Origin: a virus
Strand: one strand, 5' to 3'
Length of the DNA stretch: 64,000 nucleotides
Virus record (IMG/VR): IMGVR_UViG_3300008952_000015
Location: 1-64,000 of that record
Below are positions 1 through 64,000 of this stretch, in pieces. Position numbers and translations under genes: made by a program. The notes under the pieces were generated by a model that saw only the letters and a program-made list of their open reading frames with translations, was not told the origin of the DNA and searched no databases. Each line of letters begins with the position of its first letter. Position 1 is the stretch's first letter.

Positions 1-1492
1 GCATATAAGCTATTCTACGGCGAAGCTCTGCTCTCTTTCTTAATCTTGACTCATTCATAATATCCTCCATTATTGAATTGATTGAAAAGTCGTCTACATA
101 ATCATTATCTAGATCATTAGCAACCTTAATACTGTGATTTTTCCCATTTGATTCAACCGTCACAGCTTCACCGCCAGACGGATTGTTAAGTGACGCTACT
201 CTAGGCATGCCTAAAATATCATCCTCTGACGAGAGAAAATCAGGACCATTCCCGTTATCCCCACCGCCTAACATATTAACCTGTGAATTAGAGGCTCCGG
301 CACTATATGCAGGAACCTCACCTGAGCCCCGAAGCCCTTCTGAATTTTCAGGAGAAGTAAACGACTCCTGAGAAACTTGTGGCCTGGAACTCATCTTCCC
401 ATCTTCATCTGTATCAACTAACTCTAACAAACTGCTTAAAACTCTTTTTGCGCTATCTGGAACATCAGGATCCCCTAAGGCCTTAGCCGCTTCTGCCGCA
501 GCTCTTAAGCGTTCCGATACACCAGATGGCTCTGCACCGACAGAATTGGCGCTCGAAGCATCCTCAGAATGAGAAGTCTTTAATAATGAATTATTTTGCA
601 AAAAACTTCTGACAATTCTTTTTCGTTCGGCAATCGAGCAGCCCGTATCTCCACAGGCCGTCTTCATTATGCCTTCCAAGTGTTGAGCTTGACCAAATGA
701 AAGCTTGCCCAGCATTTCATCTACGTTATCTACTCCATAATTTGAAAGCTCTTCCCTGTAGTCCTGCAAAGATGCAATGCATTTTAATAATACCGCACCG
801 GGCTCTGCAGGTTGAACTACAAGACTATATTCTATTGGTTTTAAACCGACATTTATTTCGCCATGAGCAAGCCTGTTATTTACGTGCTCACAATACTCTC
901 CCTGAGTCTGTGCTCTATTTCCACAATCCGAGCATATAGATGTTTCAACCGCCGTACCCATTGAGCCATATCTAACAAGTCCTGTTTCGACCTTTCTAGC
1001 TAAGTCAGGGTAGTTAACCTTGTCTAGAGCGCAAAGACCAATGATTTGCTTGAATTTCTCATCGTAATGTGCATCTAAAATAATTCCACGAATTCCGTCT
1101 ACAGAGCTTGACTCGTGATCACGACACAACGGCATGCCTATCCATTTTTTTGCAGCAATCTTCAGTTCTGACTCTGGAAAAATATCATTATTATTGTTTC
1201 TGTGAGGCTTTACATTCCCGTGCCATTTCCAGTTTTCATCAAAAAAGCCCCAAGCGCTATCTCCGCTTGAGGTTTTCTTTATGAGCCCGGACTCGTCTAG
1301 GGTAGCAGATTCTGCTGCTTTTAAAAATATTATAGAAAAATATAAAAAGTCGTCTGACCTAGGAGCAATGGCTTTAATGCCAGTAGCAAGCTTGGTCATT
1401 CTTTCTACCAATTTTGGATTTGCCGAAATCTCTGCAGAGGTATGCGTAGCAACGGCATCACTTTCTGGAGAGAAACATACTTTTTTAAACAT
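1..1492 (-). CDS. Prohead (capsid maturation) serine protease with C-terminal scaffold-like extension; 3' end lies beyond the left window edge
   Basis: Not in the ORF track because there is no stop inside the window. Manual translation from ATG at 1492: MFKKVCFSPES...HRNNNNDIFPESEL...WIGMPLCRDH...YGSMGTAVETSICSDCG...YCEHV...IEYSLVVQPAEPGA. This gives the His, Ser (GSMG) and E-x-S-x-V-x-x-PA pattern plus a CxxC...CxH Zn insert typical of phage prohead proteases. It lies downstream of terminase and portal. Confidence 0.85.
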   Translation of the reverse strand, partial: MFKKVCFSPESDAVATHTSAEISANPKLVERMTKLATGIKAIAPRSDDFLYFSIIFLKAAESATLDESGLIKKTSSGDSAWGFFDENWKWHGNVKPHRNNNNDIFPESELKIAAKKWIGMPLCRDHESSSVDGIRGIILDAHYDEKFKQIIGLCALDKVNYPDLARKVETGLVRYGSMGTAVETSICSDCGNRAQTQGEYCEHVNNRLAHGEINVGLKPIEYSLVVQPAEPGAVLLKCIASLQDYREELSNYGVDNVDEMLGKLSFGQAQHLEGIMKTACGDTGCSIAERKRIVRSFLQNNSLLKTSHSEDASSANSVGAEPSGVSERLRAAAEAAKALGDPDVPDSAKRVLSSLLELVDTDEDGKMSSRPQVSQESFTSPENSEGLRGSGEVPAYSAGASNSQVNMLGGGDNGNGPDFLSSEDDILGMPRVASLNNPSGGEAVTVESNGKNHSIKVANDLDNDYVDDFSINSIMEDIMNESRLRKRAELRRRIAYM

Positions 1493-1567
1493 TTATTAAA
1501 ACCCTTATACGAAACATCTTATATGAAACTTAGTGACAAACACATAAACTACAAATATTTATATAAA

Positions 1568-1575
1568 TATTAGTT
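1568..1575 (-). promoter_or_regulatory. Candidate late promoter motif AACTAATA upstream of the prohead protease
   Basis: The same WAYTAATW octamer recurs upstream of several structural-type genes (see findings). Confidence 0.45.
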
Positions 1576-1621
1576 TTTGCGTTTTTTGTGTAAAATTTTT
1601 TTGAATTACATAGTTTTTATG

Positions 1622-1798
1622 CTAAGTCTTGTCTTTTGGCTTATTTTTTTCATACTTAGATAATGCCTTGACTCTTCTATCTTTTTCGTCATCACCGTCC
1701 AAAAATAAGCATTCCTCATCAGCATAGCCGTCGACGATCTCTTCGCCGCTCTTTTTAACCATGATATTCTTTGTTTTGTCACTAAACTTTATAAACAT
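1622..1798 (-). CDS. Small hypothetical protein (58 aa, MFIKFSDKTKNIMVKKSGEE...)
   Basis: Manual translation, ATG 1798 to TAG 1622. Starts 2 nt after the stop of the upstream gene and is below the ORF-track size cutoff. Confidence 0.65.
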   Translation of the reverse strand: MFIKFSDKTKNIMVKKSGEEIVDGYADEECLFLDGDDEKDRRVKALSKYEKNKPKDKT

Positions 1799-1800
1799 AC

Positions 1801-4041
1801 CTACTCCGTAAGAACTAATATACCAAGAATATCAGAATTAATATAATCTTTTGCTCGGCCAAGAGTCATCACCGTATCTTCTATTGAAGATTCCGCCTTA
1901 CCTGTAAGCTCCTCTAGCTTGGCTGAAAAGTCATCTGTATCGATCAAGTTTATTAAACCTATGATTTCCTTTATTGATTCTGAAGAAACTTTTGCTGCTT
2001 CTGCCACAGCTCCTATTACCTCTGTTGTAGTTGAAATATCCTTTATTTCATTAAGCAACTGAATACTGCTTTTAATATTTAAAAGCATTCTTTTCGTTAG
2101 TCTGGAGTTCCTCTTACACGATTGATTATACTTTCCCTTGCTGGATGAAATTGCATCTATATTTCCTGAAATCTTATTATAAGCCTCTAAGTTTTTACTA
2201 AAATTATCCGCCAGCTGCTTGCAAAGATCTGATGATCTAGATATATACTTCAAGGCTTGTCTAGCCTTATCTTTTGTGCCATCAGGAACAGGCATCCCGC
2301 CCTCTTTTACAAAAGAATGAGAGTATAGATCCGATTCACCATACCTCTCAATTACGGCATTATATGCACTCCTGGATCCAAAATCTTCGGGGACCCGCAA
2401 CAGAGAAGAAGTGACGCTCACCCTTTTCCCAGATACTTTTTCTATAGCTTTTTCCAAAAATACTTCTATCAAATCTTTTTCCAAGTTTTTTCTCGAAACC
2501 ACTATAATATCAGAAGAGTTTTTTAAACATATCTTATCAAGAATTTTCTTGTGGTCAATGGAAAAGGACTCCGGCATAGATTTCTGGCCCACAAAGGAGT
2601 GGGTCTTATTCAGTTTTTTGTATATACCTTTTTGAAAGAAAGTAGACGCTGGCACGTCTATATAAGAGCTCTCTTTTATAGAAAATGTTTCGTTAAAAAT
2701 GCCACGATGAATTCTTCCATCAACCTCTGGGCTCTTACTAGAATACAGTCTTATCTCGCCTAATGAGCCCAAAAAAGAATCTATATCTATAGCCGTAGAT
2801 CTTTTCTCTAAAGCTATGTTTTTTGATGCAAACTTCTTTATAATATTAGAAGCAGATGGTGCATCGCCTCCCCCTATCCTTACGATGTTTTTTTCTGCAA
2901 CAGAATATGCAGCAGGCCCACTTGAGGCGGCATATTTGAATGCAACCCCGCTTATATCTAGATCAGAGAGAAGTGCTCCAACCTTTTCTATGTCACCAGA
3001 ATAGGTCTCGCCCCTAGTAAGATAGATCTTACCGCCCGTTTTTATATTCAAAAGATTACATAACCCTCCTGAAATTTCAAGAACATTAGAGATACCTGAT
3101 GCTCCAAAGACCTCCAAAGATCCGGGCTGAATGTTATTATAAATTTTCTTTATATTATCGTCTTTATCTATAAAAATGATATCTATAGGGTAGCTCACAC
3201 TTCCCATGTGAAACATAACATCTGTAGGCCGTTTGTAGGGAAAGACTAAACCACATTCTTTTTTTAGTCGAGAATAAACCTGTAAGCCATCCCTCTGCTC
3301 CCTAGGGGTGTCTGCTATATCACATAGAAATGACGCGACCTCGTTGGCGCTATTATCATAGTATCTTGCTATGGCAACCTTATTTATCTTAGCGCTCTTT
3401 ACGAGATATTTATTGTATAGTCCGGAGTGCTTGCCTAGTATATTAAATCCACCTCTTTCAATAATTTTATCTATAGCCACCTTGGGTGAAGACAAAATAA
3501 TTCCAGATCCATTAAAAGCGATCTGCTCAGACAGATTTTTTATAGAAAGCAGAGCCTCTTCTCTTGAGGCCCTAGATGCGTCTAGAACGAATCCATCTAG
3601 CCGAGTTTGAAAGCGATGAAACATTGGGCTCCCAGTATCCTTATGAACCCTTGACTCACCTCCTGTTGCGCCAGATACCTTATGAAGACTCACTATATTT
3701 ACTTCTTTGTCAAAAAAAGCTTTAGAGCATTCCAGCCCAGCGTCACCTAGAGTAGCTATGGTCATGTTGTCTTCAAGTGATGTGCGAACATGCTGAAGCA
3801 TATCTAGCAAAGCAGAAAGCTCTTCATCCTGCATGTCAGAAAACCTAGGCTCCACGATGTTTCGCATACCCTCGGCTCCGCTCTCTGGGCCTGTGCCTTC
3901 ATGAATATGCTTTACTGGAGTAAGCATATCATAGCCCTCATAAGCATCATTGGAAATATCTTTAAAAGAGTCTCCGCTAGGTGCCATTGAGCCCATCTCA
4001 CTCTCTGTTCGCCCTATCCATGGCCATGCTTCTTTTTTCAT
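1801..4041 (-). CDS. Multidomain head-cluster protein with a central DUF192 domain
   Basis: CDIADTPREQRDGL...GLVFPY...FHMGSVSYPIDIIFID...NVLEISGG matches the DUF192 signature. C-terminal coiled coil; K-x-A/G motifs flank the domains. Confidence 0.7.
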   Translation of the reverse strand: MKKEAWPWIGRTESEMGSMAPSGDSFKDISNDAYEGYDMLTPVKHIHEGTGPESGAEGMRNIVEPRFSDMQDEELSALLDMLQHVRTSLEDNMTIATLGDAGLECSKAFFDKEVNIVSLHKVSGATGGESRVHKDTGSPMFHRFQTRLDGFVLDASRASREEALLSIKNLSEQIAFNGSGIILSSPKVAIDKIIERGGFNILGKHSGLYNKYLVKSAKINKVAIARYYDNSANEVASFLCDIADTPREQRDGLQVYSRLKKECGLVFPYKRPTDVMFHMGSVSYPIDIIFIDKDDNIKKIYNNIQPGSLEVFGASGISNVLEISGGLCNLLNIKTGGKIYLTRGETYSGDIEKVGALLSDLDISGVAFKYAASSGPAAYSVAEKNIVRIGGGDAPSASNIIKKFASKNIALEKRSTAIDIDSFLGSLGEIRLYSSKSPEVDGRIHRGIFNETFSIKESSYIDVPASTFFQKGIYKKLNKTHSFVGQKSMPESFSIDHKKILDKICLKNSSDIIVVSRKNLEKDLIEVFLEKAIEKVSGKRVSVTSSLLRVPEDFGSRSAYNAVIERYGESDLYSHSFVKEGGMPVPDGTKDKARQALKYISRSSDLCKQLADNFSKNLEAYNKISGNIDAISSSKGKYNQSCKRNSRLTKRMLLNIKSSIQLLNEIKDISTTTEVIGAVAEAAKVSSESIKEIIGLINLIDTDDFSAKLEELTGKAESSIEDTVMTLGRAKDYINSDILGILVLTE

Positions 4042-4083
4042 CTCATCTCCTGATCTCTATTTGTTTAAAAAATAGCAGAATAA

Positions 4084-4383
4084 TCATAGTCTAATCATAA
4101 GCTCTTTAAGAACCGTGTTTATAAAATATGGATCCCTACCATTTAAAACATTTTTAACCAAACCAAGGCTAACTCCTATTGCGGCACCACCAGGGGCTTT
4201 CTTTGAAGATATCTCCACAACATTAAAATCATCAAGCCTAGATGACACGTTTTGGTAAGACCTCATCCTTGCGTCAGGCGACATTCTTGAGATCATAACC
4301 TTAATCATACCATGAAGCTGCTCAGCAACATATACTGGATTCTGCTCTAATAATTGAGAATATTTTTTTACCTTATCTGACAT
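4084..4383 (-). CDS. Hypothetical head-cluster protein
   Basis: ORF overlapping the upstream gene in an operon-like arrangement. Confidence 0.7.
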   Translation of the reverse strand: MSDKVKKYSQLLEQNPVYVAEQLHGMIKVMISRMSPDARMRSYQNVSSRLDDFNVVEISSKKAPGGAAIGVSLGLVKNVLNGRDPYFINTVLKELMIRL

Positions 4384-4918
4384 AATTCTCTGCCTTTGAC
4401 ACCGCCGCCTGATAAGCGTTTAGCTTAGCATTGCTTAATGCGACTCCACTATTAGCGCTAATAACCAAAACTCTATTAAATGTACTTACCAGCGTCATTA
4501 TCAGTTTGTTCTTATCTGCAACATCTGACTCTACAATCTTTATTAATAAATCTTTGAACAGCATAGAGTAATCAAGCTCTCTTTGCTCCGCAATCTTTTT
4601 TATCATAAAGTCTGCAAAATTAGCCATAACATGCTCACCTTCGCCGTCCATTTCGTCTGCAAGCATAACAAATAAATCTAATAATTTTTCCGAATCAACC
4701 TTCACCCTGGGGGTGAATCTTGGCGGAGGCAAAAGCTCCTTCTCTGGATCCGGATCATAAGCCGCCACGGGCTCTCCAGGCAGCGTAGGACCTCTTCCCA
4801 CTCCAAGGCCGGGCTCTGCACTTAGGCCCTCCTCTCCGGAAGATGTAGAGGGTATCTTCGTACACTTATCTGCTACCCTGCCCTCGGGAGCCCTAGACTG
4901 ATAGGCTATCTTCTTCAT
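4373..4918 (-). CDS. Hypothetical head-cluster protein carrying the repeated A-x2-LD-x2-G...K-x-A module
   Basis: N-terminus MKKIAY; internal LFVMLADEMDGEGEHVMANFADFMIKKIA. Confidence 0.7.
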   Translation of the reverse strand: MKKIAYQSRAPEGRVADKCTKIPSTSSGEEGLSAEPGLGVGRGPTLPGEPVAAYDPDPEKELLPPPRFTPRVKVDSEKLLDLFVMLADEMDGEGEHVMANFADFMIKKIAEQRELDYSMLFKDLLIKIVESDVADKNKLIMTLVSTFNRVLVISANSGVALSNAKLNAYQAAVSKAENYVR

Positions 4919-6432
4919 TTCTTTCGCCTTACCTTTCCGAACCCTTTCGAGGTAACTCTTTGAGCAAGCGACCTTCCCTTTATATTCTTAGGCCTAAACT
5001 TGTTTCCTTTAGAATCCTTAACCTTTCCTCCCATTATAACCAAATCTGACGGAGTAAAAAATACAGTTTCCCCACTTGGTGACCTTGCCTCATAATAAGG
5101 AGTTGTCTCTGTTGAGGCAGCTTTCTCAAGAGCCTTTAGCTGAGAGGCATTATCTATAAAGATGGGCACATTGCCATGTTTCGCAGAGACCCTCATAATC
5201 TCAACCCGCTCAGGAGTTCGCCCCTTCACTTCTCTTATGCCTTCTGGTCTAAAATAAATAGTTATTTCCGACCCACCAGAAACGCTTTCTCTTGTAACAT
5301 TATAAATAATTTTAGATAACTCTATGCCACTAGGAAGCGTAATCATGCCCTTATCTATAAAATGTCTAAGATAAGCCTCACCTGATCCGGAGGAATTAAC
5401 GTCATCTGCAGCCTCCCCCTTTATATATAACTTCACTACCGGCGTATCTTCACTATTTAATGCATGTTCATTTATATATATACCGTTTGCACCAGTTGGG
5501 TCCCTATGAACATACTGTCCTGGCCTGACTGCATGTATATAAATATTATCAGCAATAACCCTGTCTGCGGAAGCATCTTCGCCCTTGGACCCTTTGTCTG
5601 TGTCCTTGCTTTTTCCCAAATCTGAATTTAGGCCCTTCGTGTTATCAGAACTCTCCCTGAAGGCCTCTAGCACGCTCTTCCACTCTATCACTGCCTTGTA
5701 AAATCTTTTCAGTTCCGCAGCGTCTGCTTCCCGCTCCGCATTAAGGCCTTCATAATCAATCTTTGATCCCGATCCCAAAGATTGGTCAAACGAGGCAACC
5801 GCATCAAACTTCTCTCTTAAAATAGGTATGATTTGTTTGATTATCGTCTTGTAAGGACTCTTTTCGCTAAGGTTTGTAGTAGAAAGATCTTTTCCCTTAA
5901 ACTCAATCGCCATAGCCTCTATGTTCGTTATATCATTAAGTGGCCTTAGCCCTTCGGATAAAGATGGAATCTTGTCTATAATTTTAATAAATGGTTCAAA
6001 ATTTGAAAGATACAGCTGAATCGATGGAGCGATAATAACCTCGTTAAGCTTGTTTTTTGCTCTTAAGTTAATTTGCTCAGAAGCATCACTCCAATGACTA
6101 ACCTCTCTTATGCTCTTCTCTAATTCGCGGCTTGGCCTTATCATATTAATTGGAGCCGTAACTATTTCTGCTATATCATGAAACACTGAAGATGCATCTC
6201 TCTCAGAGGCAAAATCTGATAATGTGCCTTTTCTGATACCTTCTGATGCTGATTTCAGGGCAGACCTTAAAAGCTCAGCCGACTTCTCGTCTACTTCTAT
6301 TTTTTTTTCAGCACCTGATACACCAGGGCCTTCAGAATCTGCCGAGCCCGCGAGAGCAGCCTCTTCCTCCATCTCTCTCATCTCTTCAAGTTCAGCATCT
6401 GTGAACTCATTTGCATTAGATGTTTTTTTCAT
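4915..6432 (-). CDS. Hypothetical head-cluster protein
   Basis: 505-aa ORF directly downstream of portal; acidic N-terminus (MKKTS...), basic C-terminus. Confidence 0.7.
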   Translation of the reverse strand: MKKTSNANEFTDAELEEMREMEEEAALAGSADSEGPGVSGAEKKIEVDEKSAELLRSALKSASEGIRKGTLSDFASERDASSVFHDIAEIVTAPINMIRPSRELEKSIREVSHWSDASEQINLRAKNKLNEVIIAPSIQLYLSNFEPFIKIIDKIPSLSEGLRPLNDITNIEAMAIEFKGKDLSTTNLSEKSPYKTIIKQIIPILREKFDAVASFDQSLGSGSKIDYEGLNAEREADAAELKRFYKAVIEWKSVLEAFRESSDNTKGLNSDLGKSKDTDKGSKGEDASADRVIADNIYIHAVRPGQYVHRDPTGANGIYINEHALNSEDTPVVKLYIKGEAADDVNSSGSGEAYLRHFIDKGMITLPSGIELSKIIYNVTRESVSGGSEITIYFRPEGIREVKGRTPERVEIMRVSAKHGNVPIFIDNASQLKALEKAASTETTPYYEARSPSGETVFFTPSDLVIMGGKVKDSKGNKFRPKNIKGRSLAQRVTSKGFGKVRRKK

Positions 6433-6454
6433 ATCAATACTCGCCCCACATTAT

Positions 6455-8125
6455 CTAGCCGCCCCCCTCAGGGCCTCCCATTGAGCCTCCCATTGGGTCT
6501 CCCATGCCGCCGCCTTCCCCACCGGGCTCAACCCCAGGAATGGCAGCTTCGGCCGAAGAGGTCTCTCCAGGCGGCTCTGCTATAGCCTTGGCTGGATCAA
6601 CCCCCAAAAGCTCAGATAGCCGCATATTACCAAGCACCTGTTGCTCTTTTGCAAATACTTGCTCATCTATCATTTCTTCTCTGATTCTTCTTCGCTCTTC
6701 CTCATAGCTCAACCCAAGACTCCTATGGAGAGTCTGCAGAGATACCTGCTTATTTCCTACAAATTGGCCAATTGAGGTTATATAGTCTGCCATATCGTAT
6801 AGATTCATGTGATTAAAATCTATTGATGGAACAAGAAGCCTTTTTTCCCCATCTTTATATTCAAAAAAATCTTGAATCTCACATATTGGAGCAAATACTT
6901 TTCTTTCCAGCCATTTTTTCATCATATTTCTGAAAATATCATATCTTTGCCTAAGAACCTCAAGTCCCACGGAAGAGCTTGCATAAGTTGCGCTCTCCTG
7001 GTCCATCAAAGCCTTTGGGGTCATAAGCCCTGCGTATAAGTTTGTTACAATATGCTCAACGTCAGGCCCAACATCCATTGTGGCTCCAGAAAAGCCTACG
7101 CGCTCTATCTTGACCCCATTGTGTGTTACAATCTTAAAGTCTTTATCATACTGGGCTTCTTCTAGCAAGTTTTTAAAAGCCTCTATATCAGCCTGCGTTG
7201 GCCGGTATTCTCCCTCTCCGCCCATAGTAACCAGGGTAAGAGGGTTTATCATCCCATCTGCCTGAGCAAACTTTGATTCTCTAAGCTTATCGTAGAGCAT
7301 GAGATCCTTATACACGGATACCACAACAGAAGTTCCTCTTACATCATAGGGGGAGCTTAATAGCTTAAGGTGAGAAACATTAAACGCATCAAGCGGTATA
7401 TTTTGGCCCTTTTTTACATAGTCAATTATATGCTTTGGTATATATTTTCTCATAGATAAGTCAGATGGTGATGTCGAACTTATAATTCTCTGAAGATTGG
7501 CATCAGGTCTTAGTGATACCAGAGTGTGATTTCCTATCACAGACTTCTTTACATGTACATAATCTGGATTTAATATAGTAATCCGACTCCAAGTTCCAAG
7601 ACTCTCGTCAAGCTCTGCGTATGGAAAGGCCTCTCCCATCTTCCAGAACTCAAGAGCAGCGCCATACACTATTGAGTATAAATCAATTTTTTCTGCCATC
7701 TCCATAAAAAATTGCTGAACCTGCTTATTCTTGCATGTTATGTTTATCTTGCTAATGGGATAACTAGCGTGTAAGTTTATTGCGTTCCTAACAATCGGAT
7801 GAGTGTCATAAAATACCCTATTCCAGGCATTCATGGTCACCCTATCTCTTGGGAGATTTAAGTTAGCAAGCTGAAATAATGGAGAGTATATTTCTGGAGC
7901 CATCCTGTCCGTTGTCGAAGAAACAGAGGGTCCAGGCATAGGAGAAGCTATAGAGCCTGTTTTCCTAAAACCTGGGCTATGAGCAATTGCTCCATACTGC
8001 CCTGCAGATTCTCGCAAATCGGACTGCTTATTAACAGCGCTGGTTATCTCTGCGCGTCTAACGTCAGATAAAGATCCTGCGGCTTTCTTGGAAATATCTG
8101 TATTCGGCTTACCAGTTCTTTTCAT
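6455..8125 (-). CDS. Portal protein
   Basis: Immediately follows the terminase. YDTHPIVRNAINLH, GEAFPY, ILNPDYV, SPYDVRGTS and an acidic Gly/Pro-rich tail are typical of large-phage portals. Confidence 0.85.
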   Translation of the reverse strand: MKRTGKPNTDISKKAAGSLSDVRRAEITSAVNKQSDLRESAGQYGAIAHSPGFRKTGSIASPMPGPSVSSTTDRMAPEIYSPLFQLANLNLPRDRVTMNAWNRVFYDTHPIVRNAINLHASYPISKINITCKNKQVQQFFMEMAEKIDLYSIVYGAALEFWKMGEAFPYAELDESLGTWSRITILNPDYVHVKKSVIGNHTLVSLRPDANLQRIISSTSPSDLSMRKYIPKHIIDYVKKGQNIPLDAFNVSHLKLLSSPYDVRGTSVVVSVYKDLMLYDKLRESKFAQADGMINPLTLVTMGGEGEYRPTQADIEAFKNLLEEAQYDKDFKIVTHNGVKIERVGFSGATMDVGPDVEHIVTNLYAGLMTPKALMDQESATYASSSVGLEVLRQRYDIFRNMMKKWLERKVFAPICEIQDFFEYKDGEKRLLVPSIDFNHMNLYDMADYITSIGQFVGNKQVSLQTLHRSLGLSYEEERRRIREEMIDEQVFAKEQQVLGNMRLSELLGVDPAKAIAEPPGETSSAEAAIPGVEPGGEGGGMGDPMGGSMGGPEGGG

Positions 8126-8128
8126 TTT

Positions 8129-9904
8129 CTATATCCTCCGTTTTACCCTAGCCAACGTTGATTGCAAATATTCGCTCTTTCTATCTAAACCAGGTTTAAT
8201 AGTAAATCCTTTAGTTAAATCAAATTTATATGCCATATAAGCATACATCAGGGCCATAAGTCCATCATTTGGAGCCGATCCTTTAACAAATGTCTTGAGC
8301 GGCTGCCCCCCCGATATCCTTACTTTTGACTCCATAGAAGTGCAGTGATCAATTAACCACTCAACATACTCGTAGCTTTTCCATGGAAATCTTATTTTAC
8401 CCTTTCTGAACAAATCAAACAGCTCCTCTATCAAAAGATCTTTATTATAAGAAACGATGAGCTCGTCTTCTCGATATTTTATGGGCTTTATTAAACTACC
8501 ACTTCCTTGTGCTCCCAAGAACTTTTCTCCGTAAATACCCTGCAGGTCATGCACCACATCTTGTCCGAAGAACCAATCGGAAACTCCCCTTTTAACCCCG
8601 AACCTTCTGTACATCTCCTTTATAGTGTCTTTTTTGAATGAAAAATTATTCTTCTTAAGTTTATGAGCATGCTCAACTGTAAGCGTTCCATCTGGCTGCG
8701 CAGAAACTACCACTACGCAAGAGTAGGACTGGCCGCCCTTTGCATTTGGATCATCTTCTTTTCCGCCCCAATCAACGCCAAGGTAAACATCCCTGTCCAT
8801 TGGGTTTATACTTTTTGCGAAACTTCTATCTTGATCCCTACACTTATTGTAGACTTCTGCCTTAGTAAGAGGAGATCCGGCTCCAGAATAAAACTCTCCC
8901 ACTACTTCATTTTGCCAAATCCGCTCTGTTTGAGCCGGATTATTCTCAGGCATAAGCTTATCTATATTCTCTCTAGTAAAGTAAGGAATATATAATTGAT
9001 TTATATGAAAGCCAACAAAGCTGCAGTTATTCGGATTTCCCGTAGAAACCCATCTCCCCATCTCTATAGCCTCAACCTTCTTCTGCTTAGTGCCACATTG
9101 AGGACACTGAACAGTATTTTCATAAAGCCATATAGACTTCCACCTATCATCTCCTGGCAAGTAAAATGGATAGGTTTTTTTACAGTTTATGCAGCCCAAA
9201 TGATAATATCTTTGATCTGACATATCCCAAATCGTAGAAAAATAAGAACCCTTGTTCTTAGGGGTTCCGAAATATACCTGAACGCCCTGGCCAACCGGTC
9301 CATATTTTGCCGCTGTCAATATCTTTGTTGCGTTACCGATTGCATGCCCGAACATATCTTGAACTTCATCGAAGAATACAATATCCGCAGTCATACCACG
9401 AATCCTATCTCCATCTGAACCAAGGCTGTCTATCCACAGGGTTCCTGTTTGAAACTGCTTCATCGTTAGATTATCTACAGAGTTTTGACTAATAAGTTTG
9501 TTTTTATTTATGAAATCTTCTTTAGCAGTTCTTACTAAGGTCTCAAGCTTATCTTGTGAAAACTTTTTAACCTGTCCTAGGGCAGGAAATAGGTGTACAA
9601 CTCTAACGTTTGGATCGCAAAAAAGACCGCTGTTAGTAAAGAATAGGTCCAAGGCTCCGGCCATAACCGTAGCACCAACCTGCCGGCCCTTTTTGATAAC
9701 CACAGGCTTTCCATCTTTTCTTGTAGCCTGAAGGGCTATATGACGATAAATTTCCGCCATAAACTTCCAGCCGTTATCAAGAACCTGAAAGTCAGCTCCA
9801 TCTAGAGTTAAGTTGTTTTGAACGAAATGAGCTGGATCAAAGTCTAGAAAACCAGTTTTGAGCTGCTCAAAAAGCTTTTCGTTTGTTTTCTTTTCTTTTG
9901 ACAT
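8129..9904 (-). CDS. terL: Terminase large subunit (lambda gpA-like ATPase plus RNase H-like nuclease)
   Basis: KKGRQVGAT deviant Walker A, RIRGMTADIVFFDE Walker B, FGTP coupling motif, SDQRYY..CxxC..CxxC, GFHINQL, LGVDWG and NDGLMA nuclease motifs. Confidence 0.92.
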   Translation of the reverse strand: MSKEKKTNEKLFEQLKTGFLDFDPAHFVQNNLTLDGADFQVLDNGWKFMAEIYRHIALQATRKDGKPVVIKKGRQVGATVMAGALDLFFTNSGLFCDPNVRVVHLFPALGQVKKFSQDKLETLVRTAKEDFINKNKLISQNSVDNLTMKQFQTGTLWIDSLGSDGDRIRGMTADIVFFDEVQDMFGHAIGNATKILTAAKYGPVGQGVQVYFGTPKNKGSYFSTIWDMSDQRYYHLGCINCKKTYPFYLPGDDRWKSIWLYENTVQCPQCGTKQKKVEAIEMGRWVSTGNPNNCSFVGFHINQLYIPYFTRENIDKLMPENNPAQTERIWQNEVVGEFYSGAGSPLTKAEVYNKCRDQDRSFAKSINPMDRDVYLGVDWGGKEDDPNAKGGQSYSCVVVVSAQPDGTLTVEHAHKLKKNNFSFKKDTIKEMYRRFGVKRGVSDWFFGQDVVHDLQGIYGEKFLGAQGSGSLIKPIKYREDELIVSYNKDLLIEELFDLFRKGKIRFPWKSYEYVEWLIDHCTSMESKVRISGGQPLKTFVKGSAPNDGLMALMYAYMAYKFDLTKGFTIKPGLDRKSEYLQSTLARVKRRI

Positions 9905-9906
9905 TC

Positions 9907-10491
9907 TTATCCATTAGCATGAGAATAGTAATCAGCCATATCATCATCATGTGATGAGGTCATATCGGCCCCTGGTATATATTCTACTGCTTCTGGATCT
10001 TTTTTGTGCTTTTTAAGAATGGACAGCACTGCATCTTTAAACTTGTTATTAAGTCTTCTTTCAAGCCTATCAAAGCCTAAGTGGGGATGCTCTCTGCAGT
10101 GCGTCATCACAGCTCCATAGCCAGCTTCAGGTCTATCTTTTGCAAAAGAAGAAATATACGCCATAATCCTCTTAAGGTCCTGGATCAAAGCTTTTTTATC
10201 AGATGCTTTTTCCGAATTAGCCGAACACCCATCACAGGTGCCACATCCGCATCCGGCCTCCTTAACCGCCTCTTTTTCTGACGCATCAATATTCTTTACA
10301 AGATTGAACCCCGCCCGAGATTTTAGGTCCGCCATTTTTTCGTCTATAGTATCAAAGTCATTTCGCTTTTTCATTATAGATCGAAGGTTATCAAGATAAT
10401 CAGCATTTTTGTTCAAACCATTAGAAAAGTCTCTAACCCAACCAGCGGTTGTGCTATACTCCTCTGTTAAATTTTGCCTGTTTACCTTCAT
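9907..10491 (-). CDS. Hypothetical head-cluster protein
   Basis: ORF abutting terL; LNKNA and AVKEA motifs, the latter followed by CGCGTCDGC. Confidence 0.7.
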   Translation of the reverse strand: MKVNRQNLTEEYSTTAGWVRDFSNGLNKNADYLDNLRSIMKKRNDFDTIDEKMADLKSRAGFNLVKNIDASEKEAVKEAGCGCGTCDGCSANSEKASDKKALIQDLKRIMAYISSFAKDRPEAGYGAVMTHCREHPHLGFDRLERRLNNKFKDAVLSILKKHKKDPEAVEYIPGADMTSSHDDDMADYYSHANG

Positions 10492-10500
10492 AATTACCCC

Positions 10501-11106
10501 TTAATATAAGCCCATCTCGCCCATTCGTTCGCGGCGCTCATGATATTCCTCTTCTGCAGCCTCTGCTTGCTCTCTAGCATATTCTTCATATTGCTTTTTT
10601 TGCTCTACGGAAAGTCTTCCTTCGGCTACAACCGGAACCACTCTTTTGCCTTCGCACTGCGCACAAGTAATATCATATGTTCCACCAAAATAATCCTCTT
10701 CAAAGTCTGGGTCATCATAAAAGTCATCGCTAGTCAGACCTCCTGCATCTATATTTGGATCAACTGTTTTGCCCTTTCCTCCACACAGGCTGCAAACCTC
10801 AAGTTCTGCTGGCAAGTTAAGCTCTATCTCTTTTTCTTCCGTCCACTCTCCTGTGTCTGGATCCTGCGTCATATCATCATCATCTAAATACTTGGTCCAC
10901 GATATAGTAATGGTTCCTGATCTCTCATCATATCCTTTCCAAGCGCTTTTTGCGTTAGCCCTTGGGTCCATCATATAATTTCGATCTTCAAGTAAAGCGT
11001 CCCGATAAGAAGCCTCTTTTGCCAAGGCGCTTAGAAGTTTAGCCTCTCTAAGAAGACCTCTTGAGTTTAAAATGCTTGCTAATTCAGTTAATTTATCTAA
11101 CATCAT
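10501..11106 (-). CDS. Protein with the N-terminal repeated module and a DnaJ-like CxxCxGxG zinc finger
   Basis: N-terminus KLTELASILNSRGLLREAKLLSALAKEA; later CSLCGGKG and CAQCEGKR. Confidence 0.7.
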   Translation of the reverse strand: MMLDKLTELASILNSRGLLREAKLLSALAKEASYRDALLEDRNYMMDPRANAKSAWKGYDERSGTITISWTKYLDDDDMTQDPDTGEWTEEKEIELNLPAELEVCSLCGGKGKTVDPNIDAGGLTSDDFYDDPDFEEDYFGGTYDITCAQCEGKRVVPVVAEGRLSVEQKKQYEEYAREQAEAAEEEYHERRERMGEMGLY

Positions 11107-11115
11107 AAACCTCTT

Positions 11116-12168
11116 CTAATTAAAGTAACTTCTTACGAAGTCGATTCCGCGCTTATTGCCATCATCTTTAGAGGGCCCCGGAGAGTAAGAGCCTCTATCT
11201 TTAAAGATATGAAAACCACTGTCCATACATAATTGCATAATGGAAAGCTCTTCACGGTCGGTCAAATCATACTTTTTCTTAAGAGAGGCATAAACCTCTT
11301 CCATAGGGTGTCCGGCAGAAATATGTGCGTTAATCATCATCCCGGATATTGCTCTTTCAAAAGGAGAGACGGCGATAACTAAATTATTTGGAGTTGAAGC
11401 CTTCTTCTCTAGCTCTTCCGCCTCTTTGAGTTGCTCATAAGAAAGCTTCCTTCCAGAAGGGCTTTTCCAGTTTGGAACAGAATGCGCTTTAGATTCTTTT
11501 TGACTATGTCCATCTTTAATTTGCTTTTTTAGCTTTGATAGATGATCCTTGAGAACCAATACATCTCTCATGATGTTAACTCTTACATCTTCAAGCTTTG
11601 CTATATCCAAAACACTATCATGATCTTCTCGTATAGCTCTAGAGATATCTCCATTCATTCTATCTAGGAAGCTTATGGCTCTTTCACACCCGACTGTAGA
11701 TGTTCCATCGTGCTTTGGAATCTGTGACGGATACATTTCGCTTACATGAGCCATAAACTTAGACAAATCTTTATCGTTTGCATAATCTGTTTCAGGCTCC
11801 GGCTCATCGTCAGGCTTATAGTCGTCAGCGCCAGGCAGTAAATCAGATAGAGGGATATCACCGTGCTCTTCTGCGAATTGAGTCACGTCCTCATCTAATG
11901 CTTCCAGCTCTTCCCCTAGATCTCCGAGACTACCCTCTCCCTCTGTGAGGGGTTCGAGAAGGTCTCCAAGAGATGCGTCTTCCATTCTTTTTAGATCCTC
12001 TTCGAAGACCGTGACCGAATCAGCTTCTCCTCCAGATTCCTCTGCGAATTCCAATACATCATCTTCTGCAAAATCAAATGCGCCCTCTTCGTAAAGAACT
12101 TCATCCGGAGGTGCGACTTGGGCTGCTTCCTTATAAACTACTGTATTTTTCGTACTATTAGACATCAT
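11116..12168 (-). CDS. Hypothetical head-cluster protein with a very acidic N-terminal half
   Basis: 350-aa ORF; VYKEA, LKEA and EKKA motifs. Confidence 0.7.
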   Translation of the reverse strand: MMSNSTKNTVVYKEAAQVAPPDEVLYEEGAFDFAEDDVLEFAEESGGEADSVTVFEEDLKRMEDASLGDLLEPLTEGEGSLGDLGEELEALDEDVTQFAEEHGDIPLSDLLPGADDYKPDDEPEPETDYANDKDLSKFMAHVSEMYPSQIPKHDGTSTVGCERAISFLDRMNGDISRAIREDHDSVLDIAKLEDVRVNIMRDVLVLKDHLSKLKKQIKDGHSQKESKAHSVPNWKSPSGRKLSYEQLKEAEELEKKASTPNNLVIAVSPFERAISGMMINAHISAGHPMEEVYASLKKKYDLTDREELSIMQLCMDSGFHIFKDRGSYSPGPSKDDGNKRGIDFVRSYFN

Positions 12169-12173
12169 TTCTC

Positions 12174-12608
12174 CTATCCTATTAAGCTGTAAATCCCATA
12201 ATAAACATCTGTATTCTCATTATCATCAGAATAATAATTAATAGGATATCCATATTGAGCCTTGGGCATGTTTCCTATCATTATATGCGGGTACATAGGG
12301 CTTCCGTTTAATCCGGCACTTCCCGCCGGAAGAGACTGCTGGTTCTCGTCAAACTTGCAGTCTACAGATTCCTTATCCTCGTAAACCCTGTCGGCAAAGG
12401 GGCATTTCTTTGGCATCTCTGCCAAAAGCATCTCCTCTAAATTGTCTTCTAAGACCGCCTGTCTTTGCTCATCATCTTTGTACAAATAAAGTGGAACCAT
12501 CTTAGATATAACAGCAGACTCATCCTCTTCAGATGGTCCCCCGGCAGACATGCATCCGCCAGGTATCTGTAGCCCAAAGGGGCATGACTGTGTTTTTCCT
12601 CTGATCAT
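12174..12608 (-). CDS. Hypothetical Cys-containing protein
   Basis: CPFGL..GGC...CPFA...VDC; preceded by a TACTAATA motif. Confidence 0.65.
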   Translation of the reverse strand: MIRGKTQSCPFGLQIPGGCMSAGGPSEEDESAVISKMVPLYLYKDDEQRQAVLEDNLEEMLLAEMPKKCPFADRVYEDKESVDCKFDENQQSLPAGSAGLNGSPMYPHIMIGNMPKAQYGYPINYYSDDNENTDVYYGIYSLIG

Positions 12609-12637
12609 TTATAGTTCTTCCTAATAAAAGAATAAAG

Positions 12638-12645
12638 TATTAGTA
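12638..12645 (-). promoter_or_regulatory. Candidate late promoter TACTAATA
   Basis: About 30 nt upstream of the ATG at 12608, at the head of the gene run leading to terL and portal. Confidence 0.5.
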
Positions 12646-12648
12646 TTT

Positions 12649-13461
12649 TTAAACATATGTATCCCCTAGGCTTTTATCATTTAAAGTAATAGAGTCATCA
12701 AGATATTTTGCTATCATCCTTCTCTTTATAAGCTCTTCTTTAAAAGACCCTGTGAGAGGAATGAGGGACAATATCCCCATATCCATAAGATATCCTAAAG
12801 TTTTTTCTGCGTCTTCAGATATAGATTCGCCTACTATAGATGTAACAAATGCGTCTCGAAGAGTTCTCCCCATTTCTCTTGAGAATATATTTACATTATT
12901 TTTAGCATAATCGATTATACTTCCGTCAATAGAAAAACCTAGCCTGGCCGCAAAGTTTATTGCCCGAAAAACCCTTCTCAGATCGTCTCCGAAGCATATT
13001 TCTGGAGTAGTAATAGGTCTTATTAGCTTATTATCTAAATCCTTAACTGCTAAATCAGTAACGTCTAATAGATCGTGCTCAAAAAGCTTTTTATGCATAG
13101 TGTTTATTGTAAAATCTCTACTATATACTTCAAAAAGACTTCTATCTTTAACCCCATACTCGGAGCTCGCAAAGTCTACCGCCTTATCTGATATGAAATT
13201 GCCCGAGAAATCAAGAGCTTTATCCTCAAAATATACTGACACATGGCCATCCTCGAACATCTTAAATCCCAACTTTAGCTGAATAGCCGCAGATATACCA
13301 AGCCTGGGGGAGTCTGCGTCGTTAGTTGTTAGGTCGATATCAGTTTTAGTAATATTATTTAGATAAATATCTCGCGGAATGCCTCCGACAACCATTGGTT
13401 CAGATACATAGTTGCTAGACGATATATCTAATATGCTTTTATAAATTTCCTCTAGCCTCAT
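12649..13461 (-). CDS. Class II tRNA nucleotidyltransferase / poly(A) polymerase family protein (short form)
   Basis: VVGGIPRD...DIDLTT (motif A, DxD), SRDFTINTM (motif B), DDLRRVFRAINFAARLGF (motifs D/E). Confidence 0.88.
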   Translation of the reverse strand: MRLEEIYKSILDISSSNYVSEPMVVGGIPRDIYLNNITKTDIDLTTNDADSPRLGISAAIQLKLGFKMFEDGHVSVYFEDKALDFSGNFISDKAVDFASSEYGVKDRSLFEVYSRDFTINTMHKKLFEHDLLDVTDLAVKDLDNKLIRPITTPEICFGDDLRRVFRAINFAARLGFSIDGSIIDYAKNNVNIFSREMGRTLRDAFVTSIVGESISEDAEKTLGYLMDMGILSLIPLTGSFKEELIKRRMIAKYLDDSITLNDKSLGDTYV

Positions 13462-13494
13462 GTTTCACCCAAACCGTATTACTTGTATATCAGA

Positions 13495-14982
13495 CTATAT
13501 TTCTGACGCCTGAAGAGATTCCTCTTGAGGGCCTTCCTCGTCAGAAGCCTCTTCTTGAGGCTCAGACCTTCCTGGCAGGTCGCTTCTAGAATCTGCAATA
13601 GACTTTGCGTTGGCAAGCTGTCCCATCATCTTAGTGACCCTAGTTAGAGCATATGAAAAGGAATCAATAAGCTTACTTTGAGACTCTGCAAGCTCAGGAA
13701 ACATTGATGCGATCCCAATTTTATCCAGCATAATATCAAATTCGGCTAACTGCCTTATTATCCGTCTGTCTGCAAGCATGCCAGCTACCTCATCAAGCTT
13801 TTTCGCTGCATCATCTAGAGAAATACTTCCAGCAAGCTCATCGTACTCACCTGGTCTTGCTCCGGGAACAGGTGTTATATCCTTAAGCTCTACGGGGTCG
13901 ACATCATCTCCGGAAGGTATAGCTGACTTTGGATCATTAGGATCTGGAGCAGCAGCCTCCTCTGGAACAGCAGCAGCCTCCTCTGGAACAGCAGCAGCCT
14001 CCTCTGGAACAGCAGCAGCCTCCTCTGGAACCTGCTGAGCTATTTTGACCAACATTTCAGCCACATCTTTTTGCCCATGCTTCTCAAGGGTGTTTGCAGT
14101 CCTGTGCGTTACATCAGAAATTGTACTTGCGAGCTTTAAGCAGTGAACCTGATGGCTTAAGTTAAGAAGATGTTCTGCTAACATCTTATACTTCTCTCCA
14201 TCCATGTGCTTGCTCCTCAAAAGCTTATCTATACGCCTTAAGGCTCCATGCAACTTGCCCTTCCATGAGCTAAATGCATCACTTTCATCAGCATCTCTTA
14301 TGGACCGATTTGCGGTCTCATCGAAGGTCGCCCCATCAAAGCTGTCTCCAGGCATGTTGAATCCACCGCCACTATGAGTATAGTTGCTATTTCCCTGTCC
14401 TAGGTTACTCATGTAAATAGCGCTCTTTTTCATATCTTGCTCCTTGTCGGAAGAGTACTTTAGGTGCTCTCCTTCACTATAATATTTAAACCATTTCTTA
14501 AACCGAGTATCTTCTTCTCTCTCTATATCTAGAAAATTACTATAATACTCTAGGGCCTTTTGCTTTGGCATTTGATTCTTTTGTACTGCATCATAAATTA
14601 AGTGAACAGTTTTTAGCCACTTATTTATATCTACTTCATCTTTTGTATCATAATTTTGCCCAAAAGGATTCGGATAAGCAACCTTCTTTATTCCACGCTC
14701 CTTAATTCGATTTTCCAAAAGAATTAAGTATGCATCATTTTTATTTGTAATACCTGTGGCCACAGCTTCACGGAAAACGCTTTCTGGCACCTTTAGGCCT
14801 AGAGAACGGCCAGCAGCCTTAACCAGTTTATACGATAAGATCTTATCGTCAGAGTCTATACCAAGATCTGTTAGCTCCGCCCCCTTCTTAGTTAAAATAT
14901 GAAATTCTTTTGAAGCATAGGATATATTAATCTTAGATAATTTTCTAAGGAAGTATTCATTAACATTTAAAGAAATAGTCAC
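13495..14982 (-). CDS. Hypothetical head-cluster protein with multiple K-x-A motifs and a VPEEAAA repeat
   Basis: IKKVAY, MKKSAI, LVKIAQ; shortened copy of the repeated module (TANTLEKHGQKDVAEMLVKIA). Confidence 0.7.
   Translation of the reverse strand: MTISLNVNEYFLRKLSKINISYASKEFHILTKKGAELTDLGIDSDDKILSYKLVKAAGRSLGLKVPESVFREAVATGITNKNDAYLILLENRIKERGIKKVAYPNPFGQNYDTKDEVDINKWLKTVHLIYDAVQKNQMPKQKALEYYSNFLDIEREEDTRFKKWFKYYSEGEHLKYSSDKEQDMKKSAIYMSNLGQGNSNYTHSGGGFNMPGDSFDGATFDETANRSIRDADESDAFSSWKGKLHGALRRIDKLLRSKHMDGEKYKMLAEHLLNLSHQVHCLKLASTISDVTHRTANTLEKHGQKDVAEMLVKIAQQVPEEAAAVPEEAAAVPEEAAAVPEEAAAPDPNDPKSAIPSGDDVDPVELKDITPVPGARPGEYDELAGSISLDDAAKKLDEVAGMLADRRIIRQLAEFDIMLDKIGIASMFPELAESQSKLIDSFSYALTRVTKMMGQLANAKSIADSRSDLPGRSEPQEEASDEEGPQEESLQASEI
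13948..14031. repeat. Perfect 21-bp tandem repeat x4 (agcagcagcctcctctggaac), encoding (VPEEAAA)4
   Basis: Read directly; units start at 13948, 13969, 13990 and 14011. Confidence 0.95.
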
Positions 14983-15218
14983 TCTCCGGCCCTCTCAATC
15001 AAAGCATCTATTTTATCTAACCATTTTCTTTTATCCTTAACCCTTTGTTCGTACACAGCCTCTCTCAGGTAACCTAACAACGATCTCATATGTGCTTTTG
15101 GAACAGGATTATCTTCAGGATATAGGGTAAGGCTTCTCTTGAGCCACTCCTCAAAAGAAACAAGACTGCTGATGTCCTTAAAATCAAACACCTTATATGT
15201 CTTTCCGTCAATCAACAT
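14979..15218 (-). CDS. Hypothetical protein
   Basis: ORF overlapping both neighbours. Confidence 0.6.
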   Translation of the reverse strand: MLIDGKTYKVFDFKDISSLVSFEEWLKRSLTLYPEDNPVPKAHMRSLLGYLREAVYEQRVKDKRKWLDKIDALIERAGE

Positions 15219-15891
15219 CTATAATCTCTCCCTCTAGCTCTCCAAAGGAGCCTGTCAAAACTTTGGTTCTTGCATCAAGTCTTTCTACGAAAACAGTTAT
15301 TAGTTCTGGACTAATTTCGCCAAGCACATCAATTACTGTTTCTTTCAAAATTCTTGCCTGCTCATTTACTACATTAATATTAATATTATGATCAATTCGT
15401 TTATCTGCAACTCCCTCTACATACTTCTTCCAGTCCTGCATTAAGCCTTTCATAGTGTTTATGTATTCTATGAAGATCTTATCCTCTCGAAGAGTGCCTC
15501 CATTTTCCAGCAAATTGTAATAGAATTCTAGCCTAGAGTTTATCAAGGAGTCCATCTCAAGAAGCCTTCTTGATACATCAAGCTTCCCTTCTGCTATCTC
15601 CTCGATCTTCTGCTGATAAGCAGAAGAGTTCTGTATAACCATTTTCGTCTCAGCCTCAACGGCTTCCCTGTCAAGTTCTGTTCTGCGATTCTTTATATCG
15701 CCAAGAACATCTCCTTTTAAATTTAAATGATCTGCTCTAAACTTTTGAAGAGTCATATAAGATACGTGCAATCTTTTTGACCTAGGGTATTTCTCTTTAA
15801 GCCATCTCTCTACTTCCTTTACAGAGTCTCCGCCTAATAATCTTTTGATCATATCCTCTTTATCGGGATGGTTTAATACTTTCTTGCTCAT
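15208..15891 (-). CDS. Putative terminase small subunit / HTH plus coiled-coil protein
   Basis: N-terminal HPDK..I..LL.G.SVKEV..WL...VSY.TL..F HTH-like region, central helical region and NININ-type beta segment; sits in the head cluster. Confidence 0.45.
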   Translation of the reverse strand: MSKKVLNHPDKEDMIKRLLGGDSVKEVERWLKEKYPRSKRLHVSYMTLQKFRADHLNLKGDVLGDIKNRRTELDREAVEAETKMVIQNSSAYQQKIEEIAEGKLDVSRRLLEMDSLINSRLEFYYNLLENGGTLREDKIFIEYINTMKGLMQDWKKYVEGVADKRIDHNININVVNEQARILKETVIDVLGEISPELITVFVERLDARTKVLTGSFGELEGEIIDVD

Positions 15892-15904
15892 ATTTTCTCC
15901 AGTT

Positions 15905-15946
15905 AAAAAAAATGCCCCGGTTATATATTACCTTAACCAGAGCATT
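15905..15946 (-). terminator. Intrinsic terminator
   Basis: Minus strand reads AATGCTCTGGTTA-loop-TAACCGGGGCATT followed by a T run, downstream of ORF 15978..16877. Confidence 0.75.
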
Positions 15947-15977
15947 AAAATTAGTATAGAGTTTTGAAAGCTGCTTA

Positions 15978-16877
15978 TTATCTATTCTTGCTCATCCATG
16001 TATCCAAAAGGTCGGATACATCGTGAAGGCCACAATCATCTAATGATGAAGCAACACTTACAATGGGGCTAAGATTAAGCTGCGCCTTAATATGGCTTGC
16101 TAAACTTTTTATGGTCAAATCTAATTCGTTAGACTCCTGGTCAAAGCCGACGCTGTCGAGTGTATTTGAAATAGCTACTAAAGAATTCGTCATGTGAGCC
16201 AACGAAGTCTTACCAACTTCGAGAATTTGCCTCTCATCTTCTGTAAGATTTTGCGGAGTTAACTCACGAAGCCTGCCTTCTGATAGCTTATAGCCAGACT
16301 CAGGATCCCTGTGAGCTATTACAAGGTTCTTTATTATAAAACCTATATCCATAACATGATCTTCAGATCTGAGCCTGCCCTCAGGTCCTGCCCAATCCCA
16401 GTCACTTGCCGCAACCTTCTTCAGGACACCGTCTAATCTGTCAGCCTCTTTTGACAAGCCTTTTGCATCTAAAACACTTGCCATCCTTGAAAGACTAGAT
16501 TGTAAGGATGCGCTTCCACCTGGAAAAGATCTTCCATCTTCGGTTTTAAAGCCTTCGTTATAATCATATACCTTGTTCGTATAAGGGTCTTGATAAACCC
16601 CGTCAGACACCCTTTGGGCCTGAACGCCTATTCTATCTGGAGAATATCGAGTAGATAGATGAGGTGCCACGTATTCGGTAGGAACCCTTGAGTCATCACC
16701 CTCGGGCGCTATATTGTAAAGAGATTCCGTATCTCTGCCTATCGGAGCCTCTCCGCCCCTCTGAGAGAGATACCTCTCTCTTGTTGCATAGTCTGTAGTG
16801 TTAGACTGAAAGTGCTGAAAAATACCATGCTGATCTCCTACGGCTACTTTTGATATTCTACGTCTTGTCTTACTCAT
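15978..16877 (-). CDS. Head-cluster protein with three copies of the repeated module
   Basis: SLSRMASVLDAKGLSKEADRLDGVLKKVA, SLVAISNTLDSVGFDQESNELDLTIKSLA, PIVSVASSLDDCGLHDVSDLLDTWMSK. Confidence 0.75.
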   Translation of the reverse strand: MSKTRRRISKVAVGDQHGIFQHFQSNTTDYATRERYLSQRGGEAPIGRDTESLYNIAPEGDDSRVPTEYVAPHLSTRYSPDRIGVQAQRVSDGVYQDPYTNKVYDYNEGFKTEDGRSFPGGSASLQSSLSRMASVLDAKGLSKEADRLDGVLKKVAASDWDWAGPEGRLRSEDHVMDIGFIIKNLVIAHRDPESGYKLSEGRLRELTPQNLTEDERQILEVGKTSLAHMTNSLVAISNTLDSVGFDQESNELDLTIKSLASHIKAQLNLSPIVSVASSLDDCGLHDVSDLLDTWMSKNR

Positions 16878-16885
16878 GTCGTCTC

Positions 16886-18445
16886 CTATGATAGTACTAT
16901 TTTAGAAGAAGAGATCATTGCTCCGGTCTCCCTAAGCGCCTCTGACTTTAAAGCTCTGGCGGATGGGACCATTCTTCCCTTCTCATCGAAGGCTATCTTG
17001 CTAACTGGAAGCCCAAGCTTAGGACAATAAAGCTGCACAGAGGTTGGAACTCTAATGAGGTCTCCTCTATCAAAAGCGTTCTTAATCTGCTTCTCCCTAT
17101 CTGTATTTCCAGAGGAGTGCTTTAAAAGCTTAGAAAACATATCTAATGCAGATATGTACTTTTGACCACCGAATTTCGACTCTATTGTTGTCAAAGCATC
17201 TTCTGCTCGCTTAAAATCAGCTGTAGCCACACCATCAGTCACCTGATCGACTAACTGGGGATAGGAAAGTCTGCCCATCTCTTCGACATCTCTAGACACA
17301 CTTTGTAGCGAAGAATTAGCCTTAGAGCTTTCGAGAATCTTTCTCAGACCCTTTTCATTAAGAGGCAGAGTCTGTCCTGCAACCTTAAATTTATTTGGAA
17401 TTACAGGGCTTCCGTTTGGCATATCCACAGGAATGCTGATAACAACCCGCCCCTTATCCGTTGGAATATCTGCGCTAAACGTCAGAATTCTATCGTCACT
17501 TGCCGCGACTTTTACCTGAGGATTAGGAATACCAAAGCCTGCCATTTGTGAGGCTATCACATTTCTTGCCATATTTATCTGGTCTTTAGAGAAAGATGTC
17601 GCCGCCTCTACCAAGCTGTCCTCTATATTCGCATAGGCCTCAAGGGAAGACGGAGTCACTGGAGCCTTTGTCTCCAGGGTTCCAAACGACCTTTGATCTG
17701 CATACTTTTTCCTAGAAGATTTTTGCGTAAAATTATTCTTGTCTTTTACAAATACATAAAGATTTTCTTTATTAAGCTTTACAAGCTGGTTGCCCTGAAC
17801 AAAGCTCGTTGGCAGTGTTGGAATTCCATTAGTAACCTGAACGGGAACTGACACCTCTACTTGAGTGAAATCAGATGTATCTATTGATGCTGTACACAAA
17901 ACAAAATGATCGTTGGACCTAACTGCCTTGACCACCTGTGGGGTGCAGTCCATAGACTGCAGCTGCAGCTTTGTAAACTTCTCTGCCTTCCTTAAAGTAT
18001 TATCAGAGAACGCCGAAAAAGATCCCTTTTTGTTTAAAGAAAAGACTCCGGCTAGTTCCTCAGAGAGCTTTGTAGCCTCATACATTGGCTCAAGAGCCTT
18101 TTCAAGCGGGACCCTAGACCCTTCTGCTCCAGAGGTATTTGCAAGAACTGAGGCGTGACTCTCTGGTAAAAGATCTCCGGCCTCTTCTCTAAATCTAGAT
18201 TTGCGACCCGACATCCCGTATAAATGATCGTAGGTTTCCGCTATATCTCTTTGGCTGAAAAACTGATTATCTCCAGCTCTCTTAGAAAGAACATCTCGCA
18301 TAGTACCAATTAAGGTGTCATGAGGATGCTTTTCTAAAGCCGCCTCAAGTCTGGCAACAACATAGGCTGCGGGAAAAGTTTTTCCGTTCTTTATCTTATT
18401 TAACGCCATCTCGGCTTGTCTTGCAATATCTTTTATATGACTCAT
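16886..18445 (-). CDS. Putative virion structural protein with a duplicated beta domain
   Basis: Internal repeat VEVSVPVQVTNGIPTLPTSF / VVISIPVDMPNGSPVIPNKF. Confidence 0.6.
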   Translation of the reverse strand: MSHIKDIARQAEMALNKIKNGKTFPAAYVVARLEAALEKHPHDTLIGTMRDVLSKRAGDNQFFSQRDIAETYDHLYGMSGRKSRFREEAGDLLPESHASVLANTSGAEGSRVPLEKALEPMYEATKLSEELAGVFSLNKKGSFSAFSDNTLRKAEKFTKLQLQSMDCTPQVVKAVRSNDHFVLCTASIDTSDFTQVEVSVPVQVTNGIPTLPTSFVQGNQLVKLNKENLYVFVKDKNNFTQKSSRKKYADQRSFGTLETKAPVTPSSLEAYANIEDSLVEAATSFSKDQINMARNVIASQMAGFGIPNPQVKVAASDDRILTFSADIPTDKGRVVISIPVDMPNGSPVIPNKFKVAGQTLPLNEKGLRKILESSKANSSLQSVSRDVEEMGRLSYPQLVDQVTDGVATADFKRAEDALTTIESKFGGQKYISALDMFSKLLKHSSGNTDREKQIKNAFDRGDLIRVPTSVQLYCPKLGLPVSKIAFDEKGRMVPSARALKSEALRETGAMISSSKIVLS

Positions 18446-18454
18446 TATGTACCC

Positions 18455-18925
18455 TTATTTTAATAATTCTGGAAAAAGGCTCTTTATGGCAGCAGCCTTT
18501 GCTTCCGGCTGTTTGCCTATGACCTTCTTCACAAAGCTTCCATCGGACTCTATAACATCTAACAATGCTGACTTAAACGTAAAAATATCATCTTTAGAAA
18601 AACCATATTCATCTGAGGAGAAACTACATATAGGAACCTTTTTATAAGATAGGGTCACATTATCACTATCATAGTTACCAGTAACAACCCACGACCCCTC
18701 TTCTTTTGAGGTATATTCCGGGCTAGAGCTTCTAACGAGAAAGCGCTCTCCCTCAACATCTTCGACTTTCCACAGGTCGTTATATTGATCCTTTAACACA
18801 CGATACATATCGAATGCTACTTTTTTAATCTGTAAATCATCAGTCAGTTTAATGCGGTTTTTCGAGGAAATACTGGCAGTCCGCTTTTTGTGTAGCTCTA
18901 TTAAAATACTATCTAATTCCGACAT
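18455..18925 (-). CDS. Hypothetical head-cluster protein (start revised to MSELDS...)
   Basis: AGGAG RBS precedes the ATG at 18925; IKKVAF motif; TATTAATA at 18955-18962 upstream. Confidence 0.7.
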   Translation of the reverse strand: MSELDSILIELHKKRTASISSKNRIKLTDDLQIKKVAFDMYRVLKDQYNDLWKVEDVEGERFLVRSSSPEYTSKEEGSWVVTGNYDSDNVTLSYKKVPICSFSSDEYGFSKDDIFTFKSALLDVIESDGSFVKKVIGKQPEAKAAAIKSLFPELLK

Positions 18926-18954
18926 GCATATGCTCCTTGTGTAATTTTCATCTT

Positions 18955-18962
18955 TATTAATA
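18955..18962 (-). promoter_or_regulatory. Candidate late promoter TATTAATA (second copy TATTAATT at 19000-19007)
   Basis: Located at the boundary between the replication genes and the head cluster. Confidence 0.45.
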
Positions 18963-19009
18963 GAAAAGAATGTCTCCACCTATCTTAAGATACTTCTTTA
19001 ATTAATAGA

Positions 19010-19450
19010 CTACTCTTCCTCACCTTTATTGATCTTTGCAATTTCAGCCAGAATCTCATTTACTCTTTCATGATTTTTACAAATCTTTTTTATTTTTTTT
19101 ATTATTCCGCCGTATCTTTTCTTTTGATTTTTATAGTCAATATTCCCATGCATAGCCTTGTGTACAGCCGATTGAGTTATCCCTAAATGTTCAGCAATAT
19201 CATTTTGAGTCTTGCCCATTAATCTCATAAAGAGAATCTTTTTTTGATGCTCTGTTAGATATTCTCCATTGACAATATCATATATTTCATCTAAAAGCTC
19301 TTCTTTGAGATCGGTGATTCTTTCATCACAAGAGTTGGCCATTAGGACCTGCCCCATGCCGCGCTCTGTTGAAAAATTATTTAGCTTAAGAGATTCAAAG
19401 GATATTTCAACTATCTTATATTGATACGATTTACTTTTTCTTTTTGCCAC
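19010..19450 (-). CDS. Stand-alone sigma70 region 4-like HTH DNA-binding protein
   Basis: LTEHQKKILFMRLMGKTQNDIAEHLGITQSAVHKAM; GTG start at 19450 with AGGA RBS. Confidence 0.7.
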   Translation of the reverse strand: MAKRKSKSYQYKIVEISFESLKLNNFSTERGMGQVLMANSCDERITDLKEELLDEIYDIVNGEYLTEHQKKILFMRLMGKTQNDIAEHLGITQSAVHKAMHGNIDYKNQKKRYGGIIKKIKKICKNHERVNEILAEIAKINKGEEE

Positions 19451-19455
19451 GATTC

Positions 19456-20211
19456 CTACCACATATCTGGAATTATCTGCTTAAAGTCTCTAAAGAAATC
19501 AGCCTTATTGTGACTTCGAAAATACTCGTCTACATCTTTATTTCCATCGGGTACTCTTAAAAACCTTAGCTTTATACCTTTGTTTATATACTTAGAATAT
19601 ATTCTTTCTGCTGACTTTTGGCCAGCATCATCTGAGTCAAGAATAAATGTTATCTTATCTGTATATCTTGCTAATTTAATAAAATGATTTTGAGAAAAAG
19701 ACGTACCGCATATAGCTACAGAATTCTCTAATTCATTTTGACACATAGCTATCTGGTCAAAATAGCCTTCTACGACATAGACGTTTGAATTTCTTAAACA
19801 CGACTCCTTTGCTTTATCCAGTCCATATAAAATATTTCCCTTCTTATAAGAAGAGTTTTTATATTTAGGGATTCCAAGAGCCGCCCTCTCAGAGTCTCCA
19901 ATGAGCGTCCTGCCGCTAACGCCAACTGGGTCGCCATACTCAGAAAATATTGGAAATATCAAATAAAAATAATTTGAAAAGTCACTATCTTTAGAATAAT
20001 TTAATATATTTAACTTATTTAAAATATCTTCAGATACATACTTCGTAAGAACATCTATATTTTGAGGGAAGAACCCAATCTTGTTATCAATAATGGAACT
20101 CTTTGAAAGCTTTCTTTCTTTTATCAAATACTTCAGACAGCCTTTTGAGTTCCTTATATTTGAGTGACATATATTTATTAAAGCACTAAGTTGCTCACGC
20201 TGATTCATCAT
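19456..20211 (-). CDS. dnaG: DnaG-type primase catalytic core (RNAP/TOPRIM), lacking the Zn-binding domain
   Basis: YL..R.L, LIFPI, GVSGR, PKYKNS, LYGL, VVEGYFD, DSDDAG, KDVDE. Confidence 0.9.
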   Translation of the reverse strand: MMNQREQLSALINICHSNIRNSKGCLKYLIKERKLSKSSIIDNKIGFFPQNIDVLTKYVSEDILNKLNILNYSKDSDFSNYFYLIFPIFSEYGDPVGVSGRTLIGDSERAALGIPKYKNSSYKKGNILYGLDKAKESCLRNSNVYVVEGYFDQIAMCQNELENSVAICGTSFSQNHFIKLARYTDKITFILDSDDAGQKSAERIYSKYINKGIKLRFLRVPDGNKDVDEYFRSHNKADFFRDFKQIIPDMW

Positions 20212-20557
20212 GCTCCTCTACCTCAGATAAATATTTTTCGGTTTCTTCCATGGCCTTTATCATATGCTTTGTTATATTTATCTTACACGACAATCCATCT
20301 TGCGGACAGGTTTTCCCTATAAGCTTTGACTCTACAAAGGCCGTCTCCACATGCTCATCATGAGCCTCACAGTAAAACACAAAAGCTTTCTTTTTTATTG
20401 ATCTTAAAATATCACCATTTGTTTTCATTGACAACTTTGAATATTTCGAAACATCGGTCAAAACACTGCCACAGTCTCCACATATAACTTCATCTGTATC
20501 AATATTCAGTGAGGCATCAACGGTCGTTTGGCATTTTACATTACACTGTACTAACAT
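20195..20557 (-). CDS. Cys/His-rich zinc-ribbon protein
   Basis: CNVKC...CGDCG...CEAH...C...C. Confidence 0.65.
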   Translation of the reverse strand: MLVQCNVKCQTTVDASLNIDTDEVICGDCGSVLTDVSKYSKLSMKTNGDILRSIKKKAFVFYCEAHDEHVETAFVESKLIGKTCPQDGLSCKINITKHMIKAMEETEKYLSEVEEHDESA

Positions 20558-20560
20558 TCC

Positions 20561-21709
20561 TTACTCCATTCCCTCTATCAGAGAGTTTGTTTCCTCTTCT
20601 GCTGAATCTTCATCATCGCCAGGTCGAACACCGGAAAGATACATGTTTCTTATCTTTAGATCATACTCCGCTAAGGCTGTTTTGTCTTTAGAAAAACAAA
20701 CCAGCGCTGCATCTCTTCCCCGTATCTTCTCTCCATAAACCATATAGCTTTGATTGTTTGGCCTCTCAATTAGACCATACTTTACTGACAAGTCAAAAAG
20801 TTCCTCACTTTGCTCTACAACGCCCTTTTCGTACTCGACCTTATACTCGGCCTGTCTGAATGGCGCTCCTACTTTATTTTTTTGAATTTTTGCGCGAACT
20901 GTGTGTCCAATCTTTTCTCCACTGCTATTCTTAATAACAGAATCTGCAGAAAGTATTGGAGCCATATTAAGCATGAGGCTGCACGCGTGCTTGAGCGCCT
21001 TGCCACCCGGGGATGTGGTTGGATCACCAAACATCTGTCCCAAATTTACCCTTACCTGATTTATGCCTATGAAGGCAACATTAGCCTGAGCTACAACCGG
21101 AGTTAGCTTCTTTAGCTCTGTTGACAAAAACCTTGGAATAGGAGCCATATTAGCCTTGCCAATGTCTGCCCCCATTTCTAACGGAGTGTTTAGTACAGCA
21201 ATTGAATCAAGAACTATTATTCCTAAGTTTTTAAACCTAGGGTCAGTCCCCTCTATTACGTGATCTAAAATGCCTCGCATACTTTTTGTAACTTTTTTAG
21301 TAACAGAATTTACCTTAACCTTGCCTATCAAGCCTTCGAATATTGCCTTGGCCTCATTGGTCTTTATAACCATAACTCTCTCTGTATCAACGCCTTGCTT
21401 GGCAGCCCAAGCCGGGTCATATGTGTACTCTGCATCAATAAATAAAGCCGTATTATCTGGGTTTTTATCCAGATACTGTTTGATACAGGAAAGAGCAAGC
21501 ATTGTCTTTCCAGAGCTTTCCTTCCCCGCTAACTGGGTTATTCTGCCCATAGGTATGCCGCCAATTCCAATTGACTCATCTAAAGACGGACTTCCAGTAC
21601 TTATTGCGTCATACTTTGTGGATATATTTCCATCAAAAAATATTGTGTCCTCTCCAAAAAACTTGGATATCTCTTTCTCTGCATCACTAGCTGTTATTTT
21701 CTTGGCCAT
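20561..21709 (-). CDS. recA: RecA/UvsX recombinase
   Basis: ISTGSPSLD, GGIPMGRI, GKESSGKT, FIDAE, LDSIA, INQVR, SPGGKALKH, KNKVG. Confidence 0.95.
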   Translation of the reverse strand: MAKKITASDAEKEISKFFGEDTIFFDGNISTKYDAISTGSPSLDESIGIGGIPMGRITQLAGKESSGKTMLALSCIKQYLDKNPDNTALFIDAEYTYDPAWAAKQGVDTERVMVIKTNEAKAIFEGLIGKVKVNSVTKKVTKSMRGILDHVIEGTDPRFKNLGIIVLDSIAVLNTPLEMGADIGKANMAPIPRFLSTELKKLTPVVAQANVAFIGINQVRVNLGQMFGDPTTSPGGKALKHACSLMLNMAPILSADSVIKNSSGEKIGHTVRAKIQKNKVGAPFRQAEYKVEYEKGVVEQSEELFDLSVKYGLIERPNNQSYMVYGEKIRGRDAALVCFSKDKTALAEYDLKIRNMYLSGVRPGDDEDSAEEETNSLIEGME

Positions 21710-21718
21710 TTGTTTCTC

Positions 21719-23377
21719 CTAATGCTTATGCCTTAAAACGCCCTCTTCTGGTGGTCTCCATCCAGGCGGGGGCTGCCAGCTAGATGGATCATCAGGTTGC
21801 TCAGATACTATTGCTTCAGTATTTATTAATAACAATGATATACTTGCCGCATTTTGCAGAGCAACTCTTGTCACTTTCTTTGGGTCTACTACACCGCTCT
21901 CTATAAGCTTTTCAAATGCAGAGGTCGCTGCATTATACCCAAACTCAGGATCATCATTCTCAAGTATAGTGTTAATTATAGGTTCGGGGTCCTCATGACC
22001 GTTCTCAATTATCTGACTAATAGGCCTTCGACAGGCCTGCAAAAGAACATTAGCCGCAGGCCGAAGCCCCTCTTCCAGCTCATCTAAGGACACCATATTT
22101 GATGCTCGCAAGATAGCCGCACCACCGCCGGGCAAAATCCCCTCTTCTATAGCGGCTCTAGTGGCGCAAACTGCATCATCAACTCGGTCTCCTTTTTCTC
22201 TAAGCTCAAGCTCAGTTGAGTAACCCACAGTTATCATCGCAGCTTTGCTCTTAAGGAAAGCCATTCTTCTTCTTACATCCAAAAGAGCTCTTTCTCCAAG
22301 CAGCTTTTTAGAGTCTCTCTCATAAAGCGCCATCTTGTCTGCAACCTTTTCTTCGTTCTTCTCTCCCTCTAAAATCTTCGTTAGAAATCTATTTACAGAA
22401 ACCCTCTCTGCATATCCAAGATCTTCGAAAGTCATTTGAGATAAAGGTATTCCTCTGTCTTTGCCTACAACATTCGCACCACATAATGCAGCCAAGCAGT
22501 CCATCCACTCCTTCTCTCCCTCAACTCCACCAACCCCCATTACAGGCATCTTTACTGCCACGCAATTTAATCTGCCTATCTTATTATTGGCCACCAAGGT
22601 CGCTAAGGCCTCTTTCTTTACATCTTTGGCTATAATGAGCAGTTGAGTATTTTCATCCGAAACCTTGTTCAAAAGTCCCAAGCAGGGTGTTATAGAGGAT
22701 AACTCATCCTCGCACAAGAGAATCCTAGCTTTTATCAGACTTATGTCAGACTGACCTTGGTTCACTAAAAATGACTGAGAAATGTATCCAGACTCTATTT
22801 CGATGCCATCTATAAACCTAACTGATGTATCAGCCCCTGGAGCAGCTTCTGCGGCAACAGTCCCCTCTAAACCAACAGAATGAAAGGCGTCAGCGATCTT
22901 GGATCCAAGATCGGCATCATTATTTGCAGATATTGTCGCTATATCCCTTAAGGTCTCATAGCCATTAACTGGCTTAGTTAGCTCATCAAGATTTGCCAAA
23001 ACAGCCTTAGTTGCCCATTCAAGGCCTCTTCTAAAGAGAAGGGGGCTGTATCCGCTGCTTACAAGTTCGTTCCCTAATTTAAATATTTCGTGTGCTAATA
23101 CCGTAGCGGTGGTTGTTCCGTCTCCAGCTACCGCAGCAGTCCTTCCTGCTGCCTCCTTTATAAGCTGACAGGCAAGCTCCTCAACGGGATCTTCCAAGGA
23201 TACCTCCCTGGCTACCGAGACGCCGTCCTTCGTCAATACCGGAGCACCAACGAACTTGCCCAGGATCACATTTTTCCCCTGAGGGCCCATCGTAACCCCA
23301 ACAGTTTTTGCTAACTTCTCCGCACCTGAGAGAAGAAGCTCTCTTCCTTCCTTTGAATATGTTAACTTTTTAGCCAC
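21719..23377 (-). CDS. groEL: GroEL-like chaperonin
   Basis: TMGPQGKNV, TKDGVSVA, AGDGTTTATVLA, RVDDAVCATRAAIEEGILPGGG, GVVDPKKVTR. Confidence 0.95.
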   Translation of the reverse strand: MAKKLTYSKEGRELLLSGAEKLAKTVGVTMGPQGKNVILGKFVGAPVLTKDGVSVAREVSLEDPVEELACQLIKEAAGRTAAVAGDGTTTATVLAHEIFKLGNELVSSGYSPLLFRRGLEWATKAVLANLDELTKPVNGYETLRDIATISANNDADLGSKIADAFHSVGLEGTVAAEAAPGADTSVRFIDGIEIESGYISQSFLVNQGQSDISLIKARILLCEDELSSITPCLGLLNKVSDENTQLLIIAKDVKKEALATLVANNKIGRLNCVAVKMPVMGVGGVEGEKEWMDCLAALCGANVVGKDRGIPLSQMTFEDLGYAERVSVNRFLTKILEGEKNEEKVADKMALYERDSKKLLGERALLDVRRRMAFLKSKAAMITVGYSTELELREKGDRVDDAVCATRAAIEEGILPGGGAAILRASNMVSLDELEEGLRPAANVLLQACRRPISQIIENGHEDPEPIINTILENDDPEFGYNAATSAFEKLIESGVVDPKKVTRVALQNAASISLLLINTEAIVSEQPDDPSSWQPPPGWRPPEEGVLRHKH

Positions 23378-23378
23378 A

Positions 23379-23921
23379 TTACTCTCCTAAGATTTCCTTT
23401 ACATAATATGTTGTCGCCGCAGCTATTGCGTCCGCCTCGTCGAAACATTCTTTTGATATATTATCATTTCTATTCTTTCTCACTGTAAAAGCTGAGAAGT
23501 AATCACATATAAATTCAAAACACTCTTCCTTTGAGGAAATTTTTTTACCCGCAAGTCTCGAAAGTTTTGACCTGATTGTTGTGACGGGATATCTCACAGG
23601 ATCCTTATCTAGGGATCTAAGCGCAGCCATTGACACAACTTCATTAAAAACTGATAAAACAATTATAGTCCTTGCAGTACTTCTTCCTGCAGGGAATTTA
23701 TTCGCATAAGACTCTACGACAACTATTTCTGGACTCTTTTCAGCGATTAATTCTAAAACTTCATCAAAAGCTTTACTTGCCCTAAAGGTAAGGCTTCCAG
23801 CCTTGCTCTTAGGCGGAGATATATGACCATATTCAGAAAGCGACACCTCTCCATCCGCCATACTTAATATGGCCCAACCGATAGTCGCAGAAGATATGTC
23901 TAATCCTAAAACTTTAATCAT
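23379..23921 (-). CDS. ruvC: RuvC-like Holliday junction resolvase (start revised to MIKVLGLD)
   Basis: VLGLDIS, IGWA, VVVE and DEADAIA acidic motifs. Confidence 0.85.
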   Translation of the reverse strand: MIKVLGLDISSATIGWAILSMADGEVSLSEYGHISPPKSKAGSLTFRASKAFDEVLELIAEKSPEIVVVESYANKFPAGRSTARTIIVLSVFNEVVSMAALRSLDKDPVRYPVTTIRSKLSRLAGKKISSKEECFEFICDYFSAFTVRKNRNDNISKECFDEADAIAAATTYYVKEILGE

Positions 23922-23926
23922 AATAT

Positions 23927-23962
23927 AAAAAGGGCGCATAAAGATTTTACTCTATGCGCCCT
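23927..23962 (-). terminator. Intrinsic terminator after ssb
   Basis: Perfect 10-bp stem AGGGCGCATA/TATGCGCCCT followed by TTTT on the minus strand. Confidence 0.8.
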
Positions 23963-23980
23963 AAATATATTGATTAGATT

Positions 23981-24592
23981 TTATTCAAAATCGAAGTCAA
24001 AATCCTCGTCTGAAGCCACTTCAGTAGCAGCCGCAGGCTCTGAGACTGACCATCCCATAACCTCACAAACTTCAGAAGCAGTTGCAGGAGTAATCACCTT
24101 CTCAACGTCGACTCTATCGTTAAACTCTACGAACTTCGTCTTAAAGTCTCCAGATAAAGCCTCCTTGGGATTAGGGGTGACTCCGTACAAAGGCTGAGTT
24201 CCCTTCGGACCTTTGTTGATCGAAAGGTCGTACTGAGTAACCTTTCCCCATCTAGAATTATTGTAAAGCGACTTAATTCCATTGTAAATCTGAGGACCAA
24301 CCTCTAATACGCGAAACTCATCGTCTGTTCTATCCAGAACCTTTACTAACCATCTAGCTTGGCGCTTGAACCCAGCGTCCTCTAATCTGCGAATTAGCTC
24401 AGGACTATCAACGGGGCTGTTAACCTTCCGACGAGAGCCGTCTGGGGTAACTACCCAATGAATATAAAACTGAACGGGGTTGCCCATAACTCTAACGAGA
24501 TTCTCCCCCTCTTCCAATCGCATAAAATTAGACTTCGTTGTTCCTGAATCTGCAGAATTCCAATCTACCTCACCAAATACCATATTTGACAT
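23981..24592 (-). CDS. ssb: Single-stranded DNA-binding protein (gp32-like)
   Basis: FMRLEEGENLVRVM, YIHWV, VLEVGPQIY, YDLSINK..KG...YGVTP and acidic aromatic tail DEDFDFDFE. Confidence 0.75.
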   Translation of the reverse strand: MSNMVFGEVDWNSADSGTTKSNFMRLEEGENLVRVMGNPVQFYIHWVVTPDGSRRKVNSPVDSPELIRRLEDAGFKRQARWLVKVLDRTDDEFRVLEVGPQIYNGIKSLYNNSRWGKVTQYDLSINKGPKGTQPLYGVTPNPKEALSGDFKTKFVEFNDRVDVEKVITPATASEVCEVMGWSVSEPAAATEVASDEDFDFDFE

Positions 24593-24608
24593 TACTTTTC
24601 TCCTTTGT

Positions 24609-24662
24609 GTGACCTTGTCACGTTGTGTGGACTATTTTTCGCTGCATTGCGATATTTACCAC
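24609..24662 (-). promoter_or_regulatory. Structured 5' leader of ssb (two hairpins)
   Basis: GTGG..TCGC-AATGCA-GCGA..CCAC and GTGAC-AAG-GTCAC just upstream of the AGGAG RBS. Confidence 0.45.
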
Positions 24663-24679
24663 GTATTGTTAAAAAAACA

Positions 24680-25240
24680 TCAACCCCACTCAATATCATC
24701 TCCACCAATGTCCAGATCATCTTGGTCTGACACTGCTGACGACGGAAAGGGCTCGGGGTTAGTCTGCCCTATATTATACCCAACTCCACTAGCACTTTCA
24801 ATGGAATAATCTCTCCGCAGAAAGGTTTTTAGTGCATAATGCCAAGCCAAAAAATAGCTAGCTTTGTTTTCGAGCCACTTCTTACAAGCTTTAGCTAAAA
24901 CAAGATCATTACAAGCCTCTATATAATTATCATCAGCTTGAGCAAACCACTCCTTGTCCTTCACAGTCTTATAGCCAGCCTCTTTAGACTTAGTTAAAGC
25001 TGCTTGAGACCAGGCTTTATTCTTTGAAGAGTCAAGCTGTCCAATCCAGCGATCAACCTGAACAATCTTCTCTTGGCACAAGTTCTGCCCCTCTAAGGTA
25101 TAGAGGAGGCCTTTTTCCGCAATATTGGGGTCAACAACCCCGTTTTTAGGCAGGTGGTTAATAACCTCTTCTATACCAGAAATATCAATATTTTCAATTG
25201 AAAAATTTGAGATAGAAACCTTGTCGTATAAATTGCTCAT
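24680..25240 (-). CDS. UvsY-like recombination mediator (putative)
   Basis: Helical protein with KTVKDKEWFAQADDNY pattern, located next to ssb and near recA. Confidence 0.45.
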   Translation of the reverse strand: MSNLYDKVSISNFSIENIDISGIEEVINHLPKNGVVDPNIAEKGLLYTLEGQNLCQEKIVQVDRWIGQLDSSKNKAWSQAALTKSKEAGYKTVKDKEWFAQADDNYIEACNDLVLAKACKKWLENKASYFLAWHYALKTFLRRDYSIESASGVGYNIGQTNPEPFPSSAVSDQDDLDIGGDDIEWG

Positions 25241-25590
25241 TATGCCTTTTCTCCTAAAATTGCTTGCAGCTGTTTCTCAACCCGCTCAAGCCTCTCCTGT
25301 ATATTATCCCCAGAACAACTTTCGACAACTTTTTCTTCATTTTTTTCGATTAAAGATCCGAGGGCCCTCAGCCGCTGGTTCATCATTACATTTAGAATGA
25401 AGAAGATAACTCCAAGAGATATCTGCCTATCTATTGGGGGTGTTATGCTTGTTATCTGACCATTTTTATCTGTTGTGAATAACCCCACAAAGTCCTGGTT
25501 GCCAAAGTTTTCAATTAAGCTTAAATAATACTTATATTCCTCTGCGTTTAAATCAAGCCTTTTGTTATCAACAGCTCTAATCACTTCCAA
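25240..25590 (-). CDS. Hypothetical protein
   Basis: Overlapping operon ORF; likely GTG start at 25584. Confidence 0.65.
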   Translation of the reverse strand: MEVIRAVDNKRLDLNAEEYKYYLSLIENFGNQDFVGLFTTDKNGQITSITPPIDRQISLGVIFFILNVMMNQRLRALGSLIEKNEEKVVESCSGDNIQERLERVEKQLQAILGEKA

Positions 25591-26035
25591 GCCTCCGTAC
25601 TGAAGCTCCAGGGCGCTTTATGGCCCCATCTTTGGCCAACCTCTTTAGTCTAGCTATCTTTAAGTCTTCGTCTAAGTCTTCTCCTAAGTCTTCAGGCCTG
25701 CTCAACACCTCTTCTCTTATTTCATTTCTAATTTTCTCATAATCATCCTCAACAACCTCTGCCGTGTCGCCTGTATTCGTATCTTCAGAATCATCATCTT
25801 TTTCAGGCTTTATTGGTGAAAACTCAAGAAGCATAAAGAGAGTTATGTCAAACACAAGATCATCAGATAAGTTCTGAGCAAACTCCTGTTGTAGCAACCT
25901 CTGCTTAAACATACGCATTCTCTGTGTATGAGTTTCTCCAAGAACTGCAGCACCACATGCTGGACAACAATTGTTTATAAGTGCATGGCGCATCGAATTT
26001 TTTATTAAAAAATCACATTGTCTACAATTAATCAT
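25577..26035 (-). CDS. Zn-ribbon hypothetical protein
   Basis: CRQC...CCPACG at the N-terminus; overlaps the dnaE stop. Confidence 0.65.
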   Translation of the reverse strand: MINCRQCDFLIKNSMRHALINNCCPACGAAVLGETHTQRMRMFKQRLLQQEFAQNLSDDLVFDITLFMLLEFSPIKPEKDDDSEDTNTGDTAEVVEDDYEKIRNEIREEVLSRPEDLGEDLDEDLKIARLKRLAKDGAIKRPGASVRRLGSD

Positions 26036-29000
26036 ATATCTCTCCCATAAATTCTCTCTAAGTTAGATAAGGCTAGGTCCTTTTGGTCTAAATAGCTATT
26101 AACTTTACATATTGCTTTTATTGGCAGTCCATCTCTCAACATTGTTCTGTATCTTTCATAATCATCTGCCCATAAAGTCAGGCCACAAGTATCTCCATTT
26201 ACATCCTCGATGAGGTATTTTGCAAACTTCTTACCTATATTTTTACCATTTTTTATTGAAAATTCCTTTATTTTAGTTTTAATAATAGCCTCAACCTTAA
26301 TTCTTGTATTCTCGTTTAAGCTAGCGACTTGAGACAGAGGCGTTACCATTGAGCCTCCAGTAAAAAAGCTTTTAAAGACTTCGTGTAAATTCCCGCTTAT
26401 AGCCCTCCCAAGAACCTCTCTTTCGGAGAGAAGCATCTCTTTTCTGTCCCATTCTTCGTCAAGAGTGCCGAAATCTATTGCTGAGATAATGTCGCGAAAC
26501 TCATCGGATGAGATATCTATAGCGTGAGTCTTCATAAGCTCTGTCTTTTCGTCTTTAGCCAACTTTTTAAAAGCTGGATTATGAATTGTTGCTATTGCCT
26601 CTGTAGACTTTCTTATAGCGCCCCTTGCCTTAGATCTATACTTTTGATAGTTATCATGCATGTCCTTACGAGTTCTATTAAAGCAGTCTAAAGCCCCAGC
26701 TTTTACTAATGACTGAATTACCGTCTTTCCTACAGTTTTAGATTCATTTCTAGTCAGAAGCTCTGCAAAGTCGTTGTATGGCTGCATGTTTATTATACTA
26801 TAAATGGCCTTTTCTCCAACACCTTTTATTGCCGAAAGACCCGTAGATATCTCTCCATCCTTAAGTACGCCGTATTGCCCTGAGCTATTATTTATATGAG
26901 GAGGAGATACCTTTATTCTCATTTTTTTACATTCAGCCAAATACTCCTGCGCTTTATCACTGTTTGCATCTTCAGAATTAAGAAGGGCACACATGAACTG
27001 TGTCTTATAGTGACATCTCAGCCAAGCTGTATAAAATGATATGTGAGAGTAGGATATAGAGTGAGACTTGTTAAAGGCATATCCTCCAAGTGGTTCAATA
27101 TACTTTTTCCAGATTAAACTAGCTGTCTCATATGTCATCTCAGAGTAAGCCATGCAATCTTTTATAAAAGAAGCTTCCGTTCTCAAGACAAGATTGGGAT
27201 CCTTTCCTTTAAGTTTACTAATCTTTCTAAGGGCATCTGCCTGATTTAAATCCCAACCAGCGCAATCCTGGGCAACAAACAATGCTTGCTCTTCATAAAC
27301 CAAGACTCCATAAGTCTTGCTCAAAGCCCTCTCTAAAGTAGGGTGGTCATAAGCTACAGGCTCTAAACCCAGCCTTCTTTTAGCATAGCGTCTTCTCTCC
27401 GCAGGCAAACAAGACGGTCTGCCTATAGCATTAATTGCGCTTATATCCTCAATAGAAGACGGCTTGAGCTTTTTGCAGAATGGGGTTAGAGATGACTCTA
27501 GCTGAAATATTCCCGAAGTATCTCCCCTTCCGATCATTCTATATACGTCCTTGTCGCCTAAATCTATATCTTCTATAGACAGCTTTTTGCCCAAAGTCTC
27601 CTCTATTAACTTAAAGGTATTGTCGATAACTGTTAACGTCTTTAAGCCTAATAGGTCCATCTTAATAAGGCCATTATCTTCGCATCTTGTTTTCTCCCAC
27701 TGAGTTACAACATGTCCTTCGTCATCTATTCTAAGCGGAATAGAATCACTAAGAGGCTCGCTTCCGATAACAACCCCTGCTGCATGAACCGACCAATTTC
27801 TAGTTAAATTCTGAAGTTTTTCTCCATATTCTAATAACTCTGGATATTTTCTCATATATTCGGAAAACTGAGAACTATCTCTCATAGCCGAAGATAAATT
27901 TTTAGCATCAGGCATTATAGATGTTATCTTATTTGCAATCTTAAATGCAGAAGATTTATCTCCGCCCAACCTAAGGCTTCTTGCTACATCTTTTATTATA
28001 ACCTTTGGAGACAAAGTGCTCCAATTCGAAATGGACGCTACTTTATCTTCTCCATACTTATCTTTAATATATTCCTTGACTAAGCCTGGGTCTGAAAAAT
28101 CTGTGTCTATATCAGGGAAGGACTCCTTCTTGTTATTGTGAAATCTTTCAAAGATTAGCTCATACTTAATCGGGTCAATATCTGTAATCCCAGTTAAGTA
28201 GGCAACAAGAGATCCTGCCGAACTGCCTCTGGCGGGACCTACTGGCATCCTATCCTTTGCCCAATTTACATAATCTGCAACTATCAGCATATATGAGGAA
28301 AAATTCTTATCCTCAAGAACGCCCAACTCCATCTTGACCCTATCCCAATACTCCTCACGCTCATCCTTAGAAAGATGTGAGAGCTTTTTCTTAAACCCCT
28401 CTATACACTTATACCGAAGATACGACTTATCCTCAGAAATAGTAGAGCGACTCTTTTCTTTCCACTCTGAAAATTCATCGTAATCTGACTCCAGCGATGC
28501 TGCAAAAGAAGGAAGCTTTGCTCCCTGTGGCTTTATGTAATGAGGCTCGCTACAAGACTCCGTAATTCGTAAAGAATTTTTCATTCCAACTTCAGCAATC
28601 TCTCTTCCGAAGAAATCCGTAATCTCTTCATGCGTCTTTAGATACATATCTTGTACACCATACCTAAATCTGTCAGGATCATCCACCGCCTTCTTATCTT
28701 TTATAGCCAACATGAAATCATGATATTTTGCATGCTCCTTATCCCTATAATGAGCGTCACAAGTGATGACGTAAGGAATGCCCATATCAGCAGATAATCT
28801 TAATAAAGACTCGTTGAGCCTTTGCTGATTAACTTCTTTGCCACTTTTTGACACATCATACAGAGCATGAGGCTGCAGCTCCAGAAAGAACCTATCTTTG
28901 AAAATAGCATTCATCCTCTTGATATGACACACAGCCCTCTCTTCGTCATTATCTGTTATGAGAGTCTTTGCTATCAAGCCATTTGAACACGCAGTAAGCG

Positions 29001-29403
29001 CGATAACGCCCTCATTATATTTCTCTATATGCTCCCACGATACCCGAGGGGTCTTCTTTCCCATATACCCAGATACTTGGTTTTGAAATGCTGAATAATT
29101 TATATTTAGAAGATTTCTGTAGCCTACTTCATTCTGAGCTAGCAATACTAAATGATAATTTTTTCTCGTACTAAGATCATCTGTAAAATAAGCCTCCATG
29201 CCTGGAATTAATTTAACCCCAGTCTTCTGACTAGCAAGATAAGCGTCATAAAGAGCCGTTAAAGTTCCGTGATCAGTGACCGCTACCGCCGGGTGATCAA
29301 CCTCTTTCGCTCTCTCAAAGAGGTCATAGATGTCGTTCATTCCGTCTAGTGGCGAACCTAACTCCGTATGATTATGCAACGATACGAACATGCCCTTGCT
29401 CAT
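26032..29403 (-). CDS. dnaE: DNA polymerase III alpha subunit (family C)
   Basis: PHP domain LHNHTE..S.LDG, TDHG, DAHY; GPARGSSAGS, PDIDTDF, HAAGVVI, IKMDLLGL, GIFQLES, YAFNKSHS; C-terminal OB fold. Confidence 0.97.
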   Translation of the reverse strand: MSKGMFVSLHNHTELGSPLDGMNDIYDLFERAKEVDHPAVAVTDHGTLTALYDAYLASQKTGVKLIPGMEAYFTDDLSTRKNYHLVLLAQNEVGYRNLLNINYSAFQNQVSGYMGKKTPRVSWEHIEKYNEGVIALTACSNGLIAKTLITDNDEERAVCHIKRMNAIFKDRFFLELQPHALYDVSKSGKEVNQQRLNESLLRLSADMGIPYVITCDAHYRDKEHAKYHDFMLAIKDKKAVDDPDRFRYGVQDMYLKTHEEITDFFGREIAEVGMKNSLRITESCSEPHYIKPQGAKLPSFAASLESDYDEFSEWKEKSRSTISEDKSYLRYKCIEGFKKKLSHLSKDEREEYWDRVKMELGVLEDKNFSSYMLIVADYVNWAKDRMPVGPARGSSAGSLVAYLTGITDIDPIKYELIFERFHNNKKESFPDIDTDFSDPGLVKEYIKDKYGEDKVASISNWSTLSPKVIIKDVARSLRLGGDKSSAFKIANKITSIMPDAKNLSSAMRDSSQFSEYMRKYPELLEYGEKLQNLTRNWSVHAAGVVIGSEPLSDSIPLRIDDEGHVVTQWEKTRCEDNGLIKMDLLGLKTLTVIDNTFKLIEETLGKKLSIEDIDLGDKDVYRMIGRGDTSGIFQLESSLTPFCKKLKPSSIEDISAINAIGRPSCLPAERRRYAKRRLGLEPVAYDHPTLERALSKTYGVLVYEEQALFVAQDCAGWDLNQADALRKISKLKGKDPNLVLRTEASFIKDCMAYSEMTYETASLIWKKYIEPLGGYAFNKSHSISYSHISFYTAWLRCHYKTQFMCALLNSEDANSDKAQEYLAECKKMRIKVSPPHINNSSGQYGVLKDGEISTGLSAIKGVGEKAIYSIINMQPYNDFAELLTRNESKTVGKTVIQSLVKAGALDCFNRTRKDMHDNYQKYRSKARGAIRKSTEAIATIHNPAFKKLAKDEKTELMKTHAIDISSDEFRDIISAIDFGTLDEEWDRKEMLLSEREVLGRAISGNLHEVFKSFFTGGSMVTPLSQVASLNENTRIKVEAIIKTKIKEFSIKNGKNIGKKFAKYLIEDVNGDTCGLTLWADDYERYRTMLRDGLPIKAICKVNSYLDQKDLALSNLERIYGRDI

Positions 29404-29478
29404 TTATTCTCCTAATACAATTTTACTAAATCTATAACTATCTATAAAGGCCGAGCCCGGCGAACTAGCAGCGCCAGC

Positions 29479-29769
29479 TTATTCGGGGCAGCAAATACCT
29501 GATATGTTTTCATATATATCATTTACAACTTCCATATCAAGCTCTTTCTTCGCAGCGGAAAGGGCTTGAGTCAGCTCTTTCTTTGGAAGATTCTTTTGCT
29601 TAATAACATCTGCAGACCACTCTCGCCTAGACTCTTGGAGATCCTTAATCTGCTGGTCGTATACCATATACGTCTTAACGTATTCTTTCACATCATTCAT
29701 GCACCAAGAGGCATCTTGGTTGTCCTGGGATTCTGTTTCACTTTCGTCAAAAATTCTTACGATACTCAT
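29479..29769 (-). CDS. Small helical dsDNA-binding protein (T4 DsbA/GapR-like, putative)
   Basis: VKEYVKTYMVYDQQIKDLQESRRE...KNLPKKELTQAL pattern. Confidence 0.4.
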   Translation of the reverse strand: MSIVRIFDESETESQDNQDASWCMNDVKEYVKTYMVYDQQIKDLQESRREWSADVIKQKNLPKKELTQALSAAKKELDMEVVNDIYENISGICCPE

Positions 29770-29792
29770 AGCAACTCCTTTTGTTTCGTCTA

Positions 29793-32700
29793 TTATTTAT
29801 TTATGAGATTCCAAAGGGCAAGCAGCCCCTCGTCGTTGATTATACCCCCATAATACATGTTGGCATTTCTTTTTTCAGAAAATTTCACCAGCCCGAAGCT
29901 TGATACGGCCTCCTTTACAGGCTCCTCTAAGGGCGGTTGCAAATCACGTTTTACAAAGCTTGCAAGGTATTCGCTTATAGCTTCCGCGTATCTAGCAACA
30001 GAAATATGAGAAACCTTTTTTAACGATTTTTTATATTTCTTTAAACCCTTTTCGTCTTCTGGTAACGGAAAGTAATCGGGATCAGGCTCATTTTGAACGC
30101 CAGATATTATCGTATGTGCATAACAATGATCAAGGGAAAGTATGTCTGGACTATTTGGATCTCGCGCCCTATCTAATCCCTCTCTTGGACTGACGCCTTT
30201 GGAGCCAACCTTATTTGAAGGAAAAACGACATTCATGACCCTTATGTAAGCAGACGGATCTTCGGACACAGAGTCCGTTTGAGGGGTAGACCCTACTGGA
30301 TAAAACGAGCCCTGGCCCTTTACCCATAGGGGGAATCTTTTCAGCATTCCTCCTGCAACATTATTCTTCCGCTTCTCTACATCTTTGCCCTCAAGACCTA
30401 CCCATGCCATGCCAGAGGATCCTACCTCTGTCAATGCGGTCTCTATCGTCTGTCCAAATACTTCCCTAATATTCTTTCCGGAAATAACGCCACTCCCGAT
30501 AAGTCTTTTTATCGGATCCAGAAGATCAAGAGGATCTATTGTTGTGGATCCTAGTTGTCGTGAGTTGACATTGTCCAGTCTCAAGCTTATTTGCTCGGCC
30601 AATGTATCTAAATTATGAGTTTTTATTAAAAACTCTTCTACGGCCTCTTTTCTTCTGCTCTTAAGCTCATCGTCTCCCTTGGGCCACAGCTGATGCCCTC
30701 CCCATTCTGGCCCAAAGGCCTCCGAAGATATCATTCTATGCATGGTTACCCAGTCGACAAGCGGCAAATACAAAGAGCTTCTTGGCCTGAGCCTTTCTGC
30801 GCTACCTTCAAGATTGCTATGTATACCAATGCTTCCGCGATCTTTTACTGTAGAGATATTTCCTGACGCAACATTTAGTGGCAAGCCCCTATAAGTAGAG
30901 TGAAGGCTTGATATCACATCTCGGCACTGGGTTTCCATTGCCTTTCGATAACGTAATATGTATTCTAGCCCCTCGCTGCTTTTTGCTTTTCTCGCCCTAG
31001 CCTCATACTCCTCAGTCTCCAAAAGCCTCTTTTTGTAGGCACCGTAAATCTCTTCTATTCTAAGGAGAATCCTCAAAGCTTCCTCTGGAGGATCTCTTTG
31101 TAAAAAGCCTGACATATCCACACTTACCGGAGCATCAGATTCACTAGAGCTTATTTCGACCGGAATTCTAGTTCCCACTATTGGAAAGACTGGTTTTGAT
31201 GACGTTGTGTCAACTCCTTTGAAATCAATTGGAATTGGGACCCCAATATTGCTTTGGCTATATGGATCCGGAGGAAAGGTCATCTCACTTCCTCTTCTAA
31301 CAGATAATGGGCCAAGGAATAGCGTCTCTGACGAGTTTAGTCCAAGCTCATCATTGCTATAGCCAATAATTTTCTCATGTTCTCCTCGAACACTACGTGT
31401 CCCGGGATGATAAGCTATGCTTACACCTTCCGTCCAACCCTTGTTTGAGTTAGAAGACCCCGTTGCCCCGGTAAAGTCAGAGTATTCAGATGGGCCTCGG
31501 CCCATAGTAACAGAAAATACTCTCCAGCCATTCTCTCTATACGCCAAAGGAAGAGCTTCGTTTAGATCAAGAGATTCCGTTGATCCTGGCAAATCTTCTT
31601 TTGAAAGTACATAGCATTCATTAGAAGGCCCCAGATCAGGAAGGGTTATATCTATATCAAAAGAATGATAACCCCCTTTTCCGTCAAGGAGTTTGTAGAT
31701 GGGGTATATCGCGCCCTCTTTATCGGAATTTAGCCTAACTAACACTCCTCCAAAGGATGGGATAATACTCTCTGCGTCTACAGCGCCATGTCCTCCGTGA
31801 TACCTTCTGTACTTTCCGTCGGCATTTAAATTTATTGTAGTAAAGGGACTATTTGTCATAATGTTATCTATAATTAATCCCGCCCTCTTCACATCGTCAG
31901 GGCTTTCATGTTCACTTGCCTTGTGAACTATCTCTGACAGGAACCCTGTTATATATTCTGTTGACTTCTTCATATACTTGGCCGATGTGCAGGCTGTCCT
32001 TAAGGAAAATATTGCAGCCTGAAGGGCTTCAGAACACTCTGTGATAGGCGTTAGGCTCTTCGCATAAAAATCTTCTCTATCTCCTAACTGATCATATTTT
32101 CTGGCATACTCTTCAGAGCTTATTCCTATAACAATTTTATTTAAATCATCATGAGTAAGTTTTAATACCTTTTCAGCAGTTGATAAGTCAAGGCCTATAT
32201 CATATCCTATATATGAAGGAGATTCATTGTCCCTCATATATAAATTGTAAGAGTTAGACACAACGTCTGCTAGATATAAAGCGGAAGCGCCCTCTAGAGT
32301 TCTCCCCATATACTCTTTGCCCTTCATTTTAGCAACCTTGCTTGTAATGCCCTCTTTGGAACCAGTGGGTTTACCCTCTTCGTACCAATCGCCGCCCTTT
32401 CCTGTGGCTAATGGGTCGAGCAAGATTCTTGACCTATCCATCTCACTAAGAGCAGGGGGCTTGAGACTTCCTATTATCTCGTCTATAAGAGAGCCTGCAG
32501 TTGGTCCGCTAGGTCCTTTCTTTCCAAATAAGGATGTGTAATCTACCGCACCACCTTTTGTTAATTCCAATCGGAAAACATCACCCACCTGCTGGCGCTC
32601 AGTCGAACTCAAGTTAGCATAAGCACTTGGAATGGAGCGAAGAATAGACTTTGCTATGCCAACTGCCAAAAACTCCCTTACATTTTCTGGCGAATGATAC

Positions 32701-35700
32701 AGCATTCTTTTGTCAACAGATTGAAATTGACTTAAATATACTTCTGTAAAATAAGAGAAAGACTGTGCGAGAAGAGAATCTGCCTCTGCCGATAACTCGT
32801 CCTCCTCCTCTATCTCAACCTGCCTTATAATGGCCTCTATTGCACGCTTAGACCTGTCTGTTGCCACTGGCCCAAAGGACCCCTCTGTATCATCTTCTAA
32901 ATCTATAGCATCAGGACTACCTATCATAGAGCCATGTATCTCTAATGTTGTAGCGAGCTTTAACCAGCCTTGCATGCTCAGTAAAAATGAACGTAAAAGT
33001 CTTCCGATAACTGTCGTTGTCTGATTAAGACCCTCTTCTCCACGCTCGGCCAAACGCTTTGCGTTAGCGCCCTTGAGATCGCTTTGACCCCTTTCTTCCT
33101 CCCACCGACTCATAGATGCAGAACCTTCTGCGTCATGAGTTACATATTTACCATCTGAATCTTTAGTCCCCATACCTGTGAATGCTTCTGTTGATTCAAG
33201 ATAAGTTCGCGTAGCGCCATCTGCAGACTCTCGCTCCCTAGCCGAGCTAAGTGTATTGCCTTCTTCTGAGCCCCAAATAAAGTCTCTGGGGGCAGCATAA
33301 AATCCATAATGGTCGCCATTTGGCCCCTTAAACATAATTCTTTTTAGCTTTTTACCGGATATTTCACTATTCTTCCGCTTCCACTCATCATACAGATATT
33401 TCCGGCTAGAATCTGACCCTATAAGCTCGCTTTCCCTTGCCGCAGAAATATAGGCTCTATTATTTTTGTCTCTAAGGTTCTTGAAAGTATTTTCAAAATT
33501 TTCCTCACCCTCTGTAAGCAATACTCCAGATGCTATAACGCTATTTCTATCATATGCAAAAGCACTTCGGTTCTTAAAGTTTATTCCAGTATGAGTTCTT
33601 GCGAAATAAACAGAATCTCTCAAAGAAAATACATGACCATGTTGACAAACAAGCTTTATATCTCCAAGGATCTCCATTCGATTCATGTTTGTACCCTTAA
33701 CTCTTTTGGTTAAGTTTGCAGGAGAAGCCATTGCTACAGATAACAGCTGTGATATTTTATTTAGCCTGCCATAATTTTCCAAAATTGCCAACGTATCAGG
33801 CTTAGGCTTGTTCATTTCAGAGTCAATGTCATTCGAAATAGAATCTATAACTGGTGGCAGATTAATATCCGAAGAAGGATTACTAGGATCTTTAATAAAG
33901 GGAAGAATATCACTAAGGTCAACGCCAAGCTCCACAAGAGTGTCTACCAGAGCCTGAAGGGTCTCTGCTGCCTGAGGGCCCCTTTCCTCAGAAAAGAGAA
34001 CGGCGTCATCCATAAGGGTCTTTATAAGGGCCGGCAATGAGCCTTCTCCGTCCCTCAGAAAGGAGGATAAACTAGTCTTTGCCCCACACACTAAGTATGT
34101 CAGAGTACCCTCTACAAGGTTAGCTGGCTGGCCGGCTTCATTCACCGGAGGATATACCCTGGATCTTACTATGTCAATATGTCCATCTTCACCATATGCT
34201 ATTGAGTCTGCAGATATTGGCCCCGATATAGGGCTCGCTAAATAAGAATACTTAGACAAATATCCCTCGCTCTTAATAGCAGCGTTAGCCTTACTGGGAT
34301 CAGCCCGATCCTCGGGTGACATTTCTGGCAAAATATCAATTTTTGCGGGACAATTAAAAAACTTATTAGAAAACTTCCAGCCGCCGCCGGACCTTTTCTT
34401 CAGCTCAGACATAAATCTATCTTTAGCCGACGCATCTAACTCGCCAGACTCTATCGCCGCATCTAGCTTGGCCTCAAAAGTCTTCTTTCCAGAAGATCCA
34501 TCGGCTGGGCCTCTGATTGTTTGCAAAGACTCAGGAGAAACATTTCCTCCGGAAGATATTATGGGACTTGGATCAAGATATAAGCCGCACTCAAAGTCTG
34601 TAATTTTAGGCTTCCACTTTGTGCCGCCCTTCTTGGCATCCTCTATAGACTGAACAAGTTCGACCGGCCTATCCCTTTTATCTGAATAAGGACACTTGTA
34701 TTTCCTTGCTGATACAGGCTTATCTGATTCGCTAACTCTTCTGGCCCCAAGTTGACGAAAAGCTTCCGACCTCCTAACAACTCCCTCTATATGCTCTGCC
34801 TTAGAGCCTGAACTTACCAGAGAGCTTATCTCAGGCCACGTCTTGGCTCCAGCATATTCAGGATGAGATTCTGGAGGCAGAAAGCCTCCTTCTTTTTGGT
34901 TCAATACGTCTTCTGTTATTAGGTCTCCACTCTTTGTAAATAAACTATATGAGGGAACATCATATTCCGAGTAATCTGACTTCTCCACGGAACCACTTCT
35001 GCCGCTACCTTTTGGATTTATAATAGCGGTTCTTGTATAAACGTTCTTGCCGCAAACAGAACATGATGAATAATTCCAATGCTTTGTTTTTACCTGAAAG
35101 GCCTTATTGTAAGCAAGATGACACAGTATTGCTCGCTGAAGCCCTCTTGCTACCCAGCTGCAAAAGGAAGACCTGGCCCAAGCTCCCGATGCGCTTTTTG
35201 AAAAAAATGTTTGTATTTTATTATGCAGCTGATGCATAAAAATATCCATAAAAGTTGCACTTAACTTCTCGTAATTATCTCTAAACTTCGATGGGATACT
35301 AGAGCTCTCCCCTTCCCCCAAATGAAACACCTCTGTCTGTATATCTACGAACACCAATGAGCCGCATATAAGAGCTAAGTCTGAAGCCATTGAGCTTTCT
35401 GCATCTCTAAACTCAGAAGAGAGCTCATACCCCCTACTCCTTAAAGCCTTATGCACCCCAAAGCCTTTTTTCCTATAGTCTCTATATAACAAGTCCGTTA
35501 CATGCTGATCTCTCTTCTTGATTGCAGAAAGCAAGTCATCTGTCCGATTGGCCAGGCGTCTTCTTTTCTCGTTATAAGTAATAAGCGCTGCTCGAAGATC
35601 TCTGCCTTCTTCCTTTTTGGAAACGCCATCAAGCTCCTCCATCATTCTGGAGGCTTGGTCCGAGATTGTATCTAGCTCAAGCCCTACAGCCTGTCTTAGA

Positions 35701-36677
35701 GCGACCATCTTGTCCAGTGAAACCGAAACAACAGGGGGGTCTACTGTCTCATCAACAATCAGCCCTGTAGCCTTATCACCTAATTTCTTAAAAATAGGAT
35801 GAAAGTTTAACGGAGTAATATGATCATCTTCTTCTCTCGCAGCCCTAAGCCTTTGATAGTAATTATTTCCAGAATTTTCCGCTTCAAAAAACTTATCTGT
35901 CGTATCTACGCTCGTATAGACATTGTCTATATTTATTTTATCAGGCTCTGTCGGCCAATCATTTTGCCTTCCTGCGAATTTTCCGCTTACCGCCTCAAAC
36001 ATCTCTTCTGAGACAGCGTCAGAAGAATGTGGTTCATGAAGAGACTCTACGTCTAGAACAGGCTGCCGAATACGTTCGACTCTACTAGGAGCCTTGGGAT
36101 CTTCTGGCTCATCACCTTCACCTGCATAATATAAGCTTGTATTAAATTCATCTTCAAAAAAATCGCGAAGACCATACTCGCGTATAAAGAAGTCAATATT
36201 CTCTGCAGTCTCGCCCGATTCTTTATTAAGATTAATCTCAACGCCTGATGGCTGAAGAGCTATTGCCAAATATTCTGCAGCGTAAAGCACGCCACCTTCG
36301 TTGAAACGTGAATGAAAGTTAGTGTGAAGCTCCTTCATGAAAGCCTCTTCTTCCTTGCCCTGGCCTTCAGAGCCATAATCTTCCTCAGAGCCATAATCTT
36401 CCCGGCCTTCGGATTCATCATCATAATCGTCCTGCGGGTCCCAGCTAGTTAGAGTTCCCCACCCGTCGTCCTCGTCCGAGGGGTATGGATCTTCGTGGTC
36501 GCCGCCGTCGCCACCAAAAGTATCGTCTCTTAAAAGCCCAGGCTGATAGGGAGCTACCTGAAAGGCACTTGCTATTTCTTTGTGAACATCCCCTAGGGCA
36601 ATCACAAATTCACTATGAGCCTCCTCGCCTTCTATAGGTAGTTTTCTCAAGATTGCTTGAATTTTATATTTACTCAT
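29793..36677 (-). CDS. Giant hypothetical protein (2294 aa), possibly virion-associated
   Basis: Uninterrupted ORF with acidic N-terminus, scattered Cys/His motifs (CSVCG, KCPY, NCPA, VCGA, VCQHGH) and TACTAATA upstream. Confidence 0.75.
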   Translation of the reverse strand: MSKYKIQAILRKLPIEGEEAHSEFVIALGDVHKEIASAFQVAPYQPGLLRDDTFGGDGGDHEDPYPSDEDDGWGTLTSWDPQDDYDDESEGREDYGSEEDYGSEGQGKEEEAFMKELHTNFHSRFNEGGVLYAAEYLAIALQPSGVEINLNKESGETAENIDFFIREYGLRDFFEDEFNTSLYYAGEGDEPEDPKAPSRVERIRQPVLDVESLHEPHSSDAVSEEMFEAVSGKFAGRQNDWPTEPDKINIDNVYTSVDTTDKFFEAENSGNNYYQRLRAAREEDDHITPLNFHPIFKKLGDKATGLIVDETVDPPVVSVSLDKMVALRQAVGLELDTISDQASRMMEELDGVSKKEEGRDLRAALITYNEKRRRLANRTDDLLSAIKKRDQHVTDLLYRDYRKKGFGVHKALRSRGYELSSEFRDAESSMASDLALICGSLVFVDIQTEVFHLGEGESSSIPSKFRDNYEKLSATFMDIFMHQLHNKIQTFFSKSASGAWARSSFCSWVARGLQRAILCHLAYNKAFQVKTKHWNYSSCSVCGKNVYTRTAIINPKGSGRSGSVEKSDYSEYDVPSYSLFTKSGDLITEDVLNQKEGGFLPPESHPEYAGAKTWPEISSLVSSGSKAEHIEGVVRRSEAFRQLGARRVSESDKPVSARKYKCPYSDKRDRPVELVQSIEDAKKGGTKWKPKITDFECGLYLDPSPIISSGGNVSPESLQTIRGPADGSSGKKTFEAKLDAAIESGELDASAKDRFMSELKKRSGGGWKFSNKFFNCPAKIDILPEMSPEDRADPSKANAAIKSEGYLSKYSYLASPISGPISADSIAYGEDGHIDIVRSRVYPPVNEAGQPANLVEGTLTYLVCGAKTSLSSFLRDGEGSLPALIKTLMDDAVLFSEERGPQAAETLQALVDTLVELGVDLSDILPFIKDPSNPSSDINLPPVIDSISNDIDSEMNKPKPDTLAILENYGRLNKISQLLSVAMASPANLTKRVKGTNMNRMEILGDIKLVCQHGHVFSLRDSVYFARTHTGINFKNRSAFAYDRNSVIASGVLLTEGEENFENTFKNLRDKNNRAYISAARESELIGSDSSRKYLYDEWKRKNSEISGKKLKRIMFKGPNGDHYGFYAAPRDFIWGSEEGNTLSSARERESADGATRTYLESTEAFTGMGTKDSDGKYVTHDAEGSASMSRWEEERGQSDLKGANAKRLAERGEEGLNQTTTVIGRLLRSFLLSMQGWLKLATTLEIHGSMIGSPDAIDLEDDTEGSFGPVATDRSKRAIEAIIRQVEIEEEDELSAEADSLLAQSFSYFTEVYLSQFQSVDKRMLYHSPENVREFLAVGIAKSILRSIPSAYANLSSTERQQVGDVFRLELTKGGAVDYTSLFGKKGPSGPTAGSLIDEIIGSLKPPALSEMDRSRILLDPLATGKGGDWYEEGKPTGSKEGITSKVAKMKGKEYMGRTLEGASALYLADVVSNSYNLYMRDNESPSYIGYDIGLDLSTAEKVLKLTHDDLNKIVIGISSEEYARKYDQLGDREDFYAKSLTPITECSEALQAAIFSLRTACTSAKYMKKSTEYITGFLSEIVHKASEHESPDDVKRAGLIIDNIMTNSPFTTINLNADGKYRRYHGGHGAVDAESIIPSFGGVLVRLNSDKEGAIYPIYKLLDGKGGYHSFDIDITLPDLGPSNECYVLSKEDLPGSTESLDLNEALPLAYRENGWRVFSVTMGRGPSEYSDFTGATGSSNSNKGWTEGVSIAYHPGTRSVRGEHEKIIGYSNDELGLNSSETLFLGPLSVRRGSEMTFPPDPYSQSNIGVPIPIDFKGVDTTSSKPVFPIVGTRIPVEISSSESDAPVSVDMSGFLQRDPPEEALRILLRIEEIYGAYKKRLLETEEYEARARKAKSSEGLEYILRYRKAMETQCRDVISSLHSTYRGLPLNVASGNISTVKDRGSIGIHSNLEGSAERLRPRSSLYLPLVDWVTMHRMISSEAFGPEWGGHQLWPKGDDELKSRRKEAVEEFLIKTHNLDTLAEQISLRLDNVNSRQLGSTTIDPLDLLDPIKRLIGSGVISGKNIREVFGQTIETALTEVGSSGMAWVGLEGKDVEKRKNNVAGGMLKRFPLWVKGQGSFYPVGSTPQTDSVSEDPSAYIRVMNVVFPSNKVGSKGVSPREGLDRARDPNSPDILSLDHCYAHTIISGVQNEPDPDYFPLPEDEKGLKKYKKSLKKVSHISVARYAEAISEYLASFVKRDLQPPLEEPVKEAVSSFGLVKFSEKRNANMYYGGIINDEGLLALWNLINK
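36367..36402. repeat. 18-bp tandem duplication encoding EDYGSE x2
   Basis: tcagagccataatcttcc x2. Confidence 0.9.
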
Positions 36678-36753
36678 CTTATTCCCTTAAATTAAACCAC
36701 ATAGCAAAATAACTGCTCAACAAATATTCTTTTATAATCATCTCTATTCTTTT

Positions 36754-36761
36754 TATTAGTA
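36754..36761 (-). promoter_or_regulatory. Candidate late promoter TACTAATA upstream of the 2294-aa gene
   Basis: Exact match to the motif at 12638-12645. Confidence 0.5.
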
Positions 36762-36815
36762 ATATAATCCTCTTCTGTAATATTAAAATATTATAGCGGC
36801 ATAATACTGCGTATA

Positions 36816-38105
36816 TTACCTTATTCCAAAGGTTAGCTCAAATTCCTCTTCTATAGAAGAAACAAGCGTAGAGATATACTCTTTGGCCCTCCCCAGGTGA
36901 GTCGCCTCAGACCTAGTCGCTGCAACCATAGCCCTAGAGAACGAGGGATCTACCCCTACAGAGTTATCTCCTGAATTGTTTATTGCAGAAATAATCTCTT
37001 TGTCACTTATGTCTATATGACCGGCCATAGGGCCTTCGATGCCAAGCATCGTAGATAGTTCTCTTTGCAAATATGGATTATCAATATGTTCTGGCCACTC
37101 CCAAACGGGCTTGGCAGCTATTGCTTTATAATAAACCCCATTATCATTGTAATTAAAAAAATCTTTCTCAAAAACAGGGGTAAGCCTAATTCCCTCGGAG
37201 GACCATAAATCAACGTATAAAAGTTCTATCGACTCATTGCCTACTCTCTTAATGGGGGTCGTTAGGCCGTACCCTCTTTTTACAAAGCGTTTCTTTATGT
37301 ATGTTCCATTTTCATTAAAAAACCTTTTATCTTGAGCCAAAAGCCTTCTTACGCTATAAGCGCCAGGATATCTGCAGAAAATATTGGACAAAGGATAAGT
37401 CGCTGAAATGAAATTATTATGCCCAAGAGTCCCATTGATAAGAAGGGGAACCTGCTCAATTCCGTCGTTATAATACTTAAACAATAAATATGGCATATCA
37501 GAGAAGAAGTCTGAGAGGGTGCTCTTGACACTGTCAAACTCTGCTGGTGTCAGACCCGCATCTATCTTTGCAACCAACCCCTTGGCTTTATCGTGAATAA
37601 ACCTAGCCACACAATATACCAGCACCTGGATTCGTGCCCGAGCCTTTGCTAGGGCCACCCCCTCTACCTCTAACATGTAGTCCATCCCATGAGACTCAAG
37701 GTCTTTATCGCTTACTCCTGACAGACCTCTTATATAGGCGTCCTGAATTAAATTGATCTCCTTTATATCTACATCTAAAAGATCTTTATATCTTTTCACA
37801 AAGAATTGCAGCCGACCCCTTAGCTGCTCTATTTGAACATCTGTAATGATTCTAGTTTTTTCTTCTGCTTTATTTTCATATTGCTCATAAAATAGATGTC
37901 TATTTCCTCGAAATAAACTCATAGCGGTACGCATTTCATCTATTGATTCCGCACCAATTTTTTCAAAGGGATACTCAACAAAATCTTTCTCTATGGCGAG
38001 AAGCCTTATTTTGTATTGCTTTTTAGAGCCTTTGTTGAGCAAAGATATCTTATATCTTGCAATATCTTTTTCTTCAGCAATATGTTTTAAAACAGCATCA
38101 TTCAT
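36816..38105 (-). CDS. Hypothetical protein
   Basis: 429-aa ORF coupled to the sigma factor stop; no motif recognised. Confidence 0.7.
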   Translation of the reverse strand: MNDAVLKHIAEEKDIARYKISLLNKGSKKQYKIRLLAIEKDFVEYPFEKIGAESIDEMRTAMSLFRGNRHLFYEQYENKAEEKTRIITDVQIEQLRGRLQFFVKRYKDLLDVDIKEINLIQDAYIRGLSGVSDKDLESHGMDYMLEVEGVALAKARARIQVLVYCVARFIHDKAKGLVAKIDAGLTPAEFDSVKSTLSDFFSDMPYLLFKYYNDGIEQVPLLINGTLGHNNFISATYPLSNIFCRYPGAYSVRRLLAQDKRFFNENGTYIKKRFVKRGYGLTTPIKRVGNESIELLYVDLWSSEGIRLTPVFEKDFFNYNDNGVYYKAIAAKPVWEWPEHIDNPYLQRELSTMLGIEGPMAGHIDISDKEIISAINNSGDNSVGVDPSFSRAMVAATRSEATHLGRAKEYISTLVSSIEEEFELTFGIR

Positions 38106-38823
38106 CTCTTACTATCAAATCTCCAAGCATATCTGTTATGAGCTTGTACTTAGAAAGCTTCTTCAACCTCATACTTGCGGCCCACCCAGTTAGGCCAACT
38201 TCGCTAGCGGCATCTTTTATGGAGAACCCATCCAAACATACCTTTCTTAAAATAATGTAAGTCTTCTCGTCCACTAGAGAAGCCACTTTTTCTATGGCCA
38301 GCTCTAGATCTATTCTCTCATATACAGTTCCATCTTCAGAATACAAGGAATCAGAATTAGACAAAGTATTTTGAAATTCACAATACTCCTCCCCACTATT
38401 AGGGTCTACCTTTGCCATAGCGCTAAAGCTCAACTCCTCTCTTGATTTTCTATACTTAGGCTTCTCTTCTTCTCCAGGCGCAGAAAGCTCTCTCAAAGAG
38501 CATGCATCATTAGATAGCTTATTTACGCTTTTAATTTTAGATATCAACTTATTTCTAAGATGTGTATGTAAAAAGGTGCTTAATTTAACTTTTTTGTCAG
38601 GATCATAAGCGTTTATGCCCTCTACTATTATAATAGAAAGCTCTTGCTTTATATCCTCATAAGTATATCCAGGGAGATATGTCCTCGATGACCACTTGCA
38701 CAGCAGCGGGTCTATTCGCTCAAGAACCCTTGAGTACCCCTGTTTTGTCTTCATGTCAATATAGACCTTCTCTTCATACATCTCTACATATCCGCTGTAA
38801 GCATTCTTCATATGATCTCCCAT
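38098..38823 (-). CDS. Phage sigma70-family factor
   Basis: Region 2 YEDIKQELSIIIVEGINAYDPDKKVKLSTFLHTHLRN; region 4 GFSIKDAASEVGLT; start probably 38823 or 38811. Confidence 0.8.
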   Translation of the reverse strand: MGDHMKNAYSGYVEMYEEKVYIDMKTKQGYSRVLERIDPLLCKWSSRTYLPGYTYEDIKQELSIIIVEGINAYDPDKKVKLSTFLHTHLRNKLISKIKSVNKLSNDACSLRELSAPGEEEKPKYRKSREELSFSAMAKVDPNSGEEYCEFQNTLSNSDSLYSEDGTVYERIDLELAIEKVASLVDEKTYIILRKVCLDGFSIKDAASEVGLTGWAASMRLKKLSKYKLITDMLGDLIVRDE

Positions 38824-38824
38824 C

Positions 38825-39589
38825 TCATTCCGCCCAGGCTTCTTGGCAGATTGCTTTATAGTCACACCAGTTACATAAAAATGTTGGCTTCTTAATCCAC
38901 GTATTGTCAGTTTCTATGTGTGATGCATTTTTCAACAAAAGCTTGTTACACCTATCTAAGTCAGAAGCTCTAAAGGTAAAGTCTTTAGTTTTACACTTAT
39001 GCTTAAGAAGCAGAAAGGATCCATGTACAACCTTCACATCTCCATACTTGCGGTTTAAAGCCTCAGCATATACCAGGAGCTGAAACTCAGACAAATATTT
39101 TTCATTCTTACTTGTCTTATAATCAACTACCCTATACTCTCCTGGGCCTACTTTGTCAACTCTATCTATATAGCCTCGAACAATAGAATCTCCATCTATC
39201 TTAAATGAGAAAGGCATTTCAACCCCTATAACATTTGGCATTCCGTTTTCTTTGATATTGTCCAAATAATCTTGGATTATCTCCCTCATGTAAATTATGC
39301 CAGGCTGATCCCCATCTGGAGTCCAAGTAGGTTCCTCTAAGATGTTTATGTCAAACTCTTTTACGCCAGCCTGAAAACACTTCTTCATAAGAAGGGGGTA
39401 TTCTTCCTTCTTTACGGGCCTCTTTAGAATCTCTAGGTGAAAAAGCTCTAGAATCCTATGAGCACAAGAGCCGAACTCTGTAAAGTTCCACTTAGACTCC
39501 TCTACCTCCGGCTTTTCTATATACCTGTAATGATATTTCTTCGGACACTTTGTATATGTATCCATTGATGACACTGATAATTTTAACAA
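38825..39589 (-). CDS. PD-(D/E)XK RecB/AddB/Cas4-like exonuclease with a 4-Cys Fe-S staple
   Basis: CPKKYHYRY, GSCAH, GYIDRVD, VVDYKT, QLLVYA, CNWCDYKAIC. Confidence 0.88.
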   Translation of the reverse strand: MLKLSVSSMDTYTKCPKKYHYRYIEKPEVEESKWNFTEFGSCAHRILELFHLEILKRPVKKEEYPLLMKKCFQAGVKEFDINILEEPTWTPDGDQPGIIYMREIIQDYLDNIKENGMPNVIGVEMPFSFKIDGDSIVRGYIDRVDKVGPGEYRVVDYKTSKNEKYLSEFQLLVYAEALNRKYGDVKVVHGSFLLLKHKCKTKDFTFRASDLDRCNKLLLKNASHIETDNTWIKKPTFLCNWCDYKAICQEAWAE

Positions 39590-39602
39590 AACTTTTCTCC
39601 AT

Positions 39603-40478
39603 TTAAAACAACTGACTTAATGCCCGATCCTGGATCCACCTATAAACAAAGCGCCCCGTTGATCCAGATCCAATTCTCAAGGTTTTCCGATCTATAGTCT
39701 GCTCCGATCTCAACCACCTAGACTCAAGGCTCTCCCAATAATATGATACATATTTCTTTGTCTTTGGGTTGTAAAAGCTTCTTACGAAATTTCCTGTTAT
39801 TATTGGCTCTTTCTCGCCCAGCCTCTCTTTATAAAAATTTGTAGTTGTTCCAAATGTATTATAGGGACGATTAACAATCTTGACAACTTGATTGTCTCTA
39901 GCTTCTTCTGTCGACCCATCTATAATAATAAACTTTGCAGACGGGTCGAAATTTGGGTTATTATTCGGAGAAGATATGGGGTCGGGCTTCATCGCCTGAT
40001 TTTTTAATGGAAAATTTATAAACTCCTTAGAGGTCTTGCCTCCTGCAATAGCTTCTCCGCCAGCATTGGTCTTAGAGCTTTTGATTTCAAGACCCCCTAT
40101 ATCCACAGAGGTCTTTTGAGCCTCCTCTCCATCAGATGTATACCCTAGACTATCGATAGACTCATCTCCGTATCTCATAACAACGATGCCTTCTTCTCCT
40201 AGAATTCTAGGTCCCCCAAGATCTGTAGAGCTATTCTCATATTGAGCAGTTACTATATCAGAAGAATCACTTCCAGAGATAGCTATAGCTTTCACCTTCA
40301 GCGTTCCAGCTAATGTGGGCAGGAATACCTTGCCTATGGCAATAAGAGAAAGCTCTGTAGGCTCTGAGTCATCTAAGGTGTAGTAAACAGTCGAGGGCAC
40401 GTCTGTTTCAAATGATATAGTCTCAGGAAACCCATCTAAAAGCTCTCCCTCTCCCTCTATTATAGTTAAACTAATCAT
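39603..40478 (-). CDS. Protein with an N-terminal Fn3-associated/chitobiase-C-like Ig domain, probably structural
   Basis: ISFETDVPSTVYYTLDDSEPTELS...VKAIA; TATTAATT at 40504-40511 upstream. Confidence 0.6.
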   Translation of the reverse strand: MISLTIIEGEGELLDGFPETISFETDVPSTVYYTLDDSEPTELSLIAIGKVFLPTLAGTLKVKAIAISGSDSSDIVTAQYENSSTDLGGPRILGEEGIVVMRYGDESIDSLGYTSDGEEAQKTSVDIGGLEIKSSKTNAGGEAIAGGKTSKEFINFPLKNQAMKPDPISSPNNNPNFDPSAKFIIIDGSTEEARDNQVVKIVNRPYNTFGTTTNFYKERLGEKEPIITGNFVRSFYNPKTKKYVSYYWESLESRWLRSEQTIDRKTLRIGSGSTGRFVYRWIQDRALSQLF

Positions 40479-40513
40479 CAGATCTCCTTACCTATATATT
40501 AAAAATTAATATA

Positions 40514-42619
40514 CTATCTCTTTAAAAACTCAAGCTCGCTCTCACCATTTATTTTCGTAACGTCTATAACGTTATCAAATTTCTCCTTTAGTGACTCATC
40601 ATGCGTAATTACCAAAATTTTGTATCTATCTTCTAATGATTTTATAACATTAACAAATAGGGTCTCTACCCCATACCTATCCAAAGGAGAGTTTACTTCA
40701 TCTAAAAGCAAAAACTCTAGAGAGGACCCGCCGTAACGACTCGAAATATCAGAAAGAGCAACTCTTAGTGCCAATGAAATTCTGAACTTCTCCCCGCCAC
40801 TTAATGACTTGAAGTTCTGTAAATGCCCATCCTTTCTAACTTTTAGGTCCAAAGTCTCAATGATAGAGACGCCATCTGCACCCATCCTTTGGGTATCCAG
40901 CACTATAACTGACGGCTCGTTGGATATAGATGACAAAATTCCATTTGAAGTCTCCTCTAGATCCTCTATAACAAAGTCTAATAATATAGTTTGAATGCCG
41001 CCCTTTCCAAACATTTTTCCAAGCTTTTCGAAGAGTGAGGCTCTCTTTAGCTTCTTCATAATCTTCTTCTTATCCTTCTGCATCTTGGCTTCACGTTGAG
41101 CTAAGACAGAATGCCTCTCAGCTAATCTTCCCGCTTCTTTGTCCTGCTCGGACATAAGAGCTTTTGCTTCATCCCTATCATTTTTAAGACTCTTTAATTT
41201 CGCCCTTAGGCTCTGAAAATCATCATTCTTAATAGACTCCAATATATCCATGTTATTTTTTATCTTAAACAAAACCTGTGATAACTTATTCTCGGATATT
41301 TTTGCGGCATCAAGCTCGCGCTTCAGAGAGTCCTCAATAAGATTTAGCTTGTATTGCGCAGAGTCTGTCTTTGACACAATTTTTGCAATCTCTTTGTTAT
41401 CTCTTTCAATAGAGATCGAAGCTTCCAGCTGCTCTTCTATAGTTAGAATTTTATCATTAGCTTCTGAAAACTGCTCAGAATAGCGCTTCTTCCTATCATT
41501 GTGATCGCACTTTAGCTTAGAGTGTATTTCGTCACTAATAGACTGCTCACATGTGTAGCACTCTCCGACCAAGATCTCTCTGTCATCTAAGGTCCTAAGT
41601 ACCTCTTGGGAAGAAGCCTTCCTCGCCTTATAGTGAATAAGCTGAGCTCTTAAGCCCTCTAGCCTACCCTCTTCCAAAGGGTTTATAGATCTTCCTGATA
41701 GCTCCTCGTCAAGGTTAGTCAAGGTCTTTTTCAGGGAAAGTTTATCCTTATCGTATGACTCTATTGTCTGCTTAAGCGTAAGACTCTTTTTTTCTAAAGA
41801 CTCTTTTTCTGAGTTCAATTTCCTTAGATCCTCTATAACTCTATCATAGGTATCTGTATCCAGAGACTTTTTCATAACAATATATTTGCTATCTAATGAT
41901 GCAATTTCATCCACAACGGACTGGTGCCGACTCTTTAAAGACGCAGCATTCTTTTCTGCCTCACCTATCTGCAAAGCTGTCTCTGCCAGCCTTTCCACCA
42001 CATCATCATAATCAGACACTGCCCCTCTTAATACTTTGCACTCTGAGTTAATATCTCGAACCCTTTTTCTTGCCCCCTTTTCGTAGTCATCCCATCTAGA
42101 TATATCTACAATAGACTTCAATATCTCCTTCTTCTTAGAAGGGTCAGACTCTGCAAATTCTGATATATCATTTTGTCTAAAGTAAACAGAGTTTATAAAA
42201 GTTTTATATTCTAACTTTATAAGCTCTTCTATTTTCAAGTTTGTATCACCAGATGTTGAACATGAAATATTTTGCCACTCCCCGTCCTTTCCTAGGATAT
42301 AAAACTCAACCGAAGAGGTGGAGCTCATTCTGTTTCTAACTCTCGTCACTAAATATTTTACATCGTTGTGAGAGAACTCAAGCTCCACCGAGCAAATTTT
42401 TTCTCCCCACCTAATGATATCATCCATCATTGCAGCTCTAGATTTATTAAACAGACACCACAGCACTGCTTCAAACACAGCGCTCTTTCCAGAGCCATTA
42501 GATTTACTGTAGTTCCCCTCTGTGTTTCCTATGAGCAAAGCTGAGTTAAACATAGAGAAATCAATTTCACTATCTTTGTGAGAAAAAAAGTTTTTCATCT
42601 TAAGTCTTGAGGGTATCAT
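40514..42619 (-). CDS. sbcC: SbcC/Rad50-like SMC ATPase (gp46-like)
   Basis: KNFFSH, NGSGKS, Q-loop FRQ, coiled coil with CYTC hook, LSGGE, LLLDE, ITHD. Confidence 0.93.
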   Translation of the reverse strand: MIPSRLKMKNFFSHKDSEIDFSMFNSALLIGNTEGNYSKSNGSGKSAVFEAVLWCLFNKSRAAMMDDIIRWGEKICSVELEFSHNDVKYLVTRVRNRMSSTSSVEFYILGKDGEWQNISCSTSGDTNLKIEELIKLEYKTFINSVYFRQNDISEFAESDPSKKKEILKSIVDISRWDDYEKGARKRVRDINSECKVLRGAVSDYDDVVERLAETALQIGEAEKNAASLKSRHQSVVDEIASLDSKYIVMKKSLDTDTYDRVIEDLRKLNSEKESLEKKSLTLKQTIESYDKDKLSLKKTLTNLDEELSGRSINPLEEGRLEGLRAQLIHYKARKASSQEVLRTLDDREILVGECYTCEQSISDEIHSKLKCDHNDRKKRYSEQFSEANDKILTIEEQLEASISIERDNKEIAKIVSKTDSAQYKLNLIEDSLKRELDAAKISENKLSQVLFKIKNNMDILESIKNDDFQSLRAKLKSLKNDRDEAKALMSEQDKEAGRLAERHSVLAQREAKMQKDKKKIMKKLKRASLFEKLGKMFGKGGIQTILLDFVIEDLEETSNGILSSISNEPSVIVLDTQRMGADGVSIIETLDLKVRKDGHLQNFKSLSGGEKFRISLALRVALSDISSRYGGSSLEFLLLDEVNSPLDRYGVETLFVNVIKSLEDRYKILVITHDESLKEKFDNVIDVTKINGESELEFLKR

Positions 42620-43785
42620 GCTTCTCCCATTATAATCTTAGCTTCCTTTAAAAGCTCTTCTCGATACTTCCCTTCTATCTCCTGAGACTCAAGAAACGCT
42701 TTAAGCATGGAGAAGTCATCTTTATGATCTAAAATAGTATTATCTCTAACTATCCTTTTGGACGTAGCCTCTATGATAATTTTAGACACATGAAATGCGC
42801 CTAACCTATAAAGCTCGGTTTGAATATATTGTTTATCTAAGGCTGGCAGGACCTTTTCGTCAACTGTTAGTTTCAGCCTTATTATCTTGCCCTCCATATC
42901 CTCTTCGTCAAGAGCCTTCTTTAAGCGATCCGCTACATTAGAAAAGTCAGAGCCAGACAGGTCTAGGGACTTATCCATAAGGCCTCGCACCTTTGATTTG
43001 CAGAACTTTATCTTCTTGTCGAAGATGCTGTAATCTATGAAGTACTTATCTACATTTGCATCACCAAAATTACTTCTCTCCATAGAACCGGAGTATATGC
43101 AAACAGGGGCTCTCTTCTGCAAGACGCGAAACTGATGAAGATGGCCCATTATCGCTATATCACACCCGTTAAACGATCCGGGGGCCGCCATGACCTCTGA
43201 GCCTCCATAGTCATTATAACTCCCTTCGAAAAAGAAATTATGTCCGACCGCCACAATCGGATTGTTATTATCTACTTTTGCGATAAGCTCTTCTATGTGG
43301 CTGTTGTAACCCGCCGTTCTTTCCCTTATATTTGATCCGGCATACATCCTTCTGTCTCTGTACGGGAAAAGCAACAGATTAACTTTTTCGTTCTTAGCAT
43401 TACAAACCTCTACTACTTCCGGCTCCAGAAGCATCCTTACGTTAGGATATTCAGATGCCGCCAATGAAGTGATGGAACTTGTAAACTCCTCCCCGCTCCG
43501 CTTATAATCGTGATTGCCCATGATTACAAACGTAGCTATATTTGCATTGGAAAGCCTTCTTAGTGCCTTATCCACTATCTTCATATGCTGAGGAGATGGC
43601 TCTCGATGCTCAAATAGATCTCCTGTTTGTACAAATATATCAGCTTTACTTTCAATCGTATAATCTATAATTGAATTTAAAGTAGATTCGTAATCATCAA
43701 TACGAGTATTCCCTCCATGACCGTTAGGTCTTCCAAGGCCAAATACCGCACCTATATGTGTGTCTCCACATATGACTGCTCTCAT
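42616..43785 (-). CDS. sbcD: SbcD/Mre11-like nuclease (gp47-like)
   Basis: GDTHIG, TGDLF, GNHD, GHLH, YSGS...FGD. Confidence 0.93.
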   Translation of the reverse strand: MRAVICGDTHIGAVFGLGRPNGHGGNTRIDDYESTLNSIIDYTIESKADIFVQTGDLFEHREPSPQHMKIVDKALRRLSNANIATFVIMGNHDYKRSGEEFTSSITSLAASEYPNVRMLLEPEVVEVCNAKNEKVNLLLFPYRDRRMYAGSNIRERTAGYNSHIEELIAKVDNNNPIVAVGHNFFFEGSYNDYGGSEVMAAPGSFNGCDIAIMGHLHQFRVLQKRAPVCIYSGSMERSNFGDANVDKYFIDYSIFDKKIKFCKSKVRGLMDKSLDLSGSDFSNVADRLKKALDEEDMEGKIIRLKLTVDEKVLPALDKQYIQTELYRLGAFHVSKIIIEATSKRIVRDNTILDHKDDFSMLKAFLESQEIEGKYREELLKEAKIIMGEA

Positions 43786-44315
43786 GAAAACCTCCTTTTT
43801 AACATTCCAAAGATCTTAGCCGATAATGCTTTCGATCTTTTTATATCATATCTATCAATTTTGATTATATACTCATCTGTCTTCTGCATAACTGCTTCTA
43901 TCCACCTTATGTCATCTGGATTTGCCTTCTGAGCATCTCTAAACATCTCGGATATATGCAGAAGTATAGTAAAGTTATTTTTTCTTCTTACCGTAGAAAC
44001 ATTTGATATCTTTTCTGGATCCACAAACTCAGACATCTCTGATAATGCTGTAGAAAAATCGCAACCAGTGCGTAAAATATAAAAGTCTATTACATTATTT
44101 GACGCACCACATCCAAAGCAGTAAAAATTATTATCTTCTCCGGCTATATAGAGCGATCCGGTTCGTTCCAAACCACTCTTATGTTCAGAAGAAGGACACT
44201 TGCACCTATGGGTAAAGTTTCCGCTGCACACCCGTTCCAAAGATATCGAAAACTTCTTCGCTAAATCCAGAATGGATACAGAATTTAAAATTTCTTCTTT
44301 AGAATATCTCTTCAT
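43782..44315 (-). CDS. Stand-alone CHC2 zinc-finger (DnaG Zn-binding domain) protein
   Basis: VSILDL...CPSSEH..ERTGSL...FYCFGCGASNNVIDF....CDFSTAL. Confidence 0.85.
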   Translation of the reverse strand: MKRYSKEEILNSVSILDLAKKFSISLERVCSGNFTHRCKCPSSEHKSGLERTGSLYIAGEDNNFYCFGCGASNNVIDFYILRTGCDFSTALSEMSEFVDPEKISNVSTVRRKNNFTILLHISEMFRDAQKANPDDIRWIEAVMQKTDEYIIKIDRYDIKRSKALSAKIFGMLKRRFS

Positions 44316-44387
44316 CTTCCCCTACTTCAGTGCTGCTCTTTGGCTGTTCTAAACTTTAATCACCGCCCCGTTACTGGCAATATTTAA

Positions 44388-45482
44388 TTAAAAAGAAAGC
44401 TTCTGCCAAAATGTTCGCCTAGGCTTCTCAAGAGGGTTGATTAACTCCAGTTCCGCCGAAACGTCACTTATATAGGGAGCCCTAAAGAGCGCTGGCTTCG
44501 ATATACTTCCATCAACATATAACCCTGTTCCTACGTCTGATATTTTTTCCGCGCCGTTTGAATCAAGAATAACCCTGCTATCTATAGCTGATGCAACCTT
44601 TAGAGCTATTCTTCCAGGGAAGTTTGCTTTAATTAAACCAGATATTACTCGGCAGGAAGGTCTTTGCGTTGCTAGAATTATAGAAATGCCAGCAGCCCTG
44701 CCTTTCTGGGCCACCAAGCACAATGGTTTCTGAATATCTTTGTCTTGTAAAACTAAGTCTGCCCACTCATCTACCACTATTACTACCGGCCTCATTCGCT
44801 TTTCCGGAGAAACTCTCTCATTATATTCTGACGCACTTCTAACCTTGGCTTTGGAAAGATATGTAAATCGAGTTTCCATCAGACCTCTTACATCCTCTAT
44901 CAGAAGATGAGCATCTTCCACGGTATGAACTAAAGACTTTACTGAATCTAAATCAGAATACATACTGAACTCTACTGTCTTAGGGTCAATCAGATACAAG
45001 CAAGCGTCACACTTCAGCAAAGAAAGTATAAAGCTGTGTAATAACACGCTTTTGCCAGAGCCAGTTGTTCCTCCTACCAATAAATTTGGTATTCGATTTA
45101 GATCTACAAATAAAGGTTCGCCATGATGATCGGACCCTAATGCGATGGGAGAGTAAGAAGAGGCATCAAATGACCGCGCAACACTCTGAAAGGTAGGCGA
45201 CTCTAGCTCTGCCTTTTGCACTTCGATCCTATAAACCCCGTCCCTTAAGACGGGATAGCCGACAGGGTGTGCGTGACTCTCTATTGCCATACCAAGGTCA
45301 ACAAGCATTCTATCTAGTTTTGACGACCTCACCCCTGGCGATAACTTTATGTCATATACATCAAAAAACTTTTTATTTTCAAGCTTAACGTATTCAGCTT
45401 TTACTCCGAATGAATTCAGGAGGGAAAAGAATCTTTCCTCTTTATTCGGAGTAAATATATCAATCGTTTGTGGTCCTATCAT
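44388..45482 (-). CDS. ftsK: FtsK/SpoIIIE-family ATPase (motor domain only)
   Basis: PNLLVGGTTGSGKS, LIDPK, VIVVDEWAD, GRAAGI.IILATQRP, IKANFPGRI, DSRVILD..GAEK. Confidence 0.9.
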   Translation of the reverse strand: MIGPQTIDIFTPNKEERFFSLLNSFGVKAEYVKLENKKFFDVYDIKLSPGVRSSKLDRMLVDLGMAIESHAHPVGYPVLRDGVYRIEVQKAELESPTFQSVARSFDASSYSPIALGSDHHGEPLFVDLNRIPNLLVGGTTGSGKSVLLHSFILSLLKCDACLYLIDPKTVEFSMYSDLDSVKSLVHTVEDAHLLIEDVRGLMETRFTYLSKAKVRSASEYNERVSPEKRMRPVVIVVDEWADLVLQDKDIQKPLCLVAQKGRAAGISIILATQRPSCRVISGLIKANFPGRIALKVASAIDSRVILDSNGAEKISDVGTGLYVDGSISKPALFRAPYISDVSAELELINPLEKPRRTFWQKLSF

Positions 45483-45666
45483 TTATGCTCCTTAGGTCTT
45501 CAAGGGACTCCTGCAGCCCCTTCCTGTATCCTACAAGAGCAGTATATACACCGTTCGCCTCTGGTGCAACAGAAAATTTTCTGCAATCATCCTCAATGGC
45601 CCTGATTCTTTTAGATGCGCTAGAAATCTTGCTTAAAAGCATCTGAGTGACATCTTCTTTAAGCAT
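45460..45666 (-). CDS. Hypothetical protein
   Basis: Coupled ORF in the operon. Confidence 0.55.
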   Translation of the reverse strand: MLKEDVTQMLLSKISSASKRIRAIEDDCRKFSVAPEANGVYTALVGYRKGLQESLEDLRSINDRTTND

Positions 45667-46019
45667 TATCTCTTGCCTTGATTCTTCTTAAGTCTGCCTA
45701 TCTCTCTCTTAAGCTCACGAATCTCAACCTCCATCTTAATAGCCTCATCCTTAAGTTTTAATGTAGATCTCAAAGATAGAACTATCAGACCAAAAATACC
45801 CTCTCCTGGGTTTACCTCATCCAGCTGATCTGCTGCTACTAGCAATCTGTTTAAAATCGAAACCACATTATTGTGGTAAGCCGGAGACTGATTATCCGGA
45901 TGAATTTTATCTGAAAGAAGCTTCTTAAAATCGTTAAAAGCATTCTCAACAGATCCTTGGGCTTCTGTCTTCTTAGAATCCATATAACGATTATTCTTAG
46001 GAACCTTTACATCCGTCAT
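45666..46019 (-). CDS. Hypothetical protein
   Basis: GGAGG RBS; C-terminal coiled coil. Confidence 0.65.
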   Translation of the reverse strand: MTDVKVPKNNRYMDSKKTEAQGSVENAFNDFKKLLSDKIHPDNQSPAYHNNVVSILNRLLVAADQLDEVNPGEGIFGLIVLSLRSTLKLKDEAIKMEVEIRELKREIGRLKKNQGKR

Positions 46020-46341
46020 AATAATCCTCCTTTAACATTATTATTATATATAAGCCACATCTTTTATGCATTTTTAAAAAACTCTGTATTTTATGAAGCA
46101 TATCATCATCTATGATACCAAATTGTCTGTATAAAAAATTAACTATATTTATGCATTTATTGTAATCGTAACAAGCAGAGTCAAATAACCCGCAGGCTTG
46201 GTCTAAAAAATTCTCAAGCTTTTCCCTGGATTCTGCTGGAGCCTTAGACAGGTCGACAATCGGATTTATGATTGAGCTGCAATATGCAAATCTTGCTGGA
46301 TCGGTTAGTCCATTGCACCCTAAGAGAATAAAGGCATCCAT
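45997..46341 (-). CDS. Hypothetical protein
   Basis: GGAG RBS and ATG; no motif recognised. Confidence 0.6.
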   Translation of the reverse strand: MDAFILLGCNGLTDPARFAYCSSIINPIVDLSKAPAESREKLENFLDQACGLFDSACYDYNKCINIVNFLYRQFGIIDDDMLHKIQSFLKMHKRCGLYIIIMLKEDYYDGCKGS

Positions 46342-46405
46342 TAGCTCTCCTTTTAATCAGTAGTTTGAGATATGACAACAGTTTCTTTAAAAAAGCTTAA
46401 GGGAG

Positions 46406-49400
46406 TCATCCCGATTCATCGCCGGCAACATTTGAGATTATGATATTAGGCACCGCAGTATTCTGGTTGCCCATTACAATCTGCGATCCGGTGCCTGATG
46501 TATTATAAAGCTCAGGTTCATATAAATTTCCAAGAATATCATTAGCGACAAACTGATACGTCTGACTAACATCAAAAATCAAACTCTCTGATGCATCATA
46601 GTATTTGAAAAATAAAGTATCACCCTCGCTGTTACTACGCAACTGCATCTCATAAATAATGCTCCCCGCATACGGTCCAAAAGGAGCTATGAGCTGTGTT
46701 GCAACCCCCCTTACCTTGCCATCCTCATCAAATGCTGCAAACAGATCTCCTTCTTCGGCAAAGCCAGAACCCTCGTTCATTGAAGGATTCACTACCCCCA
46801 CCGCTATAGTTGCCGTAAGTTCATAAGCGCCTGGATCATCTTCCCAATTAGGAGTGCTATCAGGCGGTGTGCCATTTATTGTGAGGGTGACAGTAGCCAT
46901 ACTGCTATCTGACTCTCCATCATTAACCACAAGCCCATACTCATGAACTCCTGCGCCAAGCGACTCTCCTGATCCGATGCCTAAAAGAGGAGTGCTCAAA
47001 GAGCCGGGATTTAACAGCGTAGGGGTTCCGCTATCCGCTGGCACGCTATAAAAAGAATACGACACTATCTGATCTCCATCGGGGTCGCTTCCAAGTCCAT
47101 TTAAATAATATACAATACTGTCTGGATCCCCCGACATGACGGGCTCTCCGCCAGGTGCTCCTGCGCTAATATACAAAGAAGCAGTAGGCGTCTGATTGGC
47201 TTCAATTACTGTAACTTCCCTTTTCCCCTCATCTGCAGAGCCTCCCTGGGGGTCTTCGACATTATATGTAACTATATAAACCCCTGGGGTAGAAGTGTCT
47301 ACGTTATTGGTCGTAACAATGCGTTCAGTTATATCGTTACCTTCTCCGTCATCGGCTGTTGCTCCTTCATCCATATACGAATCATGTTGTGAAACCGAGA
47401 CAGAAGAGGCCCCTGTTATAGTTATAATTGGCCTCTCATTTATAGCTAACTCAGAAAATGCAGTAAATAACTTGTCGAAGGTTCCGCTTCCTGTTTCAAT
47501 ATCGGGAACCACCGTATATTCCACCTGCTCACTCGTCTTCCAAACCTTAAGTACCATTAGGTTGCCCTCGACAGCCCCTGCTGATATTGGGCCGCTAAAA
47601 TCTGAAAAGTCGTAAGACATAATTCCTACCACCTCAAGTTGATTTCCGGTCCAGACGCCAGACCCAACTAAGACCTCTCCATACTCTGGATTTGTATCAG
47701 TTGGGTACAGAACACCATTCCGATCAAAAAGTCCGACTTCATCTCCGGGCTCTAATAACGTTATTGAGTCCAAAAGTATTGCTAGCGAAGATACTCCTGT
47801 GTCGGCTATACTTACTACAAAGTGACTCGGCTGAGGTCTGGCTACAGCAATTGTCTTCACAGCAACTGCTCCTGTATTTATCCCATCACTAGCTGTCAGC
47901 TTAACCGTATAGTCCCCCTCGGCATCTGGAGTCAAAAAAGCCTCAACAGTACCTGAGGTGCCCGTCATCTCCTGCGCACCGACCGGCGTAAGCTCTGCTA
48001 AAGAGCCAGCGGGCTGGTCCGTCATAAGCCACTCATAAGTAATTGTATCATCATAATCTTGGTCCCATACAAATGCTGTAAAATGAATCTGATCTGATAT
48101 CACAGGACTGTCCGGATAAGACTGTATGTCTGCAATATTTACAGCGACATTCGCAGGCACCACAGTGACCTCTCTAGTTACTTCATCTGCTGCCTGTCCA
48201 TGACTGTCCGTTACATTGTATCTGACAGTATAGGTGCCAGGAGTGGTCGTATCAACTGGATTTAGCGTATCAATACTAGGGGTCAAATCACCGTCCTCAG
48301 AGTCTATGGCTGTAGCTCCAGCGTCAACGTAACTCACATCAGCACCTGCTATAATATCCGGAACATCTAAGGGGGGATTAGGCGTTATTACAGGCTTGTT
48401 ATTTGCCAAGCATCTAACGGTTCTAGAGGCAGTTGTTACGTTTCCAAAGCTGTCCGTAACGCTATATATAACTTGACTCTCACCTTCGGTCGATGTGTTA
48501 ACTGGCAGCCCCTCTATCATAATTTGATCAGAGGTGTATACCCCATCAACATCATCAACAGCATAAGCGCCCTTATCGTAATAAGGTGACTCGCCAGGTC
48601 CATGAAGAGCATCCTCTGCCGCTCCATATGTATCTCCCACCGTAATCTCAACTATTTGATCTCCGTATACAGTTATTATAGCAGGATCGTCAGGAATCAC
48701 ATCAACTATTCTAATTCCAATTTCTGAGTTTCCAACAGAGTCTGTTGCCGTATATATAACCTCGTTGCCTAAGCTTGAAGTTGATGTATCAATAGGCAAT
48801 CCGCTAATCATAATGTCAACGGAGCCGCCCTCTGGGTCAACAGCATAAGCGCCCATATCATAATCAGGGAGACCATTAAGGGCATCCTCCGCCTCTCCGT
48901 ACTCACCATAGCTAGGAGTTTGCCTAATAATCTTTGGATTATCACCCAAGACAACCACCTCTGGAGGCTGATTAGGCATACAGTATGTAGTATTTATTGC
49001 AGCAACACTATCTAGTTGACCATCATTTACTACCAAGCTTATCTCGTAAGTACCCTCTGCATCTGGAATAAAAACTCCTGTTGATGAGGAAAGATCATCT
49101 AAGCTTATGTAGGATCCTTGTGGCTGACTAACAAAACTCCATACATATTCTATGCTATCTCCATCTGGATCTGAAGAGCCGGTAGCATCAAGGGATACCT
49201 CGGTCCCAACAACTGTGTATGGATCAACAGTAAAAGATGCTATCGGGGCACTATTTGTATTTTCTATATAACAACTAAAATCTGCAGGAACGCTATATGC
49301 GTTATTAGCTCTAACTACTAATGAGACATCTAGATCTATATTTAGCATCTTTGCAAATATCCGATCGCTGGTATCTATTGTAAAGACCGGCTTGCTCATT

Positions 49401-52099
49401 ACTCCAAGCTCTTCTCCATTTATAAATAAAGTCCACATATATTCGTCTATGACATCACCATCGTGATCATAAGAGCCTCTTCCATCAAATGTAAGGACGG
49501 CTCCCATCTCAACAATCTCGCCATTATAAACGGGCGTATCTCCATTAAATACTTTAATATCGGCAATTGGAGGCATATCCATATTATCACAGGGACAATA
49601 ATTAGACATTATAAACCAATGATTGACTCTCGTCTTCATCTTATCGTTCTTATCCGTTATGCAGCAAACTTGAACTGTATTCTTTGGTGGCAAGATATAG
49701 CCTCGAAACAACGGCTCACCATCCAATGTATCCATGCTGTTATCGCTAACTATAGGAATCGGAACATAAAGCTGCCGATTATGAGTCACTTCCGGCAACG
49801 GCCTATATTGCGCATCTATATGCCCGCCTCCTGTCGTATAACTAGTATTAGTTGTAGCATAAAGGGCTCCATTCGTATCGAGTGAATCAGCTGATGCGTT
49901 AAGTCCAAACGAGTCAACTGATGCGCTCACATTAGAAATATAGGTGTTGGTCGAAGCATAAAACATTCTATTTGAGCCAAGAGAATCTACTGATACATTT
50001 ACTGAGTCGAGAGTCGCAACCTTATATATCCCCTCCGAATCAAACGCGTCAGTTGCATCACTAAACACCCTGATATCGCCGGTTGTTCGAAAGAATGTAT
50101 CTTTAATATTAAGCGAATCAACCGATGCTTCCATAAGTTCAAAAGTATACTCATCTTCGCTATAGACCGCCATAGCAGGCGTCACATGATGGTAGGCATT
50201 CGTGCTATAACTCGCAGCCGTACTACGGGTCTTTATGCCTGCATTTGAAACCTTGCCCAAATAAATAGACATATTTTTTATCCAAAAATTATCTCCAGTT
50301 TCAAACTCACCGAGCTGCGGATTCCCTTCCGGCGTATCTAATGTTGCGTTGGTCGTTGCTCCATCTGATGTTGCGTTGGTCGTTGCTCCATCTGACGTAT
50401 AATAAGGGCCTGGATCAGGAGGAACGGGAGGTGTCGGTTCCTCTCCTAAGGTCGGATCACGCCAGTCAGGTAATGGGGGGAAGTGAGGAATCACTACTCT
50501 GCTGCGACCATCCCAAACTCCTGCAACAATTATCATCGCCCCTATGTCTTCTGTATCAAGAACAATATCTCCACCATCTTGGGGCCAGGTTTTTATCCTT
50601 GGCTCCACAGGGTGCTTTCTTGGAGGCTCATGAAATAAATCTCCAGTCTTTTCGTCCCAAACAACATTTGCTCCAGTACCGCGAGGCAAATCATTTATTC
50701 TTACCGGCGGAACTCCCGAAGTATCCTTTACATGTAACTTTCTCTTGGGCTCTCCGGCATTACTTGAAACTCCGATACCAAGATTTAATTTAGAATCTAT
50801 TCTTATTGAGTCATCACCAGAAAACTGCCCGCCCTTATTATATTGAATAGACCCAGGAGGTTGGGAGGGCTCGCCTCCCTTTCCAAGCTTTACTATCTTT
50901 CCATCTTTATCCTTATAGTATAGCTTATTTTCCTCTAAGGCAGCACCATTCTCATCTACACTTCCTGCTATGGCTACAAATATAGCTCCCTTGCCTGGGC
51001 CAGTAGGCACCCCTGGCTGATGCTGGTCGGCATCGCCATTGGGGTTAACCTCTGAAAAAATAATTCCGATAGGATCTATACAGCCCGTTACGTCAATGTC
51101 TCCATCAAAAAAGGCAACCATATCATTAACCGGACATCCACTTGGCGATGCAAGTTGTGGCTCTCCATATAGCTTTACTTTGCCTCCACAGAAGCTACTG
51201 TCTCCTCCTACAACCTCGAACCTGTTAGTTGGAGTCTCTGTTCCTATACCAACGTTACCATCACTTTTTATAATAACTCTTGTGTGAGTGCTCCAGTTTA
51301 TACCACCGGGTCCAGAAGGCCTTGTTACGAGTCTCAACTCAGATGATACATCACCATCCGAAGGAATCCCGTCTACTCTAAACTGAATGCCCCCAGCTTT
51401 CCCATAACTATCTCCATCCCAGCCTCTCGCAACTATTGTCCCTAAATAGTCACCGTCCTGTACGGTGTCTCCTGATCTTGACTTATCAAAGTATGCGTCT
51501 GGGCCGTAAATCGATTCATCAGACTCTCTTAGTATCAGAGTATCAGTGTTATCATAAGAGCCGATGGCCAGCTTTGCGTCTGGAGAAGAAACCCCTATGC
51601 CTACTCTATGCTGATTGTAATCAAAGACAAAAGTTGGGCTCCCTCCGAGATGCCCTCCCTCGTTGTATTGAACATGGGTATCATCCCCACCAATCATCGT
51701 TGAGAGGTCTAAGTAATAACACTTCTCTCCTGTATCAGGATCAACGTCATACACGGGAATAGCAAACCCCTCCCCATGGGGTCCATATTGATCTTCAGGG
51801 TAACATTGTATATTATCTTTATTTACAGCCGGTGTAGTTCCACCGGTTCCGCCTAAATTAGCATGAGAAAGCGTTCCTCTAACATGCGCACCTTGTGTTA
51901 AAAGTACCTTAGACGCATGACCGTCTGCATGATCACCATCATGAATGTGGCCTGCCACAAGTGGGTGGTATTGATCTTCCGCATAAAGAGATAAGTTATG
52001 GGCATACTCTCCCCCATAGAGAGCATTCATAACATCAGCTGTAACAACAGTTACGGCCGATGTATATCTGGTAAGCTTTTTGTTGCTATCAGTTGCCAT
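46406..52099 (-). CDS. Tail fibre/adhesin with PKD and DUF5011-like Ig repeats
   Basis: Fibre motifs VQYNEGG, RVGIG..SP, GNVGIGTETP; PKD-like FDGRGSYDHDGD and LDATGSSDPDGD; DUF5011-like DAGATAIDSEDGDLT..VDTTTPGTYTVRYNVTD. Confidence 0.8.
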   Translation of the reverse strand: MATDSNKKLTRYTSAVTVVTADVMNALYGGEYAHNLSLYAEDQYHPLVAGHIHDGDHADGHASKVLLTQGAHVRGTLSHANLGGTGGTTPAVNKDNIQCYPEDQYGPHGEGFAIPVYDVDPDTGEKCYYLDLSTMIGGDDTHVQYNEGGHLGGSPTFVFDYNQHRVGIGVSSPDAKLAIGSYDNTDTLILRESDESIYGPDAYFDKSRSGDTVQDGDYLGTIVARGWDGDSYGKAGGIQFRVDGIPSDGDVSSELRLVTRPSGPGGINWSTHTRVIIKSDGNVGIGTETPTNRFEVVGGDSSFCGGKVKLYGEPQLASPSGCPVNDMVAFFDGDIDVTGCIDPIGIIFSEVNPNGDADQHQPGVPTGPGKGAIFVAIAGSVDENGAALEENKLYYKDKDGKIVKLGKGGEPSQPPGSIQYNKGGQFSGDDSIRIDSKLNLGIGVSSNAGEPKRKLHVKDTSGVPPVRINDLPRGTGANVVWDEKTGDLFHEPPRKHPVEPRIKTWPQDGGDIVLDTEDIGAMIIVAGVWDGRSRVVIPHFPPLPDWRDPTLGEEPTPPVPPDPGPYYTSDGATTNATSDGATTNATLDTPEGNPQLGEFETGDNFWIKNMSIYLGKVSNAGIKTRSTAASYSTNAYHHVTPAMAVYSEDEYTFELMEASVDSLNIKDTFFRTTGDIRVFSDATDAFDSEGIYKVATLDSVNVSVDSLGSNRMFYASTNTYISNVSASVDSFGLNASADSLDTNGALYATTNTSYTTGGGHIDAQYRPLPEVTHNRQLYVPIPIVSDNSMDTLDGEPLFRGYILPPKNTVQVCCITDKNDKMKTRVNHWFIMSNYCPCDNMDMPPIADIKVFNGDTPVYNGEIVEMGAVLTFDGRGSYDHDGDVIDEYMWTLFINGEELGVMSKPVFTIDTSDRIFAKMLNIDLDVSLVVRANNAYSVPADFSCYIENTNSAPIASFTVDPYTVVGTEVSLDATGSSDPDGDSIEYVWSFVSQPQGSYISLDDLSSSTGVFIPDAEGTYEISLVVNDGQLDSVAAINTTYCMPNQPPEVVVLGDNPKIIRQTPSYGEYGEAEDALNGLPDYDMGAYAVDPEGGSVDIMISGLPIDTSTSSLGNEVIYTATDSVGNSEIGIRIVDVIPDDPAIITVYGDQIVEITVGDTYGAAEDALHGPGESPYYDKGAYAVDDVDGVYTSDQIMIEGLPVNTSTEGESQVIYSVTDSFGNVTTASRTVRCLANNKPVITPNPPLDVPDIIAGADVSYVDAGATAIDSEDGDLTPSIDTLNPVDTTTPGTYTVRYNVTDSHGQAADEVTREVTVVPANVAVNIADIQSYPDSPVISDQIHFTAFVWDQDYDDTITYEWLMTDQPAGSLAELTPVGAQEMTGTSGTVEAFLTPDAEGDYTVKLTASDGINTGAVAVKTIAVARPQPSHFVVSIADTGVSSLAILLDSITLLEPGDEVGLFDRNGVLYPTDTNPEYGEVLVGSGVWTGNQLEVVGIMSYDFSDFSGPISAGAVEGNLMVLKVWKTSEQVEYTVVPDIETGSGTFDKLFTAFSELAINERPIITITGASSVSVSQHDSYMDEGATADDGEGNDITERIVTTNNVDTSTPGVYIVTYNVEDPQGGSADEGKREVTVIEANQTPTASLYISAGAPGGEPVMSGDPDSIVYYLNGLGSDPDGDQIVSYSFYSVPADSGTPTLLNPGSLSTPLLGIGSGESLGAGVHEYGLVVNDGESDSSMATVTLTINGTPPDSTPNWEDDPGAYELTATIAVGVVNPSMNEGSGFAEEGDLFAAFDEDGKVRGVATQLIAPFGPYAGSIIYEMQLRSNSEGDTLFFKYYDASESLIFDVSQTYQFVANDILGNLYEPELYNTSGTGSQIVMGNQNTAVPNIIISNVAGDESG
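50341..50395. repeat. 27-bp tandem duplication encoding SDGATTNAT x2
   Basis: atgttgcgttggtcgttgctccatctg x2. Confidence 0.9.
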
Positions 52100-52100
52100 C

Positions 52101-55100
52101 TTACCCTATAACCTCTTGTGCATATTTCCCTAAAAATAAGAGGTTCTCCACCACGTCTGCTCTAGCCATAAGACTCTCGCCTATAAGCTCTCTCCCTGTT
52201 CCATTTGCATTCGCATACATATTAGCATGAGTAGAGAGAGGGACGACAGTAGAATTCCCCGTATTATTGACAACATATAAACTAAACTGCGGCGGCCACG
52301 CCTTAGGGCCGGTTGCGTTACCCCAGGGAGCATGTGGCTGCGGCCAACGACCATCTGCCTTAAAGCCAGGATCTCCCAAGTTATCCTTATAAGCATTTAA
52401 AGGAGTTGTTGGAATACCATTTTCTATGTTCCATTCAGGGCAAAAGGCTATACTAAAGTCTGAGCCTGTTAGTCCCGCAGGTGATGGCGGGCCTGCAAGG
52501 TGGCCGGGATCAAATAACTCAAGGGGGCGATAAGTACCCATGTTATGCTCCGGATCAGTACTCATAACATCCGTTAATATTCCACCATATTTGCCCGACC
52601 CATCAGGCTGAACCGATATATAACCCTTATACGTAAAAGAGATTACCTCATGCCACCCAATTCCATATGGGCCTCCATCGGTAGGGGCGTGTTGTGGATC
52701 TCTGGTTGTATAACTTATCGTGCCATTTATAACAAACTGATAACTGGCAGGATACCTTGGAATAAAACACCTATCCCCTTCATGCGGCCCACCAGATGGT
52801 TCATCATGACCTCCATCTAAATATGCTTTAAACTCAAACCACGGAGGCCCAGAATTCACCGGATACCAGTCTTCTGTTCCATCCGCATTCACATCATCAG
52901 TAATTTCGCTTTTATTATAGCTCCAACTACCATAGAAGGTCAAAGAAGAGGCCTGTGCTGTACCGGGCTGATCCCATGTAGTCTTCTTTATATCATTCCA
53001 AGGAGAGCCAAGCAAGACCATGTGATCGGGCTGAGCAGGCGGTGGGGAGGTCGGGTATGATGCGGGATATATCGGTGGGCGATGTTGATAAGACGCTGGA
53101 CCAAACCCTTGTCCTACAAACTTTTTATGTAAATGTCCTCCAGACGCATACACACGCTGTCCGTATAAGTAAGAGTAACTCTCCTTGCCTTGTGCTATAC
53201 AAAAAAGAGGCTCGGACAGGCCCGTCAATGTCCACTTTGTGTTAGGGTTTCCATTCGGGTATAGCCCCCAGATTGGTCCCATATGATCCATGGGGAAGAA
53301 GTATTTTTTTACGAGATTTGAAGTCCCATTAAGTATGGAGGAATGATGCCCCCCCTCTATAATATTTGAATAATGATAAGGAAGAAGCTCATAAGGAGGA
53401 TGCTTGGTTCCGGCTCTATGATCAATAAAAGCTCCGCCGCCAAGTATGCTAGACCCATAGCTAGAAGAAATGTGATTCCTTTGGCCGCCCAAGATAGATG
53501 AGTAAAGGCTGTTGTCTAAAAATGTACCAGCAACTGCTGAAGAATGTTCTGGGGAGCTTGTTATAACGTTACTAACACCTCCGACAATATAGGATGTTTG
53601 GACTCCGAACCCTGACGATCCCCAATGTCGTGGATTCGAAGCGCCAAAGTGAGGCCACCTTGGACCAGCACTAGGTTCAGCCCACGGAGCTAAGCATCCC
53701 CAAAACGCATTGTGACTTGGATCTGGATCTCCTTTATGTGGCGTATGATTTATGCCGTTACCAATTCCTCCGAAAATCCCTGAATAGAGCACATCTGTAG
53801 AGTATTGGTCCTGAAGTATAACGTTGTTTCCGCCGCCAACAATGATGTCGTTAAACATCATCTTATAGGGACCTACTGAGCCAAAGGCGGTCAGCTCATT
53901 GTTTACTCCTCCGAAAATTTGAGAATGCGAATTGCCCGACTCCACTCCGCCCATTCGACAGTTATCACTACCAATTATAAAATTAAAAGAAGGCTTTACA
54001 GGCCCCCCAGTAATATGATTACCTGACCCCCCAATCACTCCGGAGAAATGTGACGGAGTCCCTTTTATAATCCTGGTATTAAAAGATGTATACCCCTCTC
54101 CTATCGTAAGTGGCTCGGCATTAGATCCGTGTCCAAAGAGAATACTGTTACTAGACTCTCTTATCGAACCAAACGATCCGCCTATACTTATTGATTTGTT
54201 TCCAGAGATACGAACATTATCTCCGCCTATGATAGTAGAGTTATAGCCATAAATAGTGTTGACCTTACCCCCGATGATAGTACCGAAATCAGGCTTTGGC
54301 CAGGGGGAAGCTGGATCAAACTTGAGAATATTTCTTTCCCCCCCAGCAACTATAGAGGCGTCCGAAAAGATCTCGTTCTTCACCCCTCCAGAAATAATAG
54401 AAGCGGCCCCACTTACTACATTTTCAGTACCGCCAGAGATGGTGGAGAAATCGCCTGCTACTCGCTGCGATATACCTCCGCCGATAGAAGAGGCTTCTCC
54501 TACTACCAGATTCTTGTATCCGCCTAAAATAGAAGAGGAATCTCCGTCTACAGTATTATTAGACCCCCCTCCTATTACCTGCCCCCTTGGGCTCGCAGGA
54601 GGCACTGTTGTCTTTGTCTTATTGTTACGGCCTCCTGAAATTGCAGAGAAATCTCCTTCTGCAACGTTGTTATGCCCGCCGCCCACAGCGGTATGAAGCC
54701 CAACAGTAACATTGCGATTACCTCCGGAGACTACGGATTCAAAGCCATACGCCTTATTCTCCCGCCCTCCGCCAATACACGCGCCTTCCTCTTGAATAAT
54801 GTTTCCATGACCACCTGCAATATTTGAATGTATTGCAGAAATAGTTGCTTTATTTCCCTCTCCTCCAGAGACCACAGAATACTGCCCACTAGCAAGGTTG
54901 TCTTTGCCTCCGCCAACAGCGGCCCCTCTCTCTGTCGCAGAAGTGTTAAATCCTAAGGCAACAGAGAAATCGCCTCGATTACTAACGTCCCATGCATCTC
55001 CAGTAACAGCTCCCGCTCTAAAGGCTCCCTTTGATTTGTCAAATTGGAAGCGACTATCTCCCTCCCCTCCGGCTAAATCAAGATCGTCCAACGATGATGA

Positions 55101-55616
55101 TCCAAACACAAAGTCAAACCCCGTAGACGTGTCCCAAACATCCGGAATGGGGATGTAATTAGTTCCATCAAAGGTTGTACTCCTTTGTCTTATTAGCTTG
55201 GGCTGTGTACCATCTCCCGCAGGATCTTCATCTTCTTGAAAAACAAGGTCTGCACGTATATGTCTTAGATCTAAATAGTAATAAGTCTTTAGATCGACAG
55301 GATCTACCCTATACTCTGGTATAGCATTTTCTACATGTACGCCGTCCCGAACATTTCTCTTCGTAACTGCGTCATCACCAAGGTTTGGATTTGTTAACTG
55401 GTCTGTTACATGGTCAACTAAATGTACCCGAGGAGCGTGACCGTCACCCCTTAATCCAGAGTGTACGTGTCCACGCACACGCGGATCTTCGTCGTCCATA
55501 GAGTCTGCGTCAGCCGAACCATACAGTCCTCCAAAAATAGAGTTTGCAAAATCTGCTGTTACAACAGTAACGGTAGATTTAAACTTCGTTAGTTTTATGT
55601 CACTGTCCGTAGCCAT
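52101..55616 (-). CDS. Tail fibre/spike with Gly-rich S-x-I-x-GG-x-x-N beta-helix repeats
   Basis: Many ~14-aa repeats (SVVSGGEGN, SNIAGGHGN, SAISGGRNN, STISGGTEN) after FDKSKGAFRAG; N-terminus paralogous to the neighbouring fibre. Confidence 0.8.
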   Translation of the reverse strand: MATDSDIKLTKFKSTVTVVTADFANSIFGGLYGSADADSMDDEDPRVRGHVHSGLRGDGHAPRVHLVDHVTDQLTNPNLGDDAVTKRNVRDGVHVENAIPEYRVDPVDLKTYYYLDLRHIRADLVFQEDEDPAGDGTQPKLIRQRSTTFDGTNYIPIPDVWDTSTGFDFVFGSSSLDDLDLAGGEGDSRFQFDKSKGAFRAGAVTGDAWDVSNRGDFSVALGFNTSATERGAAVGGGKDNLASGQYSVVSGGEGNKATISAIHSNIAGGHGNIIQEEGACIGGGRENKAYGFESVVSGGNRNVTVGLHTAVGGGHNNVAEGDFSAISGGRNNKTKTTVPPASPRGQVIGGGSNNTVDGDSSSILGGYKNLVVGEASSIGGGISQRVAGDFSTISGGTENVVSGAASIISGGVKNEIFSDASIVAGGERNILKFDPASPWPKPDFGTIIGGKVNTIYGYNSTIIGGDNVRISGNKSISIGGSFGSIRESSNSILFGHGSNAEPLTIGEGYTSFNTRIIKGTPSHFSGVIGGSGNHITGGPVKPSFNFIIGSDNCRMGGVESGNSHSQIFGGVNNELTAFGSVGPYKMMFNDIIVGGGNNVILQDQYSTDVLYSGIFGGIGNGINHTPHKGDPDPSHNAFWGCLAPWAEPSAGPRWPHFGASNPRHWGSSGFGVQTSYIVGGVSNVITSSPEHSSAVAGTFLDNSLYSSILGGQRNHISSSYGSSILGGGAFIDHRAGTKHPPYELLPYHYSNIIEGGHHSSILNGTSNLVKKYFFPMDHMGPIWGLYPNGNPNTKWTLTGLSEPLFCIAQGKESYSYLYGQRVYASGGHLHKKFVGQGFGPASYQHRPPIYPASYPTSPPPAQPDHMVLLGSPWNDIKKTTWDQPGTAQASSLTFYGSWSYNKSEITDDVNADGTEDWYPVNSGPPWFEFKAYLDGGHDEPSGGPHEGDRCFIPRYPASYQFVINGTISYTTRDPQHAPTDGGPYGIGWHEVISFTYKGYISVQPDGSGKYGGILTDVMSTDPEHNMGTYRPLELFDPGHLAGPPSPAGLTGSDFSIAFCPEWNIENGIPTTPLNAYKDNLGDPGFKADGRWPQPHAPWGNATGPKAWPPQFSLYVVNNTGNSTVVPLSTHANMYANANGTGRELIGESLMARADVVENLLFLGKYAQEVIG

Positions 55617-55637
55617 AACGCCTCTTGCCCAGTCTTT

Positions 55638-55922
55638 TTACTCAGACTCTTTAAAATGCTTCTTAACCTTATCACTTACTTTAAACTTCACTGACTTATA
55701 TGGCTTTAGCATCATTTTCTCTTGAGTTTTCGGGTTTCTAACAGGTCTTGCGGAATGCTCATATAAAAAGAACTTTCCAAAGCCTACGATGGAAACTTCT
55801 CCATCCTCTTCTAGCCCACTAATAATAGACTTGATCATCTCGTCTATCACCTGCAGGGCTTCCTTTTGAGAAAGGAGTGTTTTATCTGAAATATTTTTAG
55901 CCAATTCTCTTTTGTTTATCAT
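55638..55922 (-). CDS. hup: HU/IHF family DNA-binding protein
   Basis: NKRELA...VSIVGFGKF...ARPVRNPKTQE......VKFKVS. Confidence 0.93.
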   Translation of the reverse strand: MINKRELAKNISDKTLLSQKEALQVIDEMIKSIISGLEEDGEVSIVGFGKFFLYEHSARPVRNPKTQEKMMLKPYKSVKFKVSDKVKKHFKESE

Positions 55923-55972
55923 ACCTAACCCTATATGCGTGCATATGCGTGCATTACTGATACAAACATTAT

Positions 55973-55980
55973 TATTAATA
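55973..55980 (-). promoter_or_regulatory. Candidate late promoter TATTAATA upstream of the HU-fibre run
   Basis: Same octamer as at 18955-18962. Confidence 0.4.
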
Positions 55981-55988
55981 GTAAGAGG

Positions 55989-56204
55989 CTAAAGAGTTTC
56001 CTCGTCAGAGAATTGGTCGGCGTGCTGTTTTGATTTCTGGTAATCTTCTTCTAATTGCCCAGGGTTTTCTCTATAGTGTCCATAAACTCTAGATAAATCA
56101 CCGTCGTCTGATACAGGGTCTATCCCGTAGTTCTCATACATCTGGTCGACCTTCTTCTTTAAAGCCTCATTCTCTAGCTCGATCTTTGTTTTCTTTGGTG
56201 ACAC
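55989..56204 (-). CDS. Hypothetical protein
   Basis: GGAG RBS with GTG start. Confidence 0.6.
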   Translation of the reverse strand: MSPKKTKIELENEALKKKVDQMYENYGIDPVSDDGDLSRVYGHYRENPGQLEEDYQKSKQHADQFSDEETL

Positions 56205-56221
56205 CGCTACTCCGATAATCC

Positions 56222-56602
56222 TTAATGCAAATCTGCCTTCTTAACAACAGCTCTGCATACCTCTATCATAGACTCCTTTGACATCTTTAGCTTTAAAGCA
56301 TTAACACAATAGGCGCACCAGACAACGTTCCCTTTAACGTAGCCTAGTAGGGGGTCTACACAGTCGAGCGACATCTTAAATGGGTCATGAGTTCTGGAGG
56401 CATCTGACTTTACAACATTCAGCTTTATACCCGAATAAAAGCACTTTCCACCTTGCTCCTCAAACATGGTCATTACATCATCCCTCGTTAGGTCAAATGG
56501 TATGTTTTTCTTAGAAGCCCTAGAGCGGGCATTAGTTACTGCTCTTCCAAACATTATGTTGGGGTAATTCAAGCACTTCTGTCTCCATCCAATCTCAGTC
56601 AT
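56222..56602 (-). CDS. His-Me/HNH-like phage endonuclease family protein
   Basis: QGGKCFYSG...MSLDCVDPLLGYVKGNVVWCAYCVNALK resembles the SLDRID..GY..NV..C...N..K family. Confidence 0.7.
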   Translation of the reverse strand: MTEIGWRQKCLNYPNIMFGRAVTNARSRASKKNIPFDLTRDDVMTMFEEQGGKCFYSGIKLNVVKSDASRTHDPFKMSLDCVDPLLGYVKGNVVWCAYCVNALKLKMSKESMIEVCRAVVKKADLH

Positions 56603-56604
56603 GT

Positions 56605-56859
56605 TTACTCCATCGGCTTATTAAAAACATTCACCATAATTCTCTCACCATGTTTTGCGCCAGAGGCCTTCGCAACAGTTCTAATCGCATTAGCAATTCT
56701 TCCCTGCTTTCCAATAACCTTCCCCACATCTTCTTTGCCAACCTTTATTTCATATAAAGTACCCTCTTTGTCTGTCTCTGCCTGAGCGACACTTACCGAA
56801 GCTTCATCATCAACAATTGCTACAACCATAGTCTTAATAAGATCTTCTATTCCACTCAT
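56605..56859 (-). CDS. khpA: KH-domain RNA-binding protein KhpA (UPF0109)
   Basis: IVDDEASVSV...KEDVGKVIGKQGRIANAIRTV. Confidence 0.9.
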   Translation of the reverse strand: MSGIEDLIKTMVVAIVDDEASVSVAQAETDKEGTLYEIKVGKEDVGKVIGKQGRIANAIRTVAKASGAKHGERIMVNVFNKPME

Positions 56860-56860
56860 T

Positions 56861-57385
56861 TTATTTCTCCTTTACATTAATTTTGATAGGCTCAACGGCC
56901 TCGCTTCTCGGCACAAATACCTCTAACATTCCGTCTTTCATTGAGGCGGCTGAAAGCTTTAGGTTGAAACTAGGATGTATAAAATACTTAGTCCTAAAGT
57001 TTCTCCTGGCAATACCTCTGACAATCATCCCTTGTTGTACTCCAGTCTTAGGAGCCTTAGGAGGATATTCATCAGCCATCTCTGCCTTGCCTTCATCAAG
57101 AGCGCCTCTTGGTCTATCAGCCTTGTTCCCAATGCCTCCAATGCACAACAGATTGCCCTCGACCGTTATAGATACATCAGACGGAGAATATCCGGCCAAC
57201 GCAAAGGCCATATGAAAGCCCTCTTCATCGCACCACTGATCACATCTTGGAAACTTTCCAGCCGATGTCACCTTCTTGTTGCCACCGACCTCTCTATAAA
57301 ACTCATCATCAGCCCAAAGAAGATCAAAAATCCTTCCCGGCACCGAAACTCTGCTCAACATTTCTTTCATATTATTCTTCTCCAT
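56861..57385 (-). CDS. Small heat-shock protein (Hsp20/IbpA family)
   Basis: FP..D...FALAGYSPSDVSITVEGNLLCI, RGIARRNF, ASMKDGMLEVFVP. Confidence 0.9.
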   Translation of the reverse strand: MEKNNMKEMLSRVSVPGRIFDLLWADDEFYREVGGNKKVTSAGKFPRCDQWCDEEGFHMAFALAGYSPSDVSITVEGNLLCIGGIGNKADRPRGALDEGKAEMADEYPPKAPKTGVQQGMIVRGIARRNFRTKYFIHPSFNLKLSAASMKDGMLEVFVPRSEAVEPIKINVKEK

Positions 57386-57689
57386 CTTCTAATTCTAGAT
57401 GAGCATCCAGATAAAGGCTGACTGTATTAAATGACTCTACGATGCTTGAAATTGACCAGCCAAGCAAAGCTGATATCGCTCCAGCAAACACCGGGTTTAT
57501 TTCAAACCAAAAAGAGCAAGCTACTCCAACCCAAAACCCCGTACACATCGTGCAATTAATTAACTTATTTAAAAAATTAGATTTGCTTGATATAAATTCC
57601 CTTATTGGCTCAAGTAAAGAGCTTAAGACGACTATAACTGTGATTCCAGTACAGCCTAATGTAAAAATTAAAAATTCAACCAAACTCAT
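57372..57689 (-). CDS. DUF1360-like small membrane protein
   Basis: Hydrophobic helices around LINCTMCTGFW. Confidence 0.75.
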   Translation of the reverse strand: MSLVEFLIFTLGCTGITVIVVLSSLLEPIREFISSKSNFLNKLINCTMCTGFWVGVACSFWFEINPVFAGAISALLGWSISSIVESFNTVSLYLDAHLELEDGEE

Positions 57690-57764
57690 TATAACTCCGA
57701 CTATCTTATATATACTGTAAAATCATATAACTATCAACAATTTTTGGTTTAAAGTATTTGGAAC

Positions 57765-57784
57765 TGTAAACCTTTTGCCCGAAA
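57765..57784 (-). promoter_or_regulatory. Conserved 20-nt intergenic motif, copy 1
   Basis: tgtaaaccttttgcccgaaa, 18/20 identical to 60468-60487. Confidence 0.5.
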
Positions 57785-57792
57785 CTTTCTAT

Positions 57793-58362
57793 TTAAACGA
57801 TCTCGTCTATGACACCAAGCTCTAAAGCACTTTCTGCCGTCATAAACCAATCAACTTTATTTTTTAATACTTCTGTTAATTTCTTTTTGGAAATCTTAGT
57901 AAGCCTAAGGGTCATCTCCTCTATCTTTTTCTGAAGACGCTTTGTCTCTTCAAGCTTCTCTTCTAAATCTTTTACTTTTCCAAAAAACCCAGAAGAGACT
58001 TGGTGGTAAAGGGGTGTTGCATGTCTATAGGCAAATCTTCGATGTCCATTTATCAGGATTACAAACCCACAGGACATGGCAGCTCCTGTCACAACTGTAT
58101 GAATAGGTGTTTCGCTATTTTCCATAACACCAATTAACCCAAAGCATTGATACACTTTTCCTCCATAAGAATCTATATATATCCTTATAGGGTTCGGACT
58201 GTACTCAAGTCCATAAACACAATAAAGCTTGCGCAAGTGCTCATCGTTCTCATTTATTTCTATAATACTTTTAGTGAGTTCGTTTATGGAAGCCTGATCC
58301 ACCTGTTTCGATAGATATAAACTTCTATCCTTTGGAATAGGCAACGTATTTGCCGTAGCCAT
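57793..58362 (-). CDS. clpP: ClpP-like protease
   Basis: IRIYIDSYGG, GAAMSCG (catalytic Ser), HQVS (His), DWFMTAESALELGVIDEI. Confidence 0.9.
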   Translation of the reverse strand: MATANTLPIPKDRSLYLSKQVDQASINELTKSIIEINENDEHLRKLYCVYGLEYSPNPIRIYIDSYGGKVYQCFGLIGVMENSETPIHTVVTGAAMSCGFVILINGHRRFAYRHATPLYHQVSSGFFGKVKDLEEKLEETKRLQKKIEEMTLRLTKISKKKLTEVLKNKVDWFMTAESALELGVIDEIV

Positions 58363-58526
58363 CTAACCTCCTTTTTGCATAATATGTTATATAAATTTTT
58401 CTATAAATCTGTGTAAAAGATCTTCTTGGTCAAAGTATATACACGGCCAAACTTTTGTCCACATCGAAAAGGTGCTGCTGCACACATACACGCATGTACC
58501 CTCAGGTCTTCTGTGGATAAACCATG

Positions 58527-59255
58527 CTAATCTCTATTATCTTTTGCCTTCAGATAAGACTCAACTGTTACTGGAAAAAGATTCTTTGCAAAATCAAGGC
58601 ACGCCTCTGCAACAACTTGAATCTCCTGCTGCGCTCCTTCATGTATCCTTAGGTCTATAAACTTTAGAAGATTAGATAGGTTGCAGGTTCCGTAGTATTC
58701 GGTATACAAGTTTTGAGGAAGAACACCCCTAGCCTGCTCTCTGCATATATCGTTTTCAATTAGCTCATTATATAGCTCCAGAGACTTTGCATGTAGCTCT
58801 TTTACTCTCTCTCTAGCAGTTCGAGTAACGCTATACTCTCTTACTAAGTCGGGATTAATAAGCTTGTCTACGTTTGAGGCCTGTCTATTGCTCTTGTGCT
58901 GTGTTCTAAACCATTCAGGCTCATAGAACCGAAGGTCGCAATCTGTGTATCTTCTGCTAATTTCATTATAAGACCAGGTTCTATGCCTATGATGCTGCGA
59001 TCTTATGAACAATGGAACAACGAACTTAAAGGTTATTCCACAATGTTCCAATGTAGATGTATGCTTATTTTTAATAAGATATTCCACAAGCCTAACATCC
59101 CTTTCAGAAAGCTCTTCTCCGACTGAATCCTTCCCGAAGGAAACTCTTGCAGATCTTACTACCGTGGCATCTGACCCCCAATGCTGTACAAGCTGTACTC
59201 TTCCTATATCATCTCCGTAAAGATACTTAGTAAGGCCAAACTCCTCGTCATTCAT
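58527..59255 (-). CDS. thyX: Flavin-dependent thymidylate synthase
   Basis: ARVSF, HTSTLEH, QHHRHRTWSYNEISRRY, REQARGVLP, AQQEI. Confidence 0.96.
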   Translation of the reverse strand: MNDEEFGLTKYLYGDDIGRVQLVQHWGSDATVVRSARVSFGKDSVGEELSERDVRLVEYLIKNKHTSTLEHCGITFKFVVPLFIRSQHHRHRTWSYNEISRRYTDCDLRFYEPEWFRTQHKSNRQASNVDKLINPDLVREYSVTRTARERVKELHAKSLELYNELIENDICREQARGVLPQNLYTEYYGTCNLSNLLKFIDLRIHEGAQQEIQVVAEACLDFAKNLFPVTVESYLKAKDNRD

Positions 59256-60450
59256 CAGGATTTCCTCTGCAAACCATTGTTAGTCTCCGGTCCTCGTCTA
59301 ACAATATATTCGCAACACTTCTAACATCCTCTCTAGTAACCAGATCAATCTTATCTATATACTCCTCGATAGTTGGACATTTAAAAAGCTTTTGCTTAAC
59401 GCCCCAATAAGCGATGCTATAACTATCTTCTATGGCTGAATAAAAAGATGATCTCATTTTGTTCTTTGCCCTCTGCAACTCTTCTTCTGAAACCAGGCTC
59501 TCCCTCATCTTTTGAAGCTCGCTGTCAACTATATTAAGAGCCTCTTCGACATTTGCATCTCTTGTAGAGAAGTCCACCATGCTCACAGCTCCATGCTCCC
59601 AATCATTGTAACTAGACGAAACTCCATAGACCAAGCCCTTCTTTTCTCTAACTTCAGCAAAAAGCCTTGAGTCCATACCTCTACCAAGGATTGTTGTCAT
59701 CAGTTGCGTAGAGTAAATGTGTTCAGAAGGGGTATTAAATCCGGGCGTACCCATCCATACATACGTGTGCTCTATCCCCGCTCGCTCTGCCTCTAAGACC
59801 CTACTCTCTTCATATTTAGAATCAGAAAAAGTTTTACTACCTCGGATCTTGCCAGTCTGCTTACCAAAGTATTTGTTAAGCATATCTCTCATCTTTGTCT
59901 TACTGAGGTTGCTGCAAATAGAGACTATAGCGTCCTTTCTGTTGCAAAACTCGGAGTGAAATCTTGATATTTCAGATCTACTAAACCCAGAAATAGACTC
60001 CGCAGTACCCAAGACAGGAGTTGTGAGATAGTTATCAAAAAAGTTTTCTGAAAACCCCCTCCAGATAAACGCCCCTACATCGTCTAAAGAAGATGCCTCC
60101 TCTTCTTTTACAACCTCTATCTCTCTAAGAATCTCCTCCTCAGGAAAGATAGGATTAAAAACCATATCTGAAAGTATCTCTACACACTTTTCAAGATTTT
60201 CATATGGGACTGATATATAATAGGCGACTGACTCATGCGAAGTAAAGGCATTAGAGTGTCCTCCGAGAAAGGCTATCTCTCTTTGGATTTCAGTTCCAGT
60301 TCTAGTGTGCGTTCCCTTGAATAAAGAGTGCTCTAACATATGAGAGATTCCAGAGCTATAACCCCCCTTCTCCTCGACTCTTGATCCAGCATTAAAAGAT
60401 ATTATTATAGTAGCTAACCTACTATGTGTTTTTGAAACTACATGAATCAC
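59248..60450 (-). CDS. M16 family zinc peptidase (pitrilysin/MPP-like)
   Basis: GISHMLEHSLFKGT (HxxEH), NAFTS, EIEVVKEE, SRLFAEVREKKGLVY. Confidence 0.93.
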   Translation of the reverse strand: MIHVVSKTHSRLATIIISFNAGSRVEEKGGYSSGISHMLEHSLFKGTHTRTGTEIQREIAFLGGHSNAFTSHESVAYYISVPYENLEKCVEILSDMVFNPIFPEEEILREIEVVKEEEASSLDDVGAFIWRGFSENFFDNYLTTPVLGTAESISGFSRSEISRFHSEFCNRKDAIVSICSNLSKTKMRDMLNKYFGKQTGKIRGSKTFSDSKYEESRVLEAERAGIEHTYVWMGTPGFNTPSEHIYSTQLMTTILGRGMDSRLFAEVREKKGLVYGVSSSYNDWEHGAVSMVDFSTRDANVEEALNIVDSELQKMRESLVSEEELQRAKNKMRSSFYSAIEDSYSIAYWGVKQKLFKCPTIEEYIDKIDLVTREDVRSVANILLDEDRRLTMVCRGNPDE

Positions 60451-60467
60451 TAACTACTCCTATAAAT

Positions 60468-60487
60468 TGTAAAACTATTGCCCGAAA
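60468..60487 (-). promoter_or_regulatory. Conserved 20-nt intergenic motif, copy 2
   Basis: tgtaaaactattgcccgaaa; reads TTTCGGGCAATAGTTTTACA(AT) on the minus strand just before the M16 RBS. Confidence 0.5.
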
Positions 60488-60505
60488 TCTTCATTCGGGA
60501 AAACG

Positions 60506-60540
60506 AAAAATGGGGAGGGAGATATTTTCCCCCTCCCCAT
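60506..60540 (-). terminator. Intrinsic terminator after the VWA gene
   Basis: ATGGGGAGGG-loop-CCCTCCCCAT followed by TTTT on the minus strand. Confidence 0.8.
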
Positions 60541-60546
60541 CCAATG

Positions 60547-61689
60547 TTACCGATTCTTGCTTTCAATAACTACTTTCTTTCCATACGGGAATTGAACCCC
60601 AGCATCCTGCTCACATACAGCCCATAACATTCGAGTCTTAGGCTTAGATGGGAATGGGGCATAACCATCTGTGAATACCACTAAGCCATCATACTTGCGT
60701 TCATCTGCAAGATGAATTACCGGCTCAAAGCATGTTCCACCTCGACCAACTATATCAACCTTTGCCGCCTTTTTGCTAAAGGGCTTAGGGTCGCCATGTA
60801 GCCTTGTATCAAATTGAATAAAGTCAACCTCTACATGGTCTATCATTCCATTTAATTCTGTAACAAAGTATTCTAGCTGAGAGTCCGAAACAGACCCAGA
60901 GGTATCAAACGCCACAAGCAATCGACTTGTGTAGTTTCTCTTAGAGCCAGGAGAGGTGAAACCATATCGTCTATTTGGCCTCATTCGGGTGCTCTTTCGC
61001 CCCATAAGAACAAGCTTATTAATAAACCACCTTACTTCCTTCTTCCAATTAACAACTGGCTTATTGGCGGCTATAATCTGGGAAGCTATATTTCCGCTAA
61101 TAGAACCCCAGCCCTTTTTCTCCTGCTCTTTAATAGCTTTCTCTGCGATGTTTCTGACCTTCTCTTCGACAATATCATCGTCAAAGTCATCCCACATAGA
61201 GTGGTCATCAACGGTATCTCCTTTTCCTTCAATGAGTTCATCAAAGTCCTTTCCTTGGCCTTCGCACTCCTTCTTTAGCTTCTCGTAATACCACTCTGAA
61301 GACTGATTATCTTCCAGACCAAACTGATTAGGGTACAAAGCACCCTGCGGCAGACCCTCGATATGACAGTTAATTGCACAATCAGCAGCTATATTGTAGC
61401 CTCTAGGGTTATAAGCAAAGTGCTTAGCTCTAGTAAGATGGTGCAACAAAACGTGCAGAGCCTCATGCTTAAGAACACTTCTAAGCTCAGTCGTGCTAAG
61501 GCCATCTACAAAATCTGGATTATAGTAAAGTGCTAAGTCAACTCGTCTAATAACACCTACGGCAAGCGTTGGAATATCCTTTCTCTCCTTCTTATTAAGG
61601 TGAAGAAAGACCTCTCCGTATAGAGGCTGGAACGTAACAAGCTTTGAGATTGCCGACTCAAGTTTGTTCTTAACATTTGTGTTAGCCAT
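60547..61689 (-). CDS. DUF2201-type metallopeptidase (HExxH) plus VWA domain protein
   Basis: HEALH, NIAADCAIN, DDHSMW, DTSGS MIDAS, GRGGT, FTDG. Confidence 0.88.
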   Translation of the reverse strand: MANTNVKNKLESAISKLVTFQPLYGEVFLHLNKKERKDIPTLAVGVIRRVDLALYYNPDFVDGLSTTELRSVLKHEALHVLLHHLTRAKHFAYNPRGYNIAADCAINCHIEGLPQGALYPNQFGLEDNQSSEWYYEKLKKECEGQGKDFDELIEGKGDTVDDHSMWDDFDDDIVEEKVRNIAEKAIKEQEKKGWGSISGNIASQIIAANKPVVNWKKEVRWFINKLVLMGRKSTRMRPNRRYGFTSPGSKRNYTSRLLVAFDTSGSVSDSQLEYFVTELNGMIDHVEVDFIQFDTRLHGDPKPFSKKAAKVDIVGRGGTCFEPVIHLADERKYDGLVVFTDGYAPFPSKPKTRMLWAVCEQDAGVQFPYGKKVVIESKNR

Positions 61690-61758
61690 AATTATAGTCT
61701 CCTGTGAAAGTTAAGACACCTTTTAACCCTGTGCCTTCCCGTGGGTAGAAATAAGGGC

Positions 61759-62835
61759 TTACGAAGAGAGATAAATCTGCTTCAAATGCTCCCTAAAATC
61801 TTCATCACTCTGCCATTCCATAACAATCTTCTTGCTCTTCTGACCACCGAGAAGGGCGACCCAAGCTTGCGAAGCAACATCATTTGGAAGCATCATAAAG
61901 AAGTCTCTCAAATTAGCTCGTTCCTTAGTCTTAGTCTTAGTCAAGCTTCTTTCATTAACCTCTGCAACAACCGAGCGAGAAAGGGCTGCGATAACTTCAA
62001 TGTCATTACAGGCAGACTCTACCTTACTCTTAACCTTCTCAAAGTTGTCCAAGACATCACTTGGCCGAAGCTGAGAGAATTCATTGGTCAGAAACTTCTG
62101 AAACATTACAGCAATCTCTCGACCGACCCAACCCTTAGTAACCTGAGTAAGCATACCATCATCTGTGCGCTTATCTAGACCCATAAGCTGCAAGGTATCA
62201 GAAAAGGCAACCCAGCTTCTTCGGGAAGGATAAACTCTACCAGCCTCAAGGTTTCCTACTGGTGGGTCAAGGAGGTTTTGATTACGATTAATAAACTCTA
62301 CTACAGCCTCATGGACACTATTTTGTCTGGCCCAATCTAGCCACTCTTGAGTAGATGGATCAAAGTCGATGTGGAACCATCTATCATGCAAAGCAGGATC
62401 AAGCTCCACTACATCGTAGTCTTCATCAGAGTTTACCGCAGAGACAACTCGCCATCCATCTGGAAGCTTCTCTCCATCCAAGCGCCTATCTAAGCAAATC
62501 TCAAAGACTGCTTGAAGAACATCCTTTGAAGCTCGATTAAGCTCATCAAAGAATAGAATACCCTTTGAGTCCTGTGCTTTAGGCCACCATTCTTGCTTCA
62601 AGAAACGAAGCACATCCTTCTCAGTATCTTTGTGAGGCATACCTTTAATGTCACCCACTTCACACTGAGAGAGTCTTACATCATAAAAGCCGTATGACTC
62701 ACCTGTTTCTTCTGTTAACTCATCAGCAACCTGCTTGACGACTGAGGACTTCCCCACGCCATGCTTTGCGTGAAGCATCACAGATTTATCTTTCGGCATC
62801 CTCTTTAGGATTTCCTTCGTTTGTTCAATGTTCAT
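61759..62835 (-). CDS. MoxR-like AAA+ ATPase
   Basis: AKHGVGKS, DIKGMP, LFFDELNRA, SAVN, LDPALHDRW, PSRRSW. Confidence 0.9.
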   Translation of the reverse strand: MNIEQTKEILKRMPKDKSVMLHAKHGVGKSSVVKQVADELTEETGESYGFYDVRLSQCEVGDIKGMPHKDTEKDVLRFLKQEWWPKAQDSKGILFFDELNRASKDVLQAVFEICLDRRLDGEKLPDGWRVVSAVNSDEDYDVVELDPALHDRWFHIDFDPSTQEWLDWARQNSVHEAVVEFINRNQNLLDPPVGNLEAGRVYPSRRSWVAFSDTLQLMGLDKRTDDGMLTQVTKGWVGREIAVMFQKFLTNEFSQLRPSDVLDNFEKVKSKVESACNDIEVIAALSRSVVAEVNERSLTKTKTKERANLRDFFMMLPNDVASQAWVALLGGQKSKKIVMEWQSDEDFREHLKQIYLSS

Positions 62836-62917
62836 GCTTTCTCCTTTTCAGCAAGATTCGATAATGGGACACTTCCCACGGAGCTATATAACTGATGTAG
62901 AAAATATTTCTACTTTT

Positions 62918-63277
62918 TTATTCTCCCTCTTCACCTGAGGGAGTATCTTCTTTTGGAAGGTCTGCTACGGCATCCCTGACCGAAGCCAGTCTTCCCTGAA
63001 ATGTCTTCAAAGAAGCTACCAAATCCCCTATAGACTCCGGTGAGTCTTGACCAAAAGCACCTCCATCAAATGCCTGTGAATCATAAGCTTGAGGATTAAG
63101 CAAAGATGAAAAGGTGCTTTTGATCGCCTCTAATCCATCCGAAGGCATAACCCCGTCCTCTCCTAATACAGAACCAGCAAAGCTTGTAGCGTCATTCAAT
63201 GTCTCTTCTATTGAAGAGAGCCTTGAACTAATATCCTCTAACTTGGATATAACCATTGTTTCAAAATCACTTGACAT
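62918..63277 (-). CDS. Hypothetical acidic protein
   Basis: AGGAG RBS and ATG; coiled-coil N-terminus. Confidence 0.65.
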   Translation of the reverse strand: MSSDFETMVISKLEDISSRLSSIEETLNDATSFAGSVLGEDGVMPSDGLEAIKSTFSSLLNPQAYDSQAFDGGAFGQDSPESIGDLVASLKTFQGRLASVRDAVADLPKEDTPSGEEGE

Positions 63278-63285
63278 GTTTTCTC

Positions 63286-63999
63286 CTATTTTTTTGTTCC
63301 AAAAGCGTGAGACTCATCCAACGCAGATGGCGTTAACCTTATAAACCTAGAGTTATTTCTTAGGTCATTTAAATTGTAAGAGTTAGTATAAGTCATAGCT
63401 GACCTTAACCCCCCACAAAACTCATCTAAAATATAGTAAGCCTTTCCCTTTAAAGGGATATGTGTCGAAACACCTTCTGCACAAGTTCCAGGCTTAAGCC
63501 CCTCTCTCCTCTCCTCTTGAACCTCTTTTGATGCCATTCCTCTATAAACCTTAACTCTTCTGCCATCTAAAGAAATAACTTCCCCAGGAGACTCTATTGT
63601 TCCTGCAAATATTCGTCCGGCAATAATAGCATCTGCACCAGCAGCTAAGCTCTTAACAAAATCTGCTGGATACCTTATTCCCCCATCTGCTATAATAGAC
63701 ACCTTCCCAAATGTAGCACTACTTTCTCTGGCTGAGAAGCAGTCTGCAACAGAAGCAAGAGTTGGAACTCCTATCCCTGTCATTATCCTTGTCTTACAAA
63801 TTGATCCACCACCTATGCCAACTCTAATGGCACTTGCACCGGCTTCAGCAAGCCTAAGGAATCCTTTGCCTGTAGCTACATTTCCGGCTATAATAGGAAT
63901 ATTCCCAGATGTTTCTCTTTCCACCCACCTTATCATGTCTAGCATGTAACTTGAGTCGCCATTAGCAACGTCAATAGCAACAGCAGAAAGAGAGTCTTT
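63286..63999 (-). CDS. IMP dehydrogenase / GMP reductase family protein (5' end beyond the right window edge)
   Basis: Frame stays open to the edge (KDSLSAVAIDVANGDSSYM); AGNVAT, VGIGGGSICKTR (catalytic Cys), IIADGGIR, YRGMAS, AEG. Confidence 0.92.
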   Translation of the reverse strand, partial: KDSLSAVAIDVANGDSSYMLDMIRWVERETSGNIPIIAGNVATGKGFLRLAEAGASAIRVGIGGGSICKTRIMTGIGVPTLASVADCFSARESSATFGKVSIIADGGIRYPADFVKSLAAGADAIIAGRIFAGTIESPGEVISLDGRRVKVYRGMASKEVQEERREGLKPGTCAEGVSTHIPLKGKAYYILDEFCGGLRSAMTYTNSYNLNDLRNNSRFIRLTPSALDESHAFGTKK

Positions 64000-64000
64000 A

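Follow-up and report, generated by a model that had tools for sequence, protein, structure and literature searches.

The head-gene region and its module carriers

The window considered here is a stretch of 64,000 nucleotides, positions 1 to 64,000 of record IMGVR_UViG_3300008952_000015, whose 128.6 kb constitute a fragment of a marine jumbo phage of ~320-390 kb. Near its start lie packaging and head genes and the genes of several proteins that carry a short helical module:

1..1492, minus strand: protein with a head-maturation-protease-like domain (phrog_18299, E 7.4e-14)
4373..4918, minus strand: p181, a 181-aa head-cluster protein (ORF; 38 unique orthologues)
6455..8125, minus strand: portal protein (phrog_16240, E 1.1e-48)
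8129..9904, minus strand: large terminase (PF05876, E 1.6e-15; phrog_675, E 4.2e-60)
10501..11106, minus strand: 201-aa carrier with an N-terminal module, two CxxCxGxG-type zinc-finger motifs and an acidic tail
15978..16877, minus strand: p299, a 299-aa carrier with a conserved ~125-aa N-terminal domain and beta-rich core, then three modules

The first of these ORFs is cut by the contig end and represents the first 497 aa of a protein of ~1135 aa, full-length orthologues of which have open frames that span 1135 and 1155 aa; its protease-like domain occupies residues ~100-250. The gene of the major head protein lies outside the record and was located in the relative G006.

The p181 gene has the portal gene on one side and the protease-domain gene on the other, and its orthologues are found downstream of the portal in related contigs. 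The N-terminal 75 aa of p181 are disordered and its C-terminal part is made of five helices, placed by AF2 at residues 76-93, 96-113, 117-130, 136-156 and 161-180. No Pfam family or PHROG was found for p181, and a Foldseek search of its model against BFVD returned nothing at E<=0.001. The 201-aa carrier, which has a weak DnaJ_CXXCXGXG match (E 0.02), occupies a variable slot immediately upstream of the terminase region, and its payload has a single real orthologue across 80 related loci. In p299, AF2 predicts strands at residues 88-119 with a pLDDT of about 90 and a helix pair for every module; Foldseek found nothing for this model in the PDB at E<=0.001. The number of modules varies among the 37 unique p299 orthologues, with none in 13, one in 15, two in 7 and three in 2.

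A single family of modules

A preliminary description of this DNA had reported six copies of the module. All six were located where it had placed them, and five of them are homologous to one another by profile tests:

4586..4681, minus strand: copy 1 (divergent), residues 80-111 of p181; hhalign of the orthologue alignment
11008..11094, minus strand: copy 2, residues 5-33 of the protein at 10501-11106; leave-one-out E 9e-4, broad HMM iE 7.9e-8
14038..14112, minus strand: candidate copy 3 (divergent), residues 291-315 of the 495-aa protein at 13495-14982; weak profile match
16410..16496, minus strand: copy 4, residues 128-156 of p299; broad HMM iE 2.2e-12
16098..16184, minus strand: copy 5, residues 232-260 of p299; iE 6.5e-9
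15987..16067, minus strand: copy 6 (C-terminal), residues 271-297 of p299; iE 5.8e-8

Copy 4, the most canonical of the window, is recognized by an HMM made of seven out-of-window copies alone (iE 5.7e-8); copy 5 scores 0.039-0.045 in independent tests and copy 6 scores 0.083 in leave-one-out. For copy 1, the alignment of p181 orthologues matches the module profile in hhalign with a probability of 95.5% (E 1.4e-8), 15 of the 38 orthologues match the broad module HMM at iE<0.01, and the p181 family profile matches canonical modules at profile positions ~80-110 in 360 partial local matches, also in record G007. Copy 3 (14038-14112) is probably a true module, yet unproven. The stretch is kept across 46 orthologues of the 495-aa protein, and hhalign against the module profile gives a probability of 28.5% (E 6e-4) in the register first proposed; reciprocal matches in that register are weak (iE 0.005-0.6), and none of 56 sequences (55 segments of orthologues in addition to the protein of the window itself) matches the module HMMs at iE<0.01.

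Across the whole record, 10 proteins carry a total of 12 canonical copies, and p181 adds the divergent one. The HMM scan advocated in the preliminary description greatly enlarged the family: an HMM built from the six copies detects 8 additional proteins encoded by this genome (E 1.9e-8 to 8.6e-4), and the module profile finds 2,220 representatives of 50% identity clusters in metagenomes at E<=1e-3, 58 of them at E<=1e-10. An iterated six-frame scan gave 13 matches, every one in a minus-strand coding frame, and 20 shuffled proteomes gave none at iE<0.01. Of 12 carrier proteins, leave-one-protein-out tests recovered 10 (E<=0.0013), those at 4373-4918 and 13495-14982 not being recovered as single sequences, and copies outside the training set reached E-values down to 1e-17. 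Given the leave-one-out recovery, the empty shuffles and the confinement of all matches to coding frames, the copies belong to one family and do not result from chance.

The module had first been viewed as a feature of the head cluster, which the wider survey contradicts. Eight of the 11 carrier proteins are encoded beyond the window, at genome positions 71-108 kb, five of them in one island. Most carriers lie in islands ~100 kb away from the head genes, surrounded by small unknown ORFs as is typical of host-takeover regions.

Sequence, predicted fold and selection

The family consensus reads L-x-K-L-A-N-H-L-D-x-K-G-L-x-K-E-A-D-Y-L-D-x-I-I-K-K, with a core conserved at L11 (98%), D12 (99%), G15 (97%), E19 (92%), A20 (95%) and D24 (97%) and a conservation boundary near column 31. 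Exposed polar positions (N9, D12, K18, E19, D21 and D24) are extremely conserved, acidic residues are invariant, and the mean net charge is -0.5. The helix-turn-helix shape attributed to the module from the outset agrees with AF2 models, which predict an alpha-alpha hairpin of ~30 residues with a helix pair at every copy modelled, the fold of the module itself having a moderate pLDDT (~52-86 over copies). The strongest long-range covarying columns, in a count that ignores relatedness, are 10 and 22, one per helix. Where residues are identical, the codons are identical as well in 45% of 295 columns, whereas codon usage would predict 38%. Judged by this comparison, selection on the module acts at the level of protein, not DNA, and a repeated DNA element as the origin of the module is ruled out.

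Carriers, payloads and gene arrays

Module position was surveyed in the top 150 proteins, which contain 223 modules. The module is N-terminal in 121 cases, C-terminal in 33 and internal in 69, and 100 of the 121 N-terminal modules begin at residue 2. Two or three copies, separated by linkers, occur in 64 of the 150 proteins, a proportion raised by the ranking on summed score, which over-represents multi-copy proteins. Stand-alone module proteins of 35-57 aa also exist, among them the 35-aa P0060. Module-led genes form tandem arrays, with 12 consecutive module-led ORFs in L115, and records G007 and G008 contain 13 and 21 modules. No common motif was seen by eye in the regions upstream of 11 carrier genes.

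That the module sits on otherwise dissimilar proteins, as originally claimed, is supported, since no similarity among payloads was found by blastp. No Pfam family was assigned at E<=0.001 to 144 of 150 representatives, and no PHROG to 79 of 80. Net charge falls below -0.05 per residue in 46% of payloads, compared with 24% of the proteome, and TM-like segments are present in 7 of 256 carriers versus 23 of 171 proteins in the proteome. With so few such segments, membrane anchoring is ruled out as a general role of the module; one carrier is a multi-pass membrane protein of the hemolysin III/PAQR family. DnaJ-type zinc fingers are found in several carriers. The absence of copies on enzymes holds inside the window but not beyond it, where one carrier has an ArcS/DUF5591-like domain. 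Another carrier outside the window displays an HExxH motif, spotted by eye. The payloads are phage proteins that are unrelated to one another and change quickly; most are small and soluble, and many are acidic. These dissimilar payloads, the tandem arrays and the zero to three copies among p299 orthologues mark the module as portable.

It had also been proposed that the module is clipped at a terminal K-x-A, seen in four of the first copies. The motif is indeed present in those four, whereas in the family K/R-x-A occupies module columns 28-30 in only 85 of 223 modules (38%), and no conserved residues were found flanking internal or C-terminal copies, so that cleavage at this site is not supported.

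Distribution and novelty

The members of metagenomic clusters that were looked up are all metagenomic, many from marine surveys. When cellular genomes were searched with a strict DNA pattern, a single chance-like match was obtained in 596 Gb of prokaryote genomes, against 33 matches on 17 viral contigs. A search for related loci with P0069 as query returned 7 viral loci and none in prokaryote genomes. With tblastn, two carriers found nothing at E<=10 in 50,697 phage records, a search in which the low-complexity filter possibly masked the query. In the ESM Atlas, a 68-aa carrier encoded at genome positions 106976-107182 retrieved unnamed viral clusters only, with scores of 0.77-0.84 that are leads at best. 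Among the data searched, the module is found only in viral and metagenomic sequence from a single marine jumbo-phage lineage.

An already described domain was looked for as well. The module profile has no significant match in Pfam-A, PHROGs v4 or NCBIfam r20, and its best match among all PDB chain sequences is partial and unrelated (E 0.084). The partial PDB matches, to Skp1 and a glycosyltransferase, are attributed to chance on account of their E-values of 0.08-1.1 and their coverage of only half of the module. A limited search of the literature yielded no description of the motif. The module is thus undescribed so far in the domain libraries and literature searched.

Comparison with known systems

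The capsid targeting sequence (CTS) of T4 is a linear leader of ~10 residues, confined to the extreme N-terminus and removed by the prohead protease. The module, by contrast, is predicted to be a folded hairpin of ~30 residues without sequence likeness to the CTS; it is also C-terminal, internal, repeated or stand-alone, and lacks a conserved cleavage motif. The diverse internal proteins of T4 are described as having only this targeting sequence in common (PMC3012670). The likeness is that of a conserved module on highly diverse small phage proteins, mostly at the extreme N-terminus and encoded by clustered genes, and the module carriers do have diverse, polymorphic payloads.

The helix-turn-helix of the P22 scaffolding protein is basic, unlike the module, which is about neutral with invariant acidic residues, and it is found on one scaffold protein rather than on 10-20 diverse proteins per genome. 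This U-shaped motif of ~30 residues docks on the inner procapsid surface (PMC9965877). It has also been employed for loading foreign cargo into P22 shells. The module shares the predicted architecture, a helix-turn-helix of ~30 residues, but has no sequence relationship to any PDB chain. The way small and large residues are spaced in the module (L4, L7, A8, L11, A20 and I27) resembles the TPR consensus positions 4, 7, 8, 11, 20 and 27, a lead only. TPR models matched neither the 12 carriers searched at E<=1 nor the 150 representatives searched at E<=0.001, and module units are isolated, single or linker-separated, unlike the tandem super-helices of TPRs. Short conserved modules joined to variable payloads in gene arrays are also known from F-box and PRANC families, in which the motif couples variable proteins of a virus to a ligase, and from the trafficking domains of polymorphic toxins. 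These systems show no homology to the module and are eukaryotic-virus or bacterial, not phage, systems.

A proposed docking tag and its possible partners

We lean slightly towards the view that the module is a small folded helix-turn-helix serving as a portable protein-protein docking tag. Every tag of one genome would bind one conserved, phage-lineage-specific partner surface, the simplest choice for which is a second hairpin of this type, an idea drawn from anatomy. The fixed hairpin members would be the head-cluster protein at 4373-4918 and the multi-hairpin protein at 15978-16877. Polymorphic payloads would thereby be collected on one phage-built assembly, in which multi-copy carriers may supply avidity or cross-linking. 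In favor of a common partner, H10 and Y22 have jointly been lost from nearly all the paralogous tags that G000 and the relative closest to it contain (H 1/17, Y 1/17), whereas in other genomes they are the commonest residues at their positions (47% and 41%). This clade-wide shift could alternatively stem from gene conversion or shared descent, without a shared partner.

The fixed proteins that bear hairpins, p181 and p299, are encoded close to the genes for packaging and the head and provide a candidate docking surface. In the 24 loci whose flanks were long enough, of which few are negative, p181 and modules are both present in 21, both absent from 1 and discordant in 1+1. The complete G005, one genome with a terminase 68% identical, contains neither modules nor a p181 homologue. 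Complex prediction of p181 residues 72-181 with the module scored 0.00 in two runs, in which the controls did not fold, so that the score weighs neither way.

Among possible assemblies, the procapsid interior is the leading single candidate, though a tentative one. The hairpin would dock payloads on the scaffold or core inside the assembling prohead, and 10-20 polymorphic proteins per genome would be packaged and injected together with the DNA, a special case of docking to which the preliminary description had added clipping at K-x-A. Apart from the T4 and P22 precedents, this reading is favored by the start of most N-terminal tags at residue 2, the tandem arrays of tag-led genes, the soluble payloads, the virus-only distribution in the genomes searched, the protease-like domain in the head cluster and the homologous hairpin in the conserved p181, between the portal and the protease-domain protein. 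Against it stand the 102 of 223 modules that are internal or C-terminal, the stand-alone modules, a multi-pass membrane carrier and the acidic leaning of payloads; the multi-copy proteins are at odds with a T4-style leader, and the limited occurrence of K/R-x-A with clipping. In the closest relative, moreover, the 15 kb from protease through major head protein to tail fibre contain no module. The distance of most carriers from the head genes is a further objection, although T4 internal-protein genes likewise lie outside the head cluster. The variable payloads might instead be plugged into a cytoplasmic hub, for example a host or phage chaperone, protease or RNA polymerase, which seems less probable than loading into the prohead. 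A small conserved helical motif with variable domains in multigene arrays fits an adaptor of this type, as do the zinc fingers of several carriers and the location of islands among ORFs reminiscent of host takeover, and among the gene products of this genome are ClpP, M16 and DUF2201 peptidases, Hsp20, two chaperonins and several sigma-like proteins. No evidence, however, ties the tag to one of them, the match to Skp1 being ascribed to chance.

It is rather unlikely that the hairpin only dimerizes or oligomerizes its own carrier, as in a four-helix bundle, without a shared assembly. The logo suggests a hydrophobic face on an isolated two-helix hairpin, and many proteins have two or three copies; but tags so nearly alike, borne by hundreds of unrelated payloads, would intermix, so that self-association alone would already build a shared assembly, and the conservation of the exposed polar residues exceeds the need of a generic dimerizer. 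A nucleic-acid-binding helix-extended-helix motif of the SAP, HeH or Rho_N-like type is very improbable. The 'L..L...L..[KR]GL' of the module bears a superficial resemblance to SAP-type motifs, but its linker is shorter than that of SAP; a search of 12 carriers at E<=1 and of 150 representatives at E<=0.001 found no SAP, HeH, LEM or Rho_N match, and the slightly negative charge and invariant acidic residues argue against such a role. Chance resemblance, compositional artefact or a repeated DNA element is of negligible likelihood: the motif is short and helical and two of the first copies fail single-sequence tests, but this explanation is refuted by the shuffles, the E-values of untrained copies, the codon test, in which synonymous sites are seen to vary freely, and the size of the family.

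Returning to the docking tag, its most specific form, slightly more tentative than prohead loading itself, would have the hairpin dock on a cognate hairpin of a conserved head-cluster protein, as a natural, modular system of cargo loading in marine jumbo phages. In this manner, the prohead may take up 10-20 polymorphic, fast-evolving effectors per genome, an exchangeable counter-defence arsenal that would be injected along with the DNA; the tag, a folded domain, would work at either end of a protein and would not have to be cleaved.

Significance

One universal tag shared by variable payloads is the hallmark of a system for delivery or recruitment. If our reading is true, a large family of modules lets the exchangeable accessory proteins encoded by uncultured ocean jumbo phages be recognized from sequence alone and opens their study without phage culture. 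The identity of the receptor would reveal the purpose of these dark-matter proteins, and should it be the prohead, the module would represent a natural tag, independent of position, with which proteins could be loaded into a large capsid.

Extent of the Module in the Record

The six stretches pointed out in the preliminary description were all found where they had been claimed, in four proteins:
4373-4918, minus strand, 181-aa protein (p181), copy 1
10501-11106, minus strand, 201-aa protein, copy 2
13495-14982, minus strand, 495-aa protein, candidate copy 3
15978-16877, minus strand, 299-aa protein (p299), copies 4-6

An HMM of these copies, searched against the whole genome, matched 8 further proteins, all outside the window, and seven of the eight are far more similar to each other than the original copies are. 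An iterated six-frame scan gave 13 significant matches, 13/13 in minus-strand coding frames, and 20 shuffled proteomes yielded no match with iE < 0.01. An HMM trained on the seven out-of-window copies alone matched copy 4 (5.7e-8), copy 5 (0.039) and copy 2 (0.073). When each protein was left out in turn, 10/12 were recovered (E<=0.0013), the two not recovered being those of copies 1 and 3. A broad HMM counts 12 canonical modules (all at iE<=7.9e-8), spread over 10 proteins of the record, and additionally the copy in p181. Borderline matches fell in 9907-10491 (iE 0.017) and in an endolysin-like protein that carries a PG_binding_1 domain (genome 96063-97313, minus strand; iE 0.11), whose module-like stretch, residues 36-56, lies near the probable true start. 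Of the out-of-window carriers, five make up an island (genome 103.0-108.3 kb), two are neighbours (71.8-73.1 kb) and one lies at 89.9 kb. The initial observation is real, yet understated and misframed: rather than being peculiar to the head cluster, the module is a genome-wide and lineage-wide family with eight carriers outside the window.

Sequence, Fold and Novelty

Residues identical among copies use the same codon in 45% of 295 columns, versus 38% expected from codon usage; conservation of the module is at the protein level. A profile of 12 copies, scored against 1.84 billion cluster representatives, matched 2,220 at E<=1e-3 and 58 at E<=1e-10. Position counts cover the 223 modules of the top 150 proteins, a list biased to multi-copy proteins because it is ranked by summed score. 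L4 (86%), L7 (72%), A8 (89%), N9 (78%), L11 (98%), D12 (99%) and G15 (97%) stand out, followed by K18 (76%), E19 (92%), A20 (95%), D21 (80%), L23 (80%), D24 (97%) and I27 (71%), and conservation stops around column 31. The module is N-terminal in 121/223 cases (starting at residue 2 in 100 of the 121), C-terminal in 33 and internal in 69; among the best 150, 86 proteins carry one copy, 55 two and nine three. Proteins consisting of the module alone (35-57 aa) also occur.

AlphaFold2 models agree with the proposed helical character and predict a helix-turn-helix at every copy modelled: 122-138/142-157, 213-243/246-267 and 273-281/285-297 in p299, and 76-93/96-113 in p181. The top long-range covariation, by a measure that ignores kinship, links column 10 (helix 1) with column 22 (helix 2), where 207 of the counted unique modules pair H10 with Y or F.

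No described domain was matched over the module in Pfam, PHROGs, NCBIfam or PDB sequences. At E<=1, the sole Pfam match on 12 carriers was DUF5591, on one payload (the carrier's remainder); 144 of 150 representatives had no Pfam family, only an AP2 domain being clearly above cut-off among the rest, and 79/80 representatives had no PHROGs match. NCBIfam gave no match over the module, neither did profile searching of the entire PDB sequence set or fold searches with the p299 and p181 models, and literature text searches returned no paper describing it. A likeness of the module to a single TPR helix pair and to SAP-type motifs drew no support from model searches.

Divergent Copies

In the copy 1 stretch, 38 unique p181 orthologues keep L-V-x-L-A-D-x-M-D-x-x-G-E-x-x-x-A-x-F-A-D-F-L-I-K-K-I-A, and 15/38 match the broad HMM at iE<0.01. 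Their profile aligns with the module profile (probability 95.5%, E 1.4e-8), and in the reverse test a profile of p181 orthologues only matches canonical modules at its positions ~80-110. Searched locally, the p181 profile gave 50 full-length and 360 partial matches, and also matched modules of the related record G007. Judged by these profiles, copy 1 is homologous to the module despite failing in single-sequence searches. One island gene (G007:C1:154866-155126) matches p181 profile positions 80-159, the hairpin and following helices, and may be a p181 paralogue within the module island.

In 46 orthologues the copy 3 stretch is kept, and its alignment with the module follows the register originally proposed. 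The hhalign comparison is weak (probability 28.5%, E 6e-4), module HMMs matched 0/56 sequences of the family (the window protein and 55 orthologue segments), and reciprocal matches are weak (iE 0.005-0.6), aided in part by a low-complexity linker. Immediately behind candidate copy 3 stands a fourfold tandem repeat of PEEAAAV (residues ~316-345 of 13495-14982, minus strand), replaced in orthologues by different Pro/Glu/Ala-rich linkers. The claim of six homologous copies thus holds for the others, copy 1 included, and copy 3 is a probable, unproven homologue.

Carriers and Payloads

The carriers are otherwise dissimilar, as first described, and payloads in the record show no mutual blastp similarity. 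Net charge is below -0.05 per residue in 46% of 140 payloads versus 24% of the proteome, and TM-like segments occur in 7/256 carriers versus 23/171 proteome proteins. An exception, the protein P0161 (310 aa), fuses the module to a hemolysin III/PAQR-family multi-pass membrane protein (E 5.9e-15) with five TM-like segments; its tag would lie on the cytoplasmic side. Recognisable parts, seen in a few payloads, include an ArcS/DUF5591-like domain, AP2 and, by eye, an HExxH motif; precomputed Pfam assignments placed LysM and hemolysin III on 2/120 proteins. Behind the module, pairs of DnaJ-type CxxCxGxG zinc fingers or zinc ribbons are found repeatedly (10501-11106, minus strand; proteins P0003 and P0007).

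Counted over 37 unique orthologues of the N-terminal domain of p299, the module number is zero in 13, one in 15, two in seven and three in two; by these sequences, the module is gained and lost on a fixed p299 protein. Residues 1-125 of p299 are strongly conserved (invariant L-S-T-R-Y-x-P, P98, F110, Q126), with a small predicted beta-rich core (pLDDT about 90) without family or fold match. Across 80 related loci, one real orthologue was found for the 201-aa protein's payload; the terminase's upstream slot is nonetheless usually occupied there by some module-led gene.

Record, Lineage and Occurrence

The full record spans 128,565 bp, of which the window covers the first 64 kb, with 165/195 crude ORFs on the minus strand. 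Head genes were assigned as follows:
1-1492, minus strand, head-maturation-protease-like domain (phrog_18299, E 7.4e-14; domain residues ~100-250), ORF truncated by the contig start
6455-8125, portal, clear assignment
8129-9904, large terminase, clear assignment
L117:9412-10530, major head protein of the related record G006 (372 aa; phrog_2522, E 5.6e-72)

Relatives of the truncated ORF have an open frame of 1135-1155 aa (L117:124-3531 being one); the protease-like domain lies near the N-terminal side of this unusually large head protein of ~1135 aa, and the other ~900 aa have no family match. In G006, the closest relative (terminase identity 94%), ORFs of 281, 230, 149, 1036 and 207 aa come after the protease-domain protein, and behind them lie the major head protein and tail-fibre-like genes. 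The lineage's major head protein lies ~10 kb past the end of the record's head cluster, hence its absence from the window.

Among 50,697 deposited phage records, none has a terminase closely related to this one (best identity 26%); IMG/VR holds at least 150 relatives, of which 80 were kept (identity 65-94%). Completeness ratings are 39-66% for related contigs of 132-222 kb and 94-100% for those of 317-395 kb, from which we infer that the record is part of a jumbo phage genome of some 320-390 kb. It also encodes a DnaE-type polymerase, RecA, ThyX, PurA, a glutamine-synthetase-like protein, Hsp20 (56861-57385), ClpP (57793-58362), an M16 peptidase (59248-60450), a DUF2201 metallopeptidase-VWA protein adjoining an AAA_5 ATPase (60547-62835), and two Cpn60/GroEL-family chaperonins (window 21719-23377 and genome 75228-76838, both minus strand). 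Several proteins are sigma-like, at least three of them sigma-70-like (regions 2 and/or 4; window 19010-19462 and 38098-38865, genome 90738-91610), which suggests promoter switching directed by the phage. A 1897-aa ORF (46406-52099) has Ig-like and PKD domains; ORFs 29793-36677 (2294 aa) and 52101-55616 (1171 aa), both minus strand, have no Pfam or PHROG match.

All cluster members looked up are metagenomic, many from ocean surveys and some on 315-348 kb contigs. Cellular genomes are not matched equally: a strict DNA pattern for the module core (~0.1 chance matches expected by our own estimate) gave 33 matches on 17 viral contigs, at least 10 of them from this terminase lineage, versus one match, without helix 1 by eye, in 596 Gb of prokaryote genomes. 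Among related records, G001 has 7 modules, G002 4, G003 5, G004 2, G005 0, G007 (94% complete, with the lineage's terminase at 73% identity) 13 and G008 21, mainly clustered in a single island of each genome (G007, 144.8-161.7 kb; G008, 53-62 kb); at the related locus L115, twelve consecutive ORFs start with a module. The complete record G005, a single case, has neither module nor p181 homologue. Modules and p181 nearly always occur together (24 loci), a co-occurrence that cannot probe a link between them.

Proposed Function

The preliminary description read the module as a capsid-targeting label clipped at K-x-A. Loading into the capsid is the leading special case of docking, plausible by analogy although we consider it rather unlikely. 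According to excerpts of the literature, diverse T4 internal proteins have only the capsid targeting sequence in common (PMC3012670), much as the carriers here share one tag, and the P22 scaffolding protein anchors to the procapsid inner surface by a helix-turn-helix (PMC9965877), the shape predicted for the module; a homologous hairpin moreover occurs in the conserved p181, whose gene lies between portal and protease. A T4-style leader, however, fits poorly with the numerous non-N-terminal, repeated and stand-alone copies, the acidic payloads, a membrane-protein carrier (P0161) and the lack of any module across 15 kb of G006, from protease through major head protein to tail fibres. Clipping is unsupported, as there is no conserved cleavage motif and K/R-x-A occurs in just 85/223 modules.

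Since an isolated two-helix hairpin would be unable to bury its hydrophobic face alone, it would have to pack on another surface. That unrelated payloads bear hundreds of near-identical tags, whose exposed polar positions are 80-99% conserved, points to a single conserved surface for binding. In the paralogous tags of this record and G006, H10 and Y22, the commonest residues elsewhere, are each found in 1/17; such a joint change is expected from a shared partner or mutual binding, gene conversion being an alternative source. The simplest candidate partner would be a hairpin of the same type, as carried by p181 and p299, both of them conserved and encoded close to the packaging genes.

The module family is new, large and restricted to viruses, and its architecture is that of a tag for delivery or recruitment. 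Given the need to pack, the conserved polar surface and the joint H10/Y22 shift, we lean slightly towards a docking tag, which would bring polymorphic accessory proteins together at one partner specific to the phage.
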